Shown: piece after piece, positions 1 to 44,009 of the stretch | Position numbering within the stretch: position 1 is the first letter of the stretch | Layout: each line of letters opens with the position of its first letter | Source of the DNA: Actinomycetes bacterium | Lineage (GTDB): Bacteria > Actinomycetota > Humimicrobiia > JAHJRV01 | Assembly: GCA_023129485.1 (NCBI GenBank) | Contig: JAGMBY010000036.1 | Coordinates: 1 to 44,009, forward strand | Direction of reading: 5' to 3' | DNA: 44,009 nucleotides | Notes under the pieces: generated by a model | Told to the model about the DNA's origin: nothing | Database searches by the model: none | What the model saw: the letters and a program-made list of their open reading frames with translations, nothing else | Made by a program: the position numbers and the translations under genes

Positions 1-102
1 ATATCCTCTTTTACTATCTTTAAAACATCAAATTTTTTATTCATATTACTATTATATAACTACCACTGGTTTATTAATATTTTTTCTAAAATATTCTAAA
101 GT

Positions 103-130
103 ACTTAACATAACTGCTATTATGTGACCT
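103..130 (-). other. dif/Xer-like recombination site (xrs)
   Basis: Minus strand reads AGGTCACATAA-TAGCAG-TTATGTTAAGT: 11-6-11 layout; right arm matches E. coli XerD arm TTATGTTAAAT at 10/11, left arm ends in CATAA like the XerC arm (7/11). Confidence 0.6.
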
Positions 131-185
131 ATCGCCCACTAATAAAATGTTATTGCTGTTTAAGTAGACGAAGTAAATAATGATG

Positions 186-496
186 TCACCGGCAACTTAT
201 AGGAAAGGCAATTCCCAGCAGGTATATGAGAAACATGAATTGTCCCGGGTTGCCTGAAAAGAAAGCAGTGGCAAATATAGCGTAAACTGGTAGTCATGCC
301 CCACAAATCATCATTGGTGCCAACATGCCAGTTAACACGCGGTCATCCCCATTTTCAAGTGTTCGCGTGGCATAGACAGTGGGCACGGTGCAGCAAAAGC
401 CAATGAGCATAGGCATGAAAGACTTACCATGCAATCCTAATGTGTGCATCAGGCCTGTCCATGACGAAGGCAGCAACGAGCCATGTAGCCATAGCC
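186..496 (-). pseudogene. feoB: feoB remnant (internal membrane-domain fragment)
   Basis: Reconstructs to [36 protein letters not shown]...ATRTL...MICGA*LPVYAIFATAFF...MFLIYLLGIA with two frameshifts and a TGA (294-296) in place of the Arg of CxARLPVY; the N-terminal GTPase domain is missing. Confidence 0.85.
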
Positions 497-503
497 AGTG
501 GAA

Positions 504-776
504 TCATACAGTCTCCTCTGTTGGCACCTCAACTATGATATTTGATGCCTCATCCTTGCGAAGGCTGAGGTTGTATCCCTTGACCTCAAATTCAATAGGG
601 TCACCCAGCGGTGCCACGCGCACCACTTTAACTTCAGTGCCACTAACAAGACCCATGTCCATTATGCGTCGTCTCACCGTTCCCTGACCACCTACACGCA
701 CAACGATACCATGCTGTCCGACTTTCAACTCATGCAGTGGCATCTGCGTTATTGAACTTTGTTTCTCAAAATGCAT
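504..776 (-). CDS. feoA: ferrous iron transport protein A
   Basis: RRRIMDMGLVSG...VVRVAPLGDPIEFEVKGYNLSLRK FeoA signature; AAGGAGG RBS upstream. Confidence 0.92.
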   Translation of the reverse strand: MHFEKQSSITQMPLHELKVGQHGIVVRVGGQGTVRRRIMDMGLVSGTEVKVVRVAPLGDPIEFEVKGYNLSLRKDEASNIIVEVPTEETV

Positions 777-930
777 TTTTGATTCCTCCTTTTCTAAAAT
801 TTAATCATTTTTAATATAAAATATGTCCAGAGGTAGGAGTTCACTTAAATTTCTTGAAAAAATTATCATATATGTACTATTAATAAGATATATTTATAGT
901 TTGCTCTTGTAAAAATAATGTTATAGATTT

Positions 931-989
931 ACTCCCCTTTGATGGGGGGATAAAGCCTGTTTTAAGAGAAGCGAAGGAGTGGGTGTGAA
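931..989 (+). repeat. degenerate palindromic repeat (CTCCCC...GGGGGGA hairpin) containing a decayed GCCTG..GCGAAGGA module
   Basis: GC-rich patch in an AT-rich spacer; 955-978 resembles 22113-22137 and 37815-37839. Confidence 0.4.
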
Positions 990-1120
990 TATTCAAGAAC
1001 AATACTAAAAATGTCAACTTAATTTGTTTATAAAACATCTTCTGCATAAATTAAGTTAATATCGAAAATTAAGATATAAAGATTTATATAGTCTAATAAA
1101 ATCAATTAAAAGGGGGAGAA

Positions 1121-1843
1121 ATGGAATTAATATTAGTGAGACACGGAGAAGTTAATATAAGTAATATAAGTAATAGTTTGAAAAAGATTTTAGAAACAAA
1201 ATTACTTGAAAAATATGAGGATACTATTAAAAAATTAGACAATATTGGACTAAGTGATTCAGGAAAAGAACAAGCTAATCTTTTAGGTAGATGGCTTCAA
1301 AAAAATTATAAAATAGACACCTTGTATTCAAGCAAATTAAGAAGAGCCAAAGAAACTTCTAAAATTGTTAATGAATTTTTAAATTTACCCATAATTTTTA
1401 GAGACGAATTAAGAGAAGCAACATTTTATCTACCTGATTATCTATCTGGTTGGTCTAGCCCAATTCAGTTTGGAAAGGATTTAAAAAAGAAAAATTTTGA
1501 TATGAGAACCAAGATAGATACAACTTTAAAAGAGAGAGAAATTAAAATTGAGAGTTTAAAAGTAAAAAAAGCTATAAATACTCAGAAGTATGAGAATTTT
1601 AGAAAAAAAATTGAAAAGATTATCAAAGAAATAATTTCTAATAATTGGGAAAAAACAGTATTAATAATTACTCATGGAGGAGCAATAGGTACAATGATCA
1701 GAAATATAATTGGAAGACATGACATGACTATTAGGATGGATTTTACAGGACTGAGTAAATTTTCCTGGATAAAGGAATATAATAGATGGCAAATAGATTT
1801 TATAAATAAAACAGATCACCTTTCAGCACCTTTGTCTGGTTAA
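1121..1843 (+). CDS. histidine phosphatase (phosphoglycerate mutase superfamily)
   Basis: LVRHGE motif, SSKLRRAKET, LRE, ITHGGAI; GGGGGAG RBS. Confidence 0.88.
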   Translation: MELILVRHGEVNISNISNSLKKILETKLLEKYEDTIKKLDNIGLSDSGKEQANLLGRWLQKNYKIDTLYSSKLRRAKETSKIVNEFLNLPIIFRDELREATFYLPDYLSGWSSPIQFGKDLKKKNFDMRTKIDTTLKEREIKIESLKVKKAINTQKYENFRKKIEKIIKEIISNNWEKTVLIITHGGAIGTMIRNIIGRHDMTIRMDFTGLSKFSWIKEYNRWQIDFINKTDHLSAPLSG

Positions 1844-2110
1844 TCATTTTTATTTTTGGTGTAATTTCTTCTGCTGGCTATCTATTATTACAAAATTTTA
1901 TATCCAAGAGAGAAGATTAATTATATAAACAATAATGATAAAAAATTAGTATAATGAGCGAAGTTGATATACCTGTAAAATAATCTAACTAATTTAAAAG
2001 GGGCTGATAGGAATTTAAGATATGATAAATGTAGAATTTGAAAATATTCTGAAACAAGTTAAAAGAGTAAATCTTAATTAAGAGAGTCGGTTAAATTTAA
2101 GGAGGAGAGA

Positions 2111-2929
2111 TTGATAACAAAAATTGATAAGGAGAAACTTAATAAATTTAATAGCGGAGATATTAAAGCTGTTATTTTTGATTTGTGGGGAACACTTGTA
2201 AAAGATGAAAGTATAGACGAAAGCAGGAGGTTTCTCAATAAACTTAACAAGATATATCTATCTATAAAAAGCATAAACTGTGTATATAACTATTTATATA
2301 AATTAAGTAAAAGACCATCAACCAAATTAAATATAGAATTACCAGGAAGAATAAATTTTATCTCTAAGTTTTTTAAAATTATAATGAGTGAGTATCAGGA
2401 GAGCCTAAAAAGACAGGAACAGATTGAATTAGATAAGGTTTTTAACAGAATTTTTAATTCACTTAATATAAAACTTAACAATAGCCAATTAACTGAAGTT
2501 TTAGGAGAGTATTATAAATCTTGGTCAAATATGACAAAATTATATGATGATGTACTACCTACCCTTGTTTACATTCATAATAAAGGTATCAAATTAGCTT
2601 TAATTTCAAATACCATATTTGAAGGAAAACTTCATGATAGTGACTTAAAAAGGTTAGGAATATTTGAATATTTTGACTTTACTATTTACTCATCAGATGT
2701 TGGGGTAAGGAAACCAGAACCCAAAATTTTTAAAGTTGCATTAGAAAAATTGAAAGTCAATCCAGATAAGGCTATTTTTGTTGGTGACAGATTATATGAT
2801 GATATAAAAGGAGCTAAGAGTGTGGGAATGACAGCTATACTTAAGGAGAAGGGAACCTATACGGGTGAAGAAGAAATAGTACCCGATTTAGTTATAAAAA
2901 ATATATCAGATTTAAAATTATATCTATAA
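2111..2929 (+). CDS. HAD-superfamily hydrolase (subfamily IA)
   Basis: VIFDLWGTL, LISN, KPEPKIF, FVGDRLYDDIKGA; AGGAGGAG RBS before TTG. Confidence 0.88.
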   Translation: MITKIDKEKLNKFNSGDIKAVIFDLWGTLVKDESIDESRRFLNKLNKIYLSIKSINCVYNYLYKLSKRPSTKLNIELPGRINFISKFFKIIMSEYQESLKRQEQIELDKVFNRIFNSLNIKLNNSQLTEVLGEYYKSWSNMTKLYDDVLPTLVYIHNKGIKLALISNTIFEGKLHDSDLKRLGIFEYFDFTIYSSDVGVRKPEPKIFKVALEKLKVNPDKAIFVGDRLYDDIKGAKSVGMTAILKEKGTYTGEEEIVPDLVIKNISDLKLYL

Positions 2930-2937
2930 AACAAAAA

Positions 2938-3396
2938 ATGAGAATAGATATTGAACCTATAGGAATAATACACTCACCATTTAAAAGAAAGGAGGATATA
3001 AGAACTCTTGGTTTTTCCTCAGCTACTGGGTTTGATGATGTTGAAGGCGAAATAGAGGTTTTTAAAAAGTATGAGAAAGGATTAAAAGATATTGAAGGAT
3101 TTTCTCATTTAATTATTATTTATTTTTTTCACAAAATTGAAAGTTATTCTTTACATGTAAAACCCTACCTTGATAAAAATTTAAGGGGCGTATTTTCAAC
3201 TAGACATCCCAAAAGACCAAATAAAATTGGTTTTACAATAGTTAAACTACTTGAGAGGAATAAAAATATTTTAAAAGTCAAAGGGATAGACATGATTGAA
3301 GGTTCTCCTGTTTTAGATATAAAACCTTATACACATCGAGATAAAAAAGAAAATATTAAAATTGGCTGGTTGGAAGGATTACTTAATAAATATTAA
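2938..3396 (+). CDS. tsaA: TsaA/TrmO (YaeB-like) tRNA m6t6A37 methyltransferase, single domain
   Basis: PIGIIHSPF, GLKDIEGFSHL, GVFSTRHPKRPNKIG, GIDMIEGSPVLDIKPY. Confidence 0.88.
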   Translation: MRIDIEPIGIIHSPFKRKEDIRTLGFSSATGFDDVEGEIEVFKKYEKGLKDIEGFSHLIIIYFFHKIESYSLHVKPYLDKNLRGVFSTRHPKRPNKIGFTIVKLLERNKNILKVKGIDMIEGSPVLDIKPYTHRDKKENIKIGWLEGLLNKY

Positions 3397-3994
3397 CAAA
3401 TAAATTTTTATCTCTTATTTTCTTTTCTCTTGATTTATATAGAGGATAACCAACGGCTAGAATTGATACCAATTGATCCTTACTTTTTAGAATATCTTTA
3501 ATTTCAGATTCTTTTAGCACTGGTATTCCCATCCAGACTGATCCTATTCCCATTGAATGTAATGCTAAATGAATACTATATATAGCATTTGAGACACTCT
3601 CTATCTCCATATCATGAATAAACTGATATTTGATGTTACTTTTGTCATAATCTTTTAACAAATTTAACAAAGGACAAGTATTCCAAACAACTATAATCAC
3701 TGGCGCATTTTTTATCACTCTTTTAGCCAGGAGCATTATAAGCTTAACTCTTAATTTATTTGGAAAGTTAACACCCTTTATTAATTTTTTATCTAATTTT
3801 CCATCGTGAACTTCAGCAATTTTAGTTTTTAAATCCTTATTGTATATAACATCAAATCTCCAGGGTCTTGAGTTATGAGCAGAAGGCGATAAATCAGCTA
3901 ATTCAATAGCTCTAATTACCTTATTTTTTTCAACTTCTTTACTAGAAAATTTCCTTACACTTCTTCTACTTAACAATGTTTCTTGTAATTCCAT
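3383..3994 (-). CDS. nitroreductase family protein
   Basis: RRSVRKF, SPSAHNSRPWRF, GIGSVW, AVGYP; the ATG at 3994 (MELQE) follows AAGGAAGG (track start 4021). Confidence 0.85.
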   Translation of the reverse strand: MELQETLLSRRSVRKFSSKEVEKNKVIRAIELADLSPSAHNSRPWRFDVIYNKDLKTKIAEVHDGKLDKKLIKGVNFPNKLRVKLIMLLAKRVIKNAPVIIVVWNTCPLLNLLKDYDKSNIKYQFIHDMEIESVSNAIYSIHLALHSMGIGSVWMGIPVLKESEIKDILKSKDQLVSILAVGYPLYKSREKKIRDKNLFVNIY

Positions 3995-4393
3995 CTCACT
4001 ACCTTCCTTTGAAAAATTCACTATTTATTATTTTTTTAAATACTTAATTCCTAAAACACAACATGTTTCTGAAAATATAAAATTTACTGACTATTATTTT
4101 TTATTTAATTGATGGGTTCAGAAAAGTTTTTATCTTTTTTATTAATATCAAATATTTTATCCTAATTTTGCTTATTTTTTCTGATATTTCAAAAAAATCT
4201 TTAAGCACGCTTTTTCTGATAACAAGTAGAATTATATGATTCTGATCAAAAATTTGATTAAAAATAGGAATTTGAAATATATTTAGAAATAACTTTTTTT
4301 AGAAAAGTTGTCTTTCTTGAATGGATAGAACTTTTAGGACGTAAATCACAGTCAAAAGATTAAAAATAACGGAGAAGAAGTCAATAAAATTAA

Positions 4394-5362
4394 TTAAGGT
4401 ACTCTGGATTCTAAAATCCAATATCTGATTTTATTTTCTGCTTTTATTCTTAACTCCTTTGCTAACTCTTCGGGAGATATTAGTTTTTCTAATGCTTTGT
4501 TCCATGCACCTGATTCAATATATTCATGTAATATTCTTGTTCTCTCTAAAATTATTGCATTTTCAGGGCTTACAAGTCTGCATGCTCCACAGAATAAACA
4601 CCATTTATCTTCTAATTTTAATTTATCTTTTTTCTCATCATACGTGATTGCCTTTGTAGGACATACATCAGCTGCAGCTTTAAACCTCTTAGGCATTAGT
4701 TCATAATTAATGGAGATTTTTCCTTCAATTGGTTTTGTAACTTTTATAGCATTATAAGGGCAGTCATAAACACATTTTGAGCAATATGTACACTTTTCTT
4801 TATCTATCTTTACATCTATTATCTTTTTTATTTTTTCTATTTTCTTCTTTTTCTCTTGAGATTTTGCTAACTTTCTTTCTTTCTCTGAACCTTCAGCCTT
4901 CTTTTCTTTTTTAGAAACTTCAATTTCTTTTTCATATATAACTTCTATAGCTTCAAATGGGCAACCTTCCTGGCAAGCAAGCTTACAATCAGGTATACAT
5001 TTTTTTACATCTACTTCAATCTCCCTAATTAAAGTAGGGAATGCTTCTAAATCTACTGAAGGGATTGTTTCTTTACCATTTACTTTTAATTTAAATGCGT
5101 TATATGGACAGAGGATTACGCATTCTCCACAATATATACATTTATCTGGGTCAGCATCAATTTTTGGTTTTTCAATTAATGAGCCATTCTCAATTTGTGC
5201 ATCTATTAAACTAAGAGCTTCCTTGGGACATATTATTGTACAGATCTCACATCCACAACATAAATCCTTATCAAGTGTTAGTGAATATTCTTTTGTAATG
5301 GTTTTCATCTCAAGTATTAACTTATCTCTCTTGTCTATTTTTACGGGAGTTCCCCTTTTCAA
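4394..5362 (-). CDS. polyferredoxin (FwdF/MvhB-like), about five [4Fe-4S] clusters
   Basis: Six ferredoxin motif slots (CCGCEICTIICP, CIYCGECVILCP, CIPDCKLACQEGCP, CTYCSKCVYDCP, degenerate ...DVCP, CLFCGACRLVSP); GGAGG RBS before TTG. Confidence 0.85.
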   Translation of the reverse strand: MKRGTPVKIDKRDKLILEMKTITKEYSLTLDKDLCCGCEICTIICPKEALSLIDAQIENGSLIEKPKIDADPDKCIYCGECVILCPYNAFKLKVNGKETIPSVDLEAFPTLIREIEVDVKKCIPDCKLACQEGCPFEAIEVIYEKEIEVSKKEKKAEGSEKERKLAKSQEKKKKIEKIKKIIDVKIDKEKCTYCSKCVYDCPYNAIKVTKPIEGKISINYELMPKRFKAAADVCPTKAITYDEKKDKLKLEDKWCLFCGACRLVSPENAIILERTRILHEYIESGAWNKALEKLISPEELAKELRIKAENKIRYWILESRVP

Positions 5363-5403
5363 ATTAAAACCTCCAAAAATAAAGATTTATTAATTTTTTA
5401 TAT

Positions 5404-5425
5404 AAGACCATTTTTATGTGGTCTT
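5404..5425. terminator. short hairpin between hdrB and polyferredoxin (attenuator or mRNA-stability element)
   Basis: AAGACCA / TGGTCTT 7-bp inverted repeat; no clear U-tract on the coding strand. Confidence 0.3.
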
Positions 5426-5501
5426 GTTAATTACTTTAAATTATTTCTTAAAATTTCTTAAATGATCTTGTTAATTAAAAAATATGATTTTATAAAGCAA
5501 T

Positions 5502-6428
5502 TTATTTAATTTTATTAAGTACTTGGTCCACTTTTACTATATGAAGATCAAAACCCAATTGATATGGATCAACTCCAAGTGCAAGACAAAGTAATTCCGG
5601 GTAATAAAATACTGGTAAATTATATTCTTTATTAAATCTCCTTTCTACTACTTTTTGATTTCTATCAAATTGTGTCTGACAAAATGGACATAATGTTACA
5701 ATACAGTCAACTCCTGATGTCTTGATATTATCTAAATTTTCTTTGGCAATATTTAATGATAAATCCATATTTACTCCCAGTAGAGGAGCTCCACAGCAGA
5801 ACATTTTTCTCATTCTGGGGAGACTGTCAGCGCCTAAGGCAACAATTAATTCATCTAAACTTTTTGGCTCTTCAGGATCATCAAAATTCATTACATCACT
5901 TGGTCTGACTAAATGACATCCATAAAATGCAGCTACTTTTAATCCATATAATGGTTTTTTTATCATATTAGTTATTTGATTAGTTCCTATATCTAAATAT
6001 AAAACCTCCGCGATATGTTTAACTATAGTATTTCCTTCATATTTCCTATTAAGAGGTAACAATATTTTATTTACTTTTTCTAAAAGCTCACTATCTTCTG
6101 ATAAAGCATGGCTCGTCTCTTTTAATGTCTCATAACATCCATTACAAAGAGTAAGGATGTCTTTTCCTATTTCCTGAGCAATACAGAGATTTCTTGCTCC
6201 CATAGAAAGCCATGTTAGCTCACTTATTGCTTTTATTCCTATTGGATCTGGACAACAGGAAAAATTGTCAGTTTCTGTAATTTTTATTTCTAAGATTTCT
6301 AATGCTCTTCTTGCAGCCACTTCCATATAAGGTAAGGAGCTTGGAATCAAACAACCTTTAAATAATAGATAATCCTTATTTTCTTTTTCTAAATTTGATT
6401 CTTCTTTAGTTGCTCTTGTCCTTTTCAT
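5502..6428 (-). CDS. hdrB: heterodisulfide reductase subunit B
   Basis: Two CCG domains: FKGC...FSCCP...LCNGC and FYGCH...MFCCG...LCPFCQTQFD; LPVFYYPELLCLALG. Confidence 0.92.
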   Translation of the reverse strand: MKRTRATKEESNLEKENKDYLLFKGCLIPSSLPYMEVAARRALEILEIKITETDNFSCCPDPIGIKAISELTWLSMGARNLCIAQEIGKDILTLCNGCYETLKETSHALSEDSELLEKVNKILLPLNRKYEGNTIVKHIAEVLYLDIGTNQITNMIKKPLYGLKVAAFYGCHLVRPSDVMNFDDPEEPKSLDELIVALGADSLPRMRKMFCCGAPLLGVNMDLSLNIAKENLDNIKTSGVDCIVTLCPFCQTQFDRNQKVVERRFNKEYNLPVFYYPELLCLALGVDPYQLGFDLHIVKVDQVLNKIK

Positions 6429-6459
6429 ATCTCATTTTATAATAAGTAGTAAAACTATT

Positions 6460-6972
6460 TTATTTTTTAATTTCTTTTTCTAAAAATAAATTGGTTCCAG
6501 TTTGTTTTAAAATCCTCTTTATATCTTTTTCTACAGAAGTTTGCACTAATTTTGGCAAATTTAACTGTTCTCTTCTTCTCTCAGTAGCCGAGCTGATTGA
6601 TGATATTCTGCCTGTTTTAGCTATCATTTTGAGTTCATTTACATATCCCTCCGGGATACCCCTTACTTTTGCTGCGATATTTTTTAATTTGACTATGATT
6701 TCAGAAACGGGTATCTTTTGAGGGCACCTTTCTAAACAAGTATGACAATAACAACAAAACCAGAGTAAATCATTATTAATTATTTCATCTATCTCTCCTC
6801 GAGAGAGTGCTAACATAATCTTTCTTGGATTAAAATTTTCATTTACCCAGGCTACCGGACACCCTCCAACACATGTACCACATTGATAGCAGACCTGAAC
6901 TTTCTTCTGAAAATCCTCTCCTCCAATTTCTTCTATCAACTTTTCCAAATCTTTTTCAATTTCCATATTCAA
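6460..6972 (-). CDS. hdrC: heterodisulfide reductase subunit C
   Basis: CYQCGTCVGGCP, FNPRKIM, WFCCYCHTCLERCPQ; start may be the ATG at 6966. Confidence 0.92.
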   Translation of the reverse strand: MNMEIEKDLEKLIEEIGGEDFQKKVQVCYQCGTCVGGCPVAWVNENFNPRKIMLALSRGEIDEIINNDLLWFCCYCHTCLERCPQKIPVSEIIVKLKNIAAKVRGIPEGYVNELKMIAKTGRISSISSATERRREQLNLPKLVQTSVEKDIKRILKQTGTNLFLEKEIKK

Positions 6973-7029
6973 ATCCCATAAAAATTTAAAACAATAAGTT
7001 ACTATTCATTTTTAAAATTCAAGTCATTT

Positions 7030-7095
7030 AGATTCTTCGCTGTGCTCAGAATGACAGCTTTTTTATTGTCACCCTGAGCGCAACGAAGGGTCTCA
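7030..7095. repeat. divergent pair of TGTCA-tagged REP-like hairpins
   Basis: 7030-7056 (-) TGTCATTCTGAGCACAGCGAAGAATCT; 7067-7095 (+) TGTCACCCTGAGCGCAACGAAGGGTCTCA. Confidence 0.8.
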
Positions 7096-7182
7096 TTAGT
7101 TCTTAGTTTATAGTTTAACTAAGAAATATTATTCATTGCTTATTTAGTCTTTATTAAGTAGAGATTTTATATACAAAGCTTC

Positions 7183-9651
7183 TTATGCCTCAATATCAAC
7201 TTTTTCATCAGCTAATAATATTTTAGCTACATCTGGATCTTCCCTAAATGTCTTTATTCTCTTTTCTAATTCAGGTTTTGCCTTTTCATTTTCTTCTTTT
7301 ATTCTTTCAATTCCTATTGATTTAAGAGTTTCACTCGATTCTTTCATAACTTTCGAGAAAGTCTGCCCTTCTGATGCGCTCATCCATTTAACACTGAATC
7401 TTTCTGGTGAAATACCAGCTCTCTCTAAAATCTTTGGCACAGCTTTTAGCCTTCTTTCAGCATGGTGCTGACCTGTTATGTAATGGCAATCCTGAGGATG
7501 GCATCCTGAAGCTAAAACCATTCCTGCACCTATTCTAAAAGCTTCATAAATAAATTTTCTATCTAATCTACCAGAGCACATAACCTTTATTATTCTGTTA
7601 TCAGGTGGATATTTCAGGTGGCTATTTCCAGCAGTGTCAGCAGCGCCAAAACTACACCAATGGCAGGTGAAGACTAATATCTTTTCTTCAGGTTTTTCTC
7701 TGAGTATAGCGTGAATTTGAGCTACAATCTGTACATCTGTATAGTGCAGCTGTGTTATTGCACCTTCCGGGCAATCAGCAACACAGGTTCCACATCCATG
7801 GCACTTTGCACCAATTACATATGCTGGTTTACCTTCAGGAGCGATAATTGCTCCATATGGACATCTTGTTTCACATATACCACACTTTTTCCTGACATTT
7901 CTACATTTATCAGCATCAACAAATGCTATTAGAGGTTCAATCTCCCACTCAGGGCTTGATAAAATTCTACTTGCTCTTGAAGAAGCAGCACTACCCTGAG
8001 CTACACTATAAGGTATGTCCTTTGGTCCTTGGGAAGATCCTGCTATAAACACACCCTCTGTTGGAGTATCTATAGGTTTCAATTTTGGATGACTCTCCAT
8101 ATAGAAACCACTTGGACCACTTGTTACTCCAAGTTTACTTCCTAATGTTCTAGAATCTGGTCGAGGCTCAGCTGCTGTTGACAGTATTACAATATCTACC
8201 TCATCTCTAATTGCTTTTCCTTTGGCCAAGTCTTCAGAATAAATGAATAGATTATGATTATTAGGATCTTGTGCAATTTCAGATGGTTTTCCCTGAATGA
8301 ACTTAATTCCTTCCTCTCTTGCTCTTCTATAAAACTCCTCATATCCCTTAGATGGAGTTCTAATATCCATATAATATATAGATATATCTAAATCTGGATA
8401 TTTTTCTCTTAAAATAAGTGAATTTTTAATTGTGTACATGCAACAGAATCCCGAGCAGTATTCATGAATATCATCTCTTGACCCAACACACTGGATAAAT
8501 GCCACTTTCCCTGGAGCTTTCATATCTGAGGGTCTGTATAGTTTTCCCATTGTTGGACCACTTTCATCAAGAAGTCTTTCTAACTCCAGTGCTGTCAAGA
8601 CATTTGGATATCTACCATATCCATACTGTTTTATAGGAGTTGGATCATAGATGTCATACCCAGTAGCAACTATAATGGTTCCAATATCAAGTTCTATTAT
8701 TTCTTCTTTTTGGGAAAAGTCTATAGCTTCAAGTTTGCCACACGCTTCAATACATTTAAAACATTCAATACATGCATCCATATCTATTGTATAGACCAAT
8801 GGAACTGCTTGAGCAAAAGGAACATATATGGCTTTTCTTGTCGTAGTACCTTCATCAAATTCATTCGGAACCTCAATAGGACAAACATCGACACATAAAC
8901 CACAACCATTACATTTCTCGGGTATCACAAAACGAGGCTTTTTCTTTACCTTTACCTTGAAGTTTCCAACAAAACCTCTTACTTCCTCTAATTCACTATA
9001 TGTGAGAACATTAATCTTCGGATGATGCCCCGCATCAACCATCTTGGGGGCTAAGATTCATATAGAACAATCCATGGTGGGGAATGTTTTATCGAGTTGT
9101 GCCATTCTACCACCAATTGATGGTTCCTTTTCAATGAGATAAGTTTCATACCCCATGTCCCCAAGGTCTAAAGCAGTGCTTATTCCAGCAATTCCAGCAC
9201 CAATTACTAAAGCTTTATTTGTTACTGGAACTTTTATGGTTTCGAGTGGTGCTAAATACCTTGCCTTAGCTACAGCGGAACGAATCAAATCAAATGCTTT
9301 CTCAAAAGCTTCTTCTGGATAATCAGGATGAACCCAAGTACAATGTTCTCTGATATTTGCCATTTCCATAAGGTATGGATTTAACCCTGCTTCATAAACA
9401 CACACTCTAAATGTAGGTTCATGTAATCTTGGAGAACAAGCTGAGACTACAACCCTGTTGAGGTTATATTCTTTTATGCTATCTTTTATCAAAACTTGAC
9501 CAGGGTCTGAACAAGCATATCCATGATCTTTAGCAACAACAACACCCGGAAGTTCTGATGCCCTCTCAGCCAATTTCTTGGGATCTATTACTCCTGCAAT
9601 ATTTGAACCACAATGGCATACAAAAACACCTATTCTTAAATCCTCTTCCAT
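7183..9651 (-). CDS. hdrA: HdrA-MvhD fusion with in-frame UGA (probable selenocysteine), 822 aa
   Basis: Track ORFs 9058-9651 and 7183-9042 are in frame: [27 protein letters not shown]. Motifs [32 protein letters not shown], two ferredoxin domains; C-terminal MvhD domain [10 protein letters not shown]...VMCSGR...GCHPQDCHY. Confidence 0.9.
9013..9057 (-). promoter_or_regulatory. putative bacterial SECIS hairpin directly 3' of the UGA
   Basis: mRNA UGA-AUCUUAGCCCCCAAGAUGGUUGAUGCGGGGCAUCAUCCGAAGAUU can pair AUCUU/AAGAU, GCCCC/GGGGC and CAA/UUG around a G-starting loop about 14 nt from the UGA. Confidence 0.55.
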
Positions 9652-9704
9652 ACTCTCCTTTTAATGAATATGTTTAATAAAACTTTTATTATAAATTAGT
9701 TAGA

Positions 9705-10199
9705 TTAGCTCTTTACTAATTCCTCCAATAGTTTTCCTACAACTTCTCTTCTCATCTTTTGTGCAACTTCTTCTGGGGTTGAGAGTGAGAGAGCTTCCTT
9801 TGGACAGAATTCAACACACTTTGGCTTTTCTAAGTCTTTACATAAATCACATATTCTAACTGTTTTTTCTGCAGCATCTAATGTAATAGCCCCAAATTCA
9901 CACGCCTCTATACACCAACCGCATCCATCACACTTATCATCATCAATAATTATTATTCCTGTTTCCTCACTCTGGGTGAGTGCTTTATGAGGACATGATG
10001 CAACGCATGGTGGGTCTTCACAAAGTCTACACGCAACTGACATTGTTAAGACTGGTTCTATCCTAACATTACGTATCCTTGATTTAAGTGGATTAAACGC
10101 TCCTGTTTTTTCAAGTGAACAAACAAGTTCACACCATTGACATCCAACACATTTATCTGGATCACAAACTATATACCTATGTTTTCCTAAGTGCTCCAT
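9705..10199 (-). CDS. 4x[4Fe-4S] electron-transfer subunit (DmsB/AorA-like)
   Basis: CVGCQWCELVC, CRLCEDPPCVASCP, CDGCGWCIEAC, CDLC...PKCVEFCP; TAATG overlap with the aor stop. Confidence 0.9.
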   Translation of the reverse strand: MEHLGKHRYIVCDPDKCVGCQWCELVCSLEKTGAFNPLKSRIRNVRIEPVLTMSVACRLCEDPPCVASCPHKALTQSEETGIIIIDDDKCDGCGWCIEACEFGAITLDAAEKTVRICDLCKDLEKPKCVEFCPKEALSLSTPEEVAQKMRREVVGKLLEELVKS

Positions 10200-12040
10200 T
10201 AGACTCCTACCTCCTTTGCAATATCATCTAAGCCTAATTCAACCAACTTCTCCTTGGGTATCATACCATCCTTTGTCCATCCTCTCGCTTTATAATAAGC
10301 ATCCTTTAAGAACTCTAAGTCTTTTTTCTTGATTAAATGTCCCTTTGCAACTCCCTCTGGAATAGGGTCTTTCATAATTCTTGGAGGAAGAGTATCATCT
10401 TTTCTTGTCCAACCCTCTCTTATATTAAATGCTTTCTTAAGATTCCAGATTCTTTCTCCAGTCTTTTTCAACTCATCTGGTGTCATCTCTATACCTGTTG
10501 TGAGAGTATATAAATCGCTTGCTTCCTTATAATAATCCTCGAAGCATCCTCTGATGAATTTACAGAGTACAAATGAATCAAAAGTGGCAGCATAATTTTC
10601 TCTTTCTGCAGCATATTTACCTTTTTCTTTATCATATGTGAATCTATCAGTCCATCCTTTTATGTCAGCCTCATAAGCTCCAGACCTGTTATGACAAGGA
10701 CCTCTTGTACCCACAGCACATCCTAAAGCAAAAGTTTTAAGTCCTCTTGGGTCATATCCTGCACATTCCAATCCTTTCACATTCATTGCAAAATGTTTGG
10801 AACCCTTACCAATTTTTTCTGAGGCTCTCTTAGTTCCCTCTGCCAAAAGGTCACCAATTCCTTCTCTTTTGGCAATCTTCTCAATTAACTTTATATATGG
10901 CTCATGATTTCCAAATTTTATATCTAATCCACCAGTGTCTTTTTTAGTAAATATACCTTTCTCATAACATTCCATAGCCCATGCAACTGTTACACCAGTA
11001 CTCATAGTATCCATTCCATAAAAGTCACATAATTCACAAGCCTTGATAATTGCTGGCATATAATCAATACCACAACATGGTCCTAAAGCAAAAAGAGATT
11101 CATATTCCACTTTGGTTCTCGCATCTTTATAAGGTCCATCCTCAACCTTGGCAATATGTTCACAAGCTATGGGACATCCAGAACATGCTACAGTTTTTTC
11201 TACATAATGTTCATGCAGATATTCACCACTTACCAACTCTGCTTTATCCCATGTTGCTGCTTGGAAATTTTTGGTTGGTAAAGTGGCTAACCTATTCATA
11301 ACAAGTACATTTGCGGGGGTACCAAGGATTCTATATTTTTCAGTTGGTGTTCCCTGTGCTATTTTCATGAGATCAAAACATTTTTTAGATAGTTCTTCTG
11401 GGTTAGCTACGTTTATAGACTTTGATCCCCTAAGTGCAATGGCTTTTAAATTCTTTGAGCCCATAACTGCTCCCTGACCTGTTCTTCCAGCTTTTCTTCC
11501 TCTATCATTAGAAATACAAGCAAACTTTACTAGATTTTCTCCTGCCAATCCTATAGTACATACCCTTACATTTTGATCCCCTATTTCATCTCTTATTGCT
11601 TCTTCAGTTTCAAAGCAACCTAGTCCAGCAAGATGTTTAGCATTTTTAAAATGAACATCATCATCATCAATAAAAAGATAAATTAAATCTTCGCTTTTTC
11701 CTTTTATAACAATGCCATCATATCCTGCTCTCTTTATCGTTTGAGACCAATAACTTGATGACAAAGAATCTCCAAGAAATCCTGTAAGTGGTGATTTTGA
11801 AGCTATTCCATGTTTTGTTCCAACTGGTACTATTGTTCCACCAAAAGCACTTGCTGAAAAAGTTAAAACATTCTCAGGGCTTAAGGGGTCAATACCTGGT
11901 TTAATATTGTCATAAAGTAATTTTGAAGCTAAACCTACACCACCTAAGTATTTTTTTAGGAACTCCTCACTAACAGTTTGAACAGATGTTTCCTTACTGG
12001 AAAGATCAATATGTAGGATTCTCCCGCTATAAGAGTACAT
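10199..12040 (-). CDS. aor: tungsten-containing aldehyde:ferredoxin oxidoreductase family protein
   Basis: GRILHIDLS, KSPLTG, GAVMGSKNLKA, CSGCPIAC, EYES, CDFYGMDTMSTG, RGPCH, YYKARGW; GGAGG RBS. Confidence 0.93.
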   Translation of the reverse strand: MYSYSGRILHIDLSSKETSVQTVSEEFLKKYLGGVGLASKLLYDNIKPGIDPLSPENVLTFSASAFGGTIVPVGTKHGIASKSPLTGFLGDSLSSSYWSQTIKRAGYDGIVIKGKSEDLIYLFIDDDDVHFKNAKHLAGLGCFETEEAIRDEIGDQNVRVCTIGLAGENLVKFACISNDRGRKAGRTGQGAVMGSKNLKAIALRGSKSINVANPEELSKKCFDLMKIAQGTPTEKYRILGTPANVLVMNRLATLPTKNFQAATWDKAELVSGEYLHEHYVEKTVACSGCPIACEHIAKVEDGPYKDARTKVEYESLFALGPCCGIDYMPAIIKACELCDFYGMDTMSTGVTVAWAMECYEKGIFTKKDTGGLDIKFGNHEPYIKLIEKIAKREGIGDLLAEGTKRASEKIGKGSKHFAMNVKGLECAGYDPRGLKTFALGCAVGTRGPCHNRSGAYEADIKGWTDRFTYDKEKGKYAAERENYAATFDSFVLCKFIRGCFEDYYKEASDLYTLTTGIEMTPDELKKTGERIWNLKKAFNIREGWTRKDDTLPPRIMKDPIPEGVAKGHLIKKKDLEFLKDAYYKARGWTKDGMIPKEKLVELGLDDIAKEVGV

Positions 12041-12255
12041 TATCTACCTCCTTGTATGTTAAATGATTTAATTAATTTAAAGATAATTAGTTGTAATTAA
12101 TTAATAATAAAAAAAATTTAAATATTGTAAAGTGGATTTTAAAATTGAATTTTAAGTTTTGCTAGTTAGTTTAGCCAAAATAAATTTTATTTAAAATTTG
12201 ACTAAATTAATTTTATTTAATGATTTATCTAAACTAAATTAAATTGAATTAAATC

Positions 12256-12534
12256 TTATCCACCAACAGTGACAAATAGTAAAAGTAACTTATCTCCTTT
12301 CTTTAATTTATGTTCTAAATTATTTATTGTATGTCTTCCATCTAAATTGAACATATAGGGAGGAATAGTTTTTAGAGTTTTTTCTTTGATTACTTTTCCT
12401 GAGAGTTTAGGGTATTTCTTTACTAATTCATCGGTTAGGTTTTTAAGAGTATATTTATCTTTTAGGTTTATTTCAACTATTTTTTCTCCGACAATCTGTT
12501 TTGCAAGTCCAAAAAGTTCAACACTTATTTTCAT
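12256..12534 (-). CDS. moaD: MoaD/ThiS-family sulfur carrier
   Basis: 92 aa, N-terminal ISVELFG, C-terminal VGG; upstream of aor. Confidence 0.85.
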   Translation of the reverse strand: MKISVELFGLAKQIVGEKIVEINLKDKYTLKNLTDELVKKYPKLSGKVIKEKTLKTIPPYMFNLDGRHTINNLEHKLKKGDKLLLLFVTVGG

Positions 12535-12622
12535 TTTTTACTTTTTTATATTTTAATTTTTATAAAGGATACTTATAAAACTAAACTTATTTTATTAAAT
12601 TATCATATTATATAAAGGTATC

Positions 12623-12755
12623 TGTCATTCTGAAGGAGCGACAGCGACTGAAGAATCTCATTAGATATATTAAAAAGTCTAACAGAATTTAAATATTTTC
12701 ATTAAAATTACTTATGAGATTCTTCCCCTTCGTTACACTCAGGGTCAGAAAGACA
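12623..12755. repeat. convergent pair of TGTC-tagged REP-like hairpins (REPIN/BIME-like)
   Basis: 12623-12660 (+) TGTCATTCTGAAGGAGCGACAGCGACTGAAGAATCTCA; 12715-12755 (-) TGTCTTTCTGACCCTGAGTGTAACGAAGGGGAAGAATCTCA. Confidence 0.85.
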
Positions 12756-12919
12756 AAATAATATAAATTTTCAAAGAATAAAATATAAAAAGTGTTAGCC
12801 TAACTAGTTAACAATACAAATTATTGTATTTAATTGAATTATAACGGATATTGAAATAAACATTAAAAAAGAAATTAACACACCAGTTTAAGATATAATA
12901 ATTTGTTAATTTTGTCAAA

Positions 12920-12955
12920 AACTTGCAGAAACAACAGAACTTGCAGGAACAATAA
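12920..12955. repeat. 18-bp tandem duplication
   Basis: AACTTGCAGAAACAACAG / AACTTGCAGGAACAATAA, 15/18 identical. Confidence 0.6.
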
Positions 12956-12959
12956 AACC

Positions 12960-13012
12960 TATAGTAGCAAAATGACAATGTCTCCTTTGGGCAAAATAGA
13001 AATGTCCTCTTT
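12960..13012 (+). mobile_element. possible orphan IS end with 24-bp-period subterminal repeats (IS1202/ISNCY-like)
   Basis: GCAAAATGACAATGTCTCCTTT (12967) and GCAAAATAGAAATGTCCTCTTT (12991), 17/22 identical; no transposase nearby; family assignment from memory only. Confidence 0.35.
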
Positions 13013-13155
13013 TACTAAAGTTAAAATATTTGGTAATAAAGATTTAATATCTTAAATATAATGATAGTGGAATTTTGTTTAGTAAAAATTAAATAAGATA
13101 TTAAATGTATATATAATTAAAAAATTTGGATCACATAAAGGAAAATGGAGGTTAG

Positions 13156-13629
13156 ATGTATATTTCGGTGATAGGAGCTAGTAAGTGTGGTAAAGATTTA
13201 TATAAATTGGCTTATGATGTGGGAAGAGAAATTGCAAAGAGAAAAGCCATACTTATATGTGGAGGATTAGGGGGAGTGATGGATGCATCTGCAAAAGGAG
13301 CGAAAGAAGTAGGAGGCATGACAGTTGGTATATTACCCGGAGATACTAGAATAGGTGCCAGTAAATATCTTAATGTATCACTTCCAACTGGAATGGGAGA
13401 AGCAAGGAATGTATTAGTTATAAAAGCAGCAGATGTTGTTATTGCAATTGGAGGTGAATATGGGACACTATCTGAAATTGCACACGCTCTTAAAATGAAT
13501 ATTCCAGTAGTTGGACTAAAAACGTGGGATATAGGCAAAGATGAGTTTGGTGTTTCAAGAATAATAAAAGTAGATGACCCAATAGCTGCTGTAGAAAAAG
13601 CATACAAATTAGCAAAAAGTAAGGGTTAA
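13156..13629 (+). CDS. TIGR00725 / LOG-like Rossmann-fold protein
   Basis: ISVIG, ICGGLGGVM, TGMGEARN, IGGEYGTLSEIA; GGAGG RBS. Confidence 0.9.
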   Translation: MYISVIGASKCGKDLYKLAYDVGREIAKRKAILICGGLGGVMDASAKGAKEVGGMTVGILPGDTRIGASKYLNVSLPTGMGEARNVLVIKAADVVIAIGGEYGTLSEIAHALKMNIPVVGLKTWDIGKDEFGVSRIIKVDDPIAAVEKAYKLAKSKG

Positions 13630-13694
13630 AGAATAATTTAATAGAGCTAAAATGTAGTATAATAAATTAATTTTATTGGCAATATTATCTATTT

Positions 13695-14501
13695 TCATCT
13701 GATAAGACATTTTTGTACATAATTCTCTAATATCCTTTTAAATTTTAGCATCTGGTTATTGGAGAATTGACTTTCTTTTAAAAATTCTAAATCTAGTGTT
13801 TTTGTAGGATAGAATTTTTGCAAAATAAATAGTTTTGCCCCAGCAACAAGTTTACCTATTTTATGGATTTCATTTTTATCATGAAATTTTGGTAAAACTG
13901 TTGTTCTAAATTCATATTGAATTTTTTTATTAATATTAACTTTTATGTCAGCATTAACCTTTGTATTTGCATTAACTTTTTTATTCAGATATTCTAAATT
14001 AGTTTTTTTATTTAAAATACCCCTTGTACCCTGGCTCTTATCAATATCAAGAATTATTTTAACACTTTCTTTTATATTTTCTAAGTTAACCTTGATTCCA
14101 GCTATCTCTTCGTATTTATCCAGTGATCCTTTAATATCCATAGCCAAGTAGTCTAAAAGATTATCCTTAATTAACTTACTTAAGATATGAGGATTGGTTC
14201 CATTTGTGTCTAATTTAACCAAAAAACCCATTGATTTTATTTTTGAAATAAATTGATAAAGATCCTTATGTAAACTTGGTTCACCACCAGTTATGACAAC
14301 AGCATCTAATTTTTTCCTTCTGTTTTTTAAAAATTCAAATACAGCTTTTTCTGGGATTTTTTCTGGATAAATCTTTGGATTGACTAATTCTGGATTATGA
14401 CAAAATGGACATCTAAAATTGCAGCCAATAGTAAAAATTATGGCACTAATTTTATGAGGATAATCAATGAGTGAAAACTTTTGCAGTCCACCAATAACCA
14501 T
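13695..14501 (-). CDS. nrdG: anaerobic ribonucleotide reductase activating enzyme (radical SAM)
   Basis: GCNFRCPFCHN, ITGGEP, KLDTNG, AMDIKG, YEFRTT; directly downstream of nrdD. Confidence 0.92.
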   Translation of the reverse strand: MVIGGLQKFSLIDYPHKISAIIFTIGCNFRCPFCHNPELVNPKIYPEKIPEKAVFEFLKNRRKKLDAVVITGGEPSLHKDLYQFISKIKSMGFLVKLDTNGTNPHILSKLIKDNLLDYLAMDIKGSLDKYEEIAGIKVNLENIKESVKIILDIDKSQGTRGILNKKTNLEYLNKKVNANTKVNADIKVNINKKIQYEFRTTVLPKFHDKNEIHKIGKLVAGAKLFILQKFYPTKTLDLEFLKESQFSNNQMLKFKRILENYVQKCLIR

Positions 14502-14605
14502 TTCATTTAAACAATCTTAATTTAAAAGAATTTAATATAGATATTTTTAAGGAATTATTATAATTTTTTTTTATCAAAGAAATGTTATATTTCAAGACCT
14601 AACCC

Positions 14606-17600
14606 CTATAATTTAAAGGTTTTGCGGTCTTTGAATTCTGATCTCTTTCCCCTATTCCATTGGCTAACAGGTCTTATATATCCAACCACTCTTGAATAAA
14701 CTTCTGTAGTTGCTCCACATTCTGGACAAGTTTCATGTTCACCCGAAATGTAACCATGTTGTTGACATATACTAAAGGTAGGGGTAATTGTAAAATAAGG
14801 AAGTCTATAATTTTCTGCAATCTTTTTTACTAATATTTTAGAACTCTCACCATCAGGCAATTTTTCTCCAACAAAGCCATGAAAAACAGTACCACCAGTA
14901 TATTTGGTTTGAAGTTCATCTTGCAAATCTAAGGCTTCAAAGATGTCATCAGTATATCCAACAGGAAGCTGTGTTGAATTTGTATAATAAGGAGCTGCTT
15001 CATTTTTAAAAGCTTCTTCATTTGCGCATATAATCTCCAGGAATTTTTCCTTATCAGTTTTTGCAAGTCTAAAGGTTGCACCTTCCCCAGGTGTTGCTTC
15101 AAGATTATAAATATTGTCAGTTTCATTTTGATAATCCATAAGTTTTTCTCTCATAAAATCCAAAACTCTTATAGAGAATTCTCTACCTTCTTTAGTTGTA
15201 ATATCTTTTCTTAAAAAGTTTAGGCATGCTTCGTTCATTCCTATTAAACCAATTGTTGAAAAATGGTTTCTCCAATAACCACCAAATCTTTTTTTAATTG
15301 AATTAAGATAATATTTTGCAAATGGATAAAGATTATTTTCTGTGAATCTTTCGAGTATTTTTCTCTTAATCTCAAGACTTTTTTTTGCTAAATCCATTTT
15401 TTCAGAAAGTCTATTAAGGAATTCCTTTTTTGTTTTTGAGAAGTAACCAATTCTTGGCATATTAATTGTTACTACTCCAATACTACCAGTTAGGGGATTT
15501 GCTGCAAAAAATCCACCACCTCGTTTGCGCAGTTCTCTCTGGTCGATCCTGAGATGGCAACACATGCTACGGGCATCTTCGGGTTTCATGTCAGAATTTA
15601 TAAAATTAGCAAAATATGGTGTACCATATTTAGAAGTCATATTCCATATCGGCTCAAGCACTGGATTATCCCAATCAAAATCTTTGGTAATGTTGTATGT
15701 AGGAATTGGAAAAGTAAATACTCTTCCTTTGGCATCACCTTCCGTCATGACTTCTGCAAATACTTTATTGAAAAGGTCTATCTCTTTTTGAAATTCACCG
15801 TATTGTGCATTCTGTATTTTTCCACCAATAATAACATGCTCATTAGCAATAATGTCTGGAGGTACTAAATCCATTGTTACATTAGTAAACGGGGTATTGT
15901 GAAAAAGAAGAAGTCCAGCACCGCCAGAGAAATTCTCCTGGGGTAAATCAACAGAAAGATCATACTCAAATTCTTTCTCATACTTAAATTCATCCACCCG
16001 ACTGCAAATCCTAGCAGTAAAATCACCCACAGAGTAAGCCTCTTTTCTTTTTTTGTTTTTAAAAATCCTCAAAGTATATTGATTACTCCATTCTTTTTTT
16101 CTTCCTTCTTCTTCGTAAACACTAAATTTATAACCGTTCATACTAAGAAGCAAAGAAAGTCCAGCTGAAAGTTTTTTTGAAGTTGTTGACAAATCCCAGT
16201 ATTTCTCATATTCGGATCCATCGCCGGACAGGATGTTTTTAAGAAAAGTTTCTTGAAGTTTAGGCTCCAGTTGATAAATAAACCAGGGAACCTCTTTTTG
16301 TGTACTATAAATACCACAAACTGCAACCACCAAAGCAGCTAAAATACCATTACCAGAAATTTTGTAAACAGGCTTGGTTTTAGTTCCTTTTTGAGAATAA
16401 CCCTTTGATTTTTCTATTCTTCCAAGGATTCCTAAACTTTTTAAAATTCTTTTAATCTCCTTAGGCTCACTCTGGGAAATAAAAAATGAGTTACTGATCT
16501 CAGCATGACCCTCAGCCACATACCAACCACAAATTTTAACAAAATTTAATAGGTCTTTTCCTTGCAAAAATCTTGAAATCTTAATCTTACTATTTCTAAG
16601 GTAAAATCCTAAGGCATCATTTTCTTCCAGAAACTTCAAAAAGATATCAAGTCTGACAATTTTTTTTCTCTTCCAATCATTCCATACACCCCGGTCATGG
16701 AGATTAAATTGAATATAAAATGGAGTTATTCCCCCATAATACTCTTTTACTTTTTCTTTTAATTTATCAATTGTTCCCCCGGGAACATTTACATAAACCT
16801 TTCGCCAGAGATATGGAAATTCCTGAAGAATTTCTAAAAGATCAAGTTTTTTCTTATTTCCTTCATTCTTCACTGATTTAATAGCTATAAAGCTGTTATT
16901 GGGCTTTAATTTGCTATTGAAATGTTCATCTCTTACCTCTTGGGCTGAAAAAGGTTTAACAATAAATTCTCCATTGAGTTTTTCAAATCTAAAAAGTGAA
17001 TGGGCTGGAGAAACAGAAGCAGTTCCTTTACTTGTCCTGATTTTAACAAACTTACTCCCTTTAGGTACTCTATGTCTGATAAAAGCCTTAACTTTTACCC
17101 AGACCGCTTCACCCTTTTGATTAAAGGACAAAACCTTGAAATCATCATCATTCTCAATAGCAAAACTACCAGGATTATCTTCCAAAACCTGGTGGGATTT
17201 TTTTTCAAATTGGGAATCTACTAACCCGCCAATTTTTTTTATTTTAATCTTTCCATTCTCTCTAATCAGCACCAGCTCATCCCAGGTTAAACTTTGAAAA
17301 CCTACTCGAGTAGGAATATTTATATTAAACAAAAATTCCTGTATAGCTTGCTTTATTTCTCTATAAGACAATTTGTCATATCTAATAAAAGGGGCTAAAT
17401 ACGTGTCTACTGAACTAAATGCCTCTGCACCTGCAGTCTCACCTTGTAAGGTATAAAAAAAGTTCACTATCTGACCCAAAGCAGCACGAAAATGTTTTGC
17501 TGGCTTACTCTCAATCTTTCCTGGAACCCCACCAAATCCACGAATTAACAGGTCTTTTAAATCCCATCCCGCGCAGTACGGTGCAACCAAGGCTAGGTCA

Positions 17601-18091
17601 TGTATATGAAAATCTCCACAAACATGTGCCTTTCTTACATCTTTAGGATAAATTTTATATAACCAATAATGTGCAGAGATTACTGAGGCAATATGATTAT
17701 TTAATCCCTGAAGAGAATAAGTCATATTACTATTCTCATTAACTCTCCAATCTTCGTTATTAATATATTCATCTACTAAATCAAGGCTTATAGTCTTTTT
17801 TAAATCACGAATTCTGGCGTGTTGGTCTCTGTAGATAATATATGCCTTTGCTGTTTTTATATAACGGGATTCAATCAGAACTGTTTCTACTATATCTTGA
17901 ATCTGCTCAACAGTTGGGGTGTCATCTCTGATAATTTCTTTTGCCCTGTCTAAGACTTTATCGGAGAGCTTTTTTGAGGTATCTAACCCAAATTCTCTTG
18001 TTTCTTGACCTGCTTTGAAAATTGCATCAGTAATGTTTCTTTGATTAAATTTGACTATTCTCCCGTCTCTTTTTTTGATTTTTTTAAACAT
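14606..18091 (-). CDS. nrdD: class III ribonucleoside-triphosphate reductase, intein-containing
   Basis: N-terminal ATP cone (KKRDGR), HIHDL, YCAGW, FTFPIPTYN, SMCC, EATPGEG, CQQH...CPEC, glycyl-radical motif YSRVVGYIRP. Confidence 0.95.
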   Translation of the reverse strand: MFKKIKKRDGRIVKFNQRNITDAIFKAGQETREFGLDTSKKLSDKVLDRAKEIIRDDTPTVEQIQDIVETVLIESRYIKTAKAYIIYRDQHARIRDLKKTISLDLVDEYINNEDWRVNENSNMTYSLQGLNNHIASVISAHYWLYKIYPKDVRKAHVCGDFHIHDLALVAPYCAGWDLKDLLIRGFGGVPGKIESKPAKHFRAALGQIVNFFYTLQGETAGAEAFSSVDTYLAPFIRYDKLSYREIKQAIQEFLFNINIPTRVGFQSLTWDELVLIRENGKIKIKKIGGLVDSQFEKKSHQVLEDNPGSFAIENDDDFKVLSFNQKGEAVWVKVKAFIRHRVPKGSKFVKIRTSKGTASVSPAHSLFRFEKLNGEFIVKPFSAQEVRDEHFNSKLKPNNSFIAIKSVKNEGNKKKLDLLEILQEFPYLWRKVYVNVPGGTIDKLKEKVKEYYGGITPFYIQFNLHDRGVWNDWKRKKIVRLDIFLKFLEENDALGFYLRNSKIKISRFLQGKDLLNFVKICGWYVAEGHAEISNSFFISQSEPKEIKRILKSLGILGRIEKSKGYSQKGTKTKPVYKISGNGILAALVVAVCGIYSTQKEVPWFIYQLEPKLQETFLKNILSGDGSEYEKYWDLSTTSKKLSAGLSLLLSMNGYKFSVYEEEGRKKEWSNQYTLRIFKNKKRKEAYSVGDFTARICSRVDEFKYEKEFEYDLSVDLPQENFSGGAGLLLFHNTPFTNVTMDLVPPDIIANEHVIIGGKIQNAQYGEFQKEIDLFNKVFAEVMTEGDAKGRVFTFPIPTYNITKDFDWDNPVLEPIWNMTSKYGTPYFANFINSDMKPEDARSMCCHLRIDQRELRKRGGGFFAANPLTGSIGVVTINMPRIGYFSKTKKEFLNRLSEKMDLAKKSLEIKRKILERFTENNLYPFAKYYLNSIKKRFGGYWRNHFSTIGLIGMNEACLNFLRKDITTKEGREFSIRVLDFMREKLMDYQNETDNIYNLEATPGEGATFRLAKTDKEKFLEIICANEEAFKNEAAPYYTNSTQLPVGYTDDIFEALDLQDELQTKYTGGTVFHGFVGEKLPDGESSKILVKKIAENYRLPYFTITPTFSICQQHGYISGEHETCPECGATTEVYSRVVGYIRPVSQWNRGKRSEFKDRKTFKL
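15896..17293 (-). mobile_element. intein with LAGLIDADG homing endonuclease (residues 267-732, 466 aa)
   Basis: RVGFQ|SLTWDELV ... VSPAHSLF (block B) ... CGWYVAEGH and ILSGDGS (endonuclease blocks) ... YDLSV...NF...LLFHN|TPFTN; removal restores RVGFQTPFTN. Confidence 0.93.
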
Positions 18092-18374
18092 TATTACGAC
18101 CTTTCTGTATTTAATGCTATTTTTTTACAATATTTGATTGAATGTAATAGTATTTAGTATTAAGTGAAGAAAATTTTTATTTGATATAAATTATAATGAA
18201 TAAAAAATCTTGAATAAATAATAGAATTTAATAAATAAAAAGGGAATTAAAAATAATAAACAAAAATATAGTATTTAATAGAGTTTAATATAAAAATTAG
18301 GAACTAATAAAAATTAATAAATGCAAAAACTAATATTTAGGGTTCATTAATAAAAAATAAAAAATTATTTATAT

Positions 18375-18421
18375 ATACAAAATATTGTGTGTTTAAAATA
18401 TTAATACCCAATATATTGTAT
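18375..18421. promoter_or_regulatory. tandem NrdR boxes
   Basis: ATACAAAATATTGTGT (18375-18390) and ACCCAATATATTGTAT (18406-18421) fit acaCwAtATaTwGtg and start 31 bp apart, upstream of nrdD. Confidence 0.8.
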
Positions 18422-18426
18422 GTCAA
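18398..18426 (-). promoter_or_regulatory. sigma70 promoter for nrdDG
   Basis: TTGACA (18426-18421), 17 bp, TAATAT; one NrdR box lies in the spacer. Confidence 0.65.
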
Positions 18427-18651
18427 TTAGTTTTTAAAAAATTTTTAAAAATTTTCTTAAGATAATTTTTAACAGGAATTTTGTTTTATGATAGGATTCC
18501 TTGAAAAAGCTGTGGCTAATTCATACTTATAAGTTATAAATAAGAATTAAAAGATCATTTTATTAAAGTTAAAAAATTTTACAATTTCAGGATATAAACA
18601 AAAATAAGAAGGTATAAAAAGGCAAATAATAAAATTTCTATTAAAAAGTAT

Positions 18652-19962
18652 ATGAAAAAGCAAATAATAATATTTTCATTATTAAATTTTATTATAGGTT
18701 TAACCGGTATAGTTATAAGACCTTTAATACCAATAGTCTCTGAAGACATAAATGTTGGTTTAGATATGATTGGAATTTTATTGTTCAGTATCTCATTAGG
18801 ATTTTTTATTTCAGGAATTTCTACTGGTTATCTATCAGATAGATATGGTACAAAACTCACCATGTATTTTGGTCTTATAGTATTAATTGTTAGTTCTTTA
18901 GGATTTAGCCTGGCTTACACATTTTTTATCTTAATTATTAGTGGATTACTTATGGGAATTGGAAGAGGAGGCCTAATGGCAGCCATAAATTCACACATGG
19001 TTAATATTTATCCTGAAAAAAGAGAAGCAAATCTTTTGAAGTTAGGTTATTTCTTTTGTTTAGGGTCAGCAATTGGTACTATTGTTGTTTCAATAATGCT
19101 CTTTTTAAAACTGAATTGGAGGATTGCATTTATTATCTTTTTCTTCATTTATCTACTTTTTACATTATATTTTCTAAAGAAGAAGGTTATGAAAAGTAAA
19201 ATTAATTTAGGAGAAGAACAAATTGAGAATTTTAATAAAGAAAAAATAAAAAATTTTAAAAACAATTCAGGAAATATAATTTTAATCCAGGAAGAAGATA
19301 ATATAAATCTTTATAAAAATAAAAAAAGTTTTAAAAATGTTAATAAATTTCAGAAACACACACATTTAAGGGAATACTTAAATCTTTTTAAAAATCCGAT
19401 AATAATCTTTTCTGGCATTCTTCTAATATTGTTTGGTGGAACAGTTGTTGCTTTCTCAACATGGTATACAACTTACTTCTCATCATTTGGTATTAAAGTA
19501 GAAATTAGCTCTTTGGGACTTTCATTATATTGGTTATCGATAACAGGGGGTGTGAAACTTAAGCAGTTTGCAATTAAAAAATTCAAAGATTATCAAATTA
19601 TATTCATAGGATGCTTATTAAATGCAATTTTCATGCTTATTATTACATTCTCACAAAATATTATTATTAAAATTATTGCATCTATATTAATTGGTCTTTT
19701 TTTAGGAGGGTTTACTGCTTTAATAACTTCTTTTGCTATTGGTCAAAAACCTGAATTATCAGGCTTTATTTCTGGTTATATTTTAGGGATGCTATCATTG
19801 GGTAATATGATTTTTCAACCAATTATTGGAAATATATCTGAAAGGTTTGGAAGAGGAACTGGGATATATGTTCAATTGATAGGTTCAGTTTTACTTTTTA
19901 TAACAGCTTTTATAATAACAGTTTTCTATAAATATAAAGAACCAGATACTGAAAACTTTTAA
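18652..19962 (+). CDS. MFS transporter
   Basis: About 12 hydrophobic segments, motif A GYLSDRYGTK, GNISERFG; long Lys/Asn-rich central loop. Confidence 0.9.
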   Translation: MKKQIIIFSLLNFIIGLTGIVIRPLIPIVSEDINVGLDMIGILLFSISLGFFISGISTGYLSDRYGTKLTMYFGLIVLIVSSLGFSLAYTFFILIISGLLMGIGRGGLMAAINSHMVNIYPEKREANLLKLGYFFCLGSAIGTIVVSIMLFLKLNWRIAFIIFFFIYLLFTLYFLKKKVMKSKINLGEEQIENFNKEKIKNFKNNSGNIILIQEEDNINLYKNKKSFKNVNKFQKHTHLREYLNLFKNPIIIFSGILLILFGGTVVAFSTWYTTYFSSFGIKVEISSLGLSLYWLSITGGVKLKQFAIKKFKDYQIIFIGCLLNAIFMLIITFSQNIIIKIIASILIGLFLGGFTALITSFAIGQKPELSGFISGYILGMLSLGNMIFQPIIGNISERFGRGTGIYVQLIGSVLLFITAFIITVFYKYKEPDTENF

Positions 19963-20023
19963 TTTTACTTTCAATTTTCTATAAAAAAATATTGAAGTAT
20001 AATTTATTTAATGGTATATCTTT

Positions 20024-20725
20024 TTAATGGCAAGTATTTTTAAGAGTAATTATTTTAACAGTTTTACCAATCTCATTTTCAGCAGAAGCAATTAGAGTAA
20101 ATTCAGTTTCTTCTTTTGTTAAGTTCACCTGAGCGATATTATCATTTGCTGGCAAACCGTCATCCCTGTTAAAATACAATTTAGGTGATGGATCTCCGCT
20201 AACATTAGCTCTAACTCTATAAACACAAAAACCTGTTTCAAGAAATGGTCCCTCAATTATTTCAAGTGTAATTGTGGGGGCCTTGGAAATCAGCTCTGTG
20301 ACTACAAGTTTAAACGAATCTTTTGATTCTTCAAGACTATCTGAAACTGTTAAAGTTACAATATATTCCCCTGGATCTGGATATTGCACCTGAACCATTA
20401 TTCCTTCTGCTATTCTTTCATCCCCCAAACCCCAGGTATATATTAGTTCATCTCCATCAGGGTCAGTGCTTCTATATGCAGACAAAATGATTGTAGATCC
20501 TGCTTCTATTTTTTTATCTTCCCCAGCTCTTGCGATAGGTGGTGAATTCTTAATGCTTAGCCCTTCTTCAGTTTTTTCTTCCTGTTGTTCAATTTTAGAT
20601 TCAAGATCAGATTCTTGTTTTTCATATTGCAAGATACTTTTATTTATGGAATCGATTATTGCATATGCTAAAAGCACAATTATAATTATTGTAATAAAAG
20701 TTCTTCCTATGTTTTTTCTTCTCAT
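20024..20725 (-). CDS. membrane-anchored PKD-domain protein
   Basis: N-terminal TM helix; PPIARAG...STDPDGDELIYTWGLGD...YPDPGEYIVTLTVSD; additional C-terminal beta-rich domain. Confidence 0.8.
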   Translation of the reverse strand: MRRKNIGRTFITIIIIVLLAYAIIDSINKSILQYEKQESDLESKIEQQEEKTEEGLSIKNSPPIARAGEDKKIEAGSTIILSAYRSTDPDGDELIYTWGLGDERIAEGIMVQVQYPDPGEYIVTLTVSDSLEESKDSFKLVVTELISKAPTITLEIIEGPFLETGFCVYRVRANVSGDPSPKLYFNRDDGLPANDNIAQVNLTKEETEFTLIASAENEIGKTVKIITLKNTCH

Positions 20726-20940
20726 AACCAGATAATTTTAATAACTATATTTTTATTTGTTGCTGTTTATTATAGAATAAACTAAAGTATTCTAATTTTA
20801 AAGTATTTTAATTTTGATTTATATATTTTTTGAATAAGAGATTCTTTTAAGATAAATATTTGTTAAATAAATCTTTTTAAGTTTCCTTTTTGACAACCCA
20901 AATTAGAAATATAGCTATTGTCAATTAATTTGGAGGGTGA

Positions 20941-22050
20941 ATGGAATATAGATTAAATTTAAAAGAGCTTTCTAAGATAAGGACTGAGAAGTACCCACTA
21001 ATAACTTTTTATTTCACAGCCTCCTCACCTTTCGAATGGAAAGAGGAGGCAAATATTTTCCTGAAATCAATGGCATCAAAACAAGAGGAAAGACTCAGTA
21101 AAGAACTATTGGATGGATTTAGATCTGATGTTGAGAAAATAAAAGATTATATAAATTATAAGCTTGGGAAATCGGTAAGAAGTTTAGTATTTTTTACATG
21201 TGAAAATGAAAACTTATTTAAGTTTTATAAAGCGCCCTTTCCAATAACTACCCTATTTTTTGTAGGAAATACCCCCTATTTAAAACCATTAGCAGGAGCA
21301 CTAGATAATTATGGGAAATATATCTTGGCTATACTGCATATTGATTATTCATCAATTTATATAATTGATAGAACTGATATTGTGGAGTGGATTTCTAAAG
21401 AGGATAAAATCCCAGTAAAAACTAGAAAAGCGGGTTGGAAGAATTTAGCTAAACCAAGAGTTGAGAGGAGAAGAGGAGAGTATATTAAAAAACATTATAA
21501 GGATATAGCCAATATAGTGAGAAATAGTATGGATAAAGATATTAGTAGAATAATAATTGCAGGTACAAAGAAGAATGTGAATATGTTTATAAACTATCTT
21601 CCAAAGCACCTAAAAGATATTGTTTCAGCTACATTTCAATTTGATACTCATTATAATGATTTCAAGATTATAGAGAAATCAATTGAAGTGCAGCTTGAAA
21701 GTGAAAGAAGAGATGATAAGAGATTAATAGAACAATTAAAGCAATTAGGAAGAGAAAAGATAGCCGTAGGACTTTATCAGGTTCTTTTAACATTACAAAG
21801 AGGACAAATTGATAAATTAATTATTCATCACAAATTTCAAGAATCCGGATGGCTTTGCAATAATTGTGGTTATCTAGCAAGTGGCGGTTCTAAAATCTGC
21901 CCTATGTGCAAAGTTGAGATGAGCAGAGTAAAAGATATAGTAGATGAAGTTGTAAATAAAGCAATAGAATTTGATATTGATGTTGATTTTGTATCAGAAA
22001 ATGGATTTATTGATAATTTTGGAGGAATGGCTGCAATTTTGAGGTATTGA
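20941..22050 (+). CDS. bacterial eRF1/pelota-like protein (baeRF family) with zinc ribbon
   Basis: VGNTPYLKPL, RIIIAG, CNNCG...CPMC, C-terminal GGMAAILRY typical of eRF1 domain 3; GGAGGGTG RBS. Confidence 0.8.
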   Translation: MEYRLNLKELSKIRTEKYPLITFYFTASSPFEWKEEANIFLKSMASKQEERLSKELLDGFRSDVEKIKDYINYKLGKSVRSLVFFTCENENLFKFYKAPFPITTLFFVGNTPYLKPLAGALDNYGKYILAILHIDYSSIYIIDRTDIVEWISKEDKIPVKTRKAGWKNLAKPRVERRRGEYIKKHYKDIANIVRNSMDKDISRIIIAGTKKNVNMFINYLPKHLKDIVSATFQFDTHYNDFKIIEKSIEVQLESERRDDKRLIEQLKQLGREKIAVGLYQVLLTLQRGQIDKLIIHHKFQESGWLCNNCGYLASGGSKICPMCKVEMSRVKDIVDEVVNKAIEFDIDVDFVSENGFIDNFGGMAAILRY

Positions 22051-22112
22051 TATTAAGATAGCAAGATATAAAATTTAAGATAGAACAGTATTAAATGTGA
22101 TTACCTCACTTC

Positions 22113-22137
22113 GCTTGTCCTGAGTACAGCGAATGGA
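22113..22137 (+). repeat. REP-like inner module
   Basis: GCTTGTCCTGAGTACAGCGAATGGA: same CCTGAG-loop-CGAA-GG core as the other repeats. Confidence 0.5.
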
Positions 22138-22216
22138 TTCGAGTCAAGCCTTGAACGAAGTAAAGAAATGATAGATTATCTATTAAATATAAATTAGTTA
22201 ATATAAGTTGATTTGA

Positions 22217-23356
22217 ATGAAAATATTGATAGCTCCAGATAAATATAGAGAAAGCCTTTCTTCAATAAATGTGGCAAAAGCTATTGAAAGAGGCATAAAG
22301 AAGGTTGATAAGAACATAGAAACAGTTTTATGTCCTATAGCAGATGGTGGAGAAGGAACAGTAGATGCATTAGTGGCTGCAACATCTGGCAGATATGTTA
22401 TTTGCGATGCTACAGGACCATTGGGAGAAAAGATAAGTGCTAAATATGGCGTATTAGGAGATAATAAAACAGCTGTTGTTGAGATGGCAGCTGCCTCTGG
22501 GTTGTGGTTGGTTCCTCAGGATAAAAGAAATCCACTTTATACGACAACCTATGGAACCGGGGATATGGTAAGAAGTGCCTTAGATTTTGGTGTTGAAAAG
22601 GTAATAGTAGGTATAGGAGGGAGCTCAACTACTGATGGTGGGATGGGTATGGCGCAAGCTTTAGGAATTAAATTTTATGATAAGGAAGGTAACGAATTAG
22701 GATATGGGGGAATTCAACTTGAGAAGCTATATAGGATTGATATAAAAAATAGAGATCCAAGAGTCAATAGAACTATATTTGAAGTTGCATGTGATGTAGA
22801 TAATCCACTTACCGGTTCTAAAGGAGCAGCCTATGTTTACAGTCCACAAAAGGGAGCGAATCCTGATGAGGTAAAAAGATTGGACGAAGGTTTAAAAAAT
22901 TTTGCAAAAGTGATTAAAAAAGATTTAGGAAAAGATGTGGAAAATTTAAAAGGGACAGGAGCAGCTGGAGGATTAGGAGCTGGACTTGTTGCATTTTTGG
23001 ATGCAAAACTCAGGCTAGGAGTAGATATAGTTACGGAAACTATAAGTTTAAGGAAGAGGATGGAAAATGTAGATTTGGCAATCACAGGTGAGGGTTCAAC
23101 TGATATTCAAACCCTTATGGGTAAAGCTCCAACAGGAGTTATAAATATAGCTAAAGAACTTAAAGTCCCGGTTGTAATAATATCAGGTTCTGTAGCTGAT
23201 GATATGTCTAAATTGCATGAGAGTGGTGTTGATGCTATATTCTCAATTGTTCCTAGACCTATAAGTTTAGAAGAGTCTTTTAGGAATGCTTCCTTGTATT
23301 TGGAAAAGACTGCTGAGGAGGTAATAAGATTATTTACAGCAGCTAAAAGAAAATAA
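22217..23356 (+). CDS. glxK: glycerate kinase (GlxK/GarK family)
   Basis: LIAPDKYRES, PIADGGEGT, GIGGSSTTDGG, CDVDNPL, GAAGGLG, ITGEG. Confidence 0.93.
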   Translation: MKILIAPDKYRESLSSINVAKAIERGIKKVDKNIETVLCPIADGGEGTVDALVAATSGRYVICDATGPLGEKISAKYGVLGDNKTAVVEMAAASGLWLVPQDKRNPLYTTTYGTGDMVRSALDFGVEKVIVGIGGSSTTDGGMGMAQALGIKFYDKEGNELGYGGIQLEKLYRIDIKNRDPRVNRTIFEVACDVDNPLTGSKGAAYVYSPQKGANPDEVKRLDEGLKNFAKVIKKDLGKDVENLKGTGAAGGLGAGLVAFLDAKLRLGVDIVTETISLRKRMENVDLAITGEGSTDIQTLMGKAPTGVINIAKELKVPVVIISGSVADDMSKLHESGVDAIFSIVPRPISLEESFRNASLYLEKTAEEVIRLFTAAKRK

Positions 23357-23529
23357 TAAAGATATCATGAAGGAACTTTTTCAATAAAGGAGAACAGATA
23401 GATTAATCCATTTCTTATCCTCTTATTTGAGAGAGAAGATTTGAGGGAGAGTCTGGAAAGATTTGTTTAAATTAGTAATAATCAATATTAAGGATCTTAT
23501 AAAAGAGTTTTAAATTATAAATTTGTTCA

Positions 23530-24729
23530 ATGAATTGTAATATGGAAAAGAAAAAGAAGATAAGAGTAGCTATACTTATGGGAGGAACTTCGGCAGAGAG
23601 AGAAGTTTCTCTTAACACAGGAGCAAATATTATAGAATATTTAAACAGGGATAAGTATGAGGTAATACCAGTAGAGATTGATAAGAATGGAAGATGGATA
23701 GCACTCCCCGACTCAAAGAAACCATCATTAGCTAAAAAACAAAAATTAATTAAAAAACAAAAATTAAACAAAAAGCAGAGTGAAATTCCAACAGAATCTG
23801 TTTTTAATGAAGAGATTGATTTGAAAGAAATTGAGAAAATTGACGATAAGTACTTAAGCAGTGAATTCAAATTACTTGAAAAAGCAAATCCAATACTAGC
23901 CTTAAATTATGAGGATAAAAAAATTATCAAAGATTTTAAACCAGCAATAGATGTTGTATTTATTGCCCTTCATGGTCCTCAAGGTGAAGATGGAAAATTT
24001 CAAGCTCTTCTCGATCTTTTGGATATTCCATATACTGGATCTGGTGTAATGGCTAGTGCCTTAGGGATGAATAAGTTACTAAGTAAGAGGTTATTTACAC
24101 AAGCTGGCATTTTAGTATCTAAATATATAGATATAAATTTAAAAGATTGGCAAGAAAATATAAAGAAGCAAATTAAAAAAATAAAAGATGAAATAGGCTT
24201 TCCAGCAGTTATAAAACCAGTTGGTCAGGGTTCAAGTGTTGGTGTATCCATTGTTAAAGCGGAAGAAAATCTTGAAGAAGTCATGAAATTGGCATTTGAA
24301 TATGACCCCATAGTTTTAGTTGAAGAATATATTAAAGGAACTGAAGTTGCCTGTGGAATATTGGGAAATGAAGACCCTATTGCTCTTCCACCAATAGAGA
24401 TAGTACCAAAAAGAGAATTTTTTGATTATACTGCAAAATACACACCATCAGAATGTGAAGAGATATGTCCAGCACGAATATCTGAAGAGATGACCAAAAA
24501 AGCTCAAAAATACGCTTTAAAAGCTCACAAGGCACTGGGATGTGTTGGATTTTCACGAGTAGATATGTTTATAAGTGGAAATGATGTCTATGTTTCTGAG
24601 GTAAATACAATTCCTGGTCTGACATATGCTTCACTTTATCCAAAAGAGGCAAAAGCAGCAGGGATTAGTTTTTCAGAACTTTTAGATAGATTAATAACAT
24701 TAGCATTAGAAAATCCTGTTAAATATTAA
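23530..24729 (+). CDS. ddl: D-alanine--D-alanine ligase
   Basis: GGTSAEREVSL, ALHGPQGEDG, PYTGSG, KPVGQGSSVG, RVDMF, EVNTIPG; start may be the ATG at 23542. Confidence 0.95.
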   Translation: MNCNMEKKKKIRVAILMGGTSAEREVSLNTGANIIEYLNRDKYEVIPVEIDKNGRWIALPDSKKPSLAKKQKLIKKQKLNKKQSEIPTESVFNEEIDLKEIEKIDDKYLSSEFKLLEKANPILALNYEDKKIIKDFKPAIDVVFIALHGPQGEDGKFQALLDLLDIPYTGSGVMASALGMNKLLSKRLFTQAGILVSKYIDINLKDWQENIKKQIKKIKDEIGFPAVIKPVGQGSSVGVSIVKAEENLEEVMKLAFEYDPIVLVEEYIKGTEVACGILGNEDPIALPPIEIVPKREFFDYTAKYTPSECEEICPARISEEMTKKAQKYALKAHKALGCVGFSRVDMFISGNDVYVSEVNTIPGLTYASLYPKEAKAAGISFSELLDRLITLALENPVKY

Positions 24730-24742
24730 TTAAATATTATAG

Positions 24743-25276
24743 TTATTTGCATTTATCAACATAGGTTGACCCTTCAATCACTTTTTGAAACCAGGTTACT
24801 CCCTCTTGAAGAGCTTCTATCTGAAGAATATACCAACCTATATTTTCTGGTGCTTTCACTTTAACTATTACTTCTACTGATTCATCAGGTGCTACATCTT
24901 CTGGTATTAAAGTTCTGCCACCATCATCCCAGGAAGGCTCAGGTTGATTTCCCTTAGGAAACCAGTGATAACCCACTCTTACTGGGGATTTTCCAGAACT
25001 TGGCCATGTGAAGGAACTTTTATTTTTAAGTGTTATTTTTATAAGATTCACTTCACCTGCACAAAGAAATGTAGGAATATATCCATCATATTTAATATCA
25101 TGTGTTTCTTTTGAATAATCTATTGAGGGTCTTTCTGGTTCTACTTCTTCTTTTGTTTTTTCTTCGACAACTTTAGTTTCTTCTGGAGACACAAGAGTTT
25201 CTCTTGAACATGATGTGATAAATAGTAAAACTAAGATTATTGAAAGCATGGTAATAAAAATCTTATTTTTTTTCAT
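24743..25276 (-). CDS. lipoprotein with Ig-like (NBR1-like) domain
   Basis: Signal peptide with lipobox ITSC; KNKSSFTW...VGYHW...DVAPDES...EGVTWF. Confidence 0.7.
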   Translation of the reverse strand: MKKNKIFITMLSIILVLLFITSCSRETLVSPEETKVVEEKTKEEVEPERPSIDYSKETHDIKYDGYIPTFLCAGEVNLIKITLKNKSSFTWPSSGKSPVRVGYHWFPKGNQPEPSWDDGGRTLIPEDVAPDESVEVIVKVKAPENIGWYILQIEALQEGVTWFQKVIEGSTYVDKCK

Positions 25277-25469
25277 ATATCAATACCTTTCCTTTTGAAA
25301 AATTAAGTTGTACATATTATTTTTATTGTTAGAAAACTGGCTTCAAGTTCCTCTATTAAAAAGGATTAAAAGCCTTATTTATTTTTGTTATTAAAATCTA
25401 ATTCTTAATTAGATTATGTTACTAAAATTTTCAATAGATTTCAAAAATAAAAAGGAATTTAGAATTTAA

Positions 25470-25498
25470 TTGACAAACATTATTATTTTTAATAATAT
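25470..25498 (+). promoter_or_regulatory. sigma70 promoter upstream of padR
   Basis: TTGACA, 17 bp, TAATAT. Confidence 0.55.
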
Positions 25499-25650
25499 TT
25501 TTAAGGAAATCTTATTAAAGAATTTTAAAATTTATTTTTCAATTGATTTAATAAATTATTTTTTACCTAAATACAAAAAGATTTAATCTAAATTTATTTA
25601 ATTTAGATTATTATATCTTGATTAAATTAATAAAACATTAAAATAACTAC

Positions 25651-26052
25651 ATGCCAAGAAAAAAGAAAGAAAAATCCTTAAAAAATTTTGAATGTACAGT
25701 TAAGGATATCTTCTTAGGAGAAGTAAAGTCCAAGAATATTTTTCCACTAATTATACTTCATCTAATTTCCAATGAATCTCAGTATGGTAATAAATTAATA
25801 TCAAAAATTAAAGAGATGAGTGGAAACATTATGACAGTAAATCCTAATACAATCTATCCTCTTTTAACAAGAATGGAGGAATTAGGTTATGTAAAGGGTA
25901 AATGGGATAGACCTAAAAAACCATATAGGAAATATTATTCTATAACAAAAAAAGGTTTTAAAAAATATATTGAGATTAAGGGAGCCCAAAAACCCTGGAT
26001 GGAAAAACTTGAAAAAGCTGTGAAGATATTCAGGAAAGAAATTTATAGTTAA
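25651..26052 (+). CDS. PadR-family transcriptional regulator
   Basis: YGNKL, NPNTIYPLLTRMEELGYV, RKYYSITKKG. Confidence 0.88.
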   Translation: MPRKKKEKSLKNFECTVKDIFLGEVKSKNIFPLIILHLISNESQYGNKLISKIKEMSGNIMTVNPNTIYPLLTRMEELGYVKGKWDRPKKPYRKYYSITKKGFKKYIEIKGAQKPWMEKLEKAVKIFRKEIYS

Positions 26053-26148
26053 AATACTAAATTAATATTTGAAATTTTTATTTAAAAATAAATTTATATT
26101 TGTAAGGTTTCATTAATTTGTAAAAAATATTTTTTAAAGGGGGTTATT

Positions 26149-27327
26149 TTGAGAGATGTTGTAATTACAAGTGCAGTAAGGACAGCAATTGGATATTTTG
26201 GAGGAACCATAAAAGATGTATTACCTGCTGATTTAGCAAAAGTTGTTATAGAGGAAGCTATGAATAGATCAAATGTTAAAGGTGAGGAGATTGATGACGT
26301 TATCTTGGGATGCATTTTACAGAGAAGTGATGAACCTAACGTTGGCAGAGTAGCTGCATTAAAAGCAGGAATCCCCGTTGAAGTTCCAGGATATACTGTA
26401 AATAGATTATGTGCTTCTGGCATGCAGTCTGTTATTAATGCAGCAAGAGCAATAAAACTCAACGATGCAGATATTATAGTAGCAGGTGGTGTTGAAAATA
26501 TGAGTGCTGCTCCATATATTTTGAAAGGAGCAAGATGGGGTTATAGATTAAGACATGGTGAAATAACAGATTCTCTTTGGGAGGGATTAACAGACCCCAT
26601 AAGAAACATCATAATGGGTATGACTGCTGAAAATTTAGCGGAAAAATACAATATAACAAGGGAAGAACAGGACGAATATGCTGCAAGAAGTCAGATGAGA
26701 GCAACAAGAGCAATAGTTGAGGGGAGATTTAAAGAAGAAATAGTTCCAGTGATGGTTCCACAGAAAAGGGGAGAGCCTATTAAGTTTGAAACAGATGAGT
26801 TTCCAAAACCCGGTATTTCGAAAGAAAAGTTAGCTCTTTATCCCACTGTTTTTAAAAAGGGTGGAACAGTTACACCCGGAAATTCCTGTGGAATAAATGA
26901 TGGTACAGCAGCTTTAATAGTAATGGGTGATGATATTGCTAAAAAGAGAGGATTAAAACCTATCGCTAAAATCTTATCTTATGGTGTGGCTGCAGTAGAT
27001 CCAGCTTTCATGGGAATTGGTCCTGTTTATGCTATTCCTAAAGCTTTAGAAAGAGCTGGATTAAAGTTGGAAGACATGGATTTGATTGAACTAAACGAAG
27101 CATTTGCTGCTCAGGTTTTAGCAGTAGATAAAGAACTTCATTTTAACCACGATAAATTAAATGTAAATGGTGGTGCAATTGCTCTGGGTCACCCAGTAGG
27201 ATGTAGTGGTACAAGAATAATAGTAACGCTACTTTATGCAATGAAGGATAGAGATGCTAAATATGGACTTGCAGCATTATGTGTAGGAGGTGGTCAGGGA
27301 GCAGCAATGGTTGTAGAGAGAATGTGA
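26149..27327 (+). CDS. thlA: acetyl-CoA acetyltransferase (thiolase)
   Basis: NRLCASG, NEAFAAQ, GGAIALGHPVG, LCVGGGQG; TTG start. Confidence 0.95.
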   Translation: MRDVVITSAVRTAIGYFGGTIKDVLPADLAKVVIEEAMNRSNVKGEEIDDVILGCILQRSDEPNVGRVAALKAGIPVEVPGYTVNRLCASGMQSVINAARAIKLNDADIIVAGGVENMSAAPYILKGARWGYRLRHGEITDSLWEGLTDPIRNIIMGMTAENLAEKYNITREEQDEYAARSQMRATRAIVEGRFKEEIVPVMVPQKRGEPIKFETDEFPKPGISKEKLALYPTVFKKGGTVTPGNSCGINDGTAALIVMGDDIAKKRGLKPIAKILSYGVAAVDPAFMGIGPVYAIPKALERAGLKLEDMDLIELNEAFAAQVLAVDKELHFNHDKLNVNGGAIALGHPVGCSGTRIIVTLLYAMKDRDAKYGLAALCVGGGQGAAMVVERM

Positions 27328-27380
27328 ACTACTTTCTCAAAAAATGACATAATAATTAACATAAATAATGTCATAAAAAA

Positions 27381-27433
27381 TGTCATTCTGACCCTGACTT
27401 TGAGTGTAACGAAAAGGAAGGGGAAGAATCTCA
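27381..27433 (+). repeat. TGTCA-tagged REP-like hairpin with three nested units
   Basis: TGTCA-TTC-TGA-CCC-TGA-CTT-TGA-GTGTAAC-GAA-AAG-GAA-GGG-GAA-GAA-TCTCA. Confidence 0.85.
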
Positions 27434-27551
27434 TTAAAAAGAATATATTTTAATTAAATTTTTAAAAACAATATTAATTAAAACTTTAAAAATTCTAGAA
27501 CTTTATAATTATTATTATTGCTAAGAAATTCTTAAAAAGGAGGATTTTAAA

Positions 27552-28409
27552 ATGTATGTTTACAAAATAGGTATTTGTGGAGCGGGGACTATGGGAGCTG
27601 AAATAGCTGAAGTAGCTGCTTATGCAGGTCTTCCTGTGATTCTCAGGGATATTAAACAGGAATTTGTAGATTCAGGGATTAAAAAAGCCAATGATATTCT
27701 TCAGAGAAGAGTTGATAAAGGTAAAATGTCTCAAGAAATGAAAGACCAGATTATGGAAAGGATAACTGGTACATTAAAGTTAGAGGATTTAAAGGATGTC
27801 GATGTAATAATTGAAGCTATTCCAGAGGATATAGACTTAAAAATTGAATTATTCAAGGAACTTAATGATATATGTGAACCCCATACAATTTTTACTTCTA
27901 ATACATCTGCTTTGTCCATCTCAAAAATGGGTAGTGGATCTGGTAGACCTGAGAAAGTCATAGGTATGCACTTTTTCTTTCCAGCACATGTTATGAAGTT
28001 AGTTGAAGTTATACCAGGCATTGAAACATCTCAAGATACGATAGATACAATAGTTGAGCTTTCAGAAAGATTCAGGAAATTACCTGTTAAGGTAAAGGAA
28101 ATACCTGGATTTTTGGTAAACAGAATACTTCTTCCAATGTTAATAGAGGCCTGTAAATGTCTTGATGAAGGAGTAGCATCAGCAAAAGATATAGATTTGG
28201 CTATGCAGGCAGGTGCAGGAATGCCAATGGGTCCTTTCACTCTTGCAGATAATTTAGGACTTGATGTTGTTTTAAATGTAGCTGATTATATGGCTAAGCA
28301 ATATGGAAATCCAAACTTTAATCCCCCATATCTTCTAAGAAAAATGGTAGCAGCAGGACATCTTGGAGTAAAAACAGGAAGAGGATTTTACGACTATAGC
28401 AAAATGTAA
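27552..28409 (+). CDS. hbd: 3-hydroxyacyl-CoA (3-hydroxybutyryl-CoA) dehydrogenase
   Basis: GAGTMG, EAIPE, SNTSALS, GMHFF, PGFLVNR, PMGPF, GVKTGRGFY. Confidence 0.93.
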   Translation: MYVYKIGICGAGTMGAEIAEVAAYAGLPVILRDIKQEFVDSGIKKANDILQRRVDKGKMSQEMKDQIMERITGTLKLEDLKDVDVIIEAIPEDIDLKIELFKELNDICEPHTIFTSNTSALSISKMGSGSGRPEKVIGMHFFFPAHVMKLVEVIPGIETSQDTIDTIVELSERFRKLPVKVKEIPGFLVNRILLPMLIEACKCLDEGVASAKDIDLAMQAGAGMPMGPFTLADNLGLDVVLNVADYMAKQYGNPNFNPPYLLRKMVAAGHLGVKTGRGFYDYSKM

Positions 28410-28467
28410 AAATTTTATAAATAATATAATTCCAAAATAAAAAAAATATTTAAAATGGAGGTAAATT

Positions 28468-29247
28468 ATGGCAAGAGAGTTTGTTAATTATACTGTTGAA
28501 GATAAAGTTGCAACTATTGTTATTGATCGTCCTCCTGTAAATGCTTTAGATAGCAAAACTATGGAAGAATTAGACGAGGTATTAGGTGAGTTAGAAAAAG
28601 ATCCAAATGTGGCAGCAATTGTAATAACAGGTGGCGGAAAATATGCTTTCATTGCTGGTGCAGATGTAAAAGAGATGCCAAAACTTACTCCAGAGTTAGC
28701 AGAGGAGATGTCGGCGAAAGGACAAGCAATTTTAACGAAGATGGAGAAAATGGGGAAACCAGTTATAGCTGCTATAAACGGTCTTGCTCTTGGAGGAGGA
28801 TTGGAATTAGCCATGGCTACTGATATAAGAATAATCTCTGATAGAGCTCGTATAGGACAACCTGAAATAAATTTGGGTCTGTTCCCTGGTTGGGGTGGAA
28901 CCCAGAGACTTCCCAGAATAGTTGGTTTAGCAAAAGCAAAGGAGATGATTTTTACAGGGGATATGATAAGTGCTCAGGAGGCTATGCGAATAGGACTTGT
29001 TAATAAAGTTGTTCCAGATGGTGAAGAGCTAAAAGTAGCGAGGGATATCGCAAAAAAAATAATAAGCAAAGCACCAATTGCAGTAGCTAAATCCAAGAAT
29101 GCTATGGAGGAGGGTATTCAGGTATCATTGGAGGAAGGGTTAAAAAAAGAATCTGAGTTATTTGGAGAGATTTGTGGAACTGAGGATATGAAAGAAGGGG
29201 TAGCTGCATTTATTGAAAAGAGACAACCAAAATTTAAAGGAAAATAA
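28468..29247 (+). CDS. crt: enoyl-CoA hydratase (crotonase)
   Basis: AFIAGAD, ALGGGLELA, GQPEINLG, PGWGGTQRL, AFIEKR. Confidence 0.93.
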   Translation: MAREFVNYTVEDKVATIVIDRPPVNALDSKTMEELDEVLGELEKDPNVAAIVITGGGKYAFIAGADVKEMPKLTPELAEEMSAKGQAILTKMEKMGKPVIAAINGLALGGGLELAMATDIRIISDRARIGQPEINLGLFPGWGGTQRLPRIVGLAKAKEMIFTGDMISAQEAMRIGLVNKVVPDGEELKVARDIAKKIISKAPIAVAKSKNAMEEGIQVSLEEGLKKESELFGEICGTEDMKEGVAAFIEKRQPKFKGK

Positions 29248-29427
29248 TTAGCAATTTCTATAAGAGTATCAAGTAGATTTATTTGCGTAAAATAAACAAA
29301 AGTTACACAAAACGAATATTATTTTTCAAAAAAGAGTTATAAATAATTTATCATTGAAGAACATCAAAAATTAAACAATATTAATAATTTATAAAAATCT
29401 GACAACTTCATTAGGAAGGAGGTGCAG

Positions 29428-30585
29428 ATGGATTATTCCATTTCAAAAGAACTTGAGTTGTTGCGTAAGACAGTAAGAGAGTTCTGTGAAAATGAAGTAG
29501 TGCCTGTAGTTGAAGATATGGATAGAGAAGGAAAGTTTCCTGAAGAAAATATAAAGAAGATGGCAAAATTGGGTTTAATGGGACTTCCCATTTCAAAAGA
29601 ATACGGTGGTGCTGGAGCAGGAATGTTAGGATACTGTATTGCTGTAGAGGAAATTGGGAAAGTTTGTAATTCACACGGTACAATTTTAGGAGCTCATACA
29701 TCTCTATGTTGTATGCCTATTGAGATGTTCGGGACAGAAGAACAAAAGCAGAAATACTTAGTGCCATTAGCAAGAGGTGAGAAACTTGGAGCATTTGCTT
29801 TAACGGAACCTAATGCTGGCTCAGATGCAGCTGCTATAGAAACTACAGCAGTAAGAGAGGGTGATTATTATATATTGAATGGAACTAAGATATGGATAAC
29901 CAATGCAGACAGAGCAGATGTAATTATAGTTTTAACAGTAACTGATAAAGCACTTGGAGCTCGAGGTGGAATAACTACACTCATAGTTGAGAAAGGTACG
30001 CCAGGGCTTTCAGTAGGAACATTAGAGGATAAGATGGGAATTAGAGGTTCAAGTACTGCTGAATTAATATTTGAAAATTGTAGAGTGCCAAAGGAAAATG
30101 TTTTAGGTGATGTTGGAGCAGGATTTATTGTTTTTATGAAAGGTCTTGATTGTGGTAGACTGTCACTTGCAGCAGGTTGTGTTGGAGGAGCTCAGGCATG
30201 TTTAGATGCATCAATAAAATTTGCTATGAATAGGATTCAATTTGGAAAACCTATATGGGAAAAACAGGCAATACAGTGGATGATTGCTGATATGGCAACA
30301 GAGGTATATGCAGCGAGGAATATGGTATATCATGCAATCTGGTTAAAAGAAACTGGTAAAAGGTTTACAAAAGAATCTGCAATGTGCAAGCTTTTTGCAT
30401 CTGAAATTCTCTGTAAAGCAATTGATACAGCATTACAGATTCATGGAGGTATGGGATACATGAAGAAATTCCCTATTGAGAGGATGTATAGAGATGCAAG
30501 AATAACAAGAATCTATGAAGGAACTAATGAAATTCAAAAACTTGTAATAGCTAATATGATTAGCAGGGAAATGAGGAGAGCATAA
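29428..30585 (+). CDS. bcd: acyl-CoA (butyryl-CoA) dehydrogenase
   Basis: [40 protein letters not shown]; ATG at 29428 follows AGGAGG (track start 29422). Confidence 0.93.
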
Positions 30586-30636
30586 AAAGAGTATTAATTT
30601 AAAATATTAATTTAATAATAAATTTTTGGGGGTAAT

Positions 30637-31422
30637 ATGAGATTTATTGTTTGTATTAAACAGGTTCCTGATACAACAAGTGTAAAAATTGATAAGAGAA
30701 CAGGAAGACTTATTAGAGAAGGAATTCCAACCATTATAAATCCTGAAGACAAAAATGCTTTAGAAGCAGCTCTTAGTTTAAAAGAAAAATATGAAGGTGA
30801 GATTATAGTTATTTCAATGGGACCTCCCCAGGCAGATGAGGCATTAAGAGAAGCATTGGCTATGGGTGCTGATAGAGCAATACTTCTTACTGATAGAGCA
30901 TTTGCTGGAGCAGATACGATGGCTACTGCATACTCATTAGGATCAGCTGTTAAGAAAATAGGGGAATATGATTTAATTTTATGCGGGAGACAAGCAATTG
31001 ATGGAGATACTGCACAAGTTGGTCCGCAATTGGCAGAATTTTTAAAAGTTCCTCAAATAACTTATGTTTCAGAACTAAATATTGAGGAAAATAAAGTGGT
31101 TGCAATTCAGGAACTAGAGGATAAGAGAGTAAGATGGGAGGCAAGTTTGCCTGCTCTTCTAACAATAACTTCAGAAGCAAATAAGCCTAGATACCCTTCA
31201 GCATATGGAATTATGGACGCATATAGAGAAAAGGAAGTTGAAACATGGGAGAAAAAGCATTTGGACATTGATGAAGAAAGGATAGGATTGGAAGGCTCTC
31301 CCACTTCAGTTAAAAGAATTTTCTCTCCAGAACCAAAAGGTAAAGGTGAGATTATAAAAGAAGAACCTAAAGAATCTGCTGAGATTTTATTTAATCGTCT
31401 AAGAGCAAAGAACATAATATAA
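30637..31422 (+). CDS. etfB: electron transfer flavoprotein beta subunit
   Basis: CIKQVPD, SMGPP, DRAFAGADTMAT, GRQAIDGDTAQVGP. Confidence 0.95.
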   Translation: MRFIVCIKQVPDTTSVKIDKRTGRLIREGIPTIINPEDKNALEAALSLKEKYEGEIIVISMGPPQADEALREALAMGADRAILLTDRAFAGADTMATAYSLGSAVKKIGEYDLILCGRQAIDGDTAQVGPQLAEFLKVPQITYVSELNIEENKVVAIQELEDKRVRWEASLPALLTITSEANKPRYPSAYGIMDAYREKEVETWEKKHLDIDEERIGLEGSPTSVKRIFSPEPKGKGEIIKEEPKESAEILFNRLRAKNII

Positions 31423-31518
31423 AAATGAATTATAAAAAGTGATTAATAGATTTATATAGCAAAGTTAGTAAATGAATTAAAAATATTAAATCAAAACAAA
31501 ATAAGATTGGGGGTAAAT

Positions 31519-32727
31519 ATGGCAATTTCTATTGATAGAGATTTGTGTAATGGATGCGGTCTTTGTGTAGAAATATGTCCCTTCAATGGAGTAAAGCTTG
31601 ATGAAGAAAATATTGCTGTTTTACTTGATGCCTGTAATGAATGTGGAGCTTGTATTGATGAATGTCCAGTAGAGGCAATATCTGTAACTGTAATAAAGGA
31701 GGGAATAATCGATGTAAGTCAATATTCCGGTGTATGGACATTTGCTGAGCAAAGAGACGGAAAACTAACTAGAGTTGCGAGACAATTAGTTGGAAAAGCA
31801 CGTCAACTTGCTGATATTTTAGGAGTAAGAGTTGAAACAGTGCTTTTAGGTCATGACATTGCTAATTTAGCTCAAGAATTGATTCAATGTGGTGCTGATA
31901 ATGTATATATAATAGATCACCCATTATTAGAGAATTATCAAACAGATTTATATACAAAGGCAATTTATGATCTTACTATAGAGAAAAAACCAGAGGTATT
32001 CATTTTTGGAGCAACACATATGGGGAGAGATTTAGCTCCCAGACTTGCTCAAAGAATAACAACAGGACTAACTGCAGATTGCACAGAACTTACAATAGAT
32101 GAAGTTGAAAGACTTCTTCTTCAAACAAGACCAGCTTTTGGTGGAAATATCATGGCTACAATTACATGTAAAAATCATAGACCTCAGATGGCAACAGTTA
32201 GACCTGGTGTGTTCAGGGAACCAGAAAAGGATCCAACAAGAAAAGGAAATGTTATTAATATAACCCCAGAAATTTCAGAATCTAATATTCTTACTCATTT
32301 AGTTAAATTCCTAAAGTTGGAGAAGAAAATAGTTAAACTTGAGGAAGCAGAAGTGATAGTTTCTGGAGGAAGAGGATTGAAAAAACCTGAAAACTTTTCT
32401 CTAATTCAAGAACTTGCTGACCTATTAGGAGGTGAGGTTGGCGCTTCAAGGGCAGCAGTTGATGCAGGATGGATATCAAAAGACCACCAGGTAGGTCAGA
32501 CTGGTAAAACTGTATCTCCAAAACTTTATATTGCTTGTGGCATTTCAGGAGCTATTCAGCATAGAGCTGGTATGCAAACATCAGAAACAATTGTTGCTAT
32601 AAATAAAGATCCAGAAGCCCCTATATTCAAAATTGCTGATATTGGAATAGTAGGTGATTTATTTAGAGTTGTTCCCGAACTTATCTCGGTACTCAAAGTT
32701 AAAAAGGAGAAAGAGATGGTTGTATAG
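31519..32727 (+). CDS. etfA: electron transfer flavoprotein alpha subunit with N-terminal 2x[4Fe-4S] domain
   Basis: [12 protein letters not shown] and CNECGACIDECP, then GLTADCT, VSGGRG, QVGQTGK, GISGAIQH; ATG at 31519 follows GGGGG (track start 31507). Confidence 0.93.
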   Translation: MAISIDRDLCNGCGLCVEICPFNGVKLDEENIAVLLDACNECGACIDECPVEAISVTVIKEGIIDVSQYSGVWTFAEQRDGKLTRVARQLVGKARQLADILGVRVETVLLGHDIANLAQELIQCGADNVYIIDHPLLENYQTDLYTKAIYDLTIEKKPEVFIFGATHMGRDLAPRLAQRITTGLTADCTELTIDEVERLLLQTRPAFGGNIMATITCKNHRPQMATVRPGVFREPEKDPTRKGNVINITPEISESNILTHLVKFLKLEKKIVKLEEAEVIVSGGRGLKKPENFSLIQELADLLGGEVGASRAAVDAGWISKDHQVGQTGKTVSPKLYIACGISGAIQHRAGMQTSETIVAINKDPEAPIFKIADIGIVGDLFRVVPELISVLKVKKEKEMVV

Positions 32728-33136
32728 AAAATTCATAATACTTATTTTACTCTTTTTATTAATAAAAACTATAAGAATAAGTTTTCAAAAATTAGAATTT
32801 TAACACCTCTTTTTTACTTTGTATTTATTAATATTATACGGAGGCTTTTGTAACCCTGTTTCGAATTGACCAATTAATTTTTGCAGAAATAAAAATAAAT
32901 TAATGAATTTTTCATCCTCAAAAATTTTGCTTACAAAAAATTTGCTTAACCTCACGATAGGATTCTTTCAGCTTTTCTCTCTTCAATTATTTACATATAC
33001 TATTTAATATATATGATGGTTAAAAATAGAATAAATTAGTAATAAAAAATAAAAAAACAAAATGAGTTATTAACAAGTTAAAAAGTGTTAAAATTTTAAA
33101 TAAAATTTAAAAAAATTTTGTAAATAGGGTGAGAAA

Positions 33137-34300
33137 ATGAATGAAATTAATTATAAAAAACAAAGTTCATCGTCAGATTATTTAAAAGGTTGTTTAATAG
33201 CTTTAGCTATTATTTCTATATTAATTATTAGTGTTGGCGTTATATTTGGAGTAGTAATTTTAAAAAGATTTCCAATTGTTTCATCTACTACTCAAATTAC
33301 TAAGGAAGAGACCGTAGAAGAAGTAGAGACTGTAAAGGAGCAAGAAATTATTAAAATCGAGGCAAAGGAAGTAAATCCTGTTGCAGCAGTAGCAAAAAAA
33401 GTTCAACCGAGCGTGGTAAATATTACTGTTGAGATAGTTCAATACGATATTTTTGATCGTGAAGTTCTAGTTCCGGGTATTGGCAGTGGAGTAATTTTTT
33501 CAGAAGATGGTTATATATTAACTAATGACCATGTTGTTGGAGAAGCTGAAAACATTGAAGTGACATTTTTTAATGGTGAAAAAATAAAAGCAGATTTAGT
33601 CGGGACTGAACCACGTGCTGATATTGCTGTGATTAAAGTTGATAGAAAAGACTTAAGGCCAGCAGAATTTATATCTGTTAAAGATATAGAAGTAGGAGAT
33701 TTAGCAGTTGCAATCGGGAGTCCATTTGGATTTCAGCAGACTGTTACTTCAGGAGTAGTCAGCGCACTTGGAAGAGAAATATTAGAATTATATGAATATG
33801 AAGGTAAGGAGTTAGTAGTTGATTTAATTCAGACAGATGCTGCAATAAATATGGGAAACAGTGGAGGTGCTTTGGCTAACATAGAAGGTAAAGTAATGGG
33901 GATTAATACAATAATAGTAAGTCCTACAATGACATATGCTGGATTAGGTTTTGCCATTCCAAGTGATATAGCAACAAATATTGCAAATCAATTAATAAAA
34001 TATGGTAAATCCAGAATACCAATAATTGGTATAAGTATGGGAGATTCAACTGACCCAAATGTTCCTGGGGCATTGGTTTATCAGGTAATTAAAGGACTGC
34101 CCGCTGAAAAAGCAGGAATAAAAGCTGGAGATATTATTACTAAATGTAATGACATTGTATTGAAAGATTTATGGGATTTAAAGGCGGAAATTATTAAACA
34201 CAATGTTGGTGATAAATTGGAATTGGAGATATATAGAGACGGAAAAATTTTTCCAACAACAGTAGAATTAGTAGATGCTCCTCCAGAATATTGGAGATAA
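33137..34300 (+). CDS. htrA: membrane-anchored HtrA/DegP serine protease with one PDZ domain
   Basis: TM helix, GSGVI, TNDHV, DIAV, QTDAAINMGNSGG, PDZ GLPAEKAGIKAGD. Confidence 0.93.
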   Translation: MNEINYKKQSSSSDYLKGCLIALAIISILIISVGVIFGVVILKRFPIVSSTTQITKEETVEEVETVKEQEIIKIEAKEVNPVAAVAKKVQPSVVNITVEIVQYDIFDREVLVPGIGSGVIFSEDGYILTNDHVVGEAENIEVTFFNGEKIKADLVGTEPRADIAVIKVDRKDLRPAEFISVKDIEVGDLAVAIGSPFGFQQTVTSGVVSALGREILELYEYEGKELVVDLIQTDAAINMGNSGGALANIEGKVMGINTIIVSPTMTYAGLGFAIPSDIATNIANQLIKYGKSRIPIIGISMGDSTDPNVPGALVYQVIKGLPAEKAGIKAGDIITKCNDIVLKDLWDLKAEIIKHNVGDKLELEIYRDGKIFPTTVELVDAPPEYWR

Positions 34301-34549
34301 TATTTTTAATTTCAAGAAATTTTTAACTTATAAAATTGATAATAAGACTTTTTATCAGTTGCCCTCCTTTAATGACACAGGTTATAAGAGCGTAATTTAA
34401 AGAATCATCCTTCTATTTAATTTTTTTATATTTATTTATAGATTCTTATATCCTCTATCAATTATGATAGGGGATTCTGATATAATAATTTTAAAAATCT
34501 GAAAAGATTAAAAAGACAAATCATATTTGTATTAATAAAAAAAGACAAC

Positions 34550-35170
34550 ATGGATATTTCAGAAAGTAAATCCACTAAAAATAGAAGTGTCAAGTCGTAT
34601 CAAGATTTAAGAGACAAATTTTTAATAGCTCGTGCAAGAAAAGGTGATAATCTTGCATTTGAAGCTATAGTAAATAGATACAAAAATCAGGTATTTACCT
34701 CCGCTTTTTTCATAATGGGAAACAGCCATGATGCTTCAGATGCTGCACAAGAGGTATTTTTAAAAATTTACAAATCACTTCATAAATTCGGTGGGAGATC
34801 CAAATTTTCTACCTGGCTTTTTAGAGTAACTACAAATACCTGTATTGATCTTATAAGAAAGAGAAAAAGAATTACTCATAAAACAAAAGAATTGGATTTG
34901 GAGAAAGATAAAAAATTTTCAGATCGCTTAAATATTGAAAGATTCTCGTCTGTTGAGAGTGAATTTTTAAGAAGTGAGGATATGAAAAGAATTATTGAAA
35001 GCATTATCTCATTACCAGTTAAATACAGAGTTCCTATAGTATTGAGGGATATCTATGGATATTCCTATAGGGAAATAGCAAAATATCTAAAGCAACCTTT
35101 AGGAACCTTAAAATGTAATATCTTCAGAGGTCGCAGGATACTAAGAGACACTATATACAGAAAAACATAG
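34550..35170 (+). CDS. ECF RNA polymerase sigma factor
   Basis: DAAQEVFLKIY, KFSTWLFRV, LRDIYGYSYREIA, GTLKCNIFRGR. Confidence 0.9.
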   Translation: MDISESKSTKNRSVKSYQDLRDKFLIARARKGDNLAFEAIVNRYKNQVFTSAFFIMGNSHDASDAAQEVFLKIYKSLHKFGGRSKFSTWLFRVTTNTCIDLIRKRKRITHKTKELDLEKDKKFSDRLNIERFSSVESEFLRSEDMKRIIESIISLPVKYRVPIVLRDIYGYSYREIAKYLKQPLGTLKCNIFRGRRILRDTIYRKT

Positions 35171-35246
35171 AATATTAATTTTTCTATATTAATTTAAGTG
35201 GAATAAAAATGATAATCCGTTTTCTTTAATTAGTAATATAAAATTA

Positions 35247-35275
35247 TTGACATTAAACATATTTAGTAGTATTTT
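35247..35275 (+). promoter_or_regulatory. sigma70 promoter for the riboswitch/btu operon
   Basis: TTGACA, 17 bp, TATTTT, about 20 bp before the riboswitch P1 stem. Confidence 0.5.
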
Positions 35276-35294
35276 TTTAAATACAATTAAATAT

Positions 35295-35460
35295 TAAGCA
35301 TTCAAGAAGTCTTAAAAGTTAAGAGGGAAATCGGTGAAAATCCGATGTGGTCCCGCCACTGTAACTGGGTTACTTTTTAAAATATGCCACTGAACTATAT
35401 GTTTGGGAAGGCTTAAAAAGTGTAAGACCAGAAGTCAGGATACCTCGCTTGAATGTTTAA
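35295..35460 (+). promoter_or_regulatory. cobalamin (B12) riboswitch
   Basis: AAGAGGGAA-ATCGGTGAAAATCCGAT-GTGGTCCCGCCACTGTAA...GCCACTG...TGGGAAGGC...AAGTCAGGATACCT; P1 AGCATTCAAG/CTTGAATGTT; upstream of btuFCD. Confidence 0.93.
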
Positions 35461-35577
35461 ATTACTACTCTTCGAGGAAAGAGAGGTGATTTTTTTATGG
35501 AAAAAATCTTTTTATAAATTTTAATGGTAATTTTAATTATTAAAGATTTTAAATCTATGATTATAAGGAGAGAATAA

Positions 35578-36663
35578 ATGGTAAACTTAAATAATTCAAA
35601 AGATAAAATTAAGTTCAATCTATTTAAAATTGGTTTGAAAGAAAGTTTGAAAACTCTAACTACAATAATAACTATTTTTGCTGTTTTTAGCACACTATTA
35701 TTTGGATGTAAGCCAAGGACTGCGGTAATTGAAAAGCCTACTGAGATTATTGAGGAAGCAACAGAACCTGCAACTGAAGAAGCTACAACTGAAGGGCCAA
35801 CAACTGAAACAGTCGAGGAAGAAACATTTAAAATAGAATATCCAATAACAGTTACAGATGATATAGATAAAGAAGTTAGTTTAACAGAAGAACCTGATAA
35901 AATAATATCCTTAGCCCCTGGAAATACAGAGATACTATTTACTCTCGGCTTAGGAGAAAAGGTAGTTGGTGTAGATAATTTTAGTAATTATCCTGAGGAA
36001 GCTGAATCTATTGAAAAGATTGGGGATGCATTTAATTTGAATATGGAAAAAATCATTGAACTTGAACCAGATTTAATTCTAACATTAAAAGGTAATGAAG
36101 AAGAAATTAATGAATTTTTAAACCAGGGAATTGCCGTTTACACTTTAGATGCGAATAATATGGATAATGTTTTAGAAGATATCAGTGAGATTGGTAAATT
36201 AACAAATAGTTTTGATAGAGCAAAAAAATTAGTTTCTGAAATGCAAGAAAAAATAGATGAGATAAAAAGCTTGATAGCTGATGTATCAGAGGAGGATAAG
36301 CCAAAAGTATTTTATATGGTTGGAAATGAGCCAATATGGTCTACTGGAAGTGGAACTTTTATAAATGACTTAATTGAGCGAGCTAATGGAATTAATATAG
36401 TTGCTTCCGATGGCTTAGAAGGTTGGCTCGTATATAGTTTAGAGAAATTAATAGAGCATAATCCAGATGTGATTATTGCTCCAAAATCTTTAGCTCCAAC
36501 TCCAGAAACCATAACAAATGATGAAAGACTTTCTTCAATCAAGGCTGTTTTAGAAAATAGAGTAGTTATTGTGGATGATGATCCAGTACAAAAAATTGGA
36601 CCTAGGATAGTCGAGGGGTTCCTACAAATTGCACAAGCACTATATCCTGATATTGAATTTTAA
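35578..36663 (+). CDS. btuF: cobalamin ABC transporter substrate-binding lipoprotein
   Basis: Lipobox LFGC, Glu/Thr-rich linker, YPITVTDD, IISLAPGNTEILF, GPRI; behind a B12 riboswitch. Confidence 0.85.
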   Translation: MVNLNNSKDKIKFNLFKIGLKESLKTLTTIITIFAVFSTLLFGCKPRTAVIEKPTEIIEEATEPATEEATTEGPTTETVEEETFKIEYPITVTDDIDKEVSLTEEPDKIISLAPGNTEILFTLGLGEKVVGVDNFSNYPEEAESIEKIGDAFNLNMEKIIELEPDLILTLKGNEEEINEFLNQGIAVYTLDANNMDNVLEDISEIGKLTNSFDRAKKLVSEMQEKIDEIKSLIADVSEEDKPKVFYMVGNEPIWSTGSGTFINDLIERANGINIVASDGLEGWLVYSLEKLIEHNPDVIIAPKSLAPTPETITNDERLSSIKAVLENRVVIVDDDPVQKIGPRIVEGFLQIAQALYPDIEF

Positions 36664-36734
36664 AAAATCAATTAATATTATAAAAGTATAAAAATGATAT
36701 CATAAAATTTAGCTATATTTCCATAAAGAATAAC

Positions 36735-37784
36735 TTGGAAAAAAAGAAAAAGCTTCTAAAATATATAATTTTTTTAATTATACTTTTAACATTAGCAATT
36801 TTTATTGCTACTTGTGTCGGTTCTGCCAATATTCAACCGAAGGAAATATTTACTATTTTAATCAAAAATATTCCATTTTTTGGAAGTAATTTAGCAATAA
36901 AACAAGTAGTTTCTCCCAAAAATGAAACAATAATTTGTCAAATAAGACTTCCAAGAATTATTTCATCAGTTATTGTTGGATTTGTATTGGCAGCTGCTGG
37001 AGTAATATATCAGGGTATATTTAGAAACCCTATGGCAGATCCTTATATAATTGGTGTTTCATCAGGGGCATCACTTGGAGCAACTATAGCATTTATTTTA
37101 GGTTTAGGAACTGGATTTCTTGGAATATCTACTGTTTCAATAATGGCTTTTATATGTGCTATAGTTACTGTTTTCATTGTTTATCAATTATCTAAAATGG
37201 GAGAGAGGGTCCCCATAAGTAATCTTATTTTAGCTGGATTTGCTATTGGCGCTTTACTTAATTCTATGGTCTATTTTCTCTTGATAGCCAAAACAGATGA
37301 TATGCAAAGGATTATTTTCTGGATGTTAGGAGGATTTACAACAGCAAGTTGGGATAAGATAAAGATTCTCACAATACCAATAGTTTTAACTTTTATTATT
37401 ATCTTCTTCTATTTAAGAGAACTTAATATTTTAACTTTAGGAGACAAAAGAGCAACCCAATTAGGGGTTAATATAGAAAAGATAAAAAGAATTTTATTAA
37501 TTTTAGCTTCAATATTAGCCTCATTAGGTGTGGCAATTGGGGGATTAATAGCATTTATTGGGCTAATTACACCTCACATAATGAGATTAATTGTTGGTTC
37601 AGATAATAGGATTTTATATCCAACATCAGCTCTAACTGGTTCCCTAATTTTAATTTTTTCTGATACTATTGCAAGGACTATAACATCACCGAGAGAGATT
37701 CCAGTAGGAATTATCACTGCAGCAATAGGTGCTCCATATTTCCTATATCTTATGAAAACTAAGGGGAGAGAGATTTTTAAATAA
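36735..37784 (+). CDS. btuC: cobalamin ABC transporter permease (FecCD family)
   Basis: IRLPR, FRNPMADPYIIGVSSGA, FIGLITPH, EIPVGIITAAIGAPYF. Confidence 0.88.
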   Translation: MEKKKKLLKYIIFLIILLTLAIFIATCVGSANIQPKEIFTILIKNIPFFGSNLAIKQVVSPKNETIICQIRLPRIISSVIVGFVLAAAGVIYQGIFRNPMADPYIIGVSSGASLGATIAFILGLGTGFLGISTVSIMAFICAIVTVFIVYQLSKMGERVPISNLILAGFAIGALLNSMVYFLLIAKTDDMQRIIFWMLGGFTTASWDKIKILTIPIVLTFIIIFFYLRELNILTLGDKRATQLGVNIEKIKRILLILASILASLGVAIGGLIAFIGLITPHIMRLIVGSDNRILYPTSALTGSLILIFSDTIARTITSPREIPVGIITAAIGAPYFLYLMKTKGREIFK

Positions 37785-37791
37785 AATATGT

Positions 37792-37854
37792 TGTCATTCT
37801 AAGAAACCTTTAGAGCCTGCCCTCGAGCAAAGCGAAGGGTTGCGAAGAATCTTA
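37792..37854 (+). repeat. degenerate TGTCA-tagged REP-like element with inserted inner module
   Basis: TGTCATTCTAA...GCCTGCCCTCGAGCAAAGCGAAGGG...GCGAAGAATCTTA. Confidence 0.7.
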
Positions 37855-37879
37855 TTGTGAAGAAAATTAATAATTTTGA

Positions 37880-37932
37880 GCTTTGGGTATACTTTCTTGA
37901 CTGAAAATGTCTTCGAAAGTATACCACAAAGC
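37880..37932. repeat. 17-bp inverted repeat (long hairpin)
   Basis: GCTTTGGGTATACTTTC ... GAAAGTATACCACAAAGC with a single bulge. Confidence 0.75.
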
Positions 37933-37973
37933 AATATAAAAAATTGAAAGACAAGAAAGATTTTTAAATAAGA

Positions 37974-39227
37974 ATGGAAAAATCGGATTTGATTTTAAAA
38001 AATATAGATTTTTCATATGATGGTTTATCTGTTATTCAAGATGTAAGCTTCACGGTTAGACCTGGAGAAATATTAGGAATTATTGGTCCTAATGGTTCAG
38101 GAAAAACCACCCTTTTAAACATAATTTGTGGGCTTTTAAAGCCAAATTCTGGAGATATTTTTATTCAGGATAAAAATATAAAAGAAATTCCTAGAAAAGA
38201 GCTTTATCAAATATTAGCTATCGTTCCTCAAGACAGTATTACAAGTTTCAATTACACAGTTTTGGACATCGTTTTAATGGGTAGAACCCCATATTTAAAG
38301 GGTAGCTTTTGGGAGAGGGAAATTGATTATGAAATTGCAATTAACTCCATTAAAGATATAGGAATATACAATCTTAAAGACAAATATGTTTCTCAGTTAT
38401 CGGGTGGAGAAAGACAAAAAGTTACAATTGCTCAGGCTCTTTCTCAACAACCTAAAATTCTTCTTCTTGATGAACCTACAACACATTTAGATATAAATTC
38501 TAAGTTGGAGATAATGAATCTTATCACAAGATTAAACAAAGAACAGAAAATTACAGTAATAACTATATTTCATGATATAAATTTAGCAGCATCTTTCTGT
38601 CCAAGAATATTAATTCTTTCTAAAGGAAGGATTTTTGCTAAGGGGAATACTGAGGATGTTCTTACCTCTCAAAATTTAGAAGGTGCTTATAATATACCTG
38701 TGGTGGTGAAAAAGAATCCAATTACAAACAGGATATACACAACTCCAATAAATAGAGGATTTCTCAAAACAAAATTAGCTAAAAGAAGATTGCATCTAAT
38801 ATGTGGTGGCGGAAGTGGTTCATTAATAATGAGCAGTTTAAAGGTTTATGGTTTTCTTGTTTCATGTGGAGTTTTAAATGTGATGGATACTGATTATGAG
38901 ACTGCAAAAGCTCTTGAAATTCCAATTGTTTCAGAAGCCCCCTTTTCACAAATAAGTAATGATACATATAAAGAAAATATAGAAATGATTAAATCTTCTG
39001 AAATTTTAGTACTCGCAAATGTAGAATTTGGTTATGGAAATTTATCAAACTTAAAAGCTATTGAGCAAGCTCTTGATATTGGGAAAAAAGTAATGATTTT
39101 ACAAGAAACCTCAATTACTGAGCGTGATTATACTGAAGGAAAGGCTACTGAGATTTATAAAAGAATTATAGAAAAGGGAGCAATTTTAGTCCATAATGTG
39201 GAAGAACTATTCAGATTTTTATATTAA
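37974..39227 (+). CDS. btuD: cobalamin ABC transporter ATPase with C-terminal extension
   Basis: GPNGSGKT, LSGGERQ, LLLDEPT, FHDINLA; about 150 extra residues starting near LHLICGGGSG. Confidence 0.88.
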   Translation: MEKSDLILKNIDFSYDGLSVIQDVSFTVRPGEILGIIGPNGSGKTTLLNIICGLLKPNSGDIFIQDKNIKEIPRKELYQILAIVPQDSITSFNYTVLDIVLMGRTPYLKGSFWEREIDYEIAINSIKDIGIYNLKDKYVSQLSGGERQKVTIAQALSQQPKILLLDEPTTHLDINSKLEIMNLITRLNKEQKITVITIFHDINLAASFCPRILILSKGRIFAKGNTEDVLTSQNLEGAYNIPVVVKKNPITNRIYTTPINRGFLKTKLAKRRLHLICGGGSGSLIMSSLKVYGFLVSCGVLNVMDTDYETAKALEIPIVSEAPFSQISNDTYKENIEMIKSSEILVLANVEFGYGNLSNLKAIEQALDIGKKVMILQETSITERDYTEGKATEIYKRIIEKGAILVHNVEELFRFLY

Positions 39228-39531
39228 TTTTCAAACCCATTTATTAGAATAATTTTAATTCCTTTAATATAATTATGCTATTTAAATTATTATATTAATT
39301 CCAAACTCGAATTTCATTTTTAGATTTATTTAATATCTATTATGAAACATACTCGATTTATACTTCGTCAAATTTCTGCTAATATGAAAATATTTTAATT
39401 AAGCTAAATAAGAATTTAAAACTTATTATTAGATTACTAAAAGAGAAAAATAAAGTGTTAATTCAAATCATTAACAATAATTTAACTTATTAGCAATATA
39501 TTTAATTTATTTTAAAATTAAGGAATTTTAA

Positions 39532-39984
39532 ATGAAATGTTTTGAGGTAGATAAATACTTGCCAGCTTTTTTAGAAAAAGAACTTGAATTATCTATCAGG
39601 CAGGAAGTTAAGAATCATTTAGATGTCTGTGAAGAATGCAGAAATAAGCTAAATTGTCTTGAAAAAACTCTACTTGAGATGGATAGTTTAAAAGATACCA
39701 TTTTTAAAGCTCCCTATTTCTTCACTGGTGGAGTAATGGGGAGTATAAGTAAATTTGGTAAGAAGAAATTCTATACTCCTGCTCTTGCAAAAACAACAGA
39801 AATTTTAGAGGAACTTATAAAAACTCCTGGAAGAAGGATTGCATTAAGTGCATTTTTAGTTGGGGCAGCTTTACTTATTAGAAATCAAACAAAAAATGTT
39901 AGAAAAAAAATAAAGACTTCAAAAAAAGTTTCAGATGGAAAAATTAGTAAAGAGACAAAAACTCTCCATAAATTTGCTTCATAA
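39532..39984 (+). CDS. zinc-finger (ZAS/zf-HC2) anti-sigma factor
   Basis: MKC...HLDVCEECR HxxxCxxC motif and a hydrophobic segment IALSAFLVGAALLI. Confidence 0.78.
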   Translation: MKCFEVDKYLPAFLEKELELSIRQEVKNHLDVCEECRNKLNCLEKTLLEMDSLKDTIFKAPYFFTGGVMGSISKFGKKKFYTPALAKTTEILEELIKTPGRRIALSAFLVGAALLIRNQTKNVRKKIKTSKKVSDGKISKETKTLHKFAS

Positions 39985-40039
39985 ATAAAAATCTTATATC
40001 TATGATTTTAAGATTATCTATTTGTTCTTATTTAGGTGC

Positions 40040-40687
40040 TTATTTTGCCGGTTTTAAGACGATGATTTCTGTAATTACTGGAAGCTCTTTCTTCGTGAGT
40101 TCTATTTCACTTGAATCTAATTCCTTTACATTTTCCTTTCCAAAAATAAAAGGTTTTACATCCGAAATGGGAAAATCAAGTTTTGGAGTCTTAAAGTGCA
40201 TAGGGATTATTATTTTTGGATTTATTTTTTTACAAAACTCTGTTGCTTGATTTGCATCTATCGTATATGTTCCCCCAACAGGAATTAATAGTACATCTAC
40301 TTCACCAATTTCTTTAATTTTATTTTCGGATAAAAGATGTCCCAAATCTCCTAAATGACAGATTTTTATATCATCAATGTCAAAACAAAATATTGTGTTT
40401 TCACCTCTAAGCCTTCCATTTCTATCATCATGAAAAGAAGCAAATCCTTTGAAAGTAAAATGCTCTTTTTGATGTGTTCCAACCCCCCTGATAATTACTG
40501 GATTTCCTCTGATACTATCTGTATAGTTATGATCAGAATGTTCATGACTAATAGTTACATAATCAGCATCTTCAGTTATAGAACTATATTTAATTCCTCC
40601 GCCAGACTGATAAGGATCAGTAATAATTCTTATATTAGCATTTGAGGTAATTAAAAAAGCTGCGTGTCCTAACCATTTAATTTTCAT
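40040..40687 (-). CDS. metallo-beta-lactamase-fold hydrolase
   Basis: WLGHAAF, TDPY, SHEHSDH, HLGDLG, IPVGG, IPMHF. Confidence 0.9.
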   Translation of the reverse strand: MKIKWLGHAAFLITSNANIRIITDPYQSGGGIKYSSITEDADYVTISHEHSDHNYTDSIRGNPVIIRGVGTHQKEHFTFKGFASFHDDRNGRLRGENTIFCFDIDDIKICHLGDLGHLLSENKIKEIGEVDVLLIPVGGTYTIDANQATEFCKKINPKIIIPMHFKTPKLDFPISDVKPFIFGKENVKELDSSEIELTKKELPVITEIIVLKPAK

Positions 40688-40834
40688 TTCTTCTCCCTAA
40701 ATATTAATTTTTCTAAATCTCCTTTAAATCTTCTATTATTCTGATTATTAATTATACTGATTATATCCTTTTGTTATTTGTTTCAAAATCTATTTATTAT
40801 TGGTTTATTTAATCTTTAAAGATACCCTCATATT

Positions 40835-41344
40835 TTACCCTTTTATTATTAACTCCTCTAAAGGGATTCTTCTACTCTCTTTCTTTTCTTGTGGCATTTT
40901 TCCTAATGTTATAAGAGCCATTAATTCAAGGTTTCCTGGAAGATTTAAAAACTTCTCAACTTTTTCATGTCTATTTACAATTTCCCCTATCCAGCAAGTA
41001 CCAATTTCAAGCTCATGTGCTGCAAGTAGAATATTTTGTATACATGCTCCTATTGATTGGATGCTTTTGATTCTATCACCTTGAAAATTTTTATCCAAAA
41101 ATATCAATATATTGACTTTTGACTTTCTCAGGATGTTAGCATATTTTGTGAATTGACATAAATCTTCAATTCTTTGAGCATCCTTCATTATTATAAATCT
41201 CCAGGGTTGAAGATTTTTAGCAGAAGGTGCCCATCTACCTGCTTCCAAAATCTGATTTATCTCCTCATCTTTAATTTGTTCATCAGTATAATTTCTTATA
41301 CTTCTTCTATTAAGTATTGCATTAAAAACTGGATATTCTTTCAT
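40835..41344 (-). CDS. nitroreductase family protein
   Basis: RRSIRNY, WAPSAKNLQPWRF, QNILLAAHELEIGTCWIG; AAGGAG RBS. Confidence 0.9.
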   Translation of the reverse strand: MKEYPVFNAILNRRSIRNYTDEQIKDEEINQILEAGRWAPSAKNLQPWRFIIMKDAQRIEDLCQFTKYANILRKSKVNILIFLDKNFQGDRIKSIQSIGACIQNILLAAHELEIGTCWIGEIVNRHEKVEKFLNLPGNLELMALITLGKMPQEKKESRRIPLEELIIKG

Positions 41345-41397
41345 GTTTGCTCCTTTAATTTAAAAGCTTTAATTTGGTAAGAGCTAAGTAAATCTTG

Positions 41398-41526
41398 TGT
41401 CATTGCGACCCTGAGTGGAGCGAAGGGGAAGCAATCCCAGAATTTAACAGTTTATTCTAAAGGAGATTGCTTTGTCGCTTACGCTCCTCGCAATGACAAT
41501 AAGATATTAATCTCCTCGCAATGACA
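41398..41526. repeat. convergent pair of TGTCA-tagged REP-like hairpins plus a duplicated end
   Basis: 41398-41439 (+) TGTCATTGCGACCCTGAGTGGAGCGAAGGGGAAGCAATCCCA; 41462-41498 (-) TGTCATTGCGAGGAGCGTAAGCGACAAAGCAATCTCC; CTCCTCGCAATGACA repeated at 41512-41526. Confidence 0.85.
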
Positions 41527-41596
41527 GCATTGACTGAATATTTACATTTTCAGATCTATATTAACTTTTTTTCAATAAACTTTTATAGTAAGAATT

Positions 41597-42367
41597 TTAA
41601 TCAGTTAAATTAAAAACAAAAATTGCTAATGTAATCATAACTACTGCAAATATTGATATAACCAATATATTGATAAAAAATGGATGTGCTAAAAATGTCC
41701 TATCTTCTAACATTACATATCTTAGAGCATCTATACTATAACTTAGAGGGTTTAGATTAACTAAATATTCTAACCATTTTGGCAATTCTTTTAATGGAAA
41801 CATTGCACCAGATAAAAAGAACATAGGCATAACTAAAAAATTCATTATCATATTAAAACCTTGCATACTTTTCATTCTTGATGCAATTAATATTCCAAGT
41901 GAAGTAAGAGCGAAGGAGGTTAATAAAATTAATAAACAAATTTTAATAATCATTGGAAAATTTAGTTTTATATGAAGCAAAGGGGCAAATATAAGCAATA
42001 TTATTCCCTGAAAAAGAGATATAGTGCTACCACTTAGAGCTTTCCCAACAACTATTGATGTTCTTGAGATTGGGGCAACCAATATCTCCTTTAAAAAACC
42101 AAATTCTCTATCCCATACTATTGAGAATGCTGAAAAAAGTGAGGTAAATAGGACTATCATTCCTAATATTCCTGGATAAACAAAATCCATATACCAATCT
42201 CCTCCTCTTCCCCCAAACATTCCAAATGCACTAGACAGTCCACTTCCTAAAATAAATAGATAAAGTGAAGGTCTTGTTATACCTGTGATAAGACGAGGTT
42301 TATCCCTGAAAAATCTTTTTATATCTCTTAACCAGATTATGTAAATTCCTTTTAAATCTCTTATCAT
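41597..42367 (-). CDS. ABC-2 type exporter permease (DrrB-like)
   Basis: PGILGM, WDREFGFLKEILVAP, PMFFLSGAMFP, NPLSYSIDALR. Confidence 0.9.
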   Translation of the reverse strand: MIRDLKGIYIIWLRDIKRFFRDKPRLITGITRPSLYLFILGSGLSSAFGMFGGRGGDWYMDFVYPGILGMIVLFTSLFSAFSIVWDREFGFLKEILVAPISRTSIVVGKALSGSTISLFQGIILLIFAPLLHIKLNFPMIIKICLLILLTSFALTSLGILIASRMKSMQGFNMIMNFLVMPMFFLSGAMFPLKELPKWLEYLVNLNPLSYSIDALRYVMLEDRTFLAHPFFINILVISIFAVVMITLAIFVFNLTD

Positions 42368-42505
42368 ACTTATTTATCCTATTATTATTTATCAGTTTTA
42401 TAAAAAATTGAGTTAACATTTTTAACATTTTCTTTAATTATTCAGTCTCTAACTCTTCCCATATAAGGAGAAGGAATTTTTAAATAAATTATTAAATTTA
42501 GAATT

Positions 42506-43507
42506 TTAGCGACGCATTCTCCCCATTTTAAAACGTTTTCTCATTCTATCTAAACCGCTTACAGTTTCCTCTCTTATTTTTTTTCCTGTCAAACTCAAGA
42601 ATACATCATCTAAAGTTGGTTTCCTTGCACTTATTGAAATAATCTCCTCTTTAGATTCTTTTATAAACTTGGGGATGAATTTTTCAGAATCATAAACTTC
42701 AAACTGGATCTTGTTATTATAAAAAATTATATTTTTTACTTTTTTTTTCTTCAGTTCTTCATTTAAACTTCTATTATCAGAAGTTTCAACAGTTATAATA
42801 TCTCCTCTTACCCTCTTTTTTAAATTTATAGGAGTATCCATAGCGATAATTTTCCCTACATCTATAATAGCTATTCTGTCACAATTCTCTGCTTCATCCA
42901 TGTAATGAGTTGTAAGAAAAATTGTAATATTTTCTTTTTCTTTCAAGTCTCTAATGTATTCCCATACCCTATTTCTTGTTTGGGGGTCAAGACCTAAAGT
43001 AGGTTCATCTAAAAAAAGTACTTTTGGATAATGTATTAATCCTCTTGCTATCTCCAACCTTCTTTTCATACCACCGGAGAAGTTAAGCACCAAATCATTT
43101 TTTCTATCCTTTAGTTCTACAATTTCTAAAACTTCATCAATTCTTTTCTTTGCTATTTTTCTTTCAATGTTGTAAACCATAGCATGAAATTCTAGATTCT
43201 CCTTAGCTGTTAGCCAATCATCCAAACTTGGATCCTGAAAAACAAGTCCGATACATTGTCTAACCTTATTTCTATTTTTTGTAACATCATAACCGTTTAG
43301 AACAGCCTCTCCACTTGTTGGAGAAAGTAGTGTGCATAGCATATCTATTGTTGTAGTCTTTCCTGCACCATTTGGACCTAAAAAACCGAATATTTCACCT
43401 TCATTAACATTAAAACTCACTTCGTTTACTGCAGTTAAATTCTTGAACCTTTTAGTAAGTTTTTTAACAGATATAATTGTATTCAATTTATCTCTTTCTA
43501 TTAGCAC
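42506..43507 (-). CDS. ABC-2 type exporter ATPase (DrrA-like)
   Basis: GPNGAGKTT, FSGGMKRRLEIARG, FLDEPT, TTHYMDEA, PTLDDVFLSLTG. Confidence 0.92.
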   Translation of the reverse strand: MLIERDKLNTIISVKKLTKRFKNLTAVNEVSFNVNEGEIFGFLGPNGAGKTTTIDMLCTLLSPTSGEAVLNGYDVTKNRNKVRQCIGLVFQDPSLDDWLTAKENLEFHAMVYNIERKIAKKRIDEVLEIVELKDRKNDLVLNFSGGMKRRLEIARGLIHYPKVLFLDEPTLGLDPQTRNRVWEYIRDLKEKENITIFLTTHYMDEAENCDRIAIIDVGKIIAMDTPINLKKRVRGDIITVETSDNRSLNEELKKKKVKNIIFYNNKIQFEVYDSEKFIPKFIKESKEEIISISARKPTLDDVFLSLTGKKIREETVSGLDRMRKRFKMGRMRR

Positions 43508-43531
43508 ATATAATTATTTTAATATTTACAA

Positions 43532-43726
43532 CTATTTTTCTTTACCCTCTTCTTCTTTCCAGCAAGGGTCATTATATCCCAATGCTCTGCATTTTTCTGG
43601 GTGCTCAATTGGATATTTACCTAAATAGCAAATATAACTTATCCTTTCTCCAAAGCATTGTGGAGTAGTTTTATCAGTTGTTACTTTTGAGGGTATTACA
43701 TCCTCTCTAAAATGCTTGCAAGCCAT
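43532..43726 (-). CDS. small Cys-containing hypothetical protein (64 aa)
   Basis: GAGGTGA RBS before the ATG, co-oriented with neighbours, five Cys. Confidence 0.6.
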   Translation of the reverse strand: MACKHFREDVIPSKVTTDKTTPQCFGERISYICYLGKYPIEHPEKCRALGYNDPCWKEEEGKEK

Positions 43727-43826
43727 TTTAAAAAATCACCTCTTAGTAGGAGATCATCCCTTTTAAGAATTTTCCTTTACATTTGTTATAGAAGCTTTAT
43801 AGAGAATATGAAGAATTAGTAATAAT

Positions 43827-44009
43827 TTATTCTTCTTTTGTTTCCTCTTCTTCAATAAAAGCTTTCTCCCGGATTTTTTCCTCAACTTCTTTTGCTTGTT
43901 TTATACCTGCTTCTATTGCACTGGAAATCCTTTTCTTTAAAGTATCAATAGTTGGACCCAATTTTTCTTTTGCTTCCTCGAATTTTTCTCTACCTTTTTC
44001 TGTTAATTC
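43827..44009 (-). CDS. 3' end of a coiled-coil protein, possibly YtxH-like (truncated by window edge)
   Basis: Open frame ELTEKGREKFEEAKEKLGPTIDTLKKRISSAIEAGIKQAKEVEEKIREKAFIEEEETKEE-stop. Confidence 0.6.
   Translation of the reverse strand, partial: ELTEKGREKFEEAKEKLGPTIDTLKKRISSAIEAGIKQAKEVEEKIREKAFIEEEETKEE

Follow-up and report, generated by a model that had tools for sequence, protein, structure and literature searches.

A predicted selenocysteine-containing HdrA::MvhD encoded beside a tungsten-type aldehyde oxidoreductase in an uncultured seafloor actinobacterium

The analyzed window, a 44,009-nucleotide stretch of DNA from an uncultured seafloor actinobacterium, carries a block of seven co-oriented genes on its minus strand (12534 to 4394) (Table 1). 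Open reading frame (ORF) coordinates confirmed the gene positions and the shared direction given in the initial annotation, as well as the TAATG overlap of aorL and aorS and the 53-bp gap between aorS and hdrA; the remaining gaps within the block measure 215, 210, 31, and 139 bp. All seven listed genes are real, with the reservation that hdrA::mvhD is continuous only with an in-frame TGA read as selenocysteine, a codon that the initial annotation overlooked. The bacterial assignment of the host also held, as the window additionally encodes a D-Ala-D-Ala ligase and an ECF sigma-70 factor and the nearest loci (93% amino acid identity) belong to metagenome-assembled genomes of Candidatus Humimicrobiia and Actinomycetes. 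No hydrogenase, Fdh, or Flx gene was detected among the Pfam domains of the cluster, in agreement with the earlier claim that it contains no donor module. Metatranscriptome contigs from two libraries of one study (90 to 95% alike) span aorL plus aorS, hdrA through the TGA, the hdrA-hdrC junction, and the polyferredoxin gene, although such contigs cannot prove a single transcript and the libraries may contain DNA. The 210- and 215-bp gaps allow for separate transcripts.

Table 1. Genes and sequence features of the AOR-Hdr block
Feature	Position	Strand	Basis or remark
moaD/ThiS-like, 92 aa	12256..12534	-	Pfam ThiS 22.8 bits (cut-off 22.5)
aorL / WorL, tungsten-type pterin aldehyde:ferredoxin oxidoreductase large subunit, 613 aa	10199..12040	-	AFOR_N 244 bits and AFOR_C 442 bits
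aorS / WorS, 4x[4Fe-4S] electron wire, C-terminal helix, 164 aa	9705..10199	-	Fer4_11 and related families
hdrA::mvhD (HdrA2 type), 822 aa, selenocysteine codon 198	7183..9651	-	TGA read-through frame; FAD, Fe-S clusters, fused MvhD [2Fe-2S]
Selenocysteine TGA, DCSI-U-ILAPKM	9058..9060	-	Codon comparison among related hdrA
SECIS-like hairpin, 8 pairs, 3-nt loop	9020..9040	-	18 nt 3' of TGA
hdrC, 2x[4Fe-4S], 170 aa	6460..6972	-	Fer4_17 and Fer4_8
hdrB, disulfide-reducing subunit, 308 aa	5502..6428	-	Two CCG domains
FmdF/FwdF-like polyferredoxin, 322 aa, about five [4Fe-4S] clusters	4394..5362	-	21 Cys, five sets of four

Under translation table 11, hdrA::mvhD appears as two ORFs of 197 and 619 aa divided by the in-frame TGA, and one 822-residue protein results only if this codon specifies selenocysteine. 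Related hdrA genes covering the site have TGA in 36 of 49 cases and TGC or TGT in the other 13, and the selenocysteine codon of the window HdrA aligns with a cysteine of 5odc_A. In the hairpin 3' of the TGA, all 272 cells were paired across 34 distinct sequences; seven pairs are invariant, including synonymous third positions, and in one, the window alone has a compensatory change from C-G to U-A. These pairing and covariation values were matched by 19 of 500 shuffles. The read-through product passes the NCBIfam HdrA2 model (1101.6 bits; cut-off, 1100), its entire HdrA part (residues 3 to 652) aligns with Methanothermococcus HdrA 5odc_A (856 bits), and a Pfam FlpD domain occupies residues 658 to 780. 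According to the available text of PMC5296606, the HdrA2 subclass passes electrons from reduced ferredoxin to heterodisulfide via HdrB2C2, and Methanosarcina HdrA2 accepts hydride directly from F420H2. The fused MvhD domain has five invariant cysteines, present in all 44 aligned orthologues; it has no assigned partner in the electron transfer scheme presented below.

The closest solved relatives of AorL are 1aor (451 bits), 9mqx_D (405 bits), and 8c0z_A (360 bits), while BamB 4z3w_A reached merely 261 bits over residues 2 to 420. The characterized enzymes nearest to AorL are aldehyde oxidizers (PMC13328260, available text). AorS is most similar to WorS 9mqx_E (100.6 bits), the WOR5 small subunit (96 bits), and AorA 8c0z_C (79.6 bits), and 16 of its 17 cysteines are invariant among 44 orthologues, consistent with four [4Fe-4S] clusters. 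The moaD-like product scored slightly below the cut-off of the NCBIfam MoaD family TIGR01687 (46.9 versus 49.5 bits). Its ORF lies directly upstream of aorL in many bacterial loci, and it probably functions in pterin-cofactor maturation, not as a complex subunit. HdrC contains two complete copies of the CxxCxxCxxxC motif but falls short of the TIGR03290 cut-off (99 versus 160 bits). HdrB aligns over its full length with 5odc_B (270 bits), including both sets of CCG motifs. The polyferredoxin most closely resembles FmdF 7bkb_K (135 bits), followed by FwdF 5t5i_F (116 bits) and MvhB (74 bits). FmdF/FwdF polyferredoxins are described as carrying low-potential electrons from Hdr to the pterin enzyme Fwd/Fmd (PMC13518236 and PMC13580544, available text).

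The adjacency of aor and hdr, whose absence from other genomes would have refuted the initial annotation, is conserved. Among the loci of AorL relatives whose flanking DNA was examined, 53 of 80 encoded HdrA::MvhD nearby, covering two bacterial phyla (Chloroflexota and Actinomycetota) and several archaeal lineages (Bathyarchaeia, Thermoproteota/Brockarchaeota, and DPANN). All Hdr-linked AorL sequences, including that of the window, form one clade (SH-aLRT 100 in a quick tree of 84 rows; support 100/100 in a careful tree of 58 of these rows). The five further AOR-family genes of the genome, which has six in total, all fall outside it. Outside this clade, HdrA was present in 0 of 12 loci (L069 to L080); inside it, three loci with full flanks (L017, L022, and L050) are without HdrA. 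A polyferredoxin match of at least 200 aa was found in 40 of the 53 Hdr-linked loci, and 12 of the other 13 stop short of the expected position. In the per-gene phylogenies proposed in the initial annotation, the main groups of the HdrA tree were those of the AorL tree. The suggested archaeal ancestry fared less clearly: the similarity to Methanothermococcus HdrA and the position of Bathyarchaeia-type clusters as sister to the bacterial clade speak for it, but the trees are unrooted and the nearest relatives beyond the genus are Chloroflexota.

Four types of module follow HdrA::MvhD in these relatives, as judged from Pfam domains: HdrC plus HdrB, the form in the window; an HdrC-like::MvhD fusion with MvhG and MvhA (Mvh-type hydrogenase); an HdrC-like::MvhD fusion with FdhA (formate dehydrogenase); and an HdrC-like protein with MvhD and a Flx-like NAD(P)H unit. 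The alternative modules occupy the place of HdrB in the window, fused to or adjoining the HdrC-like wire, and AorLS, HdrA::MvhD, and the polyferredoxin stay constant while the terminal module is swapped. In one locus (L006), the polyferredoxin remains with AorLS though another flavoprotein takes the place of HdrA. In archaeal loci, aorLS is oriented away from or toward the hdr genes, and the polyferredoxin gene abuts aorL. For electrons released from an aldehyde, all four terminal modules are two-electron sinks lying downhill. However, Hdr systems classically use MvhGA, FdhA, and Flx as electron donors and not as sinks, which counts against a reading in which aldehyde oxidation feeds them.

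A search of the 90%-complete assembly did not find an Mvh-type hydrogenase, FdhA, a Flx-type donor, or a second HdrB or other CCG protein, leaving the window hdrB as the sole CCG-domain gene found. The only NiFe hydrogenase of the genome adjoins NuoE/F/G-like genes (Bfu type). Another contig (C40) has an hdrA-like/mvhD/metF cluster without its own hdrBC, which the HdrBC of the window might serve. Neither of the disulfide candidates DsrC and ComA was found in the genome, nor were an F420 ligase or Fe-ADH. It does encode four medium-chain (ADH_N) dehydrogenases, which could process an aldehyde further.

Because the adjacency is conserved, the trees agree in their main groups, and no rival partner was found in the 90%-complete genome, a joint AOR-Hdr machine acting on an unassigned disulfide is the best reading of the locus. 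The odds appear about even that the products form one soluble complex, with AorL and AorS hard-wired to the selenocysteine-containing HdrA2-type HdrA::MvhD, HdrC, HdrB, and the polyferredoxin. In this candidate complex, aldehyde would be oxidized to acid at the pterin site of AorL, and low-potential electrons would pass through AorS to the polyferredoxin, which would replace free ferredoxin. The ferredoxin arm of HdrA would be their point of entry, and FAD and HdrC would pass them on to the two noncubane clusters of HdrB, where a disulfide other than CoM-S-S-CoB would be reduced. Given the large potential drop, a third partner, either ferredoxin or a hydride carrier, may be coupled through the HdrA flavin and the MvhD domain, whether by bifurcation or by confurcation.

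The initial annotation had placed the AOR in the donor position, on the MvhD arm, and had proposed structure prediction of AorS with MvhD. When AorS, the polyferredoxin, and the MvhD domain were modeled together, the score was 0.37 (0.37, 0.39, and 0.37 in individual runs; 0.00 for the best of three controls), which lies in the range, at or below 0.60, where passing scores are wrong more often than they are right, except for contacts that were likely beforehand. Partner pLDDT was at least 78, contact agreement between runs was at least 76%, and replacing the polyferredoxin brought the score down to 0.00. In the calibration, whose counts apply only roughly to a three-chain job with custom alignments, 58 of 80 solved complexes and 2 of 110 mismatches reached the mark; of these, 7 solved complexes and both mismatches did so at or below 0.60. 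The model thus lends weak support to docking of AorS on the polyferredoxin. In solved precedents, pterin enzymes sit on the ferredoxin arm of HdrA (10.64898/2026.04.10.717634; Hdr-Fmd/Fwd supercomplexes). Together, docking and precedents point tentatively to the polyferredoxin and the ferredoxin arm and away from the donor position. As the pterin enzymes on this arm work reductively in class II benzoyl-CoA reductase (10.64898/2026.04.10.717634) and the Hdr-Fmd/Fwd supercomplexes, the same wiring could mean acid reduction.

It is rather unlikely that AorLS acts as the donor after all, with AorS on the fused MvhD domain like MvhG or FdhB and the HdrA FAD bifurcating to the disulfide and, via the polyferredoxin, to ferredoxin. 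The acid/aldehyde couple lies at about -580 mV, below ferredoxin, which would make for an odd "middle" donor. The archaeal gene arrangements and the dependence of the sole model score on the polyferredoxin also argue against such a role, while the order aorL-aorS-hdrA::mvhD with its narrow aorS-hdrA gap, the retention of an otherwise partnerless MvhD domain in every aligned orthologue, and the use of all three canonical HdrA arms would be explained by it. It also has a precedent in WorABCSL, a bifurcating enzyme that couples aldehyde oxidation to the joint reduction of NAD and ferredoxin (PMC12318220, available text). Operation in reverse seems unlikely too: a hydride or electron donor encoded outside the block would feed HdrA at MvhD or FAD, the HdrB disulfide would serve as the high-potential sink, and low-potential electrons passing along the polyferredoxin and AorS would reduce a carboxylic acid to an aldehyde without ATP. 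In class II benzoyl-CoA reductase, BamBC is the low-potential output on the inserted ferredoxin domain of HdrA and BamF (MvhD) the input (10.64898/2026.04.10.717634), and the FmdF/FwdF-like polyferredoxin, the hydrogenase, Fdh, or Flx donors inside the block of Chloroflexota relatives, the ADH_N dehydrogenases that could process aldehyde, and the direct use of F420H2 hydride by Methanosarcina HdrA2 (PMC5296606, available text) are consistent with this direction. Yet the window contains no donor, the 90%-complete genome yielded none of the Mvh, Fdh, or Flx type, and F420 ligase and Fe-ADH were likewise not found. Moreover, the donor-bearing Chloroflexota variants lack HdrB and would thus miss the high-potential acceptor, and the closest characterized relatives of AorL oxidize aldehydes (PMC13328260, available text).

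Quite improbable is the absence of any joint complex, in which case AorLS would be an ordinary two-subunit ferredoxin-linked WOR and HdrA2B2C2-polyferredoxin a separate ferredoxin:disulfide reductase, or HdrBC would be lent to the MetF/HdrA-like/MvhD system of C40; adjacency would then reflect that both systems handle reduced ferredoxin. Two-subunit WorLS enzymes are common (16% of WORs; PMC13328260, available text), and the 210- to 215-bp gaps, the C40 cluster without hdrBC in a genome with a single CCG protein found, and the three clade members without HdrA fit such a separation. Against it stand the linkage kept over phyla and domains in several gene orders, the existence of a dedicated AorL clade, the match between the AorL and HdrA trees, and the persistence of AorLS, HdrA::MvhD, and polyferredoxin through swaps of the terminal module.

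Parts of the predicted AOR-Hdr complex recur in known systems. WorABCSL of Acetomicrobium mobile (Class IV; PDB 9MQX; PMC12318220, available text) shares the WorL/WorS pair, a WorS with four clusters and a C-terminal helix, and the mounting of an aldehyde-oxidizing module on a flavin-based bifurcating core, bifurcation being a possibility in the window. In contrast to its BfuABC core (NuoE/F/G-like, FMN, NAD), the window encodes HdrA2::MvhD, HdrC, HdrB, and polyferredoxin (FAD, disulfide), and no Bfu genes were found among the Pfam domains of the block. In the available text of the 2026 WOR classification, WorABC is the defining feature of Class IV, and no Hdr-type aldehyde WOR is listed (PMC13328260). 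Class II benzoyl-CoA reductase, Bam[(BC)2DEFGHI]2 of Geobacter metallireducens, is the only described AOR-family/Hdr machine (10.64898/2026.04.10.717634); it likewise combines a tungsten subunit of the AOR family and its Fe-S partner with an HdrA-type flavoprotein, a selenocysteine-containing MvhD-like adaptor, and an HdrBC-like output. It differs in that the window AorL is AOR-like with a partial BamB match, the four-cluster AorS reaches just 37.7 bits to BamC, HdrA is single and methanogen-like instead of permuted and doubled, HdrB and HdrC are individual proteins whose CCG motifs are intact, and a polyferredoxin is present but BamGHI are not.

The methanogen Hdr supercomplexes (MvhAGD-HdrABC 5ODC, Fdh-Hdr-Fmd 7BKB, and Hdr-Vhu-Fwd 9SW6) resemble the window in HdrA and HdrB, with selenocysteine in the window at the position of a 5odc_A cysteine, and in an FmdF/FwdF-like polyferredoxin that links, or in the window would link, Hdr to a tungsten/molybdenum pterin enzyme. 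Unlike them, the window belongs to a bacterium with ComA, F420 ligase, Mvh, and Fdh not among the genes found, and its pterin enzyme is an aldehyde oxidoreductase, not a formylmethanofuran dehydrogenase, with no disulfide assigned. The MvhD fusion passing the HdrA2 model recalls HdrA2B2C2 of Methanosarcina acetivorans (PMC5296606, available text). FlxABCD-HdrABC of sulfate reducers is similar in that it is bacterial, pairs HdrABC with an MvhD-type adaptor, and acts on a protein disulfide or one still unassigned, and an Anaerolineaceae version of the AOR-Hdr cluster has a Flx-like unit. However, Flx-Hdr has no counterpart of AorLS or the polyferredoxin, while the window has no Flx genes and DsrC was not found in the genome.

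No published description of the Actinomycetota HdrBC form of the AOR-Hdr cluster was found in the literature examined, and there is perhaps an even chance that AorLS, HdrA2-type HdrA::MvhD, HdrC, HdrB, and polyferredoxin, as predicted here, make up a new combination of subunits. The pairing of a tungsten-type AOR with a selenium-containing, putatively electron-splitting Hdr is absent from the enzyme classifications searched, yet it has been kept in many bacteria and archaea, and the window contributes its Actinomycetota HdrBC form.

The initial annotation described seven co-oriented genes, an arrangement that was borne out apart from one correction to hdrA::mvhD, in which a selenocysteine codon had been overlooked. 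The genes lie head to tail, all on the minus strand. As described, aorL and aorS overlap at TAATG and a spacer of 53 bp precedes hdrA; the other intergenic gaps in the block are 215, 210, 31, and 139 bp. The genome comprises 1.17 Mb in 103 contigs at approximately 30% G+C and is 90% complete, and every gene absence reported here is subject to that completeness. The host is a bacterium, as a D-Ala-D-Ala ligase and an ECF sigma factor are also encoded in the window.

Coordinates of the AOR-Hdr block and of other features in the window
Feature	Coordinates	Strand	Remarks
MoaD/ThiS-like gene	12534-12256	minus	
aorL	12040-10199	minus	AFOR_N and AFOR_C domains
aorS	10199-9705	minus	ferredoxin-type protein
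hdrA::mvhD	9651-7183	minus	
hdrC	6972-6460	minus	
hdrB	6428-5502	minus	two CCG domains
polyferredoxin	5362-4394	minus	
nrdD	13695-18091	minus	1,161 aa
eRF1-like gene	20941-22050	plus	baeRF family 10 and eRF1 domain 3
butyrate-type set	26149-32727	plus	

The AFOR_N (244 bits) and AFOR_C (442 bits) domains of AorL span its full length. End-to-end alignments were obtained with Pyrococcus furiosus AOR (1aor; 451 bits), WorL of A. mobile (405 bits), and AorB of A. aromaticum (360 bits), and the 1aor columns CxxCxxxC, EYES, GxCH, and DSxxxC, which we take to be the [4Fe-4S] ligands and the active-site Glu and His, are kept. In AorS, 16 cysteines are invariant across 44 orthologues, and this small subunit is predicted to carry four [4Fe-4S] clusters. 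Among proteins of solved structure, it is most similar to WorS of 9MQX (100.6 bits), followed by the WOR5 small subunit and AorA. By these features, AorLS would be a member of the tungsten-type AOR/WOR family in the two-subunit WorLS form, with metal and substrate both predicted.

A fusion search recovered 177 longer relatives of AorS. Among the 120 of these that were listed (P0002-P0121), almost all were fusions or fragments with IorA domains (PF01855 and/or PF02775), most of the AorS-IorA proteins measuring approximately 729 aa. The closest of those listed share 49 to 60% identity over about 80% of AorS. Most of these are approximately 729-aa fusions to the alpha subunit of the TPP-dependent indolepyruvate:ferredoxin oxidoreductase, several of them from records named Bathyarchaeia; in such a fusion, an AorS-like wire is built into a 2-oxoacid oxidoreductase.

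Under translation table 11, hdrA::mvhD appears as two ORFs split by an in-frame TGA at 9058-9060; the open frame requires that this codon be read through, which yields one protein of 822 residues. The codon aligns with a Cys of Methanothermococcus HdrA in an otherwise identical 13-letter stretch of protein. Of 49 related hdrA genes with sequence at this position, 36 have TGA, comprising all Chloroflexota and Actinomycetota loci, and the other 13, archaeal except for one record titled Patescibacteria, have TGC or TGT. Eighteen bases 3' of the TGA lies a hairpin of 8 pairs, with all 272 of 272 cells paired in 34 distinct sequences. Seven pairs are invariant, synonymous third positions included, while a third position in the bulge that separates them is free to vary. 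A single pair differs, by a compensatory change from C-G to U-A, in the window itself. As shuffled sequences reached the observed values in 19 of 500 cases, the case for the hairpin is made more strongly by the synonymous sites being frozen. With a TGA at a Cys column and a putative SECIS hairpin, hdrA fits a bacterial selenoprotein gene. A scan of 4000-13200 against Rfam at E values up to 1 returned zero matches, and thus no molybdenum or tungsten cofactor riboswitch and no curated SECIS family.

SelD is encoded in the genome (360 bits). In this 90%-complete assembly, SelA was not found, no SelB scored above the cut-off, and Aragorn detected no tRNA-Sec among 34 tRNAs for 17 amino acid types; a 190-bit match to the SelB model in a 411-aa frame looks like an EF-Tu-like protein. 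As the tRNA set is plainly incomplete, the missing selenocysteine machinery is probably attributable to an assembly gap and is not evidence of absence. SelA is present in all three of three same-genus genomes. The calling of selenocysteine-containing hdrA as two ORFs is a systematic annotation error that the comparison brings to light.

The HdrA part aligns with Methanothermococcus HdrA (5odc_A) over 650 residues at 856 bits. The whole protein passes the NCBI HdrA2 model for the MvhD-fused subclass, NF040770 (1,101.6 bits against a cut-off of 1,100), and an FlpD domain occupies residues 658 to 780. Provided that the TGA encodes selenocysteine, the gene product is predicted to be an HdrA-MvhD fusion of the HdrA2B2C2 type with FAD and Fe-S motifs. 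HdrB aligns with 5odc_B over its full length (270 bits), with both of its complete CCG motifs matched, and HdrC has two CxxCxxCxxxC motifs, as expected for two [4Fe-4S] clusters. Both proteins score below the NCBIfam equivalog cut-offs (318 versus 345 and 99 versus 160 bits, respectively), and their motifs are consistent with a heterodisulfide reductase of the HdrA2B2C2 type. As regards CoM-S-S-CoB as a substrate, the host is a bacterium, and a search of its 90%-complete genome gave no ComA. The polyferredoxin has approximately five clusters, and its best solved relative is FmdF of the Fdh-Hdr-Fmd complex (135 bits), followed by FwdF and MvhB.

Conservation of the aor-hdr adjacency across genomes had been put forward as a check, and the adjacency proved to be widespread. 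A scan of one genome per species gave 407 AorL relatives, and HdrA::MvhD was encoded nearby in 53 of the best 80 loci. The bacterial Hdr-linked loci belong to Anaerolineae and other Chloroflexota, two Actinomycetota MAGs, and one record titled Patescibacteria; the archaeal ones belong to Bathyarchaeia, Brockarchaeota/Thermoproteota/Nitrososphaerota, and Woesearchaeota/Nanoarchaeota. Gene order is collinear in bacteria, divergent in Thermoproteota, and convergent in two loci (L023 and L027), and the hdr genes come first in DPANN; the linkage therefore does not rest on a single frozen operon. In a quick AorL tree of 84 rows, the window and all Hdr-linked rows formed one clade of 67 rows (SH-aLRT, 100), and a more careful, unrooted tree of 58 of these 84 rows, from which 26 near-duplicates had been removed, supported the Hdr-linked clade at 100/100. 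Outside it fall the five other AOR paralogues of the genome and also L069-L080, 12 loci without HdrA. The block is a candidate for a WOR wired to an Hdr-type core, and it is conserved and widespread.

The main groups of the AorL tree recurred in an unrooted HdrA tree of 44 rows. There, the genus of the window is sister to all Chloroflexota (SH-aLRT, 99), and the two together make up a selenocysteine clade whose sister is formed by the Cys-bearing L023 and L027. At 93% amino acid identity in AorL, the loci most similar to the window belong to MAGs that bear the titles Candidatus Humimicrobiia and Actinomycetes. Orthologues with more than 90% identity occur in three of the four other genomes of the genus, the fourth genome being 65% complete. 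In contrast, 56 genomes from other genera of the class yielded zero orthologues, the best match being to other paralogues at 45% identity, and this patchy distribution fits acquisition by transfer.

Downstream of HdrA::MvhD, the genes differ between loci, as assigned by Pfam domains and locus tags. HdrC and HdrB follow in the window and in 11 loci (L001, L002, L023, L025, L027, L033, L055, L057, L058, L063, and L067). In 16 loci, mostly of Anaerolineae, an HdrC-like protein with an extra ferredoxin domain is fused to a second MvhD and followed by MvhG and MvhA. In L065, the same kind of fusion is followed by a formate-dehydrogenase-like molybdopterin protein. An Flx-like set (HdrC-like, MvhD, FrhB-like, Fer4_22, and NAD-binding/2Fe-2S proteins) occurs in 12 Chloroflexota loci and, by tag only, in L025. 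Five archaeal loci (L024, L029, L031, L032, and L068) have only HdrA and the polyferredoxin. A polyferredoxin match of at least 200 aa was found in 40 of the 53 Hdr-linked loci; 12 of the remaining 13 stop short of the place where the gene is expected, and L067 has a short match only. In L006, a fumarate-reductase-type flavoprotein takes the place of HdrA, with AorLS and the polyferredoxin kept. This Bathyarchaeia locus of the Hdr-linked AorL clade (9417-15362) encodes aorL-aorS, a fumarate-reductase/succinate-dehydrogenase-type flavoprotein of 584 aa, and the polyferredoxin, with a 2Fe-2S (Fer2_3) gene upstream. In L065, from a Chloroflexota genome (4092-8905), the formate-dehydrogenase-like protein is split into ORFs at 5404-6282 and 6295-7983, possibly by another selenocysteine codon.

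DNA nearly identical to the block was found in cold-seep, marine-sediment, and subsurface metagenomes from nine studies, one of which may be the source of the window itself. Two metatranscriptome libraries of one study contain contigs 90 to 95% alike to the block, and hence from a relative. Their cover extends over aorL and aorS in one piece (9695-11725), hdrA with the TGA included (8063-9659), the junction between the end of hdrA and the start of hdrC, where the spacer differs from that of the window, and the polyferredoxin (4757-5379). These contigs indicate presence in an RNA library, from which neither a single transcript nor a strand follows; the lack of cover for hdrB, most of hdrC, and moaD and the contig breaks at 9659 and 9695 are uninformative. 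The metatranscriptome matches X17 and X18 are probably DNA. Promoter-like sites numbered 53, against 45.2 ± 5.0 in shuffled sequences, and the three terminator-like sites were all on the plus strand; both scans are uninformative in DNA of 30% G+C.

Two known tungsten enzyme systems were considered and rejected as identities for the block. The class IV bifurcating WOR (WorABCSL) encodes WorABC, the NuoG-, NuoF-, and NuoE-like BfuABC proteins, together with WorSL, and WorABC is absent from both block and window. The NuoE/F/G-like genes of this genome are instead associated with a NiFe hydrogenase. Identity with the class II benzoyl-CoA reductase (BCRII) does not agree with the scores of AorL (261 bits to BamB [4z3w_A] in a partial alignment of residues 2 to 420, versus 451 bits to 1aor) or of AorS (37.7 bits to BamC versus 100.6 bits to WorS). 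BamC has three clusters and AorS is predicted to have four, BamGHI (the Bfu-type input) is absent from the block, and in place of the fused BamD there are separate hdrB and hdrC genes. In the available text of the WorABCSL paper, the bifurcating complex has a Bfu core, not an Hdr core, and clade 87 comprises types BF, N, M, and the quinone-linked U (PMC12318220). The accessible part of a WOR classification from June 2026 recognizes five classes, counts only Bfu-type members as bifurcating, and mentions Hdr-like subunits for benzoyl-CoA reductase only (PMC13328260). In the available portions of papers on Hakuba actinobacteria, Asgard archaea, Culexarchaeia, and the Chloroflexi supergroup, AOR and Hdr occur separately, never together, and the word "aldehyde" does not occur in the accessible text of the HdrA2 paper (PMC5296606). 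No description of an AOR-HdrA cluster was found in the main text of openly available papers; such neighborhoods may be listed in the supplement of PMC12318220 (Fig. S1) or in the tables that supplement the WOR classification.

The only NiFe hydrogenase found in the genome belongs to the Bfu-type arrangement mentioned above and adjoins a formate/nitrite transporter. Its cluster, on contig C14 (L081, 468-9829), includes two NuoF-like proteins, one NuoE-like protein, and one NuoG/molybdopterin-like protein. FdhA was not found in the 90%-complete genome, where the only molybdopterin-domain match is the hydrogenase-linked NuoG-like protein. Contig C40 (L082, 483-6970) carries an hdrA-like double flavoprotein gene (1,048 aa), the second mvhD of the genome, metF, and a further flavoprotein gene, i.e., a methylene-THF reductase cluster of the acetogen type without hdrBC. 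Since the search of the 90%-complete genome gave no CCG-domain protein other than the HdrB of the window, this HdrB might be shared with the C40 cluster.

HdrA in solved systems has three arms: an input through MvhD, a high-potential output through HdrC/HdrB, and a low-potential output through ferredoxin domains. The initial annotation placed AorLS in the donor position, with bifurcation to a disulfide and ferredoxin, or the reverse. This interpretation was partly supported, and donor-arm wiring with true bifurcation to ferredoxin is a live rival. In the available text on BCRII, the AOR-family BamBC sits on the low-potential arm (10.64898/2026.04.10.717634), and in methanogens electrons of that arm reach Fwd/Fmd via polyferredoxins, according to the accessible parts of two papers (PMC13518236, PMC13580544). 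The polyferredoxin of the block is FmdF-like, is always co-inherited, and is kept with AorLS even where HdrA is missing, which, together with a complex model of weak support, suggests that it would link AorS to HdrA. In that model, AorS with the polyferredoxin and the MvhD domain scored 0.37 (0.37, 0.39, and 0.37 in separate runs), against 0.00 for the best of three controls; the pLDDT of the partners was 78 or higher, and 76% or more of the contacts recurred between runs. The control in which the polyferredoxin was replaced and AorS and the MvhD domain were kept also gave 0.00, which is no evidence against an AorS-MvhD contact. In a calibration that is only rough for a three-chain job, the mark was reached by 58 of 80 solved complexes and 2 of 110 mismatches, with only 7 of the 80 at scores of 0.60 or less, so that a pass at so low a score is wrong in most cases unless the contact is likely beforehand. 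Likewise, the absence of an MvhD domain (PF02662) from all 120 listed of the 177 longer AorS relatives does not decide the wiring. At the C-terminal ends of AorS (9705-9800) and the polyferredoxin (4394-4570), the conserved helices have a common Q-x-(K/R)-R-R-x-x-V pattern, reminiscent of the helix "plug" between WorA and WorS in 9MQX. The hhalign alignment of the two extends over 11 columns (E value of 0.019; probability of 2.5%), a weak signal that serves as a lead only.

The acid/aldehyde couple lies at approximately -580 mV, compared with -414 mV for H2. With the polyferredoxin as the link, AorLS would oxidize aldehydes, with electrons passing downhill to the terminal module. We favor this direction because it requires no component beyond the block, because the four alternative terminal modules are all sinks downhill for aldehyde electrons, because recombinant HdrA2B2C2 is reported to pass electrons from reduced ferredoxin to a heterodisulfide (PMC5296606), and because the characterized enzymes nearest AorL oxidize aldehydes (PMC13328260). 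The physiological aldehyde couple is placed near -500 mV in the available text on WORs (PMC13328260). Reductive operation, as in BCRII or Hdr-Fmd, is likewise a live alternative. Searches of the 90%-complete genome gave no DsrC, F420 ligase, or Fe-ADH, and the lack of Fe-ADH beside four ADH_N dehydrogenases is not decisive for direction. Also live is the view that AorLS and Hdr are two independent enzymes. HdrA was not detected in 15 rows of the Hdr-linked AorL clade, several of which are truncated by contig ends, and L017, L022, and L050 are without detected HdrA despite full flanks; in the remainder of the clade, the two gene sets stay together through several gene orders.

Other features of the window include an anaerobic ribonucleotide reductase gene, nrdD, followed by a radical-SAM activase-like gene. 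A LAGLIDADG-like segment at NrdD residues 615 to 682, between the ATP-cone and the NRDD domain, is probably an intein. The butyrate-type set is complete (thiolase, 3-hydroxyacyl-CoA dehydrogenase, enoyl-CoA hydratase, acyl-CoA dehydrogenase, EtfB, and EtfA), and its EtfA has an N-terminal 2x[4Fe-4S] ferredoxin domain. The set is a second candidate bifurcating system in the window. The eRF1-like gene adjoins a gene for a PKD-domain protein. Although very small, the genome has six AOR-family genes, which are spread over five contigs and include a tandem pair on contig C43.

The known inputs to HdrA bifurcation are hydrogen, formate, NAD(P)H, and F420H2, and the known outputs are heterodisulfide, ferredoxin, CO2 fixation, and benzene-ring reduction. 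A broader reading, which we offer tentatively and consider rather unlikely, is that tungsten enzyme complexes with an AorLS-polyferredoxin-HdrA2 core form a widespread class that has not been described before, into which HdrB, an Mvh hydrogenase, a formate dehydrogenase, or an Flx-like unit plugs as the terminal module. Such a complex would bifurcate or confurcate electrons at a flavin, with acid/aldehyde as the couple of very low potential, and could capture energy that is lost when ordinary AORs oxidize aldehydes or, in reverse, reduce carboxylic acids without ATP; the actinobacterial HdrBC form would be near the ancestral bacterial version, gained across domains together with a selenocysteine HdrA. 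For HdrA bifurcation in general, an arm for aldehyde/carboxylate would mean that an organic couple among those of lowest potential joins the known inputs and outputs. The tungsten oxidoreductase family would gain a sixth architecture, and the block would offer a testable route to ATP-free acid-to-aldehyde chemistry. The carriers (Anaerolineae, Bathyarchaeia, DPANN, and the cold-seep actinobacterial genus of the window) are uncultured and live in sediments and digesters as fermenters and syntrophs. As they are abundant, and as a 1.17-Mb genome has that many AOR-family genes, the complex may matter for how these cells balance ferredoxin, hydrogen, formate, and thiols.
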